The translations under genes and the position numbers were made by a program. The notes beneath the pieces are model-generated. The model saw only the letters and a program-made list of their open reading frames with translations. It had not been told where the DNA came from and did not search any database. Positions 1 through 41,996 of a stretch of 41,996 nucleotides of DNA are shown piece by piece (positions within the stretch are counted from its first letter, which is position 1; the number at the start of each line of letters is the position of its first letter). The stretch is from an uncultured Dehalococcoidia bacterium. GTDB lineage: Bacteria; Chloroflexota; Dehalococcoidia; Dehalococcoidales; Fen-1064. Location: assembly GCA_903916765.1 (NCBI GenBank), contig CAIWXV010000014.1, forward strand, positions 1-41,996. Reading direction: 5' to 3'.

Positions 1-1242
1 CATCGTTCCCAGGCCACCGGAAGAAATTAAACTATTTGGCGTATTATACAGATAGTGCTGGGCCGACCACATCTGGTGCTGTCCTACGCCGGTCACAATA
101 GTAGCTTCACCTCTTGTAGCTTGATATATCTGATGAATTACATATTGAGGTAAAACAGAGGAGCTATCTCTGATATCGGTTGACGGATGTTCCCGCCTCC
201 ATGTATCCAGTTGATGCAGCCATTCTCCATGTTGTGCCGGACTGATTGCCTTAATTAAGGGCGAAAGTACTGCCTTCACATCACCGACAATCGGCACATC
301 GACGGTCACGTTTTTCCCGATTTCCGCCGGGTCGATATCGATGTGAATTATTTTAGCATTGGGCGCAAAGGTACTTACCTCAGCAGTGGCGCGGTCATCG
401 AATCGCATACCGATGGCGATGATAACATCGGCGTTATTTACGGCCAGATTGGCATATGCCATACCGTGCATACCCAGCCAGCGGTAGCTTAAAACATGTG
501 ATTCGGGGAAACAGCCGAGTCCGAGCAGCGTTGTTACAACTGGTATCTGTCCTTTCTCAGCCAGTTCTTTCAGTTCTGCGAATGCCTTCGAGATAATCAC
601 ACCCCTGCCGGCAATGATGAGCGGTTTCTGCGCTTCATTAATCATTGCGGCAGCTTTTTGTATCTGTGCCGGATGCCCTTTTAAAGTCAACTTGTCAGTT
701 AGGTCCACCTTCCCCGGGGCATGGTATTCTGTTTCCTCGGTGAACACATCTTTGGGAACATCGACGAGCACCGGACCGGGCCTACCCGTCCGGGCGATAT
801 AAAAAGCCTCTTTGATTGTCTTTGCCAGGGATGCCGCATCACGGACCAGATAATTATGCTTGGTGATGGGTAGAGTGATGCCGGTAATATCGATTTCCTG
901 GAAAGCATCCTTACCGATAAAACGTCGTGCTACCTGCCCGGTGATGGCAACCATCGGGGATGAATCCAGGTAGGCATTGGCGATGCCGGTTACCAGATTG
1001 GTAGCGCCGGGACCCGAAGTAGCAAAGCAAACCCCCACCTTGCCTGTGGCGCGTGCATAACCTTCGGCGGCGTGAGCCGCACACTGTTCGTGCCGCACTA
1101 GGACATGGTGTAACTGGGGAAATTGAGGCAGGGTGTCGTAAAGAGGCAGAATGGCACCTCCGAGAATGCCGAAAATAGTGTCCACTCCCTCTTTTACTAG
1201 ACCATCGAGTAATATTTGTCCACCCGTCATCTTCATCGTCAT
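1..1242 (-). CDS. ilvB: Acetolactate synthase large subunit, 3' end runs off the window
   Basis: Not in the ORF track. Manual translation gives MTMKMTGGQILLDG...FGILGGAILPLYD...HVLVRHEQCAAHAAEGYARATGKVGVCFATSGPGATNLVTG...SSGGLGTM at the window edge. SD AAGGGG upstream; directly follows ilvD. Confidence 0.95.
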   Translation of the reverse strand, partial: MTMKMTGGQILLDGLVKEGVDTIFGILGGAILPLYDTLPQFPQLHHVLVRHEQCAAHAAEGYARATGKVGVCFATSGPGATNLVTGIANAYLDSSPMVAITGQVARRFIGKDAFQEIDITGITLPITKHNYLVRDAASLAKTIKEAFYIARTGRPGPVLVDVPKDVFTEETEYHAPGKVDLTDKLTLKGHPAQIQKAAAMINEAQKPLIIAGRGVIISKAFAELKELAEKGQIPVVTTLLGLGCFPESHVLSYRWLGMHGMAYANLAVNNADVIIAIGMRFDDRATAEVSTFAPNAKIIHIDIDPAEIGKNVTVDVPIVGDVKAVLSPLIKAISPAQHGEWLHQLDTWRREHPSTDIRDSSSVLPQYVIHQIYQATRGEATIVTGVGQHQMWSAQHYLYNTPNSLISSGGLGTM

Positions 1243-1251
1243 AATCCCCTT

Positions 1252-2919
1252 CTACTTATTAAACACTGCGCCTTTACTGGCTGAGCCGACTTTTTCAACG
1301 TAGCGTTTGAGATATCCTGTTTTAACACGCGGTTCGAACTTGCCAACTTTTGCCATTCGTGCGGCTATTTCTTTATCACTTAGTTCTACCTCGAGTTTGC
1401 ACTTGGGAATATCGATATTAATAATATCGCCGTCTTTTAATGCGGCAATCGGTCCTCTCATTGCAGCTTCAGGCGAGATGTGCCCGATGGAAGCACCGCG
1501 CGAACCGCCGGAGAATCGCCCGTCGGTAATGAGTGCCACCGTATCCGTCAAGCCCATGCCACCTAATAGGGAAGTGGGGGTGAGCATTTCTCTCATTCCC
1601 GGTCCGCCCTTAGGACCTTCGTAGCGGATGACCACCACGTCACCGGGTTTGATTTTATTCTTCATAATGGCTTTGGTAACTTCTTCTTCGGAATCGAATA
1701 CCTTGGCGGGTCCCTTATGTTTCAACATTTCCGGAGACACAGCTCCCTTCTTGACCACGGCTCCCTCAGGTGCCAGATTCCCGAAAAGAACAGCTAATCC
1801 GCCGGTTTGCGAGTGTGCTCTGAATTTGGTGCGGATAACTTCGCGGTCAAGAACCTTGCTGCCCGAAATATTTTCGCCGATCGTTTTTCCGGTTACCGTC
1901 ATCAAATCCAAATGTAAAAGGTTTTTGACCTCTTTCATTATCGCCGGGATACCGCCGGCACGGTCGAGGTCTTCGATGCGATTTTCACCGGCAGGACTGA
2001 GTTTACTGATATAAGGTGTCCGTTTACTGATTTCATTTATCTTTTCCAATGGGAAGTTGATACCTGCTTCGTTAGCAATTGCCGGCAGGTGCAAAACGGA
2101 GTTGGTACTGCCGCCCAGCGCCATATCTACGACGAAGGCATTTTCCAAAGATTTCTCATTAATGATGTCTCTCGGTCTGATATTTTTAGCGAGTATCTTT
2201 ATTATTTGTTCGCCGGCTTTTCTCGCCAGTTGAATGCGTCTCGTGTCAGCTGCGGGAATGGTGCCGTTGCCGGGCAGTGCCATTCCTATTGCTTCCGTCA
2301 AACAGTTCATCGTATTGGCAGTGAACATTCCGGCGCAACTTCCGCAACCGGGACAGGCTAGTTCTTCCAATTCAGCCAGTTCTGCTTCGGTCATCTTTTT
2401 ACTGTTGACTTTACCGACGCCTTCAAATACCGAGATTAAATCGATGACTTTAGATTTGCCGTCCACGTTTATGTGCCCAGCCATCATCGGACCGCCGCTG
2501 ATGAATATTGCCGGCAGGTTCAATCTGACTGCCGCCATCAGCATTCCTGGGATGATTTTATCGCAGTTGGGAATGAAAACGAGGCCGTCGAACTGGTGAG
2601 CCTCTACCACCACTTCGGCGGAATCGGCAATCAATTCTCTGCTGGGTAGACTGTATTTCATTCCGGCATGATTCATTGCGATACCGTCGCAGATTGCAAT
2701 GGTATTCATTTCGAACGGAATGCCGCCACCCTGATAGACACCTTCTTTCACCGCCTGAGCGATAGCATCGAGGTGCATGTGTCCGGGGACAATCTCGTTA
2801 TAGCTGTTAACAATACCGATAAAAGGCTTGCTCATATCTGCCTTGCTGACGCCGACGGCATGGAGCAAAGCCCGGTGGCCGGCGCGTTCTATGCCTTTTT
2901 TGATTGCATCGCTTCTCAT
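1252..2919 (-). CDS. ilvD: Dihydroxy-acid dehydratase
   Basis: Motifs [47 protein letters not shown]; SD GGGGGA. Confidence 0.97.
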
Positions 2920-2945
2920 TTTAGTCCCCCTTGAAATCGGTAATT

Positions 2946-2973
2946 AAAAAAAAAGCCGTCCCTGTGGGACGGC
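2946..2973 (-). terminator. Attenuator terminator upstream of ilvD
   Basis: Minus strand GCCGTCCC-ACA-GGGACGGC followed by T9, lying between the leader ORF and the ilvD start. Confidence 0.9.
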
Positions 2974-2998
2974 CCCAAATGCGCGGAGACGAGCCCAC

Positions 2999-3052
2999 TC
3001 ACTGGCTTAAATATGTAACAATAAGTACGAGAGAAAACGTCAAACTATTCAT
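2999..3052 (-). CDS. ilv operon leader peptide, MNSLTFSLVLIVTYLSQ (17 aa)
   Basis: ATG to TGA, 7 of 17 codons are Leu/Val/Ile with core LVLIV; lies between the promoter and the terminator upstream of ilvD-ilvB. Confidence 0.85.
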   Translation of the reverse strand: MNSLTFSLVLIVTYLSQ

Positions 3053-3061
3053 AATAAAGCT

Positions 3062-3091
3062 AAGATAACATAATCTAAGAGTAGTTGTCAA
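3062..3091 (-). promoter_or_regulatory. Sigma70-type promoter for the ilv leader
   Basis: TTGACA-18 nt-TATCTT with TGn extension; the leader ATG is 9 nt downstream. Confidence 0.75.
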
Positions 3092-3106
3092 ATCTTGTTC
3101 CATTCC

Positions 3107-3211
3107 TACTGTCATACTGAGCGAAGCGAATGTATCTGAGGGGTAGGGCGAGGTGAGTACCGCCCCTCTCTGAGATTCATTCAGTCGCTACACTCCTTCA
3201 GAATGACAGTA
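3107..3211. repeat. REP-like palindromic miniature element
   Basis: Terminal inverted repeat TACTGTCATACTGA...TCAGAATGACAGTA, internal GCGAAGCGAA motif and an inner hairpin (GAGGGG...GGGCG/CGCCCCTC). Confidence 0.7.
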
Positions 3212-3227
3212 CAGGGGCAATGATGTT

Positions 3228-3662
3228 TTACTTCTCCATCGCGTTTATCATATAGACTCTCTGCTGGTGCCTGCCGCCTTCGAATCTGGTAGTAAGGAAT
3301 GCCTTTACCATCTCATTTAGTTGCGACTGGTCGTTTTTCGCACCCAGACAGAGAATATTGGCATCGTTGTGCTGTCGTGAACGAGTTGCTGTGAATTCAT
3401 TGAATACCGTTGCCGCTCTGATGCCTTTGACCTTATTCGCTGCAATACACATTCCGATACCGGTGCTGCAGATGAGAATCCCCCGTTCGAATTTACCTGA
3501 TGTAACTGCTTCCCCGACCTTTTCAGCGATTTCGGGATAATCGGCTCTCTCTTCGGTATAGACCCCAAAATCTTTATATTCCTGTCCTGCTTCTTCAAGC
3601 AGTTTCGTTACCCTTTGTTTTAAGACAAATCCTCTGTGGTCGCTACCGATGGCAATGTGCAT
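3228..3662 (-). CDS. rpiB: Ribose-5-phosphate isomerase B
   Basis: MHIAIGSDHRG, ICSTGIGMCIAANKVKGIRA, RQHNDANILCLG, FEGGRHQQR. Start moved to ATG 3662, just after the tsaC stop. Confidence 0.95.
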   Translation of the reverse strand: MHIAIGSDHRGFVLKQRVTKLLEEAGQEYKDFGVYTEERADYPEIAEKVGEAVTSGKFERGILICSTGIGMCIAANKVKGIRAATVFNEFTATRSRQHNDANILCLGAKNDQSQLNEMVKAFLTTRFEGGRHQQRVYMINAMEK

Positions 3663-3663
3663 A

Positions 3664-4296
3664 TTATCCCTCCACTGTCGATGCGATGTCGGGTAAGATT
3701 TTTCTGAGTTTTTCCACTGTGATAGCGCCTTGACGCCGGACAATCGGTTTTTCTCCCGAAAGGTCGACGATTGTGGATTCAATGCCTCCGGGGCATCTTC
3801 CTCCGTCGATTAGCATATCGATTTTGTCACCGATTTGTTTTTTTACTTCACCGGCGGTAAGCGGACTGGGATGACCGCTCAGGTTGGCGCTGGTGCCGAC
3901 AATCGGTTTACCCAACCCTTCGATTAGAGCCAGAGCCACGGGGTTGTTGGGAATGCGGAAAGCGACTGTTTTGCCGCCGGCGGTAATAATATCAGGCACG
4001 ATGTCCGATTTGGGCAGGATGATTGTCAGAGCACCGGGTAGAAATTCGGAGATAAGCCGTCGTGCCGATGGTGGGATAGAAATAACTATCTGCTCAATCT
4101 GTGCATAATCGGCGACTAAAAGCGGAAGAGCCATTCCCTTGGGGCGTCCTTTAACTTGAAAGATGCGCTCGATGGCAGGGATATTTGCCATACTGGCACC
4201 CAGTCCGTAGATGGTATCGGTAGGGTAAGCGATAACGCCACCTTCCCGCAGGATGGAGACAGCTTTTTTAATCTGTTTTTCTTTGTTTATCTCCAC
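3664..4296 (-). CDS. tsaC: L-threonylcarbamoyladenylate synthase (YrdC/TsaC, short form)
   Basis: YPTDTIYGLG, KGRP, LPGALTII, TSANLSG, STIVD. GTG start at 4296 inferred from the promoter position. Confidence 0.92.
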   Translation of the reverse strand: MEINKEKQIKKAVSILREGGVIAYPTDTIYGLGASMANIPAIERIFQVKGRPKGMALPLLVADYAQIEQIVISIPPSARRLISEFLPGALTIILPKSDIVPDIITAGGKTVAFRIPNNPVALALIEGLGKPIVGTSANLSGHPSPLTAGEVKKQIGDKIDMLIDGGRCPGGIESTIVDLSGEKPIVRRQGAITVEKLRKILPDIASTVEG

Positions 4297-4302
4297 GAAT
4301 CT

Positions 4303-4311
4303 AGTATAGCA
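4303..4311 (-). promoter_or_regulatory. Extended -10 promoter, probable leaderless tsaC
   Basis: TGCTATACT ends 6 nt before the GTG; no SD. Confidence 0.6.
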
Positions 4312-4442
4312 CAGAGGCATTTCTCAGACGAAAAGTACTGCGTAAATTTTGCCTAGTGCCACTTTGTAAAAATTTAGGTTATAATATGGTTACATTTTTC
4401 TTGAAATGTCATTGATGAGCTGGAGCGGAGGACTTTAAGTTT

Positions 4443-6128
4443 ATGAGTAAAGAGCAGGAGCAACCGAAACAAAACCCCACCGGAAGAGTCGCTACGAGTG
4501 GTGATATTGAAGTCACCACGTATCTGGAGATTGCCAAAGAGAAGGGAGGTGTTCAACCATCACCTTCACAACAGCCTATTCCTGACGTAGAACGTGAAGT
4601 TATCGTTGTTCTGGATTTTGGTTCACAGTACAGTCTGCTCATCGCTCGCCGCATCCGTGAATGCAATGTTTACAGCGAATTGTTACCTTTCGATACTCCC
4701 TGGGAGAAAATTGCTAATCTGAAACCGAAGGGAATCATCATGTCCGGTGGTCCCTCCAGCGTCTATGAGGCAGGAGCGCCGTTAGCTCCGTCATACATAT
4801 ATGAAAGCCGTTTGCCGGTATTGGGTATCTGTTATGGTATGCAGGCAATGACTCACCAGTTGGGTGGCAAAGTTATCTCTGCCACCAAGCGGGAATACGG
4901 TCATGCGGTTCTGCATGTTAGCGACCGTGATTCATCGCTCTTTGCCGGATTGGATTCTGACCTGACGGTGTGGATGAGCCATGGCGATAGTATCGAGCAA
5001 ATGCCGCCAGGATTCAGAGCGTTAGCACATACCGAGAATACCCCATGTGCCGCAATCGGCAATGACAAAGGAATGTATGGCATCCAGTTCCATCCTGAGG
5101 TAATTCATACTCCACAGGGCAAGGCGATCTTGAAAAATTTCGCTTACAATATCTGCGGTTGTAAAGGTAACTGGACAATCGGCAATTTCATCGCTGAGAA
5201 CATTGCTGCAATTCAAGCTCAGGTGGGGAAAGGCAAGGTCATCAGCGCGCTCTCGGGCGGTGTCGATTCGGCAGTGGTTGCGAGCCTGATTCACAGAGCA
5301 ATTGGCAATCAACTTACCTGTATCTTTGTCAATAATGGACTCCTGAGACGTGAGGAAGTGGAAAGGACTTTCAATACTTTCCGTCTCAATATGGGGATGA
5401 ACATCATCTTCGTCGATGCCGCAGAGCGATTTTTGAATCGATTGAAGGGAATTACCGACCCGGAGCAGAAGCGCAAGACTATCGGCGAGGAATTTATCAA
5501 TATTTTTGAAGAAGAAGCCACTAAACTGGGCAAAGTAGATTTTCTGGCTCAGGGCACACTTTACCCTGATGTTATCGAGAGCGCATCATCAGGCAGTACT
5601 GCCTCTGCAAAAATTAAGACTCACCATAATGTCGGTGGGTTGCCTGCCAAGATGAGATTGAAGCTGATTGAACCTCTGCGCTATCTCTTCAAGGATGAAG
5701 TGCGGAAAGTGGGGTTGGAGCTTGGTTTGCCGGAAGAAATGGTCTGGCGTCAGCCTTTCCCGGGACCGGGTTTATCCATCCGTGTCATCGGTGAGGTGAC
5801 CAAAGAGAAGCTGGAGATTTTGCGCTCCGCCGACTTCGTTTTGATGAATGAAATCAAGAAGGCGAAGCTGTATCGTCAGTTGTGGCAGAGTTTTGCTGTA
5901 CTTACCGAAGTCAGGTCGGTAGGGGTAATGGGCGACCATCGTACCTACGGTTATCTGGTGGGTATTCGTGCTGTTACCAGTGAGGACGCAATGACCGCAG
6001 ACTGGGCGCGTCTGCCTTATGACGTGCTGGCACGTATCTCAAATCGTATCGTCAATGAAGTCCCTGAAGTGAACAGGGTGGTTTATGATATTACCTCCAA
6101 ACCGCCTTCAACAATTGAGTGGGAGTAA
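4443..6128 (+). CDS. guaA: GMP synthase (glutamine-hydrolysing) with an N-terminal extension of about 50 aa
   Basis: [45 protein letters not shown]; SD GGAGGA. Confidence 0.97.
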
Positions 6129-6131
6129 ATC

Positions 6132-6165
6132 AGAATATCCTTCGTCTGAAGGACTCGTAACGACA
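6132..6165. repeat. Degenerate right half of a REP-like element
   Basis: ATATCCTTCGTC...ACTCGTAACGACA resembles the right arm (..TTCGTC..CTCGCAATGAC type) of the element family seen at 3107 and 41941. Confidence 0.35.
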
Positions 6166-6178
6166 AAAAAAGAGGTGC

Positions 6179-7447
6179 GTGGTGAAAATTCTAGTTGTCG
6201 GTAACGGTGCTAGAGAACACACTATCGTCTGGAAACTATCACAAAGCACTAAGGTTAAAGAACTCTATACTGCCCCCGGTAATGCCGGCACGGCGCGTAT
6301 TTCCCAGAATCTCGATATTGATGCCACAGATATCAAATCGCTGGCAAAAACGGCACAGCAAAAGAAAATCGACCTTGTCGTCGTCGGACCGGAAATGCCG
6401 CTATCTAAGGGCATCGTCGACCATCTCGAAAGTCTGGGTATCCCTACTTTCGGGGCAAGCAGACTGGCCGCGGAAATCGAGTCCAGTAAGGTTTTCTCTA
6501 AAGCATTGATGCAGCAATATAATATCCCCTGTGCTAAAAGTATCAATTTCTCCGATTATGCTCAGGCAAAAGAATATGTGCAACAACAGAAACCGCCGGT
6601 TGTTATCAAAGCCGATGGATTGGCAGCGGGTAAAGGTGTCGTTGTTGCCGGTACTATTGACGAAGCTCTGGCGGCTCTTGCCGATTTTATGCAGTCGAAG
6701 AAGCTCGGCGCGGCAGCGAATCAAGTGCTGGTGGAAGAATACCTTTCAGGCAGGGAGATGAGTTATTTTGCTTTTAGCGATGGGATCAATGTTGTGCCGA
6801 TGGTCTCAGCCTGCGATTACAAACGTGTTAATGACGGCGACCGTGGTCCGAATACTGGTGGTATGGGCAGTTATAGCCCGCCTGTTTTTAGCAGTGCCGC
6901 GCTTCAGAAGAAGGCAATGGAAACGATTATGGTACCGACGATTAAAGCGATGGCTCAGGAAGGCAGACCGTACCGTGGTGTGCTTTACGGCGGTTTGATG
7001 GTGAATAAAGAAAGTGTCAAAGTGCTGGAGTTCAATGCCCGTTTCGGAGACCCTGAAACACAGGTTATTCTACCGCGACTAAAAACTGATTTAGTAGAAA
7101 TTATTCTGGCAATTATCAAGGGAAAGCTTAGCCAGATGAAAATCGAATCTACCGACGATGTTTGTGTTGGTGTGGTGATGGCGTCAGGCGGCTACCCCGG
7201 AAGTTACAAGACGGGTATTCCTATCGACGGTTTGCATGATGTCGATAAAGATATTATGGTTTTCCACGCCGGCACGAAAATCGGTGCCACTCCCTGGGAA
7301 GTGCTGACTAACGGCGGGCGTGTTTTGACAGTGGTGGCAATGGGTAAAACAATCGCTCAGGCACGAGAAAAAGTCTATGAGAATATTTCACGAATCAAGT
7401 TTGAGGGAGCACATTACCGGAAAGATATTGCACTATTCAAATCCTAA
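6179..7447 (+). CDS. purD: Phosphoribosylamine-glycine ligase
   Basis: GAREH, KADGLAAGKGV, GPNTGGMG, EFNARFGDPETQ, TNGGRVL. Confidence 0.97.
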   Translation: MVKILVVGNGAREHTIVWKLSQSTKVKELYTAPGNAGTARISQNLDIDATDIKSLAKTAQQKKIDLVVVGPEMPLSKGIVDHLESLGIPTFGASRLAAEIESSKVFSKALMQQYNIPCAKSINFSDYAQAKEYVQQQKPPVVIKADGLAAGKGVVVAGTIDEALAALADFMQSKKLGAAANQVLVEEYLSGREMSYFAFSDGINVVPMVSACDYKRVNDGDRGPNTGGMGSYSPPVFSSAALQKKAMETIMVPTIKAMAQEGRPYRGVLYGGLMVNKESVKVLEFNARFGDPETQVILPRLKTDLVEIILAIIKGKLSQMKIESTDDVCVGVVMASGGYPGSYKTGIPIDGLHDVDKDIMVFHAGTKIGATPWEVLTNGGRVLTVVAMGKTIAQAREKVYENISRIKFEGAHYRKDIALFKS

Positions 7448-7470
7448 ATTCCAATATCGAAATACTAAAT
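7439..7470 (+). repeat. Degenerate heptamer tandem repeat overlapping the purD stop
   Basis: AAATCCT AAATTCC AATATCG AAATACT AAAT; same unit type as 12186-12307. Confidence 0.5.
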
Positions 7471-7485
7471 AGAGGTGTAAGGACA

Positions 7486-7950
7486 ATGGCACTAGTCGGT
7501 GTGGTAATAGGGTCTAAATCGGATATGGAAGCAATGCAACCTTGCCTTGATATTCTTAAAGAACTAGGAATTGAGCACGAGGTTAATGTCATTTCGGCAC
7601 ACCGCACTCCTGAAAAAGCCCGGCATTACGGGCAAACGGCACGGGAACGGGGCATCGAAGTTGTCATTGCTGCCGCTGGTGGTGCTGCTCATCTGCCAGG
7701 AGTGCTGGCAAGTTGGACTACTATCCCGATTATTGGTGTGCCGCTACCCAGCGGTGAATTAAAAGGTGTTGATGCTCTCTATTCTATCGTGCAAATGCCT
7801 GCCGGTATCCCTGTTGCCTGTGTTGCGGTGGGTACGGCGGGAGCTAAAAATGCTGCCTATCTTGCCGCCGAGATTCTCGGCTTAAAATATGATAATATCA
7901 AAAGGGCATACGAAGAATACCGGAAGAAATTGCAAGGAGACGGCAAATGA
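7486..7950 (+). CDS. purE: N5-CAIR mutase
   Basis: GSKSD, SAHRTP, AGGAAHLPG, SIVQMPAGIPV. Confidence 0.97.
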   Translation: MALVGVVIGSKSDMEAMQPCLDILKELGIEHEVNVISAHRTPEKARHYGQTARERGIEVVIAAAGGAAHLPGVLASWTTIPIIGVPLPSGELKGVDALYSIVQMPAGIPVACVAVGTAGAKNAAYLAAEILGLKYDNIKRAYEEYRKKLQGDGK

Positions 7951-9257
7951 TAGAGAGGTATTGCCGACCGGCGATGAAAGAAGTTTGGTCGGATGAAAAC
8001 AAATTTAATAAATGGCTCGAAGTCGAGATTGCCGCTTGTGAAGCTTGGGCTCAATTAGGGGTTATTCCTAGACAGGCTATTTCTAAAATCAAGATGGCGC
8101 GCATCAATTTCAAAAAGATGGATGAGCTTTTCAAAGAGACTCACCATGATGTTACGGCTTTTCTAGGTGCTATTGCCGATAGTGTTGGGGAGGAATCGCG
8201 CTATATCCATCTCGGTATGACTTCCTCCGATGTGATGGATACGGCTCTCAGCTTACAGCTTATCGAGGCTTCGGACATACTCGCTGATGATATTAAAGAA
8301 TTGATTTCCGTCCTCGGGAGTATGGCAATCAAGTATAAGCATACCCCGATGACCGGTCGGACTCATGGTGTTCACGCCGAACCGATTACTTTCGGTTTGA
8401 AGCTGGCATTATGGTTTGCCGAGATGAATCGTAACCGTCAGCGTCTCCAGGAAGCCAGAAGAATGATTGGGGTTGGTAAGGTTTCAGGGGCAGTGGGTAC
8501 TTATGCCACACTATCGCCGCAGGTGGAAGAAAAAGCCTGCGCTAAATTAGGGCTTGCCCCGGCGCCGATATCGAATCAAGTACTCCAGCGTGACCGCCAT
8601 GCCCAATTCGTCACTACGTTGGCAATTATTGCCAGTTCGCTGGAAAAATTTGCTACGGAGATAAGGGCTTTACAGAAAACCGAGGTGAGGGAAGTCGAAG
8701 AGCCTTTCAGCCCCGGTCAGACGGGTAGCTCGGCGATGCCCCACAAGCGCAATCCTGAGCTTTGTGAAAGAGTATGCGGTATTGCAAGATTGGTTAGAGG
8801 CTATTCCGTGACTTCGATGGAAAATATTACTCTGTGGCATGAGCGTGATATCAGCCATTCTTCTACGGAACGGGTTATTTTGCCCGATGCCTGTCTGGTG
8901 CTCGACTACTCTCTGACGGTCTTTACTTCCGTAATGAAGGGCTTGCAGGTTTATCCTAAGCAGATGAAAAAGAATATGGATATTACCCGGGGCCTGCTTT
9001 TCTCCCAGAGAGTTTTACTGGCTTTAATCGATAAAGGTCTCAGCCGTCAGAATGCCTATAAATTAGTACAGCGCAACGCTATGAAAACATGGCAGGGGAG
9101 TAAGAGATTTATCAATCTGCTGAAAGCTGATGCCGAAGTAATGGCAGTTTTGTCTCCCACGGAGCTTGAGTCATTGTTTGAAATCCAGTATTATCTGCGC
9201 TATGTGGATGAGGTTTTTGAGCGGTTGGGCTTAACCGGAAAACAGTGGGCAGAGTAG
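7947..9257 (+). CDS. purB: Adenylosuccinate lyase
   Basis: MIERY, GRTHGVHAEP, GSSAMPHKRNP, HERDISHSSTER; ATGA overlap with purE. Confidence 0.97.
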   Translation: MIERYCRPAMKEVWSDENKFNKWLEVEIAACEAWAQLGVIPRQAISKIKMARINFKKMDELFKETHHDVTAFLGAIADSVGEESRYIHLGMTSSDVMDTALSLQLIEASDILADDIKELISVLGSMAIKYKHTPMTGRTHGVHAEPITFGLKLALWFAEMNRNRQRLQEARRMIGVGKVSGAVGTYATLSPQVEEKACAKLGLAPAPISNQVLQRDRHAQFVTTLAIIASSLEKFATEIRALQKTEVREVEEPFSPGQTGSSAMPHKRNPELCERVCGIARLVRGYSVTSMENITLWHERDISHSSTERVILPDACLVLDYSLTVFTSVMKGLQVYPKQMKKNMDITRGLLFSQRVLLALIDKGLSRQNAYKLVQRNAMKTWQGSKRFINLLKADAEVMAVLSPTELESLFEIQYYLRYVDEVFERLGLTGKQWAE

Positions 9258-9305
9258 CCGGAATTAGTTTAGTGGAGCCGCGATTTATTACCTTAAATTT
9301 TTGCG

Positions 9306-10084
9306 ATGAATATTAGAAAGTATAACCAGATTGTCTGGGATAACGAAGTAAAAAAGGGAAATAAGTGGACAGTTCCGGTCAGTCCGGAAGTGGTCAAACA
9401 GGCGCGTGAAGGTAATTGGCAGATTGTTCTGACTCCAACTATTCCAGTGCTTAAAGATTGGTTCCCCCTGCTAAATGCTTTGGATGTGCTTTGCCTCGCT
9501 TCAGGAGGCGGACAACAGGGACCGATTCTGGCAGCCGCGGGTGCTAATGTAACCGTTCTCGATAATTCTCCTATGCAATTGGAGGGTGACCGTTACGTCA
9601 CTGAAAGAGATTCTCTCATTATCCGAATCGTAGAGGGTGATATGAGAGACCTCAGCCAGTTTGCAGATGCTAGTTTTGGCTTGATAGTTCATCCTATTTC
9701 TGATAATTTTGTGCCGGATGTGCGTGTCATCTGGAAAGAAGCTTTTCGGGTTTTACGTAAAGGTGGCGTGTTATTATCAGGATTTATGAATTCGGCAATT
9801 TACCTTTTCGATTGGGAACTGGCAGAGAGCACTGGCAAATTGCATGTAAAATATAAGATTCCTTACGCGGATGTGACAGATTTGGATGAGCCTGAAAAAC
9901 AAAGAAGACTGGCAAAAGGCGAACCGATGGAATTCAGCCACACATTGGATGACCTGATTGGCGGGCAGATAGATGCCGGGTTTGTAATTACCGGTTTTTA
10001 TGAAGATAGACAGGGACCGGAAACTAAAGACCCGGTGTGCCATACATGGCAACATCCATTGCCACCCGCGCAGTGAAGATGTAA
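9306..10084 (+). CDS. Class I SAM-dependent methyltransferase with a probable 1-nt deletion near the 3' end
   Basis: Motif [13 protein letters not shown] and RVLRKGGVL. The called ORF ends at 10076; the shifted frame reads [13 protein letters not shown]-stop to 10084, which looks like the normal tail. Confidence 0.8.
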
Positions 10085-10108
10085 AAACTTATTTTGGATT
10101 TTTCAAAT

Positions 10109-10813
10109 ATGTTCACGATGCAAGTCATTCCTCAGGTTAATCAAATCACTGACAGATATACCAATTTTTTCCTGATTGTTGAAGATCATTTGACATTGAT
10201 TGATACTGGCTTGCGTGGTAGTATACGTGGTTTGGTTCATTTTATCCGTTCCCTGGGGCGTTCACCGGAAGAAATTAATCTCATCATTCTTACCCATAAT
10301 CATATGGATCACTTCGGGGGATTAGCTGAACTAAGAAAATTGACCAGAGCAGAGGTAGCGGCTCCGAAAAATGATTTTGTCATCGATGATAGTCCCGTAC
10401 CATATCCTGCCGGTAATTGTATCAGGAAGTTATTACAAGTGTCGGCGCTGTCTCACTTGCGCCGTAGATTCGTTCTGGAATCTAAAGATGTCGATATTCT
10501 GCTTGAGGGCGGCGAGATATTTCCTATATTAGGTGGGTTGCAGGTTATACCGACACCAGGTCATACGGCAGGAAGTATCAGCCTGTACGCTTCGCGTAAA
10601 AAACTGCTCATCGTCGGCGACGCTCTGAAGAAAAAACAGGGTATGCTTCGTTTACCACTCATAACTTTGACCTCTGATATTCAGCAGGCAGTGTCCTCAA
10701 TTCGGCGCATGTCGGAGTTGGATGTCGATATCATTCTTTTTGGCCACGGCAGGCCGGTTACCGAGAATGCAAGAGCAGGGCTGTTGAGGTTATCGGAAAG
10801 GGTAAAAGTTTGA
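10109..10813 (+). CDS. Metallo-beta-lactamase-fold hydrolase
   Basis: LIDTG, THNHMDHFGG, TPGHTAGS, VGDAL, FGHG. Start uncertain (10094, 10109 or 10118). Confidence 0.88.
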   Translation: MFTMQVIPQVNQITDRYTNFFLIVEDHLTLIDTGLRGSIRGLVHFIRSLGRSPEEINLIILTHNHMDHFGGLAELRKLTRAEVAAPKNDFVIDDSPVPYPAGNCIRKLLQVSALSHLRRRFVLESKDVDILLEGGEIFPILGGLQVIPTPGHTAGSISLYASRKKLLIVGDALKKKQGMLRLPLITLTSDIQQAVSSIRRMSELDVDIILFGHGRPVTENARAGLLRLSERVKV

Positions 10814-10839
10814 CACCATTCTCGTTGTTTGGCTAATAT
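10810..10839 (+). promoter_or_regulatory. Sigma70-type promoter, probable leaderless rsmD
   Basis: TTGACA-18 nt-TAATAT; ATG 10847 is 7 nt downstream with no SD. Confidence 0.6.
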
Positions 10840-10846
10840 TAACATA

Positions 10847-11395
10847 ATGTTACGTGTTATTACCGGCACAGCCAAAGGCACTCTTCTGAAAGTCCCCACT
10901 ACAGGTCTCCGTCCGGCAACCGACCTTGTACGCGGAGCGATTTTTTCCATATTGGAAAATCTCACCGACGATTGGTCTCGTGTACTGGATTTGTACTCGG
11001 GGAGCGGTGCTCTGGGGATTGAGGCTTTGAGCCGGGGTGCCGACTGGGTGGACTTTGTTGACCGTGAACGAAGATGTTGTGATATAATCAAATTGAATCT
11101 GGGAAAGACAAAACTCAGGGCAAAAGCCCATGTTTATTGCGGTACGGTGAACAAAACCCTCTCTTTTCTGGATAAGGAATATAGTATCGTTCTGATGGAC
11201 CCTCCTTATGCGGATACTACGATTGGTGATGTAGTGGAACAACTGGCAAATTCGAAATTGATTAATCAGGATTCAATAGTAGTGGTAGACCACTCTTCGC
11301 GGTTTCCTTTACAGGGGAAATTTGGTACTCTGAATCTTTTCAAAGAGCATCGTCATGGTGACACCACAATTTCAATCTACCGAAAGGAGAAATAA
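10847..11395 (+). CDS. rsmD: 16S rRNA m2G966 methyltransferase
   Basis: MLRVITGTAKG, RPATD, LDLYSGSGALGIEALSRGA, DPPY; adjacent to coaD. Confidence 0.93.
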   Translation: MLRVITGTAKGTLLKVPTTGLRPATDLVRGAIFSILENLTDDWSRVLDLYSGSGALGIEALSRGADWVDFVDRERRCCDIIKLNLGKTKLRAKAHVYCGTVNKTLSFLDKEYSIVLMDPPYADTTIGDVVEQLANSKLINQDSIVVVDHSSRFPLQGKFGTLNLFKEHRHGDTTISIYRKEK

Positions 11396-11396
11396 C

Positions 11397-11885
11397 ATGA
11401 CCGTGGCTGTTTATGCAGGAAGCTTTGACCCTATTACCAATGGACATCTCGATATCGCCGTCAGAGCATCGAAGATTTTCGATAAGCTGATTATCGGGAT
11501 CTATAGAAGTCCGGCGGGTAAGACTGTTCTTTTCGACACAAAAGATAGAGTCGCTATGGCGAAGAAAGCTACTAAAGATTTTCCTAATATCGAGGTTCGG
11601 CCTTTTTCCGGGATGGTGGTAGATTTCGCCAAAAAAATCGGAGCGCAGACAATGGTACGTGGCTTGAGAATGAGTACCGATTTTGAGCGCGAGTTTGAAA
11701 TGGCTCTAATGAACAAAAAACTGTGTCCGGAGTTAGAGTTGGTATGCTTGATGACAAGTCTGAGATATCAATTCCTTAGTTCCAGTCTACTCAAGGAAGT
11801 TGCGAGTCTCGGCGGTGATATTGAAAGTCTGGTGCCGGAGTATGTCGCCAAAGCCTTGAGAAAGAAACTTGTAAACAAAAAATAG
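11397..11885 (+). CDS. coaD: Phosphopantetheine adenylyltransferase
   Basis: YAGSFDPITNGHLDI, VRGLR, LSSSLLKE; SD AAGGAG before ATG 11397. Confidence 0.96.
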   Translation: MTVAVYAGSFDPITNGHLDIAVRASKIFDKLIIGIYRSPAGKTVLFDTKDRVAMAKKATKDFPNIEVRPFSGMVVDFAKKIGAQTMVRGLRMSTDFEREFEMALMNKKLCPELELVCLMTSLRYQFLSSSLLKEVASLGGDIESLVPEYVAKALRKKLVNKK

Positions 11886-11935
11886 CTTTCTAAGCACGAT
11901 GAGCTTTGTTGTCCCTAATTATCAAGGAGGTTTTT

Positions 11936-12181
11936 ATGGCGTACAAAATCAGTGAGGATTGTATCAGTTGTGGAGCCTGCGAGTCTGAGTGTCCGAATCA
12001 GGCAATCAGCGAAGGCAGTTCCACATATGTAATTAATCCTGACAAATGCACCGAGTGTGTCGGTGCTCACGATTCTTCCAAGTGTGCGGAGGTCTGTCCT
12101 GTAGATGCCTGCCAACCTGACCCCGCCCGCAAAGAAACCAAAGAAGCTCTTCTGGCGAGATATAAGAAACTTCACCCATAA
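11936..12181 (+). CDS. 2x[4Fe-4S] ferredoxin, YfhL-like
   Basis: [12 protein letters not shown] and CTECVG-x6[10 protein letters not shown] with C-terminal helix; SD AAGGAGG before ATG 11936. Confidence 0.92.
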
Positions 12182-12185
12182 AGAT

Positions 12186-12307
12186 AAAATTCGAAATCTG
12201 AATCTCGAAGTACGAAACAATATCGAATATCTAATATTAAAGTATTGGAGATTAGTTTTTCAGTATTATTTAGAAATTAGGATTTTGTGCTTCGGATTTA
12301 GTTTAGG
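12186..12307. repeat. Inverted pair of degenerate heptamer arrays between convergent genes
   Basis: Left arm AAATTCG AAATCTG AATCTCG AAGTACG AAACAA; right arm TTAGAAA TTAGGAT TTTGTGC TTCGGAT TTAG is a reverse-complement-like copy. Confidence 0.7.
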
Positions 12308-13117
12308 TTATTTCTGACTATTGCCCAATGTTTGAGCTTTTTCGTAGGCGGCTTTTACTGCCTGGTAAACCAGGTCGCTGAAGCCGCTTTCTTCGAATTT
12401 GCGGATGGCTTCTGCGGTCGTACCTCTGGGTGAGGTTACCATTCGACGCAGTTCTGAGGGCTCCTTGCCTGATTGTTTAATAAGCTGACCTGCGCCGATC
12501 ACCGTTCCGATGACCATCTCTTTTGCCATGTCACGTGGTAAGCCTATTTTTACGGCGGCATTGGTCATAGCCTCTACGAAATAGAAAAGATAGGCAGGGC
12601 CACTTCCGCTGACTGCTGTTGCCATATCTAAGAAATGTTCCTCGTTAACATAGAACTCTTTGCCCATGGCTCCGAGAATAGCGCTCACTATCTTTTTTTG
12701 TTGGTCTGTAACTTCTTTGGTAGCTGTCCAGACGGTAACGCCCTCAACAATTTGGGCAGGGGTATTCGGCATGGAACGCACGATAGCATTGTGATTAAGT
12801 CCATGTTGGAGGGTGTTAATTCTGGCACCGGCAATGATTGAAAGCACGAGTTGATTCGGTTTAAGATGACCTATCAATTCCACCATTACATTGGTGAGTA
12901 TTTGCGGTTTAATGGCGAGGATAATTATATCTTTCTCTGTTATTGTCTGAATGTTATCAGAGGATACCTTGGCCATATACTTTTGAAAGAGGAATTGACG
13001 ACGTCCCTCGCTGATGTCGCTAACTGTTATGTCTCTGGCCGCCGCTAAGTTTTTGGTTAGTATGCCTGCCAGCATTGCCTCACCCATATTCCCGCCGCCG
13101 ATAAATGCAATTTTCAT
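12308..13117 (-). CDS. proC: Pyrroline-5-carboxylate reductase
   Basis: MKIAFIGGGNMG, RSMPNTPA, TAVSGSGPAY, VTSPRGTT; SD GAGGAG supports ATG 13117. Confidence 0.96.
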   Translation of the reverse strand: MKIAFIGGGNMGEAMLAGILTKNLAAARDITVSDISEGRRQFLFQKYMAKVSSDNIQTITEKDIIILAIKPQILTNVMVELIGHLKPNQLVLSIIAGARINTLQHGLNHNAIVRSMPNTPAQIVEGVTVWTATKEVTDQQKKIVSAILGAMGKEFYVNEEHFLDMATAVSGSGPAYLFYFVEAMTNAAVKIGLPRDMAKEMVIGTVIGAGQLIKQSGKEPSELRRMVTSPRGTTAEAIRKFEESGFSDLVYQAVKAAYEKAQTLGNSQK

Positions 13118-13202
13118 ATTTACTCCTCTCATCCTGTTGCCATACCATTACCATATTCAAATCGGGACGTGTACTATTTTATGCGTATATAAGGATATAA
13201 AA

Positions 13203-13646
13203 TTACCGCTCGAAGTAACTTTTCGGTTTTTCTTTCGCATTAAAGTGTTCCATAAGCTTTTGCCAAACGAACTCATCGCCGTTTAGTATTGGTTGATAGT
13301 TCTGTTCTACATCAGTAGCAGTCCGAGCAACAACATTTAGAAGCTTATGCCGGGGAAACATATTTCTCTGAAGATCACTGTGGTTATTAAATATTAGTCT
13401 GTCTATAAAAAGATAGGGAATACTCCGATTTCTCCGAGTAAACAGGATGTCATAATATTGTACCTGTACTGAGGCTGGTTCTTTAATGTACTTAAAACTG
13501 AATCCGACCTTGAAACTGTTAGTTCGAGGGTATTTTTCAGAAGCTAATGAAAAACCTGATGAAACCAGAAAGGCAAAACAGTCTCTAGGTGATTGGCAAA
13601 GATCTAAAAAATCTACAAAAGGCATGCCTTCTACTGGTTTCTTCAT
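13203..13646 (-). CDS. Hypothetical protein, 147 aa, AT-rich
   Basis: Fills the leuS-proC gap on the same strand; no recognisable motif. Confidence 0.55.
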   Translation of the reverse strand: MKKPVEGMPFVDFLDLCQSPRDCFAFLVSSGFSLASEKYPRTNSFKVGFSFKYIKEPASVQVQYYDILFTRRNRSIPYLFIDRLIFNNHSDLQRNMFPRHKLLNVVARTATDVEQNYQPILNGDEFVWQKLMEHFNAKEKPKSYFER

Positions 13647-13726
13647 CTTCCTAATTATCCCGATATATTAGACTAATTTGCCTGACAATCCGGATCAAGA
13701 TTGACTAGAGATAGCTTAATGCCCCC

Positions 13727-16168
13727 TTATCTCACCACGATATTTACCAGTTTCCCGGGCACATAAATAATATTTACGACCTTTTGACCTTGGATGAAAG
13801 GCTTTATTTTTTCGCTTGCCTGAGACATCTTTTTTGCTTCTTCCTCGGTAATGGAAGCAGGTATAGTAATACGGTCGCGCAGTTTACCGTTGACCTGCAC
13901 TACCAGTGTGATTTCATCTTCTTTTGCCAGTTCCTCATCCCATTTGGGCCAGGGCTGGTTATGGATACTATACTTGTGTCCCGTCCTGTGCCATAACTCT
14001 TCCGCAAGATGAGGAGCCGTGGGCGCTATCATTAGGACCAGTTTCTCGATGCTGTTTTGCCAGGCATCGTTCGTCACATTCGCCGATTCCTTGACCTTGT
14101 TGAGGTAATTCGTGTATTCCATTAACGCGGCAATCATGGTATTGAAACGCAGACGGTCCATGTCACCCGTTATTTTTTTGATAATCTGGTGTGTGATTCG
14201 CTCCAACTCTTTCATCGCGGTGGCATCATTTATTTTCGGTTGGTATTCTTCCAGCGCCAGCTTCCAGATACGATTCAGCCAGCGACTGACTCCGCTGATA
14301 CCCGTATCGAACCACTCGCCGCCCTGTTCCCATGGTCCCATGAACATCATATAGGCGCGTACCGTATCGACACCCAGTTCATTGACATATGCATCGGGGT
14401 TGATAACATTACCTTTGGATTTGCTCATCTTCTGATGGTCAGCAATGATAATGCCCTGATTGAAGAGTCTTTTGAACGGCTCTCCGAAATCGATTAATCC
14501 CATGTCCCTGATTGCTTTAGTGAAGAAGCGGGCATAGAGCAGATGCATTACGGCGTGTTCCGCACCACCGGTATAGATATCGACGGGCATCCAGTATTTG
14601 GTTTTCTCCGGGTCAAAAGCAGCTTTGTCATAGTGCGGACTACAATAGCGTAGAAAATACCAGGACGAACACATAAAACCATCAATAGTATCCGTTTCCC
14701 GTTTCCCGGGGCTGCCGCACTTCGGGCATTTGGTGTTAACCCATTTCTCGTTATACTTCAGAGGCGATTCTCCTTGGTGGCTGAAATCGGCTTCTTCGGG
14801 GAGTAGAACCGGTAAGTCTTTTTCCGGCACAGGCACAGTGCCGCATTTATCACAGTAAATCATCGGTATGGGTGCGCCCCAGTATCTCTGTCGTGAAATC
14901 AACCAGTCGCGCATGCGGTAGCTGATTGTTCCCTTTCCCCAGCCTTTTTGTTCCAGAAATGCGGTAACAGCCTTAGTACCTTCCCTGTTAGGCAATCCAT
15001 TAAATTGGCTGGAATTAATCATAGTGCCATCGTCGATATAGGCGTTCTCTAACTCCTCACCTTTCCATTCCGGAGGGGAAATAACCGTCTTGATGGGGAT
15101 GTTATATTTCTTAGCGAAAGCAAAATCGCGTTCATCATGCGCCGGCACTGCCATCACGGCTCCGGTGCCGTAACCGACTAACACGTAATCGGCAATCCAG
15201 ACAGGGACTTTGTCTCCGGTCAGTCTGTTAGTCACATAAGCGCCGGTGAAAACGCCGTCTTTTTCTTTTTCAGTGGAGAGGCGCTCTATCTCTGTGAAAC
15301 GGCGGGTTCTGGCAACATAAGCTTCAACCTCAGCTTTTTTATCAGGTGTGGTCAGTTTTGCTACTAGCGGATGCTCCGGTGCCAGTACCATGAAGGTAAC
15401 CCCGAAGACAGTATCCGGTCGGGTGGTAAATACCTTGATTTCCTTTTCTGCCACACTGGGGTGGTCGAGTGCAAAGGAAACCTCGGTGCCGTAACTTTTG
15501 CCGACCCAGTTCTTCTGCATTATCTGAATACGTTCAGGCCAATCTATTCCTTCATGTTCCATCAGTTCATCGGCATATTTCGTGATACGGAAAAGCCACT
15601 GTTCCAAATCCCGTTTTACAACTGGGGTTTCACACCGCCAGCAAAGCCCGTTTTCTACCTGCTCGTTCGCCAGTACTACTTGACATTGAGGACACCAGTT
15701 GACAGGTGCCTTGCCCCGGTAGGCTAAATCATGCTGGAACAATTTGGTGAAGAACCACTGAGTCCATTTGTAATATTTGGGATCGCAGGTAATAACTTCT
15801 CTGTTCCAGTCGTACATTGCCCCCATAGTCTTTAATTGACGGCGCATGTTCTCGATGTTCGCCATTGTCCATTTGCGAGGATGAATGCCGCGTTTGATAG
15901 CCGCATTTTCGGCGGGTAGTCCGAAAGCATCGAAACCCATCGGATGTAGGACATTGTAGCCCTGTAACCGCTTGAAACGTGCATAAACGTCGGATGGTGC
16001 CATCGCATACCAGTGCCCGATATGCAGGTCGCCGGAGGTGTAGGGGAACATCGTCAGAGCATACCATTTAGGTCGTTTGCTGTCCTCTTTGACTTCATAG
16101 AGCTTGTCGTCAGCCCATTTTTTCTGCCACTTTTTTTCGATTTCCGGTGCATTATATTTGTCTATCAT
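13727..16168 (-). CDS. leuS: Leucyl-tRNA synthetase
   Basis: MFPYTSGDLHIGH, FTTRPDT (CP1 editing domain), DWLISRQRYWG, KMSKS. Confidence 0.98.
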   Translation of the reverse strand: MIDKYNAPEIEKKWQKKWADDKLYEVKEDSKRPKWYALTMFPYTSGDLHIGHWYAMAPSDVYARFKRLQGYNVLHPMGFDAFGLPAENAAIKRGIHPRKWTMANIENMRRQLKTMGAMYDWNREVITCDPKYYKWTQWFFTKLFQHDLAYRGKAPVNWCPQCQVVLANEQVENGLCWRCETPVVKRDLEQWLFRITKYADELMEHEGIDWPERIQIMQKNWVGKSYGTEVSFALDHPSVAEKEIKVFTTRPDTVFGVTFMVLAPEHPLVAKLTTPDKKAEVEAYVARTRRFTEIERLSTEKEKDGVFTGAYVTNRLTGDKVPVWIADYVLVGYGTGAVMAVPAHDERDFAFAKKYNIPIKTVISPPEWKGEELENAYIDDGTMINSSQFNGLPNREGTKAVTAFLEQKGWGKGTISYRMRDWLISRQRYWGAPIPMIYCDKCGTVPVPEKDLPVLLPEEADFSHQGESPLKYNEKWVNTKCPKCGSPGKRETDTIDGFMCSSWYFLRYCSPHYDKAAFDPEKTKYWMPVDIYTGGAEHAVMHLLYARFFTKAIRDMGLIDFGEPFKRLFNQGIIIADHQKMSKSKGNVINPDAYVNELGVDTVRAYMMFMGPWEQGGEWFDTGISGVSRWLNRIWKLALEEYQPKINDATAMKELERITHQIIKKITGDMDRLRFNTMIAALMEYTNYLNKVKESANVTNDAWQNSIEKLVLMIAPTAPHLAEELWHRTGHKYSIHNQPWPKWDEELAKEDEITLVVQVNGKLRDRITIPASITEEEAKKMSQASEKIKPFIQGQKVVNIIYVPGKLVNIVVR

Positions 16169-16206
16169 TCTTCTGCCCTATCTTCACTATTGATATTTGA
16201 TATAAC

Positions 16207-16232
16207 AAAAAAGCCGCCCTTGTGGGGACGGC
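16207..16232 (-). terminator. Attenuator terminator upstream of leuS
   Basis: Minus strand GCCGTCCCC-ACA-AGGGCGGC followed by T6; a near copy of the ilvD terminator. Confidence 0.85.
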
Positions 16233-16262
16233 CCCTATTTAATCATGTGGAGACGGACCCAC

Positions 16263-16316
16263 TTATCGGCCTGAATATGTGATGGTAAGTGTGAAGGATA
16301 GAAGCTGTCCGTTCAT
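16263..16316 (-). CDS. leuS leader peptide, MNGQLLSFTLTITYSGR (17 aa)
   Basis: ATG to TAA with the same length and layout as the ilvD leader; Leu codons CTT, CTA, CTT. Confidence 0.78.
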   Translation of the reverse strand: MNGQLLSFTLTITYSGR

Positions 16317-16324
16317 TAATAGGT

Positions 16325-16353
16325 AAAATATCACAACTGGTGGTTATTGTCAA
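16325..16353 (-). promoter_or_regulatory. Sigma70-type promoter for the leuS leader
   Basis: TTGACA-17 nt-TATTTT with TGn extension; the leader ATG is 8 nt downstream. Confidence 0.78.
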
Positions 16354-16444
16354 TAATTCTACTCGTGGCATCGCTAATTCTTGTGCATTATCCGTTTCAT
16401 TAAATAATTAAGTGAGGCTTGCTTGCCGATATGTCCTTTTGCAG

Positions 16445-16485
16445 AGTGCCTCTTCTCCCTTGAGGGGAGAAGAGGCACTTGTTTG
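16445..16485 (+). terminator. Strong orphan hairpin, terminator-like
   Basis: Perfect 15-bp stem AGTGCCTCTTCTCCC / GGGAGAAGAGGCACT followed by TGTTTGT. Confidence 0.55.
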
Positions 16486-16654
16486 TAACTGGTGGGTCGT
16501 TGTGCGCAAATACCTATGCCTGTTAAAAATGTAGCATGCTTAGTTTTGGAGTGGCCGAGACATTATGATTAAATGAATATGAGTTTGCAAAAAATTGAGT
16601 AATACATTTACAATAAAACATTACACCCAAGTCGCAAAGAAAGAGAATTCGGAA

Positions 16655-16969
16655 ATGAGGCGTTCCACCATTATTGGGACCGGCTTTTATGTGCTACCAA
16701 AAGTAGTCACTAACAACGACCTTTCTAAATTTATGGATACCTCGGATGAGTGGATTCAGGAGCGCATCGGTATCAAAGAATGCCACTTTGCAGAAAATGG
16801 TTTAGGTTCCTCCGACCTTGCAAAAATTGCGGCTGAGCGTGCACTTGCCGATGCAGGTATGACTACTAAAGATATCGATATGATTGTCTACGCAACTCTC
16901 AACCCGGATTTCTGTATTCCCATCTCCGGATTTACTTGGGGAGTTTTCTTAATGAGCTGGAGTATCTGA
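16655..16969 (+). pseudogene. fabH: 3-oxoacyl-ACP synthase III with a large in-frame internal deletion
   Basis: N-terminus (IGTGFY..VVTNNDL..MDTSDEWIQERIGI..SDLA..AAERAL..YATLNPD) joins directly to the C-terminal SGFTWG...W motif; only 104 aa; the catalytic Cys/His/Asn region is missing. Confidence 0.85.
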
Positions 16970-16999
16970 AAATGCGCAATTTGGCGTATTCATTTTGAA

Positions 17000-17029
17000 T
17001 TGACGTTCATAGCTAGTTCGTAGTAAAAT
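17000..17029 (+). promoter_or_regulatory. Putative acs promoter
   Basis: TTGACG-18 nt-TAAAAT. Confidence 0.55.
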
Positions 17030-17210
17030 AGCTTGATTCTTGGGTGAGACAGAGTTCAGGAAAGAGTACTGTTAGTTGATCAACAATGTCCAAATTGCTA
17101 AAAGTTCCAGCGTATTTATCAGTTTTTATTCTTGGAATGGTTCCCCATTTCGTGTTGTCGTAAATAAGGCGGGTGACACCTGCCACAGATAAGGAGTGTT
17201 TGGAGCAAAT

Positions 17211-19184
17211 ATGGCTGAATCAGATGTGAAAGGCATTACCTCCATGATGGAGGAGAAGAGGGTTTTTAAGCCCTCGAAAGAGCTTAGTAAACAAGCTTAT
17301 ATCAAGACTATGGCCCAGTACAAAAAGATGTATCAGAAATCCATTGAAGACCCCACGGCTTTTTGGGGTGAAATGGCAGAACAACTCGACTGGTACAAAA
17401 AGTGGGATAAAGTTCTGGTAGAGAATTTTGCAGAGGGCAAACATGAGTGGTTTGTCGGCGGTAAACTGAATGTTTCGTATAACTGTATCGACCGCCACCT
17501 CAAGACCGAGCGTAAGAACAAGGCGGCATTTATCTGGGAAGGTGATATCGGGGATACTAAAACGTTAACCTACCAGCAGGTATCTTATGAAGTAAACAAG
17601 TTTGCCAATGTGCTTAAGAAATTGGGCGTTAAGAAAGGCGATCGTGTTTCCATATATCTGCCGATGATTGTCGAGTTACCGATTGCCATGTTAGCCTGCG
17701 CTAGAATCGGTGCGATTCACAGTGTCGTGTTCGGCGCTTTCAGCGGCGATGCCCTGCGCGATAGAATGAACGACTGCGAGTCTTCTGTACTGGTATGCAG
17801 TGATGGTTATTATCGCAGCGGCAAAACCATTAACAGCAAAGATAATGCTGATGAAGCATTGAAATCCTGTCCCTCCATCAAGAAAGTCGTTGTCGTCAAA
17901 CGCGCTGGCAATCCCGTGAAAATGGAAGCCGGGCGTGATCTGTGGTATCAAGATTTAATGGCTGACCCCGACCTACCCAAATATTGTGAACCTGAACAGA
18001 TGGATTCCGAAGACCCACTTTTTATCCTTTATACAAGTGGCAGCACCGGTAAACCGAAAGGCGTATTGCACACGCAGGCCGGCTATTTACTGTACACTGC
18101 CTTAACTTTTAAATATGTCATGGATTATAAGGATAATGATACTTTCTGGTGCACAGCTGATATCGGTTGGATTACCGGACATAGCTACAATTGCTATGGC
18201 ACTCTTGCCAATGGCGCCACTATGGTATTGTTCGAAGGTGTTCCCACCTATCCTAATCCCGATAGATTCTGGGAACTAATTGAGAAATACAAGGTCAGCA
18301 TTTTCTACACTGCCCCGACGGCGCTCCGCTCTTTGATGAGAGATGGTGATGCCTGGCCGAATAAGCACGATATGAGCAGTCTCCGCATTCTCGCTACCGT
18401 GGGTGAACCTATCAACCCCGAAGCATGGATGTGGTACTACAATGTCATCGGCAAGGGCAAATGCCCCATTATTGATACCTATTGGCAGACAGAAACCGGT
18501 GGTTTTATGCTCACCCCATTCCCCGGCGCAACACCCATCAAACCCGGCTCTGCTACCATGCCCTTCTTTGGTATCGATCCGGCTATTATCCGTGAAGACG
18601 GTAGTCCGGTTGACGTTAATGAAGGTGGTTACCTTGTAATCAGAAAACCTTGGCCCGGGTTAATGCGCCGTGTTTACGGCGATGCCGAAAGATTCAAGAA
18701 GACCTACTTCGAGCGGTTCCCCGGTGTTTATACTACCGGTGATGGCGCTCGTCGTGATGGAGATGGCTATTACTGGCTGATGGGTCGTATCGATGATGTT
18801 ATCAAAGTATCCGGACATCGTATCGGTACGGCTGAAGTAGAGAGTGCCTTTGTTGCTCATCCTTCTGTTGCCGAAGCTGCGGTAGTCGGTATGCCTCACC
18901 CGATTAAAGGTGAAGGTATTTATGCCTTTGTTACACTGAAAGCTGGTGTAGCCAAAACCGAAGAACTGAAGAAAGAACTAGTGGCCTGGGTACGCAAACA
19001 GATTGGTCCCCTAGCCTCCCCGGATAAGATTCAGTTCGCGGATGCATTACCCAAGACCCGCAGCGGTAAAATTATGCGTCGTATCCTCACCAAGATTTCT
19101 GCCAATGATATCAACAATCTGGGTGATACCAGTACACTGTCTGACCCGTCGGTGGTGGATACTCTGGTCAAAGAAAGACTATAA
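17211..19184 (+). CDS. acs: Acetyl-CoA synthetase (AMP-forming)
   Basis: YTSGSTGKPKG, ADIGWITGHSY, DTYWQTETG, PKTRSGKIMRR (acetylation-site Lys). ATG 17211 has SD GGAG; GTG 17196 is an alternative start. Confidence 0.96.
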   Translation: MAESDVKGITSMMEEKRVFKPSKELSKQAYIKTMAQYKKMYQKSIEDPTAFWGEMAEQLDWYKKWDKVLVENFAEGKHEWFVGGKLNVSYNCIDRHLKTERKNKAAFIWEGDIGDTKTLTYQQVSYEVNKFANVLKKLGVKKGDRVSIYLPMIVELPIAMLACARIGAIHSVVFGAFSGDALRDRMNDCESSVLVCSDGYYRSGKTINSKDNADEALKSCPSIKKVVVVKRAGNPVKMEAGRDLWYQDLMADPDLPKYCEPEQMDSEDPLFILYTSGSTGKPKGVLHTQAGYLLYTALTFKYVMDYKDNDTFWCTADIGWITGHSYNCYGTLANGATMVLFEGVPTYPNPDRFWELIEKYKVSIFYTAPTALRSLMRDGDAWPNKHDMSSLRILATVGEPINPEAWMWYYNVIGKGKCPIIDTYWQTETGGFMLTPFPGATPIKPGSATMPFFGIDPAIIREDGSPVDVNEGGYLVIRKPWPGLMRRVYGDAERFKKTYFERFPGVYTTGDGARRDGDGYYWLMGRIDDVIKVSGHRIGTAEVESAFVAHPSVAEAAVVGMPHPIKGEGIYAFVTLKAGVAKTEELKKELVAWVRKQIGPLASPDKIQFADALPKTRSGKIMRRILTKISANDINNLGDTSTLSDPSVVDTLVKERL

Positions 19185-19211
19185 GCCTGACTTAATCTGA
19201 TTCAAGTTACT

Positions 19212-19252
19212 AAATCCCCCTTCCCATGAAGAGAAGGGGGATTTTCTATTTT
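19212..19252 (+). terminator. Intrinsic terminator after acs
   Basis: AAATCCCCCTTC...GAAGGGGGATTT followed by a T-rich tail. Confidence 0.8.
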
Positions 19253-19279
19253 CGGGAATATTGAAAGAGGTACAGGTAC

Positions 19280-19308
19280 TTGCTTATTAGATACGTTGCA
19301 GATAAAAT
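19280..19308 (+). promoter_or_regulatory. Putative promoter for the aconitase/IDH genes
   Basis: TTGCTT-17 nt-TAAAAT. Confidence 0.5.
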
Positions 19309-19379
19309 TAAGCTGTAAATCTATTATTCTGATACTACGCTCGAAATTCGGGCGTGACTTGTATGGAGTAGGAATTATC

Positions 19380-20633
19380 GTGGGTAAAACAATTGCTGAA
19401 ATCATACTAAGTGCCAAATCGGGGAACGTTGCCCATGCCAGCGATATTGTCGTGGCTCAGATTGACCTGGCATTTGTCCAGGATACCACCGGTCCGCTGA
19501 CAGTGAGGCAGTTTCGTGCCGGCAGATTCAAAAAGATAGCATCTTCGTTGAAAGCGGCAGTATTCCTCGATCATGTGGCACCGAGTCAAAGTAGGGAGAT
19601 GTCTAACGACCATATTCTCCTGCGTGATTTTGCAAGACAGACCGGCGCACTCATCACTGAAGTTGGCGATGGGGTATGTCACCAGCTTGTGGCGGAATCT
19701 CTGGCAAAGCCCGGTGATTTGATTGTCGGTACGGATTCTCATACGGTCACTGCTGGCGGCCTGGGCGCTTTTGCTTGTGGTATGGGTTCTTCGGATGTGG
19801 CAATCGCACTCGGTTTGGGCAAAACATGGTTTCGCGTCCCGGAGACTTTCCTTGTGGAATTGAAGGGCAAGTTCTCAGAAGGTGTCTATGCAAAAGACCT
19901 CATCCTTTATATTATTGGTAAGATTGGAGCTGGCGGGGCTACTTACAAAGCGTTGGAATTCGGTGGCGATGGCGTCAGCGAGATGAATATGTCACAGCGT
20001 TTGACGGTATCGAATATGGTGGTGGAAGCCGGTGCTAAAGTCGGACTTTTCCCTTCTGACGAAGCAACGCGGCGTTTTCTTACGGAACAGGGGAGAACTG
20101 ACCATTATAAGCCGATTGTGGCTGATAGCGATGCTATATATCAAAAGATTATTGAAATAAATATGGGTGATCTCGAACCGATGGTTGCCAAACCGCATAC
20201 GGTAGACAATGTTGTTTCTGTTAAGGAAATAGCAGGCACCAAGGTTCAACAGGTATCCATCGGTACCTGTACCAACGGCCGTCTAGAAGATATAGAATTG
20301 GTTGCCCGAATTCTGAAAGGGAAACAGCGATATCCTGATACGAGACTAATTATTGCCCCTGCCTCACGAGATATATTGGTAGCGGCAACTAAAGCAGGCT
20401 ATATTGGGACACTTCTCGAGGCGGGAGCGGCTATTCTACCGCCGGGATGTGGTTCCTGTCTTGGTTTGCATCAAGGTGTTCTGGGCGATGGTGAAAGTTG
20501 CTTCTCCACGGCTAACCGTAACTTCAAGGGCCGGATGGGAAGTGCTGAGGCTTTCGTTTATCTGGGGAGTCCAGCAACCGCAGCGGCAACGGCAATTAGG
20601 GGTGAGATTACAGACCCGAGGGAGTTTTTATAG
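19380..20633 (+). CDS. LeuC/HacA-family hydro-lyase large subunit, probably a (homo)aconitase
   Basis: MGKTIAE start (GTG 19380), DSHT, GTCTNGR, PGCGSCLG, STANRNFKGRMG; context with isocitrate dehydrogenase and citrate synthase. Confidence 0.85.
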   Translation: MGKTIAEIILSAKSGNVAHASDIVVAQIDLAFVQDTTGPLTVRQFRAGRFKKIASSLKAAVFLDHVAPSQSREMSNDHILLRDFARQTGALITEVGDGVCHQLVAESLAKPGDLIVGTDSHTVTAGGLGAFACGMGSSDVAIALGLGKTWFRVPETFLVELKGKFSEGVYAKDLILYIIGKIGAGGATYKALEFGGDGVSEMNMSQRLTVSNMVVEAGAKVGLFPSDEATRRFLTEQGRTDHYKPIVADSDAIYQKIIEINMGDLEPMVAKPHTVDNVVSVKEIAGTKVQQVSIGTCTNGRLEDIELVARILKGKQRYPDTRLIIAPASRDILVAATKAGYIGTLLEAGAAILPPGCGSCLGLHQGVLGDGESCFSTANRNFKGRMGSAEAFVYLGSPATAAATAIRGEITDPREFL

Positions 20634-21128
20634 ATGCTGACAGGCAAAGCTTTTAAATTTGGTAATGATATTTCGACCGACCACATCATTCCGGGTAAAT
20701 ATGCTTATTTAAGAAGTAATCTTCCGGAACTTGCCAAGCATGTGATGGAGGATGCCGACCCTACCTTTGCATCACGTGTCAAACAGGGTGATTTCATCGT
20801 CGGCGGTAACAATTTCGGTTTGGGTTCAAGCCGGGAACACGCTCCACTGGTCATCAAAATGGCTGGGGTGAAAGCTATTCTGGCGAAATCCGTGGCGCGT
20901 ATTTTCTTCAGGAATGCGATTAATCTGGGGTTACCCGTTCTAGTGTGCGATACGGATAATATCCGCGATGGCGATGAATTGGAAATCGACCTTCAATCGG
21001 GTGTTATCTCGAATAAGAGTAATGGCAAGAGGCTTACCTTCGGGAAGATTCCCATAGTGATGCTCAATATTCTGGATGAAGGCGGAATCTTGCCTTATAT
21101 AGAAAAACACGGCGATTTCAAGCTGTAA
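20634..21128 (+). CDS. LeuD/HacB-family hydro-lyase small subunit, probably a (homo)aconitase
   Basis: ISTDHIIPG, substrate loop YLRS, NFGLGSSREHA, ARIFFRNAINLGL. Confidence 0.85.
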   Translation: MLTGKAFKFGNDISTDHIIPGKYAYLRSNLPELAKHVMEDADPTFASRVKQGDFIVGGNNFGLGSSREHAPLVIKMAGVKAILAKSVARIFFRNAINLGLPVLVCDTDNIRDGDELEIDLQSGVISNKSNGKRLTFGKIPIVMLNILDEGGILPYIEKHGDFKL

Positions 21129-21145
21129 AGTTTTTTGGGGGTTAT

Positions 21146-22228
21146 ATGGCTTATAATATTACCCTGATTCCCGGCGATGGTGTTGGACCTGAGGTTACAG
21201 AAGCAACGCGTCGGGTTCTGGAAGCTACGGGTGTCAAATTTAAATGGGATATTGCCGAAGTGGGGACTTCTGCAATGGAGAAGTATGGCACACCTCTACC
21301 TGCTTCAGTTGTTGAATCCATCAAGCAGAACAAGGTTGCTCTCAAGGGACCTGTAACTACACCTGTAGGTTCGGGATTCCGTAGTGTCAATGTAGCGCTC
21401 CGTAAAGAGCTGGAACTCTATGTCTGTCTACGCCCCTGTAAGACTTATACCGGTGTTCCGTCCCATTATCAGAATGTTGACCTTATTATAGTCAGAGAGA
21501 ATCTGGAAGACCTCTATGTCGGCATCGAATTCGAACGTGGTACGCCTGAAGCGGCAGGACTGATTAAATATGTCGCCGATGTTAGACGCGGCATCATCCG
21601 TCCCGATTCCGGTATCAGTATTAAACCGATTTCCGAGTTTCGCAGTAAGCGTATCGTCAAGTTTGCTTTTGAATATGCCCGGACTTATAACCGGAAGAAA
21701 GTCACAGCTGTCCATAAGGCGAATATTATGAAGTTTTCCGATGGGTTATTCCTTGCCTGTGCCCGTGAGGTTGCCAGAGGATATTCCGATATCGAGTTTG
21801 AAGATAGAATCGTGGACAATATAAGTATGCAATTGGTGCAAAAACCGCATCAGTTCGATGTTATTGTCGCTCCGAATTTATATGGAGATATATTATCCGA
21901 CCTCTGTGCAGGTTTGATAGGTGGTTTGGGTGTGGCTCCGGGTGCTAATCTCAGTGATGAGATGGCTGTCTTCGAGCCGACTCACGGTAGCGCGCCGAAA
22001 TATGCAGGAATGAATAAGGTCAATCCGATGGCGATGATGCTTTCCGGTGTCTTGATGCTCCGTTACCTTGGTGAAAAGGAGAACGCAGACCATCTGGAAA
22101 GAGCGATTGCCGGAGTAGTCGCCGAGGGCAAAAATGTAACTTACGACCTCAAATCAAATGCCTCCGATAAAGCGGTCGGTACCTCTCAGGTCACCGATGC
22201 TGTGATACGTAAACTCGAAAGAGTTTAA
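21146..22228 (+). CDS. icd: Isocitrate/homoisocitrate dehydrogenase family, probably isocitrate dehydrogenase
   Basis: GDGVGPE, KGPVTTPVGSGFRSVNVALR (Ser/Asn typical of isocitrate-type enzymes, not LeuB), HKANIMK, NLYGDILSD, HGSAP. Confidence 0.8.
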   Translation: MAYNITLIPGDGVGPEVTEATRRVLEATGVKFKWDIAEVGTSAMEKYGTPLPASVVESIKQNKVALKGPVTTPVGSGFRSVNVALRKELELYVCLRPCKTYTGVPSHYQNVDLIIVRENLEDLYVGIEFERGTPEAAGLIKYVADVRRGIIRPDSGISIKPISEFRSKRIVKFAFEYARTYNRKKVTAVHKANIMKFSDGLFLACAREVARGYSDIEFEDRIVDNISMQLVQKPHQFDVIVAPNLYGDILSDLCAGLIGGLGVAPGANLSDEMAVFEPTHGSAPKYAGMNKVNPMAMMLSGVLMLRYLGEKENADHLERAIAGVVAEGKNVTYDLKSNASDKAVGTSQVTDAVIRKLERV

Positions 22229-22231
22229 TAT

Positions 22232-22263
22232 TTAACACTGTTGTAACATCAGTCTGTTATATT
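22232..22263 (+). promoter_or_regulatory. 11-bp-spaced direct repeat over the -35 region plus an extended -10
   Basis: TTAACA-N5-GTAACA (22232, 22243) followed by TGTTATATT. Confidence 0.45.
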
Positions 22264-22297
22264 ATAGATAGAGGTATTTTTAGTCCGATCGGAGGGA

Positions 22298-23551
22298 ATG
22301 ATGGGTAAAATCTATATCATCGATGTAACCAACCGGGACGGCGTTCAGACTGCCAAACTCGGCTTATCCAAACTGGAAAAGACGATGATTAATCTCTATC
22401 TGAATGAAATGGGAGTGTTTCAATCGGAATTTGGTTTCCCTACTACCCATCATGAGACGCACTATCTTCGTGCCAATCTCAAATTAGCACATAAAGGTGT
22501 TTTGAAACCTATCCATTTGTCAGGCTGGATTAGAGCCCTTACTGAAGATGTGGAACTTACCTTCAAACTTGTGCCTGAAATCAAGCATCTTAATCTTTCA
22601 ACTTCAACCTCGAACCAGATGATTGAAGGGAAATATCAGGGCAGAAAGACCAAGAAAGACGTTTTGAAGATGATGGCGGATTCAGTCGATGCCGCTCGTT
22701 CTCTTGGTGCCGAAAGTATCGGAGTAAATGCCGAAGATGCTTCGCGTACCGACCTGCATTTTCTGACCGAGTTTGGACTGGTAGCGAAAGAACATGGTGC
22801 CGACCGCTTGCGATATTGTGATACGCTCGGCTATGACAACCCCTTTACTATTTATGAGACGATAAAAGCATTAGCTGAGAATGTTGACTTACCTATCGAA
22901 CTCCATTGTCATGGCGATTTGGGAATGGCGGTTGCCAACTCTATTGCCGGTGCTCGGGGGGCGATTGACGGGGGGCAGGATGCCTATATCAATACTACTG
23001 TAAATGGAATCGGCGAAAGAGCCGGTAATGCCGACCTTGTGGCAGTTCTTTTGGCAATCACAAAATCGAAAGATTTCGCTCATAAATATCAACTTGGCAA
23101 TGGGATCAACTTATTGAAGTCGTGGAAGGTTGCGAACTTCGCCAGTTATGCGTTTCGTGTCCCCATTCCTATTAATCAGCCCGGCGTTGGTTCTAATGCC
23201 TTCGCTCACGCTTCGGGTATTCATGCCGATGGTGTTTTGAAAGATCCAGCCAACTATGAATTGTACGGTTATGGTGAGCTTGGTAGAGGACAACCGGAGA
23301 CTGTCGAAACAGGGCGTGAGATATGTAGCGGACAATATGGCGGGATTTCCGGGTTCAGACACATTATGGATAAATTTTCCGGCGATGTGGCTCTGAGTTT
23401 CAAAACTCCTGAAGAAGCTAATAGAGTTCTCGAATTGGTAAGATATGCTAATGTGGCGGCACAAAAACCGCTGGTAGAGGATGAACTCCTCTTCATCGCC
23501 AAATATCCTGAAATTGCCAAGGAATTGCTGACGATGACACCGCTTACCTGA
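22298..23551 (+). CDS. DRE-TIM metallolyase of the homocitrate synthase family, probably Re-citrate synthase
   Basis: DVTNRDGVQ, CDTLG, HCHGDLGMAVAN, GIGERAGNA, HASGIHADG; clustered with aconitase-like and IDH genes. Confidence 0.78.
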   Translation: MMGKIYIIDVTNRDGVQTAKLGLSKLEKTMINLYLNEMGVFQSEFGFPTTHHETHYLRANLKLAHKGVLKPIHLSGWIRALTEDVELTFKLVPEIKHLNLSTSTSNQMIEGKYQGRKTKKDVLKMMADSVDAARSLGAESIGVNAEDASRTDLHFLTEFGLVAKEHGADRLRYCDTLGYDNPFTIYETIKALAENVDLPIELHCHGDLGMAVANSIAGARGAIDGGQDAYINTTVNGIGERAGNADLVAVLLAITKSKDFAHKYQLGNGINLLKSWKVANFASYAFRVPIPINQPGVGSNAFAHASGIHADGVLKDPANYELYGYGELGRGQPETVETGREICSGQYGGISGFRHIMDKFSGDVALSFKTPEEANRVLELVRYANVAAQKPLVEDELLFIAKYPEIAKELLTMTPLT

Positions 23552-23572
23552 TAGTCTGAAGAAGTCATTTTT

Positions 23573-23608
23573 AAGGGGGAGGAGGGTTTATATTCCCCTC
23601 CCTTTTTA
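23573..23608 (+). terminator. Putative intrinsic terminator
   Basis: GGAGGAGGG...CCCCTCC imperfect stem followed by TTTTT. Confidence 0.55.
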
Positions 23609-23620
23609 TCTTCCCTCGAT

Positions 23621-23649
23621 TTGACGATTTGTGTCGGGCGAAGTAGAAT
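23621..23649 (+). promoter_or_regulatory. Promoter for the two-component pair
   Basis: TTGACG-17 nt-TAGAAT; it overlaps the GTG at 23631, which favours ATG 23664 as the start. Confidence 0.65.
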
Positions 23650-23663
23650 TTAGGCGTAACTTT

Positions 23664-24884
23664 ATGAAAGAAGAATCTAAAACTAAAGAACAACTGATAA
23701 AAGAACTCGGTGAACTCCGTCAGCGTGTTACCGCACTGGAAGCTTCGAAAAGCCAGATGAGGCGTGATGAGGAAATTGTCCGAATTTTCAGAACCAGCAC
23801 ACCTATCGGACTTTTTATTGTGCAGGACGGTAAATTCAAGTTTGTTAATGAATATTTCCGTAGTGTTACTGCCGGTAGCCCGAATGAACTCATTAATACC
23901 GACTCTATGAATTTGGTTCATCCGGACGATAGGGAAACAGTGCGGGAGAATGCTATCAAGATGCTTAAGGGTGAGGGTTACTCACCGTATAAATATCGTA
24001 TTCTCAGCAAAGACGGCAAGATAAGATGGCTTCTGGAAGGCGTGGTTTCTATCCGTTATCAGGGCAAACGTGCCGTTCTGGGGCATTCGATGGATGTCAC
24101 GGAACGTGAGTTGGCACAGGCGAAACTGGAAGAAGCCTATGAGAAAGAGCATAGACTGCGCCACGAATTGGAAGCCGAAGTCCAGAGAAGGGTCGAATTT
24201 ACCCGTGCCTTGGTACACGAGTTGAAAACCCCGTTGACACCCATTATGTCTTCCAGTGACCTGCTTGTTAGCGGTATCAGGGAAGAGCCTTGGTTGAGTG
24301 TTGCTCAAAATATCCAGCGCGGTGCTATTAATCTGAACAGGAGAATCGGCGAGCTCCTTGACCTTGCCAGAGGCGAAATCGGTATGTTGCGCCTCAATCC
24401 GAAGCATGTTGATGTGTCTCAGTTACTGAGTCAGGTCGGCAATGAAATGTCGGTGGTGGCTTCCAGTAACGGGCTATCTTTGAAGGTTGAGTTATCTCCG
24501 TCTTTGCCGATGGTTTGGGCGGATGAAGACCGTCTGAGGCAGATAGTACAGAATCTATTGATTAATGCTACAAAATTTACTCCTGAGGGAGGTACGATTT
24601 TTCTAAGAGCCCGAACAGAAAATAATGCTTTCGTTGTAGAAGTTAAGGATACTGGGCGCGGAATACCGACAGAAGAACAGAGAAGATTATTCCAGCCTTA
24701 TTACCGGCAGTTGAGTGATCGTGAGCATCTTAGCGGATTAGGGTTGGGATTAGCATTGTGTAAGAATCTGGTGCAATTGCACGGCGGTAAGATATGGGTA
24801 CAAAGCCAGGAGGGTAAAGGGGCTACCTTTGCCTTTTCCATCCCGATATCCCCACTCGGTCATCAGGCGGGCATCACTACTTAG
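23664..24884 (+). CDS. Cytoplasmic PAS-domain sensor histidine kinase
   Basis: N-terminal coiled coil, PAS/PAC (VHPDDRE..DGKIRWL), H-box HELKTPLT, N-box NLLINATKF, DTGRGI, GLGLGL; no transmembrane segment. Confidence 0.93.
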   Translation: MKEESKTKEQLIKELGELRQRVTALEASKSQMRRDEEIVRIFRTSTPIGLFIVQDGKFKFVNEYFRSVTAGSPNELINTDSMNLVHPDDRETVRENAIKMLKGEGYSPYKYRILSKDGKIRWLLEGVVSIRYQGKRAVLGHSMDVTERELAQAKLEEAYEKEHRLRHELEAEVQRRVEFTRALVHELKTPLTPIMSSSDLLVSGIREEPWLSVAQNIQRGAINLNRRIGELLDLARGEIGMLRLNPKHVDVSQLLSQVGNEMSVVASSNGLSLKVELSPSLPMVWADEDRLRQIVQNLLINATKFTPEGGTIFLRARTENNAFVVEVKDTGRGIPTEEQRRLFQPYYRQLSDREHLSGLGLGLALCKNLVQLHGGKIWVQSQEGKGATFAFSIPISPLGHQAGITT

Positions 24885-24894
24885 GAGATAGATT

Positions 24895-25575
24895 ATGAAA
24901 GTTCTGGTTATCGAAGACGATAAAGAAATTGTGGATGCGATATCGCTGGCTTTCCAGATTCGTTGGCCCGAAGCAAAGGTAATTTCCACACGACTCGGAC
25001 AGAAAGGTGTGGAGTTTGTGGAAACTGAGCAACCGGATATTGTCATTCTCGATTTGGGGTTACCTGATATCACCGGCTTCGAAGTGTTACGTCAGATAAG
25101 GCGTTTTTCTGCTGTTCCTACGATTATTCTTACTGTCAGAACCGAAGAAGCTGATGTTGTTAAAGGATTGGAGTGGGGAGCGGATGATTATATCACTAAG
25201 CCTTTCCGTCAGCTGGAACTGCTCGCTCGTGTTCGTTCCATGATTCGTCGACACACTCCGTTGGAAGAGAGTAATCTCACTTTCGGTCACTTGCAACTCA
25301 ATACGGATACCGGACAATTGTATATGAATGATAAAGAGATTGCATTGACCGTTACAGAGAATCATATTCTCGGTTATCTGATGAAAAATGCCGGACGTGT
25401 CGTTACCCATTCCAATTTGGCTGAAGCAGTTTGGGGCGATGATTACCCCGGTGCTACGGATAGTTTGAAAGTTCATATCCGCCGTCTGCGTGAGAAGATA
25501 GAGCAGGACCCGGGGAAACCCCGTATTATTCTTACCAAGACGGGAGTCGGTTATTTTCTAGCTAAACCCGAATAG
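24895..25575 (+). CDS. OmpR/PhoB-family response regulator
   Basis: IEDD, LDLGLP, GADDYITKPF, winged helix LKVHIRRLREKIE..TKTGVGY. Confidence 0.95.
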   Translation: MKVLVIEDDKEIVDAISLAFQIRWPEAKVISTRLGQKGVEFVETEQPDIVILDLGLPDITGFEVLRQIRRFSAVPTIILTVRTEEADVVKGLEWGADDYITKPFRQLELLARVRSMIRRHTPLEESNLTFGHLQLNTDTGQLYMNDKEIALTVTENHILGYLMKNAGRVVTHSNLAEAVWGDDYPGATDSLKVHIRRLREKIEQDPGKPRIILTKTGVGYFLAKPE

Positions 25576-25602
25576 TCCTTTATTCCCGTTAGCTTTGCTT
25601 TG

Positions 25603-25623
25603 ACCTCAATCCCTTGAGGTTTT
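25603..25623 (+). terminator. Putative terminator after the response regulator
   Basis: ACCTCAA-TCCC-TTGAGGT followed by TTT. Confidence 0.5.
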
Positions 25624-25630
25624 CGCTATT

Positions 25631-25669
25631 GTAACCTATTTATTACCCCTGCTTAACTCTTTCGTTACT
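25631..25669 (+). promoter_or_regulatory. Four hexamer boxes at an exact 11-bp period, OmpR/PhoB-type operator candidate
   Basis: GTAACC 25631, ATTACC 25642, TTAACT 25653, GTTACT 25664. Confidence 0.6.
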
Positions 25670-25811
25670 TATGCCCCTAGGTCTTAATGTCATTGTTACT
25701 TGACAGTTGTAAGCTTGTAATTGTAAGCGAAAAGGTACTTCCTTAGACGACCGTAATAAGCGGTTCACTACGAAAGAATTTAACCACAGAGATGGGAAGG
25801 AGGGGGGTAGA

Positions 25812-25937
25812 ATGAACAATTTTACAAAATCGGTAAAGATACTGAACACGGCTCTTAATTTGATTTTGGGTTGCAAGTTTACTACACCTGTTGAAAAGAC
25901 ACTGGAAGATTATCCGGTTACCAAATATATTATCTAA
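25812..25937 (+). CDS. Unannotated small protein, 41 aa, MNNFTKSVKILNTALNLILGCKFTTPVEKTLEDYPVTKYII
   Basis: Very strong SD AAGGAGG upstream, ATG to TAA, hairpin immediately downstream. Confidence 0.7.
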   Translation: MNNFTKSVKILNTALNLILGCKFTTPVEKTLEDYPVTKYII

Positions 25938-25956
25938 TATACTTTAACCTTTTCAT

Positions 25957-25983
25957 CCGTGGGGTTAGCAATAACCCCACGGG
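25957..25983. terminator. Hairpin between the convergent small ORF and tyrA
   Basis: CCGTGGGGTTA-GCAA-TAACCCCACGG, an 11-bp stem with a GNRA loop. Confidence 0.75.
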
Positions 25984-26017
25984 TATTCTCCTCGGATTCG
26001 TCATCGAATAGCACTCA

Positions 26018-26887
26018 TTACAGTTTCTCAGTTATCTTGTACATATTCTCGTAAGCACTACGAAAATCAGGATCGGTCTTTTCCAATCTCTCCCTCAGTA
26101 GATTCATCCTTTTGGCAAAACCCTGCTTATCTTTTTTCCTCACCATATCAGCCCAGATTTCAGTATTAGTGTGGAAAAGTATTTCGATATTATTGATATT
26201 GGGGAAGTTTATTTGCAGTGAAGCATAAAGTTGCGGGTCTTCCGAAATAACGCTTTCTATCAGGGTATATAGCACTTTGAAGGTAGTGCCTCCGATTTTT
26301 TTCATCTCCTGGAATTTGTTGAAGCTGAGCAGAGTGTCAGCAGAGACGATGGCAATGAAATGTGTCAGCCCCAGCACTATCGTCATCATTTCGTCGTGTT
26401 CTTGCGGAGTCATAATAGAAACATTGGCATTTCTGGTGTCAAGCAGTTTTTTAATCTTATCGGCTAAAGCAGACTCATATTTATTGGTGGGAGTGAGTAT
26501 AATGTTCTGTTTTGCCACATCTTTAGCACCAGGCCCGAATACCGGATGTGTTCCCAGTACCATACCTTCTGTGATGTAACGGTGCATTATTTCGACGGGT
26601 CGTGATTTCAACGATGTGACATCTATGATAATCTGTTGTTTATTGGTGTGAGGCGCAATTTCTTTAACTACCGATTCGAAATTATCGAGAGGCACCGATA
26701 TGATGATAACATCTGATTGTTTGACGGCGTCGATATTTGTGGCAATTGGCACTCCCAGTTCTTTCCCTGCGGAGAGTAATTTCTCATGGTTACGGCCGGT
26801 AATAACTACCTGCATCCCTTCTTTCAATAGGTAGCGTGCAAACCAACGCCCCATGTTACCTGAACCACCGATTATGGCTATCTTCAT
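26018..26887 (-). CDS. tyrA: Prephenate/arogenate dehydrogenase
   Basis: GGSGNMG, DVTSLK, THPVFGP, EHDEMM..LTHF. Confidence 0.93.
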   Translation of the reverse strand: MKIAIIGGSGNMGRWFARYLLKEGMQVVITGRNHEKLLSAGKELGVPIATNIDAVKQSDVIIISVPLDNFESVVKEIAPHTNKQQIIIDVTSLKSRPVEIMHRYITEGMVLGTHPVFGPGAKDVAKQNIILTPTNKYESALADKIKKLLDTRNANVSIMTPQEHDEMMTIVLGLTHFIAIVSADTLLSFNKFQEMKKIGGTTFKVLYTLIESVISEDPQLYASLQINFPNINNIEILFHTNTEIWADMVRKKDKQGFAKRMNLLRERLEKTDPDFRSAYENMYKITEKL

Positions 26888-26909
26888 CCGCTCACCTCGT
26901 AAATTTCAA

Positions 26910-27977
26910 TTACATTGCTTTAGGATAAGAGCCGAGAACTTTCAGGAATAAGGTATGCTTTTCCAGTCTATCCAGCGTATCTTTTACAATCTTGTCCTGA
27001 TGATGTCCTTCGAAATCAAGGTAAAAGTTGTATTCCCATGCTTTTTGGCGGGTAGGGCGTGACTCGATTTTGGTCAGATTTATTTTACTATCGGAAAATT
27101 CTTTGAGTGCTCCATAAAGTGCCCCCGGTTTATGTTTTACGGAAAAAACGATGGAGGTCTTATCTTTACCCGTCGGCGGTGAATCATTCTTTGCAAGGAT
27201 GAAGAAGCGCGTAAAATTATTCGGGTTATCTTCGATTTCACGGGCGAGAATCTTCATCCCGTAAATTTCTGCTGCACGGGCAGAGGCAACAGCCGCACCG
27301 TCGAGGATACCTTTCTCTTTAATAAGTTTGACACTACCGGCAGTGTCGTAGGTTGGAATCAGCTCGCAATTTAGGTGTCTTAGAAATGTCTGACATTGCC
27401 CCAGCGCTTGAGGATGAGAATATATCTTTTTGATGGTATCGAGATTTGCCTCGTGATTAGCAATCAGGCAGTGGACGATTCTCAGTTCCAATTCTCCGCA
27501 GACCTTGAGACTTGATTTCAATAGCAAATCATAGACACGACTGATACTTCCTTCCAGTGAATTTTCAATCGGTACGATGCCGTAGGATACCTCGTCTTGT
27601 TCAACGATTTTGAAGACGTCATCGAAGTTTTCACAGGGTTTGGCATGGGCAGCATTGCCGAAATGTTGAAAAGCCGCCTCTTCACTGTATGCTCCAATCT
27701 CACCCTGGAATGCTACCACTGTTCCCTGTACACTTTTGGAAGATTTAATAATTTGCTGGTAAATACTTTCGATTTCCTTCTCTTCCAGATTTAAGGTGCG
27801 GGCGATCTCTCTGATGTGAGCAAGCACCTTTGCCTCGCGGCTGGGGTCATCAATCGGTTTTCCCTGTTTCTGTTTTTCCTTGCCGATTTCTTGTGACTGT
27901 CTTATCCTTTCGGCAATAAGCCTCACAATTTGCTCATCGGTTCCATCGATTTTATTTCTCAGTTCTTCCAGACTCAT
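26910..27977 (-). CDS. pheA: Bifunctional chorismate mutase / prephenate dehydratase
   Basis: [11 protein letters not shown] (AroQ), [35 protein letters not shown]-domain ESRP. Start moved to ATG 27977 (SD GGAGGT). Confidence 0.95.
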
Positions 27978-29066
27978 TTGATTACCTCCGGGATAAGTCT
28001 TGCTCTCAAAGCAAAGTCGCATAGAGTGATTGCCATCATTGCCGAAACGACAGGTATCGCTCTGGGAACGATACAAACATCATGCCTGCCCTTAATTTCC
28101 AGTTCAGCATTTTTCATGGTATCGATATTAACGGTCGATTGTTTTTGACTGATGGATGGCGTTGGCTTTACAGCGACTCTGACGACGATAGGCATACCGT
28201 TACTGATACCGCCCAGAATACCGCCGGCATTATTGGTGGTGGTTAAAATCTTGCTGCGTTTGATAGTAAAGGGGGTCGTTGTTTTCCGAGCCTTTTTTAT
28301 TGGCTGCGGCAAAGCCGGTGCCGAATTCAACTCCTTTGACTGCCGGGATAGCAAATAGCGCCTTTGCCAATTCTCCTTCCATTGTATCGCAGACAGGTTC
28401 GCCCAATCCGGCCGGAATATTCAGGGCGATGCCCTCGATAATACCACCGAGGCTATCCCCTTCTTTTCGTGCCTGCTCGATAGCTTTCAACATTTTTTCT
28501 GTGGCTTTGGGGTCGGCACATCTGAGAGGATTTTGCTCGATAGCGTTTTTGATTTCGTCCATGTTTTTTGTATGTGCTTTGATACCGCCGATTTCTAAAG
28601 TATGGGCAATAATCTCGACTCCGAGCATATCGAGTATTTTTTGGGCGATTGCACCTGCCATTACGTAGCCAGTTGTGATTCTACCCGAAAATCTGCCGCC
28701 ACCTCGAAAATCGTTAAATCCGCCGTACTTCATAAATGCCGTGTAGTCGGCATGTCCCGGGCGGAGTAGGACTCTGGCTTTCTCATAAGCATCGGAGTCG
28801 CTATCCTGATTCCAGACGAGAAGGCAGATAGGGGCGCCGGTGGTATGCTTGTCGTAGATACCTGACAAAATGTCCACCTTATCCTCTTCGGCTCTTTTGG
28901 TGGATGCTGCTCCTGTCCCCGGTTTTCTTTTATTTAATTCGGTTTGAATATCTTTCTCACTAATCGGCAAACCTGCCGGACAGCCGTCAATGACAACGCC
29001 GACACATTTGCCGTGACTTTCTCCGAAACTGGTGGCGGTGAATATTTTACCCAAACTATTACTCAT
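27974..29066 (-). CDS. aroC: Chorismate synthase, split by a +1 frameshift at the G5 run 28271-28275
   Basis: [19 protein letters not shown] in the first frame; [23 protein letters not shown] in the second. Removing one base restores NDPFTIK. Confidence 0.92.
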
Positions 29067-30321
29067 TTAACTTCACTCTCCCTCCCAGTTTTTTGAATAC
29101 TTCCCAGAACTCCGGATAGGTTTTAGTGACACATTCCGCTTGCTCGATAACCGTTTCTCCGGCTACTGAACCCAGTAGGCTGAATGCCATCGCAATACGG
29201 TGGTCGTTATGGCTGGTAATCTGTGTCCCTTTCGGCTTTTTACCGGTAATTGCCAGTAAATTTGATTCCTCAGTAACGGGGATCCCCATTTTTTCTAATC
29301 CGGCTCTGAGGGAAGTGACCCTATCCGATTCTTTAATTCTTGCCCGTTCGATGCCAGTAAATTCACTTGTACCCTCGGCTACCGCTGCTAGCACTGCCAC
29401 TGTCGGTAGCAGGTCGATGCAGTCATTCAAGTCTGCTTTAATTGCCTTCAGTTTCGACTGCCTGACGATGATGGAATTACTGCCTACGGTAACAACTGCC
29501 CCCATTTCTTGCAGGAAACGGATTATCATCCGGTCGCCTTGAAGACTTTCGGTATCGAGATTATTGACTTCAACCTCGCCTGACAGTGCCCCCAATGCCA
29601 GCAGGTAGGAAGCTGAGGACCAATCGCCTTCCACTCTGAATTTTGTCGGCTTATATCTCTGGGGCAATATCTCGAATTCATCGAGATTATCGTTGAAAGC
29701 CACTGTGATGCCGAACCATTGCATTGTATCCAGAGTCATTATGACGTAAGGTCGTGACTCCAGCGGAGAAGTCAATTTGATAACCATACCGTTTTCGGCA
29801 AATGGAGCGACTTGCAGTAATGCCGAAACAAATTGGGAACTGATATTACCTGGCAAACTTGTAGTGCCGCCGTTCAGTTTACCACCGTTTACGGTTACGG
29901 GTGGCAATTCGTTATTACTCGAACAGTCGATACCCAGTTGTCGCAGAGCATCCAGTAATGTTTTTACGGGTCTTCGTGACAGGGACGGTCCGGCAGTAAG
30001 ATGACTGGTTCCTGGAATGATGGAGCAGATGGCAGTCATAAAACGCAAAGTGGCGGCAGAGTCGCCACAAAATAGGTCTTCCTTGGTTGCGTGGAAGTTT
30101 CCGCCATCGACTAACCAGTTATTTTTCTGCTGTCGGATGCTAATGCCTATCTTTTTCAGTACGTTAGTAGCGGCAATAGTATCATCGGAAGCTAGCGGGA
30201 AGGCAATTGTGCTCTTACCGCTTGCAAGTGCCCCGCATATCAAACCGCGGATGGTGTAACTCTTGGACGATGGTGCGGTTACTTTACCGGCGATTTCACT
30301 TTTGGAAATCGAAGCCTTCAT
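29059..30321 (-). CDS. aroA: EPSP synthase
   Basis: [46 protein letters not shown]. Confidence 0.96.
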
Positions 30322-30832
30322 ATGATTTCAACCTGTCGATTATTTCATTGGCAACTGCGTTAATATCCAATTTCGAGGTATCAATAGTAATATCTGCGCT
30401 TCTTCCATAAAAAGGTTTTCTGAATTTCATCAATTCTTTTATGTGCTTCGACGGGTCATCGACATCGAGGAGAGGACGACTACCTTGCTTATGGGAAATC
30501 CGTTTCAAAATTGTTGCCGGTGAGGCAGTGAGATTGACAATGACACTGTTCTCTCTCAAACGGTCGATGTTGATGGTGTTTAAGACGACTCCGCCGCCGC
30601 AGACAATGACTTTCCTCTTCTCTCTTGCGGCATTTTTAACTGCCTCGATTTCAAGTTCGCGGAAGGCAATCTCTCCGTTATCGCGGAAAATGTCTGCAAT
30701 AGGCTTTCCTGCTTTCCGTTCGATAATCGAGTCTATCTCGACCACCCGGCGGTTCAGTTTTTTTGCCAGCATCTGCCCGACGGTTGTTTTGCCCGTGCCC
30801 ATAAAGCCAATCAGAGCGACATTACTTTTCAT
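30296..30832 (-). CDS. aroK: Shikimate kinase
   Basis: GFMGTGKTTVG, GEIAFRELE, CGGGVV, RPLL. Confidence 0.95.
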   Translation of the reverse strand: MKSNVALIGFMGTGKTTVGQMLAKKLNRRVVEIDSIIERKAGKPIADIFRDNGEIAFRELEIEAVKNAAREKRKVIVCGGGVVLNTINIDRLRENSVIVNLTASPATILKRISHKQGSRPLLDVDDPSKHIKELMKFRKPFYGRSADITIDTSKLDINAVANEIIDRLKSYEGFDFQK

Positions 30833-31700
30833 TTTTCTGTAATAACCTCATTGCCGATTGACGCATCAGGTCGACGGGAGGTTTTTGTCCGGTCCATTTT
30901 TCAAAAGAAAGCGCACCTTGACAGACCAGCATTTCCAGACCGTCGATGGTTCTGGCACCTGCCGTTTTTGCTTCTTGCAGGAGTCTGGTCGGGAAGGGGT
31001 TGTAAATAATATCGAAGACAACCATATTCGAACAAAGAAACTCTGCATCTACCGGTGTCTCGTGGCTGTTCGGGCTCATTCCGACGCTGGTGGCATTAAC
31101 CAGAATATCGGTATTTGCTAGTACCTGCTCTAAGTTCTTTTTGTTCAATTCATCGGCTCGGACATTGATGGTGTAGTTTTGTTTGATGCGATTTGCAATA
31201 TCTTGTGCCCATTCCAATTCCAGTTTGCGATTAAGTATGACCAGACTGACGCCTTGTTCTGCCAGAATAAAGCAGATGGCTTTTGCAGCTCCGCCTGCTC
31301 CTAGTACCAATATCTTCTTTCCAATGGGGTTAATGTCTTTCTCCAGTAAAGCTTGTATAAATCCATATGCATCCGTATTGTAACCAGTCAGGATGCCTTC
31401 GTCATTGACGATAGTATTTGCAGCGCCGATTTTCTCTGCCAGAGGGTCAATCTTGTCCAGCAATTGCATTACAGCTACCTTATGAGGGATAGTCACGTTA
31501 AGCCCTCTGATATTCAGTGCTCGGGCTCCTGCGATAGCTTGTTTTAGTTCTTCGTTCTTTACCTTGAAGGGCAAGTAAACATAGTCCAACCCCAGCGTTT
31601 TGAAGGCTGTGTTGTGCATTACGGGCGACATCGTGTGTTCGATAGGGTCGCCGATAATGCCGCAGATTTTTGTCTTGCCGGATATTACCTTATCTTTCAT
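30822..31700 (-). CDS. aroE: Shikimate dehydrogenase
   Basis: HTMSPVMHN, NVTIPHK, GYNTD, GAGGAA, DIIYNP. Confidence 0.96.
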   Translation of the reverse strand: MKDKVISGKTKICGIIGDPIEHTMSPVMHNTAFKTLGLDYVYLPFKVKNEELKQAIAGARALNIRGLNVTIPHKVAVMQLLDKIDPLAEKIGAANTIVNDEGILTGYNTDAYGFIQALLEKDINPIGKKILVLGAGGAAKAICFILAEQGVSLVILNRKLELEWAQDIANRIKQNYTINVRADELNKKNLEQVLANTDILVNATSVGMSPNSHETPVDAEFLCSNMVVFDIIYNPFPTRLLQEAKTAGARTIDGLEMLVCQGALSFEKWTGQKPPVDLMRQSAMRLLQKNEK

Positions 31701-32353
31701 ACCGTCAGCATCTCATAAAATTTGAGCATTTCGGTTACCGGTAACTGTCCCGGTGCGGATTCCTTACCTTTCTGCACGGCGCCGTAGGTAAAATCAGCTC
31801 CAAACATCGGAGCCATGACACGGCTCATTAATCCCTGTTGCCCCATCGCAAAGGCAATCATTCTTGTCTTAGGAAACTCGGTAATAAGTTTCAGGATGGT
31901 GAGATTATCTTCGAATTCTTTGGCGGTAGTCACTATCTTACAGATGTCTGCCCCGGCTTTTAATTCGCTTTGAACAATTTGCCTCAGAGTATCCAGAGGA
32001 GGAGTTTTTTGAAAATCGTGGAAGGATAACAGGCATAATGCCCTTTTCCTAACAAACTGGATAATATTGCCGACATTCTTAGCACTGTATTCGATATCGA
32101 CAATTTGTGCTCCTAGTTCTATTGCCTGAAGTAACCTCTCGATTCTTCTTGCTTCATTACCATCCCATTTCCCGCCTTCTTCGACCATGCGATTGCAGGC
32201 AATCCATGGTTTTTTCAGTTGACGGGCAATTTCGGTCCAACCGTCACCGATGAGGTCGATTCTGACTTCGAACAAATCAACCAGGGGCTCGACTTCTTTC
32301 ACGGCTTTAATGTCGGTATTGATGATACTGGCGCAAAGTTTTAATTTCTTCAT
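31697..32353 (-). CDS. aroD: Type I 3-dehydroquinate dehydratase
   Basis: EVRID, SFHDFQKTP, ADICKIV, FAMG..G..SR, SAPGQ. Confidence 0.94.
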   Translation of the reverse strand: MKKLKLCASIINTDIKAVKEVEPLVDLFEVRIDLIGDGWTEIARQLKKPWIACNRMVEEGGKWDGNEARRIERLLQAIELGAQIVDIEYSAKNVGNIIQFVRKRALCLLSFHDFQKTPPLDTLRQIVQSELKAGADICKIVTTAKEFEDNLTILKLITEFPKTRMIAFAMGQQGLMSRVMAPMFGADFTYGAVQKGKESAPGQLPVTEMLKFYEMLTV

Positions 32354-33432
32354 TTCAATTCCACCAGAATCCTTTCTATCAGAGCAGGGCTTACATCATC
32401 GGTGATAAATACTTCACCGATTGACTTCGGCAGGATAAATCTTATCTTTCCTCTCTGGACTTTTTTATCGAATTGCATCGCCTGCATTATTTGTTCTATT
32501 TCTAATCGAGGTAACACAGTCATCAATCCGGCTTTTTTGAGTAGCTTCGCCAGTCTTATAACAGCTTTAGAATCGACAAGACTGAGTTCAGCAGCAATCT
32601 TTACTCCTGCCATCATTCCGATGCCGACTGCTTGACCGTGGGCAATCTCGAAATTGGAAACCGATTCGACTGCATGTCCGACAGTATGTCCGAAATTGAG
32701 GATATTCCTCAAACCCATATCCTTTTCATCGTTTTCTACAACTCCCGTCTTGATTCGGGCGGACTTGGTAACAATTGTTTCCAGCACATTATCATCTAAC
32801 GACTTAACCGGGTCAAGGTTTTTTTCGAGGTAAGTGAAAAATTTCTCGTCCCTGATAACTGCATATTTGATAACTTCACTGAGTCCGTTAACAATCCCGG
32901 CAGACGGCAAAGTTTTCAGAGTGGCAATGTCTGAAATTACGGTTCTCGGTTGGTGGAAAGCTCCGATGTTATTCTTTAACTTACCGTGGTTCACAGCAAC
33001 TTTTCCGCCGATACTGCTATCCACCTGTGCCAGTAGGGTGGTGGGTATTTGCACCAGTGGAATTCCTCTCATATAAGTGGCGGCAACAAATCCCGCCAGG
33101 TCACCGATAACACCACCGCCTAGTGCCAGAATGGGCGTTGTCCTTTCTGCTCCGAATTCCGTTAGCTGGTGATACAATTTACCTGCCGATTCCAGGGATT
33201 TGTACTCTTCGCCGTCGGGAACTGAGAGTATCGTTACCCAGAAACCCTCATTGATGAGGCTCTGTTTCAGGCTGGTACCATACAGTTTTTTGACAATAGG
33301 ATTAGTTATGATAATTGCCTTATCATTAAATCCCATTTCTTTTAATATCTGCCCAGTTTGGCTAAGAGTGCCGGAACCGATGCGGATATCGTAACTGTTT
33401 TGTCCCAGATTGACCCTGATTGTTTTCACCAA
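32350..33432 (-). CDS. aroB: 3-dehydroquinate synthase
   Basis: DGEEYKS, GGGVIGDLAGFVAATYMRG, PTTLLAQVDSSIGGK, LNFGHT. Confidence 0.97.
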   Translation of the reverse strand: MVKTIRVNLGQNSYDIRIGSGTLSQTGQILKEMGFNDKAIIITNPIVKKLYGTSLKQSLINEGFWVTILSVPDGEEYKSLESAGKLYHQLTEFGAERTTPILALGGGVIGDLAGFVAATYMRGIPLVQIPTTLLAQVDSSIGGKVAVNHGKLKNNIGAFHQPRTVISDIATLKTLPSAGIVNGLSEVIKYAVIRDEKFFTYLEKNLDPVKSLDDNVLETIVTKSARIKTGVVENDEKDMGLRNILNFGHTVGHAVESVSNFEIAHGQAVGIGMMAGVKIAAELSLVDSKAVIRLAKLLKKAGLMTVLPRLEIEQIMQAMQFDKKVQRGKIRFILPKSIGEVFITDDVSPALIERILVELK

Positions 33433-33439
33433 GTATTAA

Positions 33440-34504
33440 CTAGCCTCCGTTTTGTTTTATGCCAATCGCTTTATGTATGCCCTGACAAGCAGTGATGAGT
33501 TCCTTCAATTCGTCGGGTGTGATTTGTTGCTGGCTGTCTACCAGTGCCTCTACCGGATTATGATGCACTTCGACTATCAAGCCACAGGCACCGACAGCAA
33601 CACTCGCACAGCTCAGGCTGAAAATCAGGTCTCGTCGCCCTGCCGCATGACTAGGGTCGACAATCACCGGTAGGTAGGTCTCTTTCTTTAGAACTGGCAC
33701 TGCCGCCAGGTCAAGCGTGTACCTAGTATAACTTTTACCCTTACCCAATGGCAAGATACCCCGCTCGCAGAGAATGATATCTTTGTTTTCTTCTGCCACC
33801 ATATACTCGGCGAAGGACAGGAATTCTTCAATACCAGCGCCGAAATGACGCTTGTAAAGTATCGGTTTGCCTGTTCGAGCAACTTTGACGAGCAGGTCCT
33901 GGTCGTACATATTTCTGGAGCCAATCTGAATGATGTCTACATATTTGGCTACCAGATCCACTTGCGATTCACCTCTGATTTCAGTAACGACAGGCAATTC
34001 GAATTTGTTGCCTGCTTCGCGGAACCACTCCAATGCTTCAGTTGCTTCCTCTTCTCCTGCAGAGCCCAGTCCCTGGAAGGAGTGAACGGAAGAGCGTGGC
34101 TTGAAGATGCCACCCCTTAGCATTTGAGCGCCGGCTTTCTTAACGCCTTCGGCAATTTTGAAAAGTTGCTTTTTACTTTCCACTGCGCATGGTCCGGCGA
34201 TGAAAACCAGTTTATCCCCGCCGATTTCAACATCACCGACCTTGATGATTCTTCGCTCGCTTTCGCCTGTGAGTTTGGCATATTCACGACTGATTAGTTT
34301 ATAAGGTGTCTCGACCATCCTTGCCTCCTTTACTCCCGGTAATATAGCAAAGTGGTCAAACGGTATTTTGCGCTCATCACCGATAAGTCCGATGATGGTG
34401 CGAAAAGCTCCTTGAGAGACATCGGCACGCAGTCCGTGGCTTTCTATTTCCTTGATAACTGCGGCAATCTGTTCTTTAGTGGCATCGCTCTTCATGATAA
34501 TCAT
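33440..34504 (-). CDS. aroF: Type I-beta DAHP synthase with an N-terminal ACT-like regulatory domain
   Basis: MIIMK..TIIGLIGDE N-terminal domain, AGPCAVES, FKPRSS..SFQG, LCERGI, VDPSH. Confidence 0.93.
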   Translation of the reverse strand: MIIMKSDATKEQIAAVIKEIESHGLRADVSQGAFRTIIGLIGDERKIPFDHFAILPGVKEARMVETPYKLISREYAKLTGESERRIIKVGDVEIGGDKLVFIAGPCAVESKKQLFKIAEGVKKAGAQMLRGGIFKPRSSVHSFQGLGSAGEEEATEALEWFREAGNKFELPVVTEIRGESQVDLVAKYVDIIQIGSRNMYDQDLLVKVARTGKPILYKRHFGAGIEEFLSFAEYMVAEENKDIILCERGILPLGKGKSYTRYTLDLAAVPVLKKETYLPVIVDPSHAAGRRDLIFSLSCASVAVGACGLIVEVHHNPVEALVDSQQQITPDELKELITACQGIHKAIGIKQNGG

Positions 34505-34540
34505 TGCTTTTCTCCTGTTTTGTAGTTTTGTTGAGCATAT

Positions 34541-34575
34541 AAAAAGAAGAACCCTCTGCTTAAGAGGGCTCTTCT
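34541..34575 (-). terminator. Attenuator terminator of the aro operon
   Basis: Minus strand AGAAGAGCCCTCT-TAAGC-AGAGGGTTCTTCT followed by a T run. Confidence 0.9.
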
Positions 34576-34628
34576 GATTTCTAACTTTGGAACTATCTGT
34601 TTCAGTCTATTTTTTTGCACAACGCCTC

Positions 34629-34694
34629 TCAAGCACTTTTCGTGCCCCAAAACGCGAAGTAGTAGTAATAATATCTCTGAGAGACGTTTAACAT
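34629..34694 (-). CDS. aro operon leader peptide, MLNVSQRYYYYYFAFWGTKSA (21 aa)
   Basis: TAT TAT TAC TAC TAC TTC GCG TTT TGG: 8 aromatic codons out of 9, between promoter and terminator. Confidence 0.93.
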   Translation of the reverse strand: MLNVSQRYYYYYFAFWGTKSA

Positions 34695-34702
34695 CAATAT
34701 TG

Positions 34703-34731
34703 AATTTATCATAGGCGAATTATTTTGTCAA
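34703..34731 (-). promoter_or_regulatory. Sigma70-type promoter for the aro leader
   Basis: TTGACA-17 nt-TAAATT with TGn extension; the leader ATG is 8 nt downstream. Confidence 0.8.
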
Positions 34732-34759
34732 ATGTAGCGCGCTCACGAAACACAAATAA

Positions 34760-34788
34760 TTGCACTCACAGCCTCTGGTTGGTATAAT
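34760..34788 (+). promoter_or_regulatory. thrS promoter
   Basis: TTGCAC-17 nt-TATAAT with TGn extension. Confidence 0.7.
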
Positions 34789-34849
34789 TGTACAGTTAGC
34801 CTCTCGTTCCCGGGACGGGTGGGAGGTTTTGTTTCTGTAAGATGATTAG

Positions 34850-36610
34850 ATGGATAATATCGAGAAAGACGAAAAACTGGACATGATGCGCCATTCGGCG
34901 GCGCATGTTATGGCGGAAGCCGTGCAATCGATGTTCCCCGATGCTAAATTTGGCATCGGCCCTACCATCGAATACGGTTTTTACTATGATTTCGACTTAT
35001 CTCGTTCTCTTAGTCCCGAAGACTTGCCGCTCATCGAAGCCAAAATGAAGGAAATTGTGAAAAGTAATTCTCCTTTCCTGAAAGAGATGGTTTCCAAGGA
35101 GCAAGCACGTAAATTATTCGCCAATCAACCGTATAAACTGGAATTGATTGATGAACTACCCGAAGAGCAGGTAACTATTTATAAGCAGGGTAATTTCACC
35201 GATATGTGCCGTGGTCCTCATGTTAGGTATACCTCTGCGATAAAGGCTTTCAAACTGATCACGATTGCCGGCGCTTACTGGCGTGGCAGTGAAAAAAATC
35301 CGATGCTCCAGCGTATCTACGGTGTGGCTTTTAACACCCAGAAAGAGTTGGATGAATATCTCATCCGTCAAGAAGAAATAAAAAAGAGAGACCACCGGAA
35401 AATAGGCAAAGACCTTGATCTTTTCGTGTTTTCTGATTTAATTGGAAAGGGTCTTCCCATTTTCACGGAAAAAGGGTCAGTCATCAGGCGCGAGTTGGAG
35501 CGATTTGTCGTCGATGAGGAAATCAAAAGAGGCTATAAGCATGTCTATACGCCTGATCTGGCGAAGGTTGAGCTCTATAAGACGTCTGGCCACTATCCCT
35601 ATTATAAGGATACAATGTACCCGGTGATGAAAGTAGACGAAGATGAGTTGATGCTTCGCCCTATGACTTGCCCTCACCACTACCAGTATTATGCCAGCAA
35701 ACCAAGGTCATATAAAGAATTGCCTTTTAGAATCGCTGAGTTGGCAAAGCAGTTCCGCTACGAAAAGTCGGGAGAGCTTAGCGGACTTCTGCGTGTCCGA
35801 AGCTTCTGCTTGGCTGATGCACACATTATTTGCAAGTCAGAACAGGCGGTTGACGAGATAATGCAAGCACTCGACCTCATAGAATATGCAGCGAACGTTC
35901 TAGGTTTGAACGCCGGTAGGAGGTACCGTCTGTCCCTGGGTGACCGGAAAGATGAGAAGAAATACTACAAGGATGATGCGGCTTGGGATTTTGCCGAGAA
36001 TGTCTTACGTCGGGTCCTGATACAGAGGAAAGCGAATTTCTTTGAAGCCGGAAATGAAGCGGCTTTTTACGGTCCCAAAATCGATATTCAGATGAAGAAT
36101 TTCGCTGGTAAGGAAGACACCGCTTTTACCGTCCAGTATGACTTCGTGGGACCGAAACGCTTTAAATTGGCCTACATTGACAGCGACGGAAAAGAAAAGG
36201 AACCGATTGTTATTCATCGCTCTTCGATTGGTGCGATAGAAAGAACTATGGCTTTTCTCATCGAACATTATGCCGGTGCGTTTCCCGTCTGGTTGTCACC
36301 GGTTCAAGCAGCAATTATTCCAGTATCTGACCAACATCTGGGTTATGCCCGTAAATTAGAAGCCGAGCTGAAAGCTATTGGTGTCAGGGTAATGGTAGAT
36401 GACCGGAATGAACGTATGAACCAGAAAATCCGCGAAGCTCAACTTCAAAAAATACCTTACATGCTGGTAGTCGGGGATAAAGAATCAGCGGATAACACGG
36501 TATCGGTGCGGTTACGTATCGGAGAACAACTTCCTGTTATGTCTTTTGAGGAGTTTAAGAAGAAAATCAAGCAGGTTATTAACGACCGTGTTAATGAATT
36601 GAAGCCGTAA
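34850..36610 (+). CDS. thrS: Threonyl-tRNA synthetase lacking the N-terminal TGS domain
   Basis: RHSAAH and DMCRGPH (editing), RPMTCPHH, FRYEKSG, AFYGPKID, IHRSSIGAIER, KIREAQLQKIPY. Confidence 0.96.
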   Translation: MDNIEKDEKLDMMRHSAAHVMAEAVQSMFPDAKFGIGPTIEYGFYYDFDLSRSLSPEDLPLIEAKMKEIVKSNSPFLKEMVSKEQARKLFANQPYKLELIDELPEEQVTIYKQGNFTDMCRGPHVRYTSAIKAFKLITIAGAYWRGSEKNPMLQRIYGVAFNTQKELDEYLIRQEEIKKRDHRKIGKDLDLFVFSDLIGKGLPIFTEKGSVIRRELERFVVDEEIKRGYKHVYTPDLAKVELYKTSGHYPYYKDTMYPVMKVDEDELMLRPMTCPHHYQYYASKPRSYKELPFRIAELAKQFRYEKSGELSGLLRVRSFCLADAHIICKSEQAVDEIMQALDLIEYAANVLGLNAGRRYRLSLGDRKDEKKYYKDDAAWDFAENVLRRVLIQRKANFFEAGNEAAFYGPKIDIQMKNFAGKEDTAFTVQYDFVGPKRFKLAYIDSDGKEKEPIVIHRSSIGAIERTMAFLIEHYAGAFPVWLSPVQAAIIPVSDQHLGYARKLEAELKAIGVRVMVDDRNERMNQKIREAQLQKIPYMLVVGDKESADNTVSVRLRIGEQLPVMSFEEFKKKIKQVINDRVNELKP

Positions 36611-36687
36611 CTTGATTATTACGTATAGAATGTATTATATTGAGTTCTGGTAATATACATAAAGCTTAGAAGGGGGAACTACAGCAC

Positions 36688-37248
36688 ATAGTTAAGCCAC
36701 TACGTATCAACAATCAGATAAGGGTTGCCGAAGTTCGTGTCGTCGGTGAGAAAGGCGAACAACTAGGAGTTATGTCCTTAATTAATGCTTTGGACGCTGC
36801 TAGGAAAGCCGGACTCGACTTGATCGAGGTAGCACCCACTGCCGTTCCGCCCGTTTGCCGGGTAACAGATTACGGCAAATATCGCTACGAACAAACAAAG
36901 AAAGAAAAGATTGCCAGGAAAAGCCAAAAGGTCTCCGAACTCAGGGAAATCCGGTTAAGACCTAAAATTGGTGAACATGATCTCGAGTTTAAAGTCCGGG
37001 CAATCAAGAAATTTCTACTAGACGGTGACAAGGTCAGAGTGACAGTGATGTTTCGGGGGCGTGAAATCAGTCACGCTGATTTAGGTTGGAAACTATTACA
37101 AAGAGTAATACAGATATTAGGAGAGGTGGCGGTACTGGAAAAGCAGGCGGTGATGGAAGGGCGGAGGATGTTTATTATTCTGGCGCCGGGCACTACCCAG
37201 AAATCAAAACCAAAGGAAACACAGGATGCCAAAACTAAAGACTCATAA
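36688..37248 (+). CDS. infC: Translation initiation factor IF-3 with a non-canonical ATA start
   Basis: The frame continues 28 codons upstream of ATG 36772 with conserved RINNQIRVAEVRVVGEKGEQLGVM; SD AGGGGG precedes ATA 36688. Confidence 0.9.
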   Translation: MVKPLRINNQIRVAEVRVVGEKGEQLGVMSLINALDAARKAGLDLIEVAPTAVPPVCRVTDYGKYRYEQTKKEKIARKSQKVSELREIRLRPKIGEHDLEFKVRAIKKFLLDGDKVRVTVMFRGREISHADLGWKLLQRVIQILGEVAVLEKQAVMEGRRMFIILAPGTTQKSKPKETQDAKTKDS

Positions 37249-37429
37249 GGGTGCAAAAGCGCGTTTCCATGTTACAGGAAGCGGTAAATTTCTACGGATG
37301 AAGGGCGGCTCGAGCCATCTGCGACGGAATAAGCCGGCGCGGGTCAAGCGTGAGTATAATGATAAATTGCCCATCAGCCCGGTGGATAAGAAGAAACTCA
37401 GCAGGCTGATGCCCTATGCGGGCAAATAG
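37226..37429 (+). CDS. rpmI: 50S ribosomal protein L35
   Basis: MPKLKTHKGAKARFHVTGSGK; position between infC and rplT. Confidence 0.96.
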   Translation: MPKLKTHKGAKARFHVTGSGKFLRMKGGSSHLRRNKPARVKREYNDKLPISPVDKKKLSRLMPYAGK

Positions 37430-37508
37430 TAATTACAGCCTGATAAGTTATTGATAATTTTAGAAGTATCGGGAGTAGGGGCTACTCCCTGTAGTCAGGA
37501 GGGGTATT

Positions 37509-37862
37509 GTGCCACGCGTTAAGAGAGGGGTAACTACACATCAAAAGCATAAGAGTTTATTAGCTCTGACCAAGGGTCATAGAGCTACAAGACATGCTCT
37601 TGTCAAACGTGCTACAGAATCAATGATGAAATCCCTGAGTTATGCTTACGCACATCGTCGTGAGCGTAAGGGAGATATGCGTCGTCTTTGGATTACTCGT
37701 GTTAATGCCGCTAGTCGTTTACAGGGTATGACCTATGGTGAATTGATGGATGGCTTGAAAAAGTCGGGTGTGCGCATCAATCGCAAGGTATTAGCTGATA
37801 TGGCAGTGACACAGCCGGAAGTTTTTGCTGAACTGGTGACTGTTGCCAAAAAACAATCTTAA
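37509..37862 (+). CDS. rplT: 50S ribosomal protein L20
   Basis: MPRVKRG, YAYAHRRERKGDMRRLWITRVNAA, INRKVLADMA. Confidence 0.97.
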   Translation: MPRVKRGVTTHQKHKSLLALTKGHRATRHALVKRATESMMKSLSYAYAHRRERKGDMRRLWITRVNAASRLQGMTYGELMDGLKKSGVRINRKVLADMAVTQPEVFAELVTVAKKQS

Positions 37863-37889
37863 AGACTCCACTACGTATTCAATATTATC

Positions 37890-38945
37890 ATGTTACAGCG
37901 TCTTGACGAACTTAAGCAGAATGCCTTTCGTGAATTGGAAGTCATCAATGACCTTTCCAATTTAGAGTCTTGGCGTGTTCGTTATCTCGGTAGAAAAAGT
38001 GAACTGACCAATATTTTGCGCGGTTTGGCAGAGCTTTCTCTGGAAGAGCGTAAATCTGCCGGCGCTTTAGCCAATCATATCAAAAATGAGCTGGATTCAC
38101 TTCTGAATCAAAAGACAGAATCTTTGAAAGCTGAGTTTCAGAAGCAGGTACTCCGTTCTGATGAATCCCTTGCCGCACGTGGTGATATTACCTTACCCGG
38201 CCGTCCCATTCCGATGGGTCGGTTGCATCCTATCACGGAAACCCTCCACGAAATTTGCGATATTTTTGTTTCGCTTGGTTTTCAGATTATGGAGAGTAAT
38301 GATGCGGAACTCGACTATTATAATTTCGAGGCATTAAATATACCTGAGGAACATCCTGCCCGGGATGATATGTCCACTTTCTGGCTCGATTACGAAGATG
38401 AACGTGGTAAACGTCCTATGCTTTTACGTACTCATACTACCTCCGTCAGTGCCCGTTGTGTGGCGACAATGAAACCACCTATCAGAGTTATCGAACCCGG
38501 CAGGGTTTATCGCTATGAAGCTACCGATGCTACACATCTGACAATGTTCCATCAACTCGATGGATTGGCGGTAGATAAGGGTATCACAATGGCTGACCTT
38601 AAGGGCACTTTCTATGAGTTTGCCCGCCGTTTCTATGGTGATGGTCGAAGAGTGCGTTTCCGCCCCGATTATTTCCCATTCGTCGAACCGGGTGTGGAAG
38701 TAGCTGTGGAGTGTGCTCTTTGTAAGGGTAGCGGTTGTCGGCTCTGCGGTAATAGCGGCTGGATTGAGATCGGCGGTGCTGGTATGACTCATCCCAAAGT
38801 GCTTGAGCGTGGCGGTATCGACCCCAATGAATATACCAGTTTCGCTTTCGGTTTTGGTATCGACCGTATTCCGATGTTGCGCTACGGCATCAATGATATG
38901 AGATTGTTCTTTGGCTCTGACCTGAGATTTTTGAGGCAATTCTAA
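37890..38945 (+). CDS. pheS: Phenylalanyl-tRNA synthetase alpha subunit
   Basis: NFEALNIPEEHPARD, LLRTHT, DATH..FHQ, YFPFVEP, FAFGFGIDR. Confidence 0.97.
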   Translation: MLQRLDELKQNAFRELEVINDLSNLESWRVRYLGRKSELTNILRGLAELSLEERKSAGALANHIKNELDSLLNQKTESLKAEFQKQVLRSDESLAARGDITLPGRPIPMGRLHPITETLHEICDIFVSLGFQIMESNDAELDYYNFEALNIPEEHPARDDMSTFWLDYEDERGKRPMLLRTHTTSVSARCVATMKPPIRVIEPGRVYRYEATDATHLTMFHQLDGLAVDKGITMADLKGTFYEFARRFYGDGRRVRFRPDYFPFVEPGVEVAVECALCKGSGCRLCGNSGWIEIGGAGMTHPKVLERGGIDPNEYTSFAFGFGIDRIPMLRYGINDMRLFFGSDLRFLRQF

Positions 38946-41348
38946 ATGAAGGTCTCTTTTAACTGGTTAAAACAATATGTTGATGTCAAGCTATCGGCGG
39001 CGGAGATTGCCGGTCGTTTGACGATGGCGGGCATCGAAGTTAAATCCTCTCAGGTTATCGGTGCTGATTGGGCGGGTATTATTGTCGGACAAATAACTGC
39101 CGTAAATCCTCATCCTAATGCCGACCGCCTTACTCTGGTGACATTGGAATTGGGTGACAGGCAGGAAACTGTCGTTTGCGGTGCGCCTAATGTTGCCGTC
39201 GGGGCAAAAGTTGTCTATGCGCCGGTTGGTTCCAAATTGATTGACGGACATACCGGCGAATCTGCAATACTGAAACCTGCCAAAATACGCGGCGTTGCCT
39301 CTAACGGTATGGCTTGTTCTGAGAAAGAACTGGGGATTTCGGAGAGCCATGAAGGTATTTTGCTTTTGCCGTCGGATATTGCCATCGGAACGTCGCTAAC
39401 GGAACTCCTCGGTGATGTCATCTTCTCTATTGAAGTTACACCGAATCGCCCAGATTGCCTTTCGATGATTGGGTTGGCAAGAGAGATTGCTGCACTGACC
39501 GGTGAGTCTCTGTATTTGCCGGAAGCTAAATATGCTGAATCGGGAACATCTATTAAAGACCATGTTACGGTTGAAATTGACGACCCGGATTTGTGTCCAC
39601 GGTATTGCGCCAGTCTGATTACCGGTATCAAAATCGCCGAGTCTCCGGAATGGCTCAAAGAGCGTCTGGTTTCTTATGGGATGCGTCCCATCAATAACAT
39701 CGTCGATATTACTAATTTTGTGATGCTGGAGTATGGACAACCGCTCCACTCTTTCGATTATGAGAAAATTGAAGGTAAGGGTATTATCGTACGTCGTGCT
39801 AAGAGCGGTGAGAAAATCACCAGTCTGGATGGGATTGAGCGTGCCTTATCACGTGATATGCTGGTGATTGCTGATAAAGAACGTGCCGTGGCAGTGGCAG
39901 GTATTATGGGTGGTGCTAACAGCGAAGTTTCGGAAAACACTTCCTCTATCCTGCTGGAATCTGCCAGTTTTAAGCCAGCCAGTATCCACCATACCGGACA
40001 CGCTTTAGGAATGCCCAGCGAGGCTTGTGTGCGCTTCGAGCGGGGTATCAGCGTGGAGTTGACTATTCCTGCCCTGAAACGTGCCACACAGTTGATTGCA
40101 GAACTAGGTGGCGAGCATGTGGCAAAGGGTATTATCGATGTCTATCCCGGTAAATTGGAACGGAAGTCGATTAAACTATCTACCGCTGATGTGAAACGGG
40201 TAGTGGGGTTAGAATATAGTATCGAACAAATTACTTCTTCTTTAACAGCGGTCGGTTTCGAGTGTCAGGCAGACAAAGGGAGTTCGTCAGTGTCAGCGAA
40301 AGCTCCTTACTGGCGGACTGATATTAATATTCCTGTCGATGTTATTGAAGAGGTGGCACGTATCATCGGCTATGAGCAAATACCAACGACTTTACTCGCC
40401 CAACCGATTCCCAAACAGAATCCTTTCCTCATCACCGCCTTGAAGCGCCGTGTCAGAAACATAATGGTTGGTTACGGTTTTCAGGAACTGGTTTCTTTCT
40501 CGCTGACGAATCTGGAGATTCTCACCAAACTATCTCCCGGGTCACGAAAACCGGAATCTTTGCCTGTTCATATTGCTAATCCTGCATCTTCGGAACAGGA
40601 ATATCTTCGCCCGACCTTGAGAGCCGATCTGCTTTCGGCACTTTCATCTAATAAGGCATATATCGAGGAAGGGCTCCGTCTCTTCGAGCTCGGTAAGGTT
40701 TATCTGGCTAAAGAGGGTAATCTACCAGATGAACCTGAGATGCTATGCGGCGTGTTGTACGGTCGCAGATTAGAGGGTTGGTGGCAAGGTGGAAGCGAAT
40801 CAATGGACTTTTTTGATGCTAAAGGCATGGTAGAAGGTTTGCTTGAGCAAATCGGCATCACTGCAAAATTTGAAAAATCCGATGATGAAAGTCTGCATCC
40901 TGCTAACCAGTCAGTGGTTATAGCTGGTGGCAAACGGATTGTGTTAGTCGGCGAATTGCATCCCTCGGTCAGCGAGCATTTTGAAATTCCGTCGAGGGTC
41001 TATCTTTTTGAAATCGATTTGCCTTCACTCCTGCCTCTTATTAAGCAGAAGACTTACCATACTATTCCGAAATTCCCGGCGACCATTCGGGATATTGCAC
41101 TGGTGGTTGATATCGGAGTGAATTATCAGCAGGTATTAGATATTATTAGAACGTTCTCACTGGTTACCGATGTAGCTCTCTTCGATGTCTATGCGGGTGA
41201 ACAGGTTCCTGCAGGTAAGAAATCACTGGCTTATCGTCTCATCTTCCAGACTCCCGACCGTACTCTTACCGACCAGCAGGTGAATGGTGTCCAGCAAGCA
41301 ATCCTCAAAAAGCTGAAATCCGAACTGGGTGCCAGTTTAAGAGGGTAA
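38946..41348 (+). CDS. pheT: Phenylalanyl-tRNA synthetase beta subunit
   Basis: HPNADRL, VCGAPNV, TPNRPDCLS, GQPLHSFD, RFERG, FDVYAG..KKSLAY. Confidence 0.97.
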   Translation: MKVSFNWLKQYVDVKLSAAEIAGRLTMAGIEVKSSQVIGADWAGIIVGQITAVNPHPNADRLTLVTLELGDRQETVVCGAPNVAVGAKVVYAPVGSKLIDGHTGESAILKPAKIRGVASNGMACSEKELGISESHEGILLLPSDIAIGTSLTELLGDVIFSIEVTPNRPDCLSMIGLAREIAALTGESLYLPEAKYAESGTSIKDHVTVEIDDPDLCPRYCASLITGIKIAESPEWLKERLVSYGMRPINNIVDITNFVMLEYGQPLHSFDYEKIEGKGIIVRRAKSGEKITSLDGIERALSRDMLVIADKERAVAVAGIMGGANSEVSENTSSILLESASFKPASIHHTGHALGMPSEACVRFERGISVELTIPALKRATQLIAELGGEHVAKGIIDVYPGKLERKSIKLSTADVKRVVGLEYSIEQITSSLTAVGFECQADKGSSSVSAKAPYWRTDINIPVDVIEEVARIIGYEQIPTTLLAQPIPKQNPFLITALKRRVRNIMVGYGFQELVSFSLTNLEILTKLSPGSRKPESLPVHIANPASSEQEYLRPTLRADLLSALSSNKAYIEEGLRLFELGKVYLAKEGNLPDEPEMLCGVLYGRRLEGWWQGGSESMDFFDAKGMVEGLLEQIGITAKFEKSDDESLHPANQSVVIAGGKRIVLVGELHPSVSEHFEIPSRVYLFEIDLPSLLPLIKQKTYHTIPKFPATIRDIALVVDIGVNYQQVLDIIRTFSLVTDVALFDVYAGEQVPAGKKSLAYRLIFQTPDRTLTDQQVNGVQQAILKKLKSELGASLRG

Positions 41349-41363
41349 TTTTCTCAAAACACA

Positions 41364-41407
41364 AAGTGCCTGATCTCTAATCAATCAGAGATCAGGCACT
41401 TATTTTT
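41364..41407. terminator. Probably bidirectional intrinsic terminator
   Basis: AAGTGCCTGATCTCT...AGAGATCAGGCACTT followed by ATTTTT, between convergent genes. Confidence 0.85.
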
Positions 41408-41417
41408 GCGTTGACTA

Positions 41418-41775
41418 TTATTTTTCAGCGGCAGCTTTCTTGTTTAGTAATCCTAAACCAGCTAGAATCAAACCTACTCCGATGACCATATCGACAATGC
41501 CGTTCATCTGTGTGAATGCAATAGGCCCGATATTTGACTTAGCTAATCCCAGTGAGGTTCTCTGCTCGGAGAGATAGACATATGTAGTGCTTGGTGCTGC
41601 TTGTTTGGCTTGTCTTTACGGTTTCGTAGGTAGCATTTACCTGTGATATTGTCAGTGGTGCGAGTTCATCGGCAAGTGCTTGTCTCCCTGAGTTAGCTTG
41701 TACAAAGAAGATAATGCCTGAGACAAGGCTTGCCACTCCCATGATGGCGACAATCAACGCGATGCAACGATTCAT
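41418..41775 (-). CDS. Small two-TM membrane protein, about 118 aa, interrupted by a +1 frameshift (pseudogene or sequence error)
   Basis: SD AGGAG and N-terminal TM segment. After ..VKTSQ the shifted frame reads QAAPSTTYVYLSEQRTSLGLAKSNIGPIAFTQMNGIVDMVIGVGLILAGLGLLNKKAAAEK-stop. Confidence 0.7.
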
Positions 41776-41845
41776 TTGTTTCCCACTCCTTAAATTTATA
41801 GAATATATTGGGCTTTTGCCGTTTTATCCAGGTAATTTCATGTGA

Positions 41846-41866
41846 ATACCTAGATATACTAGGTAT
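41846..41866. promoter_or_regulatory. Palindromic operator candidate
   Basis: ATACCTAG-ATATA-CTAGGTAT, a perfect 8-5-8 inverted repeat. Confidence 0.45.
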
Positions 41867-41940
41867 AATAGGGTAAAATTCACCATTGTCCAGTATTAAA
41901 AAATTGAGAGTAGTACTTGCTTGTGGTTGTTGTATATTTC

Positions 41941-41966
41941 CATTGCGAGCAAAGCGAAGCAATCTC
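41941..41966. repeat. Left half of a REP-like element
   Basis: CATTGCGAGCAAAGCGAAGCAATCTC resembles the left arm at 3111 (GTCATACTGAGCGAAGCGAATGTATCT). Confidence 0.55.
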
Positions 41967-41996
41967 GCTTATGCGAAAGTCCGTTGTTACCAGAGA

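Follow-up and report, generated by a model that had tools for sequence, protein, structure and literature searches.

Classical leader-peptide attenuators control the trp, leu, ilvGMEDA and pheST operons of enterobacteria, and pheST, with its pheM leader, is an aminoacyl-tRNA synthetase operon under this type of control. The locus described here, upstream of leuS in an uncultured Dehalococcoidia bacterium, resembles these systems in having a short ORF rich in cognate codons, a terminator and a putative competing antiterminator, arranged such that the position of the ribosome would be decisive. It differs from them in several respects. The leuS leader, and a related leader before ilvD, lack a Shine-Dalgarno sequence and have their ATG codons 6-10 nt after the -10 hexamer, no 1:2 (anti-antiterminator) helix is supported, and there is no similarity to the enterobacterial leaders either in sequence or by covariance model. 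T-boxes perform the same task, sensing tRNA charging and controlling synthetase genes by antitermination, but they bind tRNA directly, whereas the leuS leader and a further relative before valS would sense charging through the translating ribosome and have no T-box features.

Beyond the enterobacteria, candidate classical attenuators have been predicted for leuS and trpS of Streptomyces (Seliverstov et al. 2005, PMC1262725), and in the passages cited here those authors draw a parallel with pheST and a contrast with the T-box control of Firmicutes. The Streptomyces leuS candidate also combines a leader ORF containing Leu codons with antiterminator and terminator hairpins, and both it and the present case are computational predictions. 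It comes from another phylum, no detectable homology is expected, and the cited passages do not describe it as a paralog of an ilv leader. Leader-peptide control of leuS, called unusual in an earlier note on this DNA, is indeed unusual, but it has this precedent. Before branched-chain operons, leaders with an Ile/Leu/Val ORF, a terminator and an antiterminator are known from Corynebacterium (the ilvB motif of the Breaker laboratory, with an Ile/Leu/Val-rich uORF and a terminator designated P2; PMC11109978) and from Staphylococcus aureus, where a Leu-rich attenuator peptide before ilvD has genetic support and a ribosome-binding site 9 nt upstream (PMC5794164). As given in the cited parts of these two papers, and unlike the leaders described here, they have ribosome-binding sites and longer peptides (26 aa), and paralogs before tRNA synthetase genes are not among the features reported there. 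In mycobacteria, leaderless polycysteine short ORFs are described as Cys-responsive attenuators (bioRxiv 10.1101/834739); going by the portion cited, they share with the present leaders a regulatory short ORF that starts at the 5' end of the transcript, as is predicted here, but concern another amino acid and another phylum. A literature search that reached a minority of the subscription journals returned no publication on valS leader peptides or on leader peptides of Dehalococcoides or Chloroflexi.

The window analysed here is a stretch of 41,996 nt, in which leuS occupies positions 13727-16168 on the minus strand, with its ATG at 16168 (TIGR00396 leuS_bact, 1054.5 bits; cut-off 548.4). Upstream of the gene lies a cassette (16353 to 16207, minus strand). 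It begins with a -35 hexamer, TTGACA (16353-16348), followed by a TATTTT preceded by TGA (16330-16325), which by sequence and spacing is an extended -10. The ATG of the leader ORF is found 8 nt past the end of the -10, and no motif fitting a Shine-Dalgarno sequence occurs between the two. The ORF (MNGQLLSFTLTITYSGR; 16316-16263) has 17 codons, starts with the ATG at 16316 and ends with TAA at 16265-16263. Its Leu codons are CTT and CTA at codons 5-6 (16304-16299) and CTT at codon 10 (16289-16287). Codon 8 is TTC (Phe) rather than the Leu conserved elsewhere, and codons 9-13 include three Thr and one Ile. From the first base after the stop runs GTGGGTCCGTCTCC (RNA GUGGGUCCGUCUCC; 16262-16249), the 5' strand of a predicted antiterminator, and the cassette closes with an intrinsic terminator, GGGGCCGTCCCCACAAGGGCGGC plus T6 (RNA GGGGCCGUCCCCACAAGGGCGGC plus U6; 16235-16207), that folds with an energy of -13.2 kcal/mol. 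In predicted folds the 5' arm and loop of this terminator double as the 3' strand of the antiterminator, the post-stop strand pairing with GGGG.CG..CCCAC of the terminator.

A second cassette with the same layout (3091 to 2946, minus strand) precedes ilvD. Its promoter consists of TTGACA (3091-3086) and TATCTT (3067-3062), and its leader ORF (MNSLTFSLVLIVTYLSQ plus TGA; 3052-2999) carries the putative control codons L8-V9-L10-I11-V12. The antiterminator 5' strand, identified by folding, is GTGGGCTCGTCTCC (RNA GUGGGCUCGUCUCC; 2998-2985), and the antiterminator has an energy of -15.9 kcal/mol in a fold without the 3' arm of the terminator. The terminator itself, GGGGCCGUCCCACAGGGACGGC plus U9 (2976-2946), folds at -16.1 kcal/mol, and the fold of the whole leader has a z-score of -3.8 against shuffled sequences. 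The presumed target operon starts with ilvD (2919-1252, minus strand; NCBIfam TIGR00110) and continues with ilvB (1242-1, minus strand; NCBIfam TIGR00118), of which the window holds only the start, the gene continuing beyond its edge. Both cassettes comprise a TTGACA, a 17-codon ORF, a GTGGG..CGTCTCC abutting the stop and a GCCGTCCC..GGGACGGC-Tn terminator. Their peptides are identical at M1, N2, S7, L10 (CTT in both), T13 and Y14, and the hexanucleotide ACATAT is identical in the two leaders. What the earlier note had stated about the sequences of these two cassettes is thus correct throughout when they are read on the minus strand.

A BLAST search of the leuS leader against its own assembly (1.37 Mb, 149 contigs) returned a third terminator of the same sequence. 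This belongs to a cassette on another contig (C106) composed of TTGACA, TGT-TATTTT, an ORF encoding MTINPVVVVM, GTGGGAC and GCCGTCCCACAAGGACGGC-T6, and followed by valS. A covariance model found exactly three matches in the whole genome (E 1.8e-27, 1.4e-23 and 6e-14), and a loose regular expression for the terminator gave these three cassettes and the terminator of a T-box before ileS, and nothing else, so the likeness of the leuS and ilvD cassettes is beyond chance. A generic genome scan for a promoter, short ORF and terminator in succession returned the three known cassettes and two implausible ones. The further copies that had been foreseen before other branched-chain genes are therefore present in part: the one before valS exists, while none was detected by the covariance model genome-wide before ileS, which has a T-box, or before leuA or cimA, as the three matches are all accounted for.

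No part of the window matches an Rfam family at the gathering score, and E-value scans of the cassettes gave only sub-threshold noise, so the match to an already described family that the earlier note had named as grounds for abandoning its proposal did not appear. Among leader families the best match was to Phe_leader (RF01859), at 16.3 bits where the gathering score is 55. The T-box model (RF00230) did not match anywhere in the window, whether at the gathering score or at E <= 10. Two T-boxes do exceed the Rfam cut-off elsewhere in the genome, both on one other contig, before ileS and before a trpB-like gene. With a T-box at ileS and leaders at leuS and valS, the three branched-chain tRNA synthetases of this organism are split over two sensing systems.

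The distribution of the element was determined at three taxonomic levels. The LeuS N-terminus was searched in 61 related genomes, of which 55 gave a match, and 40 leuS upstream regions were taken; 14 other matches were left out, being close to contig ends or covered later. The element is present in 15 of the 17 upstream regions from the window's own family (f1), both exceptions belonging to genus g6, and is absent from all 23 regions from other families. A covariance model (R1) built from 18 copies (alignment A2) found 55 copies in family f1 at E <= 2.6e-6, with all 24 genomes represented. By blastx, the gene downstream is leuS in 22 cases, ilvD in 22 (one cut by a contig end) and valS in 11. 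Three weak matches in the family (E 0.07-0.09) are not followed by leuS, ilvD or valS. Of 151 genomes sampled from the order, 34 contain a match to R1, and outside f1 the figure is 26 of 143. Inspection of 28 of the matches outside f1 placed 25 before ilvD and one before valS (genome G090, family f38), the remaining two being weak and without an ilvD, valS or leuS gene following. None of 150 other genomes sampled from the phylum gave a match, under filters stricter than those of the order search. Leaders of the ilv type occur in at least ten families besides f1, while among the genomes searched the leuS copy was seen only in f1; the ilvD copy, being the widespread one, is therefore probably ancestral. 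T-boxes are absent from twenty leuS upstream regions of other families in the order, which makes the leuS leader a gain within f1 and not the replacement of a T-box seen in relatives.

An ORF of 10-18 codons is present in 77 of 78 tabulated copies, and in 21 of the 22 leuS leaders of f1 it has 13-17 codons. The one exception is a leuS leader (G001) whose frame runs on through the terminator owing to a 1-nt deletion, which may be genuine or a fault of the assembly. The codons at positions 8 to 12 follow the gene downstream. In the ilvD leaders of f1 (n = 21) the series L-V-L-I-V is kept with synonymous variation: five different codons are used for the Leu at position 8, Val occupies position 9 in 17 leaders (with Ala in 3 and Ile in 1), 20 leaders have CTT at position 10, Ile is invariant at position 11 (ATC 14, ATT 7), and 18 leaders have GTT at position 12. 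The leuS leaders (n = 22) instead carry L-x-L, with CTC at codon 8 in 21 (the window has TTC) and, at codon 10, CTT in 20, CTC in 1 and TTT in 1. Between and beyond these, position 9 is occupied by Thr (10 leaders), Ala (9) or another residue (3), and position 11 by Thr (10), Ser (9), Ile (2) or Ala (1). The change from VLI to TLT in the window, which the earlier note took as a retuning to Leu, therefore extends across the 22 leuS leaders, in which the Val and Ile beside L10 have become Thr, Ala or Ser. The valS leaders contain three or four consecutive Val codons, again with synonymous variation.

Enrichment in cognate codons is seen in all three classes but is weaker in leuS than in ilvD or valS, the leuS leaders having two to four Leu codons among 13-17. 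The earlier judgement that three Leu codons are weak for attenuation is not shared here, since there are two control codons in the trp leader of E. coli. The specificity for Leu is not clean, as an Ile or Val codon survives at position 12 in 14 of the 22 leuS leaders. Synonymous changes, the fixed distance between promoter and ATG, and control codons that follow the downstream gene together argue that the leader ORFs are translated and act as hungry-codon sensors.

Measured from the first base of TTGACA, the ATG lies at 34-40 nt in all but two of the leuS and ilvD rows. The two spacing exceptions stem from the choice of hexamer or ATG made by the script. The 6-10 nt between the -10 and the ATG in these leaders contain no purine-rich Shine-Dalgarno sequence, and from this arrangement we infer that the leuS and ilvD ORFs begin at, or a few bases from, the 5' end of the transcript. 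In seven of the 12 valS leaders the 5' stretch is longer, at 44-51 nt, and includes an AGAG motif.

The terminator is well supported across the family. Over 54 copies, 96.1% of its cells are paired, and it consists of an 8-bp GC-rich stem followed by T5-T9, with a mean energy of -14 to -15 kcal/mol. The strand GUGGG..CG.CUCC, situated at the leader stop or a few bases past it, is complementary to GGGG.CG..CCCAC, that is, to the 5' arm and loop of the terminator. For this putative antiterminator, 80.0% of cells are paired in an alignment made with the terminator model, compared with 40-62% when the partners are slid, while covariation there is no better than in column shuffles on four of five measures. 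A second alignment, which comprised 78 copies and was fitted to the antiterminator and hence biased towards it, gave 82.2% paired cells (35-58% when slid), a covariation score of 0.136 against 0.112 in shuffles (reached by 1 of 500), and 22 double-change cells (reached by 0 of 500). The mean energies of antiterminator and terminator are alike, at -14 to -16 kcal/mol. Compared with shuffled sequences, antiterminator folds have mean z-scores of -0.5 to -0.6 and antiterminator duplexes of -1.1 to -1.8, with p <= 0.05 in 17 of 77, so that thermodynamic modelling lends modest support to the predicted antiterminator.

A 1:2 helix, in which the ORF would pair with the post-stop strand, was also considered and rejected: the duplexes have a mean z-score of about 0, and 1 of 77 has p <= 0.05. 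Individual pairings of this type can catch the eye, among them GAGACAAAC/GUUUGUCUC in genus g1 and, in the window, ACGGAC/GUCCGU, but the segments fall in differing alignment columns and were not accepted as a helix. The design accordingly departs from the four-segment model of trp, and a 1:2 helix would not be expected where the stop codon abuts the antiterminator strand.

That abutment is a regular feature of the ilvD leaders of f1, where the stop directly adjoins GTGGG in 21 of 21. In the leuS leaders the two abut in 9 of 21, are separated by 3 nt in 6 and by 12-14 nt in 5. The conserved CTT is about 27-28 nt from GTGGG, in the same alignment columns across the classes. With a ribosome footprint of the usual size, a ribosome at an adjoining stop would cover the strand and one at the control codons would leave it free. 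In the five leuS leaders with an early stop, 12-14 nt away, a terminating ribosome would barely mask the antiterminator strand. In such leaders the untranslated stretch can fold into a CCGG...CCGG hairpin with the start of the antiterminator strand (as in the fold of leader L010), and this hairpin may take over the masking.

Taken together, these features make it probable that the leuS leader is a classical ribosome-mediated transcription attenuator, one of three paralogs that precede ilvD-ilvB, leuS and valS. Transcription would start from the consensus promoter at the leader AUG or a few bases from it, which would account for the lack of a Shine-Dalgarno sequence, and a ribosome would translate the 17-codon ORF. 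With charged tRNA-Leu plentiful, the ribosome would reach the stop and cover GUGGGUCCGUCUCC from the next base on, the hairpin GCCGUCCCC/GGGCGGC-U6 would form, and transcription would end before leuS. When Leu-tRNA is short, the ribosome would stall at its Leu codons, either the CUU at position 10, roughly 27 nt before GUGGG, or the CUU and CUA at positions 5-6. GUGGGUCCGUCUCC, left free, would then pair with GGGG.CG..CCCAC in the 5' arm and loop of the terminator, and RNA polymerase would enter leuS. Judged by geometry and by the size of the ribosome footprint, the simplest model is a switch of two hairpins with stalling at codons 8-12. The leuS leader is an undescribed example, but the mechanism is a textbook one and no new mechanism is supported.

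The earlier note had instead proposed a new leader-peptide family in which an L10-x-x-T13-Y14 motif arrests the ribosome in the manner of TnaC or SpeFL, with one critical Leu codon. The near invariance of the L10 codon noted above for both leuS and ilvD leaders fits this proposal, as does an ACATA(T/C) after the control codons that is common to leuS and ilvD leaders in genera g1, g2 and g8 and is seen again, for instance as VTYT-stop, in ilvD leaders outside f1. Thr-Tyr itself is a minority state overall, with 7 cases among the 21 intact leuS leaders, 11 among the 21 ilvD leaders of f1, 4 among the 23 ilvD leaders outside f1 and 1 among the 12 valS leaders. The third position of codon 14 shows all four bases, and in five leuS leaders (genus g2 and G005) the codon is TAG or TAA with ACATA kept, which makes Tyr14 dispensable and indicates that Tyr is not selected. 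The valS leader of the same genome has no L10, T13 or Y14, and leader lengths and C-termini vary freely. The leuS leaders thus do not show the conserved peptide motif of arrest peptides of the TnaC, SpeFL and SecM type, and although the comparison of variation at codons 10, 13 and 14 bears out the constancy of L10, it does so as CTT, at the nucleotide level; peptide-mediated arrest is very unlikely here. The same constancy could reflect a second, nucleotide-level layer added to attenuation. The genome encodes a tRNA-Leu(GAG), its long ORFs use CTT for 15% and CTC for 16% of their Leu codons, and CUU stands at codon 10 in 40 of the 43 leuS and ilvD leaders of f1. As the conserved Leu control codons of the leuS leaders would all be read by tRNA-Leu(GAG), the leaders could sense this isoacceptor specifically, and the retained ACAUA, about 10-14 nt downstream of these codons, would lie at the front edge of a ribosome that stalls on them. 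Such a layer, with the likeness of the paralogs owed to re-duplication or gene conversion, is conceivable but rather doubtful.

It might also be asked what the leuS copy senses. Ile or Val at codon 12 in most leuS leaders, and the Phe at codon 8 and the three Thr and one Ile in codons 9-13 of the window's own leader, could mean that the copy is a general sensor of branched-chain amino acids (or of Leu with Ile or Val and Thr), inherited from an ilv leader so that leuS is co-regulated with ilv. We consider this improbable, because the Val9 (17/21) and Ile11 (21/21) of the ilvD leaders have given way to Thr, Ala or Ser in 19 and 20, respectively, of the 22 leuS leaders, because Thr is not conserved but swaps with Ala and Ser, and because the valS copies have likewise been re-specified, to runs of Val. 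An attenuator in which the ORF is not translated, working through RNA alone or by binding a protein or tRNA in the manner of a riboswitch or T-box, would agree with the post-stop strand and terminator being better conserved than most of the ORF, and with two weak ilvD-linked matches in other families (L111, L112) that keep GGTGGG and the terminator and have no ORF. This reading is hardly credible in the face of the fixed promoter-ATG distance, the in-frame stop kept in 77 of 78 ORF-bearing copies, control-position amino acids preserved through synonymous codon changes, codon identities that follow the downstream gene, and the absence of a match to any Rfam family, T-box included, in a genome where true T-boxes were detected elsewhere. 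The classical attenuator remains the reading adopted here.

On this reading the module probably arose as a branched-chain (L-V-L-I-V) ilv leader that is widespread in the order, and would later have been copied with a change of control codons, to L-x-L with Thr, Ala or Ser as neighbours before leuS and to V-V-V-V before valS. The proposal in the earlier note of a duplicated and re-specified module is borne out by the homology of the cassettes, by codons matched to the downstream gene and by the existence of the valS copy. Since at least ten families besides f1 have leaders of the ilv type, it is economical to assume that the leuS and valS copies derive from that of ilvD. A tree of 78 leaders is poorly resolved, with 38 of 75 inner branches open, and AU tests did not reject a single origin for the leuS copies (p 0.137), for all valS copies (p 0.113) or for those of f1 (p 0.474). 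In G090 (f38) the valS leader shares 79% identity with the ilvD leader of its own genome and 59-70% with the valS leaders of f1, and the tree places it inside the clade of f38-type ilvD leaders (support 100), making a second, independent recruitment before valS probable in that family. Within f1, paralogs of the same genome have a mean identity of 0.68, against 0.67 for orthologs across two halves of the family that were defined after the tree was seen. This likeness may reflect repeated duplication, gene conversion or noise in sequences of 100 nt.

The leuS, valS and ilv leaders would extend leader-peptide attenuation to uncultured Dehalococcoidia and, as regards the gene controlled, to valS. 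Within one genome, T-boxes (ileS and the trpB-like gene) and leader peptides (leuS, valS and ilv) are mixed for closely related tasks. The family is a candidate for Rfam-type libraries and for the annotation of related genomes. It also provides an unusually clean natural case of a module that was copied and re-aimed through a few codon swaps, from L-V-L-I-V to L-T/A-L-T/S or V-V-V-V, with its predicted RNA switch unchanged.

The region beside the leuS leader promoter carries a perfect 15 bp inverted repeat, AGTGCCTCTTCTCCC / GGGAGAAGAGGCACT, with a 5 nt loop and followed by TTGTTTGT (16445–16479, + strand). It lies between this promoter and a diverging fabH-like ORF, and there is no upstream gene on the + strand that it could terminate. 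The ORF (16595–16969, + strand; 124 aa) matches FabH profiles over only the first ~90 positions of their length of about 320, and may represent a truncated fabH, a frameshifted fabH, or a gene with a mis-called start.

The leuS leader of G001 (L012) has a 1 nt deletion compared to G006 and G007, which shifts the frame of its ORF and carries it on through the terminator; either genuine decay or a mistake in the assembly may account for this. In the leuS leaders of genus g2 (L010, L014 and L016), a stop replaces Tyr14, part of the L10-x-x-T13-Y14 motif proposed in the earlier note, and is followed by an untranslated CCGGATACCACCGG. This stretch is predicted to be able to pair with the beginning of the antiterminator strand as a small hairpin, possibly marking a move towards a four-segment design. 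Among the order's other families, a hairpin, GCTCTTCGC...GCGAAGGGC-TTTT, is conserved immediately 5′ of the leuS ribosome-binding site (L023, L025, L035, L041 and L044). It is found downstream of a tRNA-Ala gene in L035 and of a tRNA-Pro gene in L023, and may simply be the terminator of the tRNA gene, or another leuS leader.

Two loci 5′ of ilvD, L111 (G088, family f36) and L112 (G139, family f4), retain the TTGACA promoter, GGTGGG and a CCGTCCCACAAGGGCGG-Tn terminator, but lack a leader ORF. Such loci may descend from the attenuator and no longer carry its ORF. The DNA pattern of the leader family also matches at least eight records from Halomonas or Vreelandella among public contigs (e.g., L134, L136, L146, L148, L168, L170, L172 and L175), which suggests that these organisms have a conserved, terminator-bearing element unrelated to this family.

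The window's own genome carries two T-box leaders scoring above the Rfam cut-off, both on contig C50 (L115 and L116; 10441–10715, − strand, and 4052–4347, + strand), one 5′ of ileS and the other 5′ of a trpB-like gene. The terminator of the ileS T-box, CCGTCCCTAAGTGGACGG, is similar to those of the leader family. A third cassette of the family is located 5′ of valS on contig C106 of the same genome (15342–15477, + strand; L002, 1390–1525), and comprises a TTGACA promoter, the ORF MTINPVVVVM, GTGGGAC, and the same terminator. This valS cassette is the key to interpreting the leuS and ilvD leaders.

Follow-up and report, generated by a model that had tools for sequence, protein, structure and literature searches.

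A predicted leader-peptide transcription attenuator with Tyr, Phe, and Trp codons ahead of the aroF-to-tyrA operon of a Dehalococcoidia bacterium

Leader peptides ahead of aromatic amino acid genes

The E. coli leaders trpL, pheL-pheA, and pheM-pheST each respond to one amino acid, and they control terminal branches of aromatic amino acid biosynthesis or a synthetase. An earlier reading of the locus described here, made from the DNA letters only and referred to below as the sequence-only reading, took it as established that a classical leader senses a single aromatic amino acid and acts on terminal branches only. As a general premise this is incomplete, since leaders ahead of aroF have been reported in C. 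glutamicum and proposed in Acholeplasma. The aroR leader of C. glutamicum, with the control codons Phe-Tyr-Phe, lies ahead of aroF, and stalling in it raises transcription, according to the passages of PMC11802643 that discuss Neshat et al. 2014. The uORFC-13-1 motif is presented in the corresponding section of PMC8632094 as a candidate upstream of aroF in Acholeplasma, located beside an intrinsic terminator and containing Phe codons. The main text of PMC11109978 gives eight uORF candidates, describes two of them, and has an rdhA motif that comes mostly from Dehalococcoides species; an aroF uORF from the Dehalococcoides lineage could already be among those eight. No published description of the element treated here was found for Dehalococcoidia or Chloroflexota, the supplementary motif lists of PMC11109978 and PMC8632094 lying outside that search. 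In kind, the arrangement has precedents: the mechanism is textbook knowledge, and aroR-aroF of C. glutamicum already provides a DAHP-synthase leader in which aromatic codons are mixed.

The Dehalococcoidia include organohalide-respiring bacteria used in bioremediation as well as many abundant uncultured lineages of sediments and aquifers. To our knowledge, very little is known about gene regulation in this class. The locus lies on the minus strand of the window, by which the whole stretch of 41,996 nucleotides of DNA that was analysed is meant. It contains a short leader ORF enriched in codons for the products of the pathway, an intrinsic terminator, and an antiterminator that excludes it. With a probability of about 0.85, this element would be a ribosome-mediated leader-peptide transcription attenuator of the aroF-to-tyrA operon.

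The leader ORF and the operon behind it

A sigma-70-type promoter is predicted at 34703..34731 (10 of 12 consensus positions). It has a -35 box TTGACA (34731-34726), a spacer of 17 nt, and an extended -10 box TGaTAAATT, with the TG present and the hexamer at 34708-34703, and it places the transcription start 0-4 nt ahead of the leader AUG. At related loci, TTGACA and a -10-like box were visible by eye upstream of the leaders. The leader ORF, MLNVSQRYYYYYFAFWGTKSA, consists of 21 codons plus TGA (34629..34694, minus strand; ATG at 34694, TGA at 34631-34629). Codons 8-16 (34647..34673) form the control-codon run, five Tyr codons followed by Phe, Ala, Phe, and Trp, so that eight of nine consecutive codons specify Tyr, Phe, or Trp. 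The 10-residue segments RYYYYYFAFW and YYYYYFAFWG contain eight aromatic residues each. Among about 1.77 million stop-free segments of this length in the six frames of the 1.37-Mb genome, only two reach eight and 48 reach seven, a rarity that places the leader run beyond chance. Between the run and the strand named region 2 below, folding predicts a small hairpin, GGCAC-GAAAA-GUGCU (34632..34646), which may act as an RNA polymerase pause hairpin. A Shine-Dalgarno sequence is absent upstream of this ORF and its AUG lies 8 nt past the -10 hexamer, so that translation would need leaderless or near-leaderless initiation; the leader would be read from a nearly leaderless RNA.

The genes behind the leader are arranged in the order aroF-aroB-aroD-aroE-aroK-aroA-aroC-pheA-tyrA on the minus strand. 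The first regulated gene, aroF (33440..34504), encodes an aroF-type DAHP synthase with an N-terminal ferredoxin-like regulatory domain (PF00793, 6.5e-67; PF18152, 9e-20) and has GGAG 8 nt upstream of its ATG. The remaining genes occupy 26018..33432: aroB (32350-33432), aroD (31697-32353), aroE (30822-31700), aroK (30296-30832), aroA (29059-30321), aroC (28230-29066 and 27974-28354), pheA of the CM-PDT-ACT type (26910-28076), and tyrA (26018-26887). The proposal of a nine-gene operon from DAHP synthase to tyrA agrees with the packing of the genes, which overlap or lie at most 26 nt apart, and with their Pfam domains, which match the identities given; aroC is an exception to the picture of nine intact genes, as its reading is split between two frames, which indicates a frameshifted gene in this assembly. 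Three DNA runs agree with the sequence of the stretch, with minor variants only. No RNA run is listed as containing the stretch; the contigs of one metatranscriptome, from the sample of a DNA run that does contain it, leave the stretch uncovered and are uninformative on expression.

Conservation of the control codons

Orthologous DAHP-synthase loci (30 loci with 62-100% protein identity, drawn from 41 related genomes) were used to follow the leader through the family. Conserved Tyr/Phe/Trp codon runs, which the sequence-only reading led one to expect, were found upstream of the gene at all 30 loci, in a short ORF with both a start and a stop; an aromatic-rich upstream ORF was likewise seen at additional named Dehalococcoidales MAG loci. 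The best 10-residue segment of the orthologous leaders contains 5-8 aromatic residues and at least seven in 21 of the 30 real upstream regions, as against 7 of 600 dinucleotide-type shuffles. The 231 aligned run codons include 122 for Tyr, 52 for Phe, and 12 for Trp. In 25 of the 30 leaders there are more Tyr than Phe codons, and the weighting toward Tyr claimed for this leader is thus kept in the family. In 18 of the 30, an in-frame start has an SD-like motif ahead of it, this leader being among the other 12.

The proposed integration of all three aromatic amino acids is best supported for Tyr and Phe and weakest for Trp, which has a single codon against five for Tyr and two for Phe. It is possible, if on the whole rather doubtful, that the switch is real and ribosome-mediated and senses only Tyr and Phe, with the Trp codon a relic or kept for other reasons and without a regulatory role here. 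The genome may not make Trp: neither trpA (PF00290) nor IGPS (PF00218) was found in the 96.6%-complete MAG, and trpB scored below the cut-off. One complete genome from this order has a trp operon with its own DAHP-synthase paralogue downstream of a T-box (98.8 bits; gathering score 93), and in several relatives trpA lies beside a DAHP-synthase paralogue of the trp-operon type. Trp occurs inside the run in only 20 of the 30 leaders; in six further leaders it is found in the 5' arm of the small hairpin, where RNA pairing could impose UGG. That the presence of a codon does not amount to a response is illustrated by the Phe-Tyr-Phe leader aroR, for which the passages of PMC11802643 on this system give a response to Phe and none to Tyr. 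Against a Trp-blind switch, the codon is kept in the run despite a shifting position (YYW..., ...FAFW, FWY...), an indication that selection acts on the residue and not on a position in the RNA. Relatives that lack a detectable trpA retain it as often as those that have one, and chorismate is still the precursor of Trp wherever the Trp branch exists. The best reading is that the attenuator would sense mostly Tyr, then Phe, with the Trp input as its weakest part.

Alternative RNA structures and proposed mechanism

The promoter, the 21-codon ORF, the helices 1:2, 2:3, and 3:4, and the 13-bp terminator of the sequence-only reading were recovered base for base. Region 1 (34677..34688, minus strand), the 5' strand of the anti-antiterminator, covers codons 3-6 and has the sequence AACGTCTCTCAG (RNA AACGUCUCUCAG). 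It pairs with TTGAGAGGCGTT (34632-34621) over 12 bp, two of them G-U, in a helix that is part of the MFE fold (z = -3.2) and has a duplex energy of -16.4 kcal/mol. Region 2, GCUUGAGAGGCGUU (34621..34634, minus strand), spans the UGA stop and can pair with either region 1 or region 3. Region 3, CCUCUUAAGC (34558..34567, minus strand), comprises the 5' arm and loop of the terminator and is the antiterminator partner of region 2. In the antiterminator, GCTTGAGAGG (34634-34625, over the stop codon) pairs with CCTCTTAAGC (34567-34558) over 10 bp including one G-U, with an energy of -16.9 kcal/mol. The intrinsic terminator (34541..34575, minus strand) has a 13-bp stem (34575-34545) with 6 G-C pairs, a 5-nt loop, a U-run to 34541, and an energy of -20.1 kcal/mol. 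As the antiterminator and the terminator share the terminator 5' arm, they are mutually exclusive.

Covariation, the second expectation raised by the sequence-only reading, supports all three helices and the antiterminator most strongly. In the 30 sequences, 96.3% of the antiterminator cells are paired, compared to 31-59% in slid controls, and 4 of the 10 pairs have changed on both sides; in 54 family members these values are 95.1% and 6 of 10. The covarying pairs include terminator-loop positions, which are constrained by the antiterminator only. Helix 1:2 has 78.7% of its alignment cells paired and both-side changes in 6 of 11 pairs, albeit with poor alignment of the remotest members, some pairs having 6-14 unpaired cells. 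In the terminator helix, both sides changed in 7 of 11 outer and 2 of 2 inner pairs. For the terminated-state structure, 83.2% of cells are paired versus 40-56% in slid controls, the shuffle controls of such structure-pair counts ignoring phylogeny, and for the small hairpin helix (alignment A2) 85% versus 9-65%.

Constrained folding without a ribosome gave helix 1:2 together with the terminator. With a ribosome mask at Tyr8, Tyr12, or Trp16 and the transcript extended to the terminator loop, helix 2:3 formed; with the ribosome at the stop codon, only the terminator did. The terminator is more stable than the antiterminator, which closes a loop of about 55 nt, so that the switch must be kinetic, read-through depending on kinetics. 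Region 1 sits 5' of the control codons and is left uncovered in late stalls (Phe13 to Trp16), for which the blocking of helix 1:2 is then only a steric argument.

In the proposed mechanism, transcription would begin at the leader AUG or a few bases upstream. If the leader is not translated, or if the ribosome reaches the UGA inside region 2, region 2 would be bound to region 1 or hidden under the ribosome. With region 2 unavailable, region 3 would pair with region 4, the 13-bp terminator would form, and the polymerase would halt before aroF. Scarcity of charged tRNA-Tyr, less often of tRNA-Phe and marginally of tRNA-Trp, would stall the ribosome in YYYYYFAFW, where it would cover region 1 or keep it off region 2. 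Region 2, remaining free, would capture region 3 upon its emergence, occupying the 5' arm and loop of the terminator, and with the terminator blocked the polymerase would read on into the nine genes.

Recoded copies of the scaffold and other readings of the switch

Within the order, a covariance model of the element (R1) matched 131 of 151 genomes; elsewhere in the class it matched 8 more, and in the remainder of the phylum sample none. Carriers of the element include two relatives with closed genomes. Among the best 30 matches, 28 adjoin DAHP synthase. The matches outside the order that were examined (five, of the eight genomes) all precede DAHP synthase and have Tyr/Phe/Trp leaders. Distant DAHP-synthase homologues of 27-50% identity (loci L071-L076, L078, and L080-L087, from Anaerolineales, other Chloroflexota, unclassified, and Bacteroidota MAGs) had no leader-like ORF. 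Segments with 6 aromatic residues in 10 occur at L071 and L078, both within an upstream coding frame, and segments at L081 and L086 also reach this value.

The same scaffold is present before other aromatic-related genes, with leaders recoded to Phe only or Tyr only. Phe-only leaders precede pheS, while Tyr runs or F-x-F precede other genes, and over the 24 secondary copies the codon content tracks the regulated gene. This genome has one further copy of the scaffold; its weaker R1 matches (C20, C44, and C48, E 0.006-0.2) look like unrelated terminators or an indistinct small ORF. Its own pheS (37890-38942) lies directly behind rplT with no Phe leader between them. A Phe-rich short ORF was found at only 1 of 30 pheS loci examined in the order (L176), which marks the pheS-linked copies (L135, L143) as sporadic. 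Non-aromatic versions of the scaffold were sought in this genome and five others with a core model (R2) from which the codon run was left out; all real matches had aromatic leaders and the weak ones were plain terminators. The aspC motif of PMC11109978 was considered as a paralogue linked to aminotransferase genes and set aside, a three-stem junction with few conserved nucleotides, as the motif is described there, being a misfit.

Taken together, an aromatic amino acid regulon of the Dehalococcoidia without a protein regulator is an evenly balanced proposition: one modular scaffold would have been duplicated, with its leader recoded for each target and the Trp branch under T-box control. The modules would be the hairpin, GCUUGGGAGG, and the CCCUCYCAAGC terminator. 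The common shikimate operon would have a mixed leader (Tyr > Phe > Trp), pheS and an AMP-ligase/ABC-transporter operon would have Phe-only leaders, and aminotransferase, CoA-transferase/2-hydroxyacyl-CoA-dehydratase, and acyl-CoA-ligase genes would have leaders with Tyr runs or Tyr/Phe. A T-box would serve the Trp branch, which has a DAHP synthase of its own, and several lineages including this one would translate the leader from nearly leaderless RNA.

The same T-box in front of the trp operon of relatives raises the question of whether a protein, a tRNA, or a small ligand rather than the ribosome works the switch, the ORF being incidental. This is unlikely. It is true that this leader lacks a Shine-Dalgarno sequence and that the most conserved stretches of the family are RNA elements, namely the hairpin, GCUUGGGAGG, and CCCUCYCAAGC. 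The unpaired run, however, shows a 3-nt periodicity with synonymous wobble and is kept solely at the amino acid level: over the 30 loci, 191 of 232 cells have T at position 1 of the run codons, position 3 has T 109 times and C 83 times, and Tyr is encoded by TAT 60 times and by TAC 62 times, reflecting free wobble. Such codon-level selection argues for translation of the leader. An incidental ORF is also at odds with an open frame having start and stop at 30 of 30 loci and with codon identities that shift with the regulated gene among the paralogues. A conserved unpaired pocket or junction, as a ligand aptamer would need, is absent. An Rfam scan of 34300-35000 with E up to 10 gave only sub-threshold matches, among them OrzO-P (24.5 bits vs 60), Phe_leader RF01859 (21.2-21.9 bits vs a gathering score of 55), and Thr_leader RF00506 (14.9 vs 55). 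T-box RF00230 had no match there, even at that limit, in a search that does detect the trp-operon T-box of the relative. Leader families searched at 20 related loci with E up to 0.01 had none either, the sole match being an unrelated Moco riboswitch.

Very improbable is a functional aromatic micropeptide with its own terminator and aroF transcribed from a separate promoter: the ORF is conserved, the terminator strong, and about 40 nt separate the U-run from the aroF start, but the peptide varies from 19 to about 35 residues, in its stop position, and in all residues outside the run other than those coinciding with RNA helices, a promoter scan shows no site between terminator and aroF, a plain terminator needs no covariation of its loop with region 2, and the element is tied to aromatic-pathway genes.

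Significance of the attenuator

As an attenuator, the element would very probably allow the organism to switch on its aromatic pathway only when aromatic amino acids run short. A translation-coupled switch over the whole common aromatic pathway would extend ribosome-mediated attenuation to the Chloroflexota. Annotators gain an RNA element that no Rfam family covers and, with it, a small ORF; both are overlooked at present. The recoded leaders on one scaffold form a natural series for relating the number and identity of codons to the specificity of an attenuator. If confirmed, near-leaderless initiation would be unusual for an attenuator peptide.

Comparison with known systems

The T-box RF00230 resembles the present element in that tRNA charging is read out through a choice between terminator and antiterminator; it differs by binding uncharged tRNA directly, by its size of about 220 nt, and by needing no ORF. 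The uORFC-13-1 motif is, in the section of PMC8632094 devoted to it, likewise a candidate uORF next to aroF for which sensing of aromatic amino acids via translation speed is proposed, but it belongs to the Mollicutes and has Phe codons only. With trpL, pheL, and pheM of E. coli, the element shares the logic of helices 1:2, 2:3, and 3:4, the intrinsic terminator, control codons for the end products, and a stop codon at or near region 2. The occurrence of the same scaffold with a Phe-only leader before pheS in some relatives parallels pheM-pheST. Region 1 contains the control codons in E. coli, whereas here it is located upstream of them; the leader RNA appears nearly leaderless, unlike the E. 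coli leaders; and there is no homology to Phe_leader (21 bits vs a gathering score of 55). Functionally, and not by comparison of sequences, aroR-aroF of C. glutamicum as outlined in PMC11802643 is similar, with mixed aromatic codons and an operon headed by DAHP synthase. In that outline, aroR has three control codons, none for Trp, and responds to Phe and not to Tyr, whereas the leader described here has eight and is dominated by Tyr. C. glutamicum belongs to another phylum, and in the Dehalococcoidia bacterium the operon behind the leader holds the whole common pathway together with pheA and tyrA.

Anatomy of the predicted attenuator and its operon

The intergenic region between thrS (plus strand, from 34850) and the DAHP-synthase gene (minus strand, ATG at 34504) carries on its minus strand the promoter, leader ORF and terminator described in the sequence-only reading, each where that reading had placed it. 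The -35 hexamer TTGACA (34731-34726) is followed by a 17-nt spacer and an extended -10 element, TGaTAAATT (hexamer at 34708-34703); a promoter scan gave 10 of 12 consensus positions. Translation from the ATG at 34694 to the TGA at 34631-34629 yields MLNVSQRYYYYYFAFWGTKSA, in which two overlapping 10-residue windows hold eight aromatic residues each. Among the approximately 1.77 million stop-free 10-residue windows in the six frames of the 1.37-Mb genome, eight aromatic residues occur in two and seven in 48. The terminator (34575-34545) has 13 bp, six of them G-C, and a 5-nt loop, followed by a U-run. The pairings of the three proposed switch helices proved exact: in the anti-antiterminator (1:2), AACGUCUCUCAG (34688-34677) pairs with UUGAGAGGCGUU (34632-34621); in the antiterminator (2:3), GCUUGAGAGG (34634-34625) pairs with CCUCUUAAGC (34567-34558); and the third helix is the terminator. 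Helix 1:2 and the terminator both appear in the unconstrained fold, together with a small hairpin (34646-34632); the z of this fold relative to shuffled sequences is -3.2.

The leader lacks a Shine-Dalgarno (SD) sequence, its transcript is predicted to start 0-4 nt ahead of the AUG, and it would be translated from a near-leaderless RNA. Among 30 orthologous leaders, 18 have a start with an SD-like motif ahead of it; several of those without one also look leaderless, judged from spacing.

The genes downstream, all on the minus strand and assigned using Pfam, encode a DAHP synthase with an N-terminal ferredoxin-like domain (33440-34504), AroB (32350-33432), AroD (31697-32353), AroE (30822-31700), AroK (30296-30832), AroA (29059-30321), chorismate synthase (AroC, 28230-29066 and 27974-28354), a chorismate mutase-prephenate dehydratase-ACT protein (PheA, 26910-28076) and prephenate dehydrogenase (TyrA, 26018-26887). 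They overlap or are separated by at most 26 nt. The gene order of the proposed nine-gene operon was thus found, while aroC is not a single frame: its two parts cover profile positions 1-249 and 248-327, respectively, which points to a frameshift or to an error in the assembly of this MAG (149 contigs, 96.6 % complete).

Just past tyrA, on the opposite strand, lie genes for a PAS histidine kinase and an OmpR-type response regulator (23631-25575, plus strand). On the other side, thrS, infC, rpmI and rplT (the latter two assigned by position) and pheS occupy 34850-38942 (plus strand) in the order known from E. coli; pheS directly follows rplT, with no Phe leader between them. A terminator-like hairpin of 12 bp followed by TTTTGTTTCT (34798-34828, plus strand), without a match to an Rfam family, is located some 20 nt upstream of the thrS start and might be a thrS leader element.

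Conservation of the leader and the helices

When 41 related genomes were searched with the protein, 30 orthologous DAHP-synthase loci (62-100 % identity) were obtained, and in all of them a short aromatic-rich ORF lies 140-240 nt ahead of the gene, as expected if the Y/F/W codon run were conserved ahead of orthologs. The best 10-residue window contained five aromatic residues in two loci, six in seven, seven in 13 and eight in eight, while at least seven were reached in 7 of 600 trials with shuffled versions of the same upstream regions. The same ORF was present at loci of named MAGs with full flanks. The nearest named records are MAGs of Dehalococcoidales, Dehalococcoidia or Chloroflexota, among them a Dehalogenimonas MAG with 66 % DAHP-synthase identity. 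No leader-like ORF was found ahead of distant DAHP-synthase homologues (27-50 % identity) from MAGs of Anaerolineales, other Chloroflexota, unclassified bacteria and Bacteroidota; four of these loci have a 6-of-10 window (L071, L078, L081 and L086), which in L071 and L078 lies inside an upstream coding frame.

The aligned run has a coding signature: T occupies codon position 1 in 191 of 232 cells, T and C occur 109 and 83 times, respectively, at position 3, and Tyr is encoded by TAT (60) and TAC (62). The "residues" conserved outside the run (SQ.. and ..CAWEV) coincide with positions of RNA helices.

Since shared ancestry is left uncorrected in the shuffle controls, weight was placed on controls with slid partners and on compensatory pairs. 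In the 30-sequence alignment, the terminated-state structure was paired in 83.2 % of cells (40-56 % with slid partners), and 17 of its 28 pairs change on both sides. For the antiterminator these values were 96.3 % (31-59 % slid) and 4 of 10 pairs; the small hairpin was paired in 85 % of cells. The antiterminator changes include a replacement of GCUUG:CAAGC by GCCUG:CAGGC that involves the terminator loop, which is under constraint from no other structure. Helix covariation, proposed as a check on the switch, was therefore seen in both of its states.

Proposed mechanism

Classical attenuation logic is reproduced in a model by constrained folding. Without a ribosome, helix 1:2 would form first and the terminator next. 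For a transcript that stops at the terminator loop and is masked as if by a ribosome at Tyr8, Tyr12 or Trp16, pairing of region 2 with region 3 is predicted. A ribosome at the UGA would cover region 2, leaving the terminator as the only possible fold. Duplex energies are -16.4 (1:2), -16.9 (2:3) and -20.1 kcal/mol (terminator); with the terminator more stable than either alternative, kinetics must decide between the folds. Region 1 lies upstream of the control codons and would therefore be covered by early stalls only. The leaders of relatives have their stop codon 5-30 nt past region 2 (GCU UGG GAG, encoding A-W-E), so a run-through ribosome still crosses region 2.

Distribution and re-coded copies

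A covariance model of the attenuator matched 131 of 151 genomes of the order, including 74 of 82 high-quality ones, and 28 of the best 30 order-level matches adjoin a DAHP synthase. It matched 16 of 151 genomes in a class sample, eight of them outside the order, and 11 of 151 in a phylum sample, none of them outside the class; every family tallied beyond the class had no match. All five out-of-order matches examined precede a DAHP synthase and have a Y/F/W leader. One Dehalococcoidia genome from beyond the order has a Moco/tungsten riboswitch (67.8 bits; L146:1228-1347, minus strand) beside its aromatic attenuator.

Many genomes have two to four matches. Twenty secondary places in other Dehalococcoidales genomes (L124-L143) and the second match in the window's own genome share one scaffold of region 1, codon run, hairpin, GCUUGGGAGG and a CCCUCYCAAGC terminator. 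An attenuator precedes pheS in a few related genomes, with a Phe-rich leader (e.g., FQFNFNFMF). Leaders are of the Tyr/Phe type ahead of class I/II aminotransferases, and of either a Tyr-run or an F-I-F type ahead of two kinds of AMP-binding ligases. Tandem attenuators, F-V-F and then a Tyr run, precede a CoA-transferase III gene followed by one for a 2-hydroxyacyl-CoA dehydratase subunit. Mixed leaders were found at aroB (Tyr/Phe, ...SQKYTCFIF...), at an octopine-DH-like gene (Tyr/Phe/Trp, MSFYTAWPGVYYTAFIF...) and at a DAHP-synthase paralogue with chorismate mutase (Tyr/Phe/Trp, ...SQDWFFSYYF...). Across the 54-sequence family alignment, the antiterminator was paired in 95.1 % of cells, with both-side changes in 6 of 10 pairs.

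A model of the core alone, from which the codon run was left out, found two copies in the window's genome and two to five in each of five others, and the leader was aromatic in every real copy. The second copy in the window's genome (L118; contig C51, 17539-17705, plus strand) has a Phe-type leader, MSVAVYRLENFKFIFTTRTRCACGW, and precedes a gene for a 647-residue AMP-binding protein. Judged by eye from their translations, the genes that follow resemble those for Liv-type ABC transporter permeases, a binding protein and an ATPase, and may form an operon for the uptake of aromatic amino acids or aryl acids. In these copies, a common RNA scaffold carries codons whose identity follows the gene under control, and this offers the best indirect support for a sensor role of the codons.

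Amino acids probably sensed

The run comprises 122 Tyr, 52 Phe and 12 Trp among 231 aligned codons. Tyr occurs in all 30 leaders and outnumbers Phe in 25, which bears out the proposed weighting toward Tyr. Phe occurs in 29 leaders; Trp lies inside the run in 20 and at the hairpin start in six more. This codon conservation agrees with the Tyr and Phe part of the suggestion that all three aromatic amino acids are integrated, with Trp as the weakest of the three inputs. Neither trpA (PF00290) nor IGPS (PF00218) was found in the window's genome, and trpB only with a score below cut-off. Of the 41 relatives, 30 have trpA, and several of these 30 carry it next to a second DAHP-synthase paralogue. 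Within the genus, a trpA match was also missing from the two further small genomes (G002 and G004), while the 2.1- to 2.8-Mb members have the gene. The Trp branch may have been lost in a reduced sublineage. One complete genome from this order has an operon trpE-G-D-C-F-(DAHP synthase)-B-A, its trp genes named from ORF order and size, in which the DAHP-synthase paralogue separates trpF from trpB; ahead of this operon lies a T-box (98.8 bits, gathering score 93; L206, G032:C1:1347000-1360000, at 4230-4497). Tyr and Phe are therefore the most plausible signals for the leader of the common pathway; its Trp codon is conserved, with a putative regulatory role.

Comparison with known systems

The attenuator matched no Rfam 15 family, and full-text literature searches turned up no description of it in Dehalococcoidia or Chloroflexota, in agreement with the view that the arrangement had not been described in this lineage. 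One paper (PMC11109978) presents motifs from Dehalococcoides species and lists eight uORF candidates; its supplementary lists could contain the attenuator. Comparative sequence data make its membership of a textbook class, with an ordinary mechanism, a well-supported prediction; its interest lies in the lineage, the predicted near-leaderless start and the reuse across a putative aromatic regulon. In Acholeplasma, a uORF candidate ahead of aroF likewise offers aromatic codons, there for Phe (PMC8632094). According to a review (PMC11802643), the Phe-Tyr-Phe leader aroR of C. glutamicum attenuates the aroF operon (Neshat et al. 2014); being likewise an aromatic-codon leader ahead of an aroF operon, it shows that this kind of attenuator was already known.
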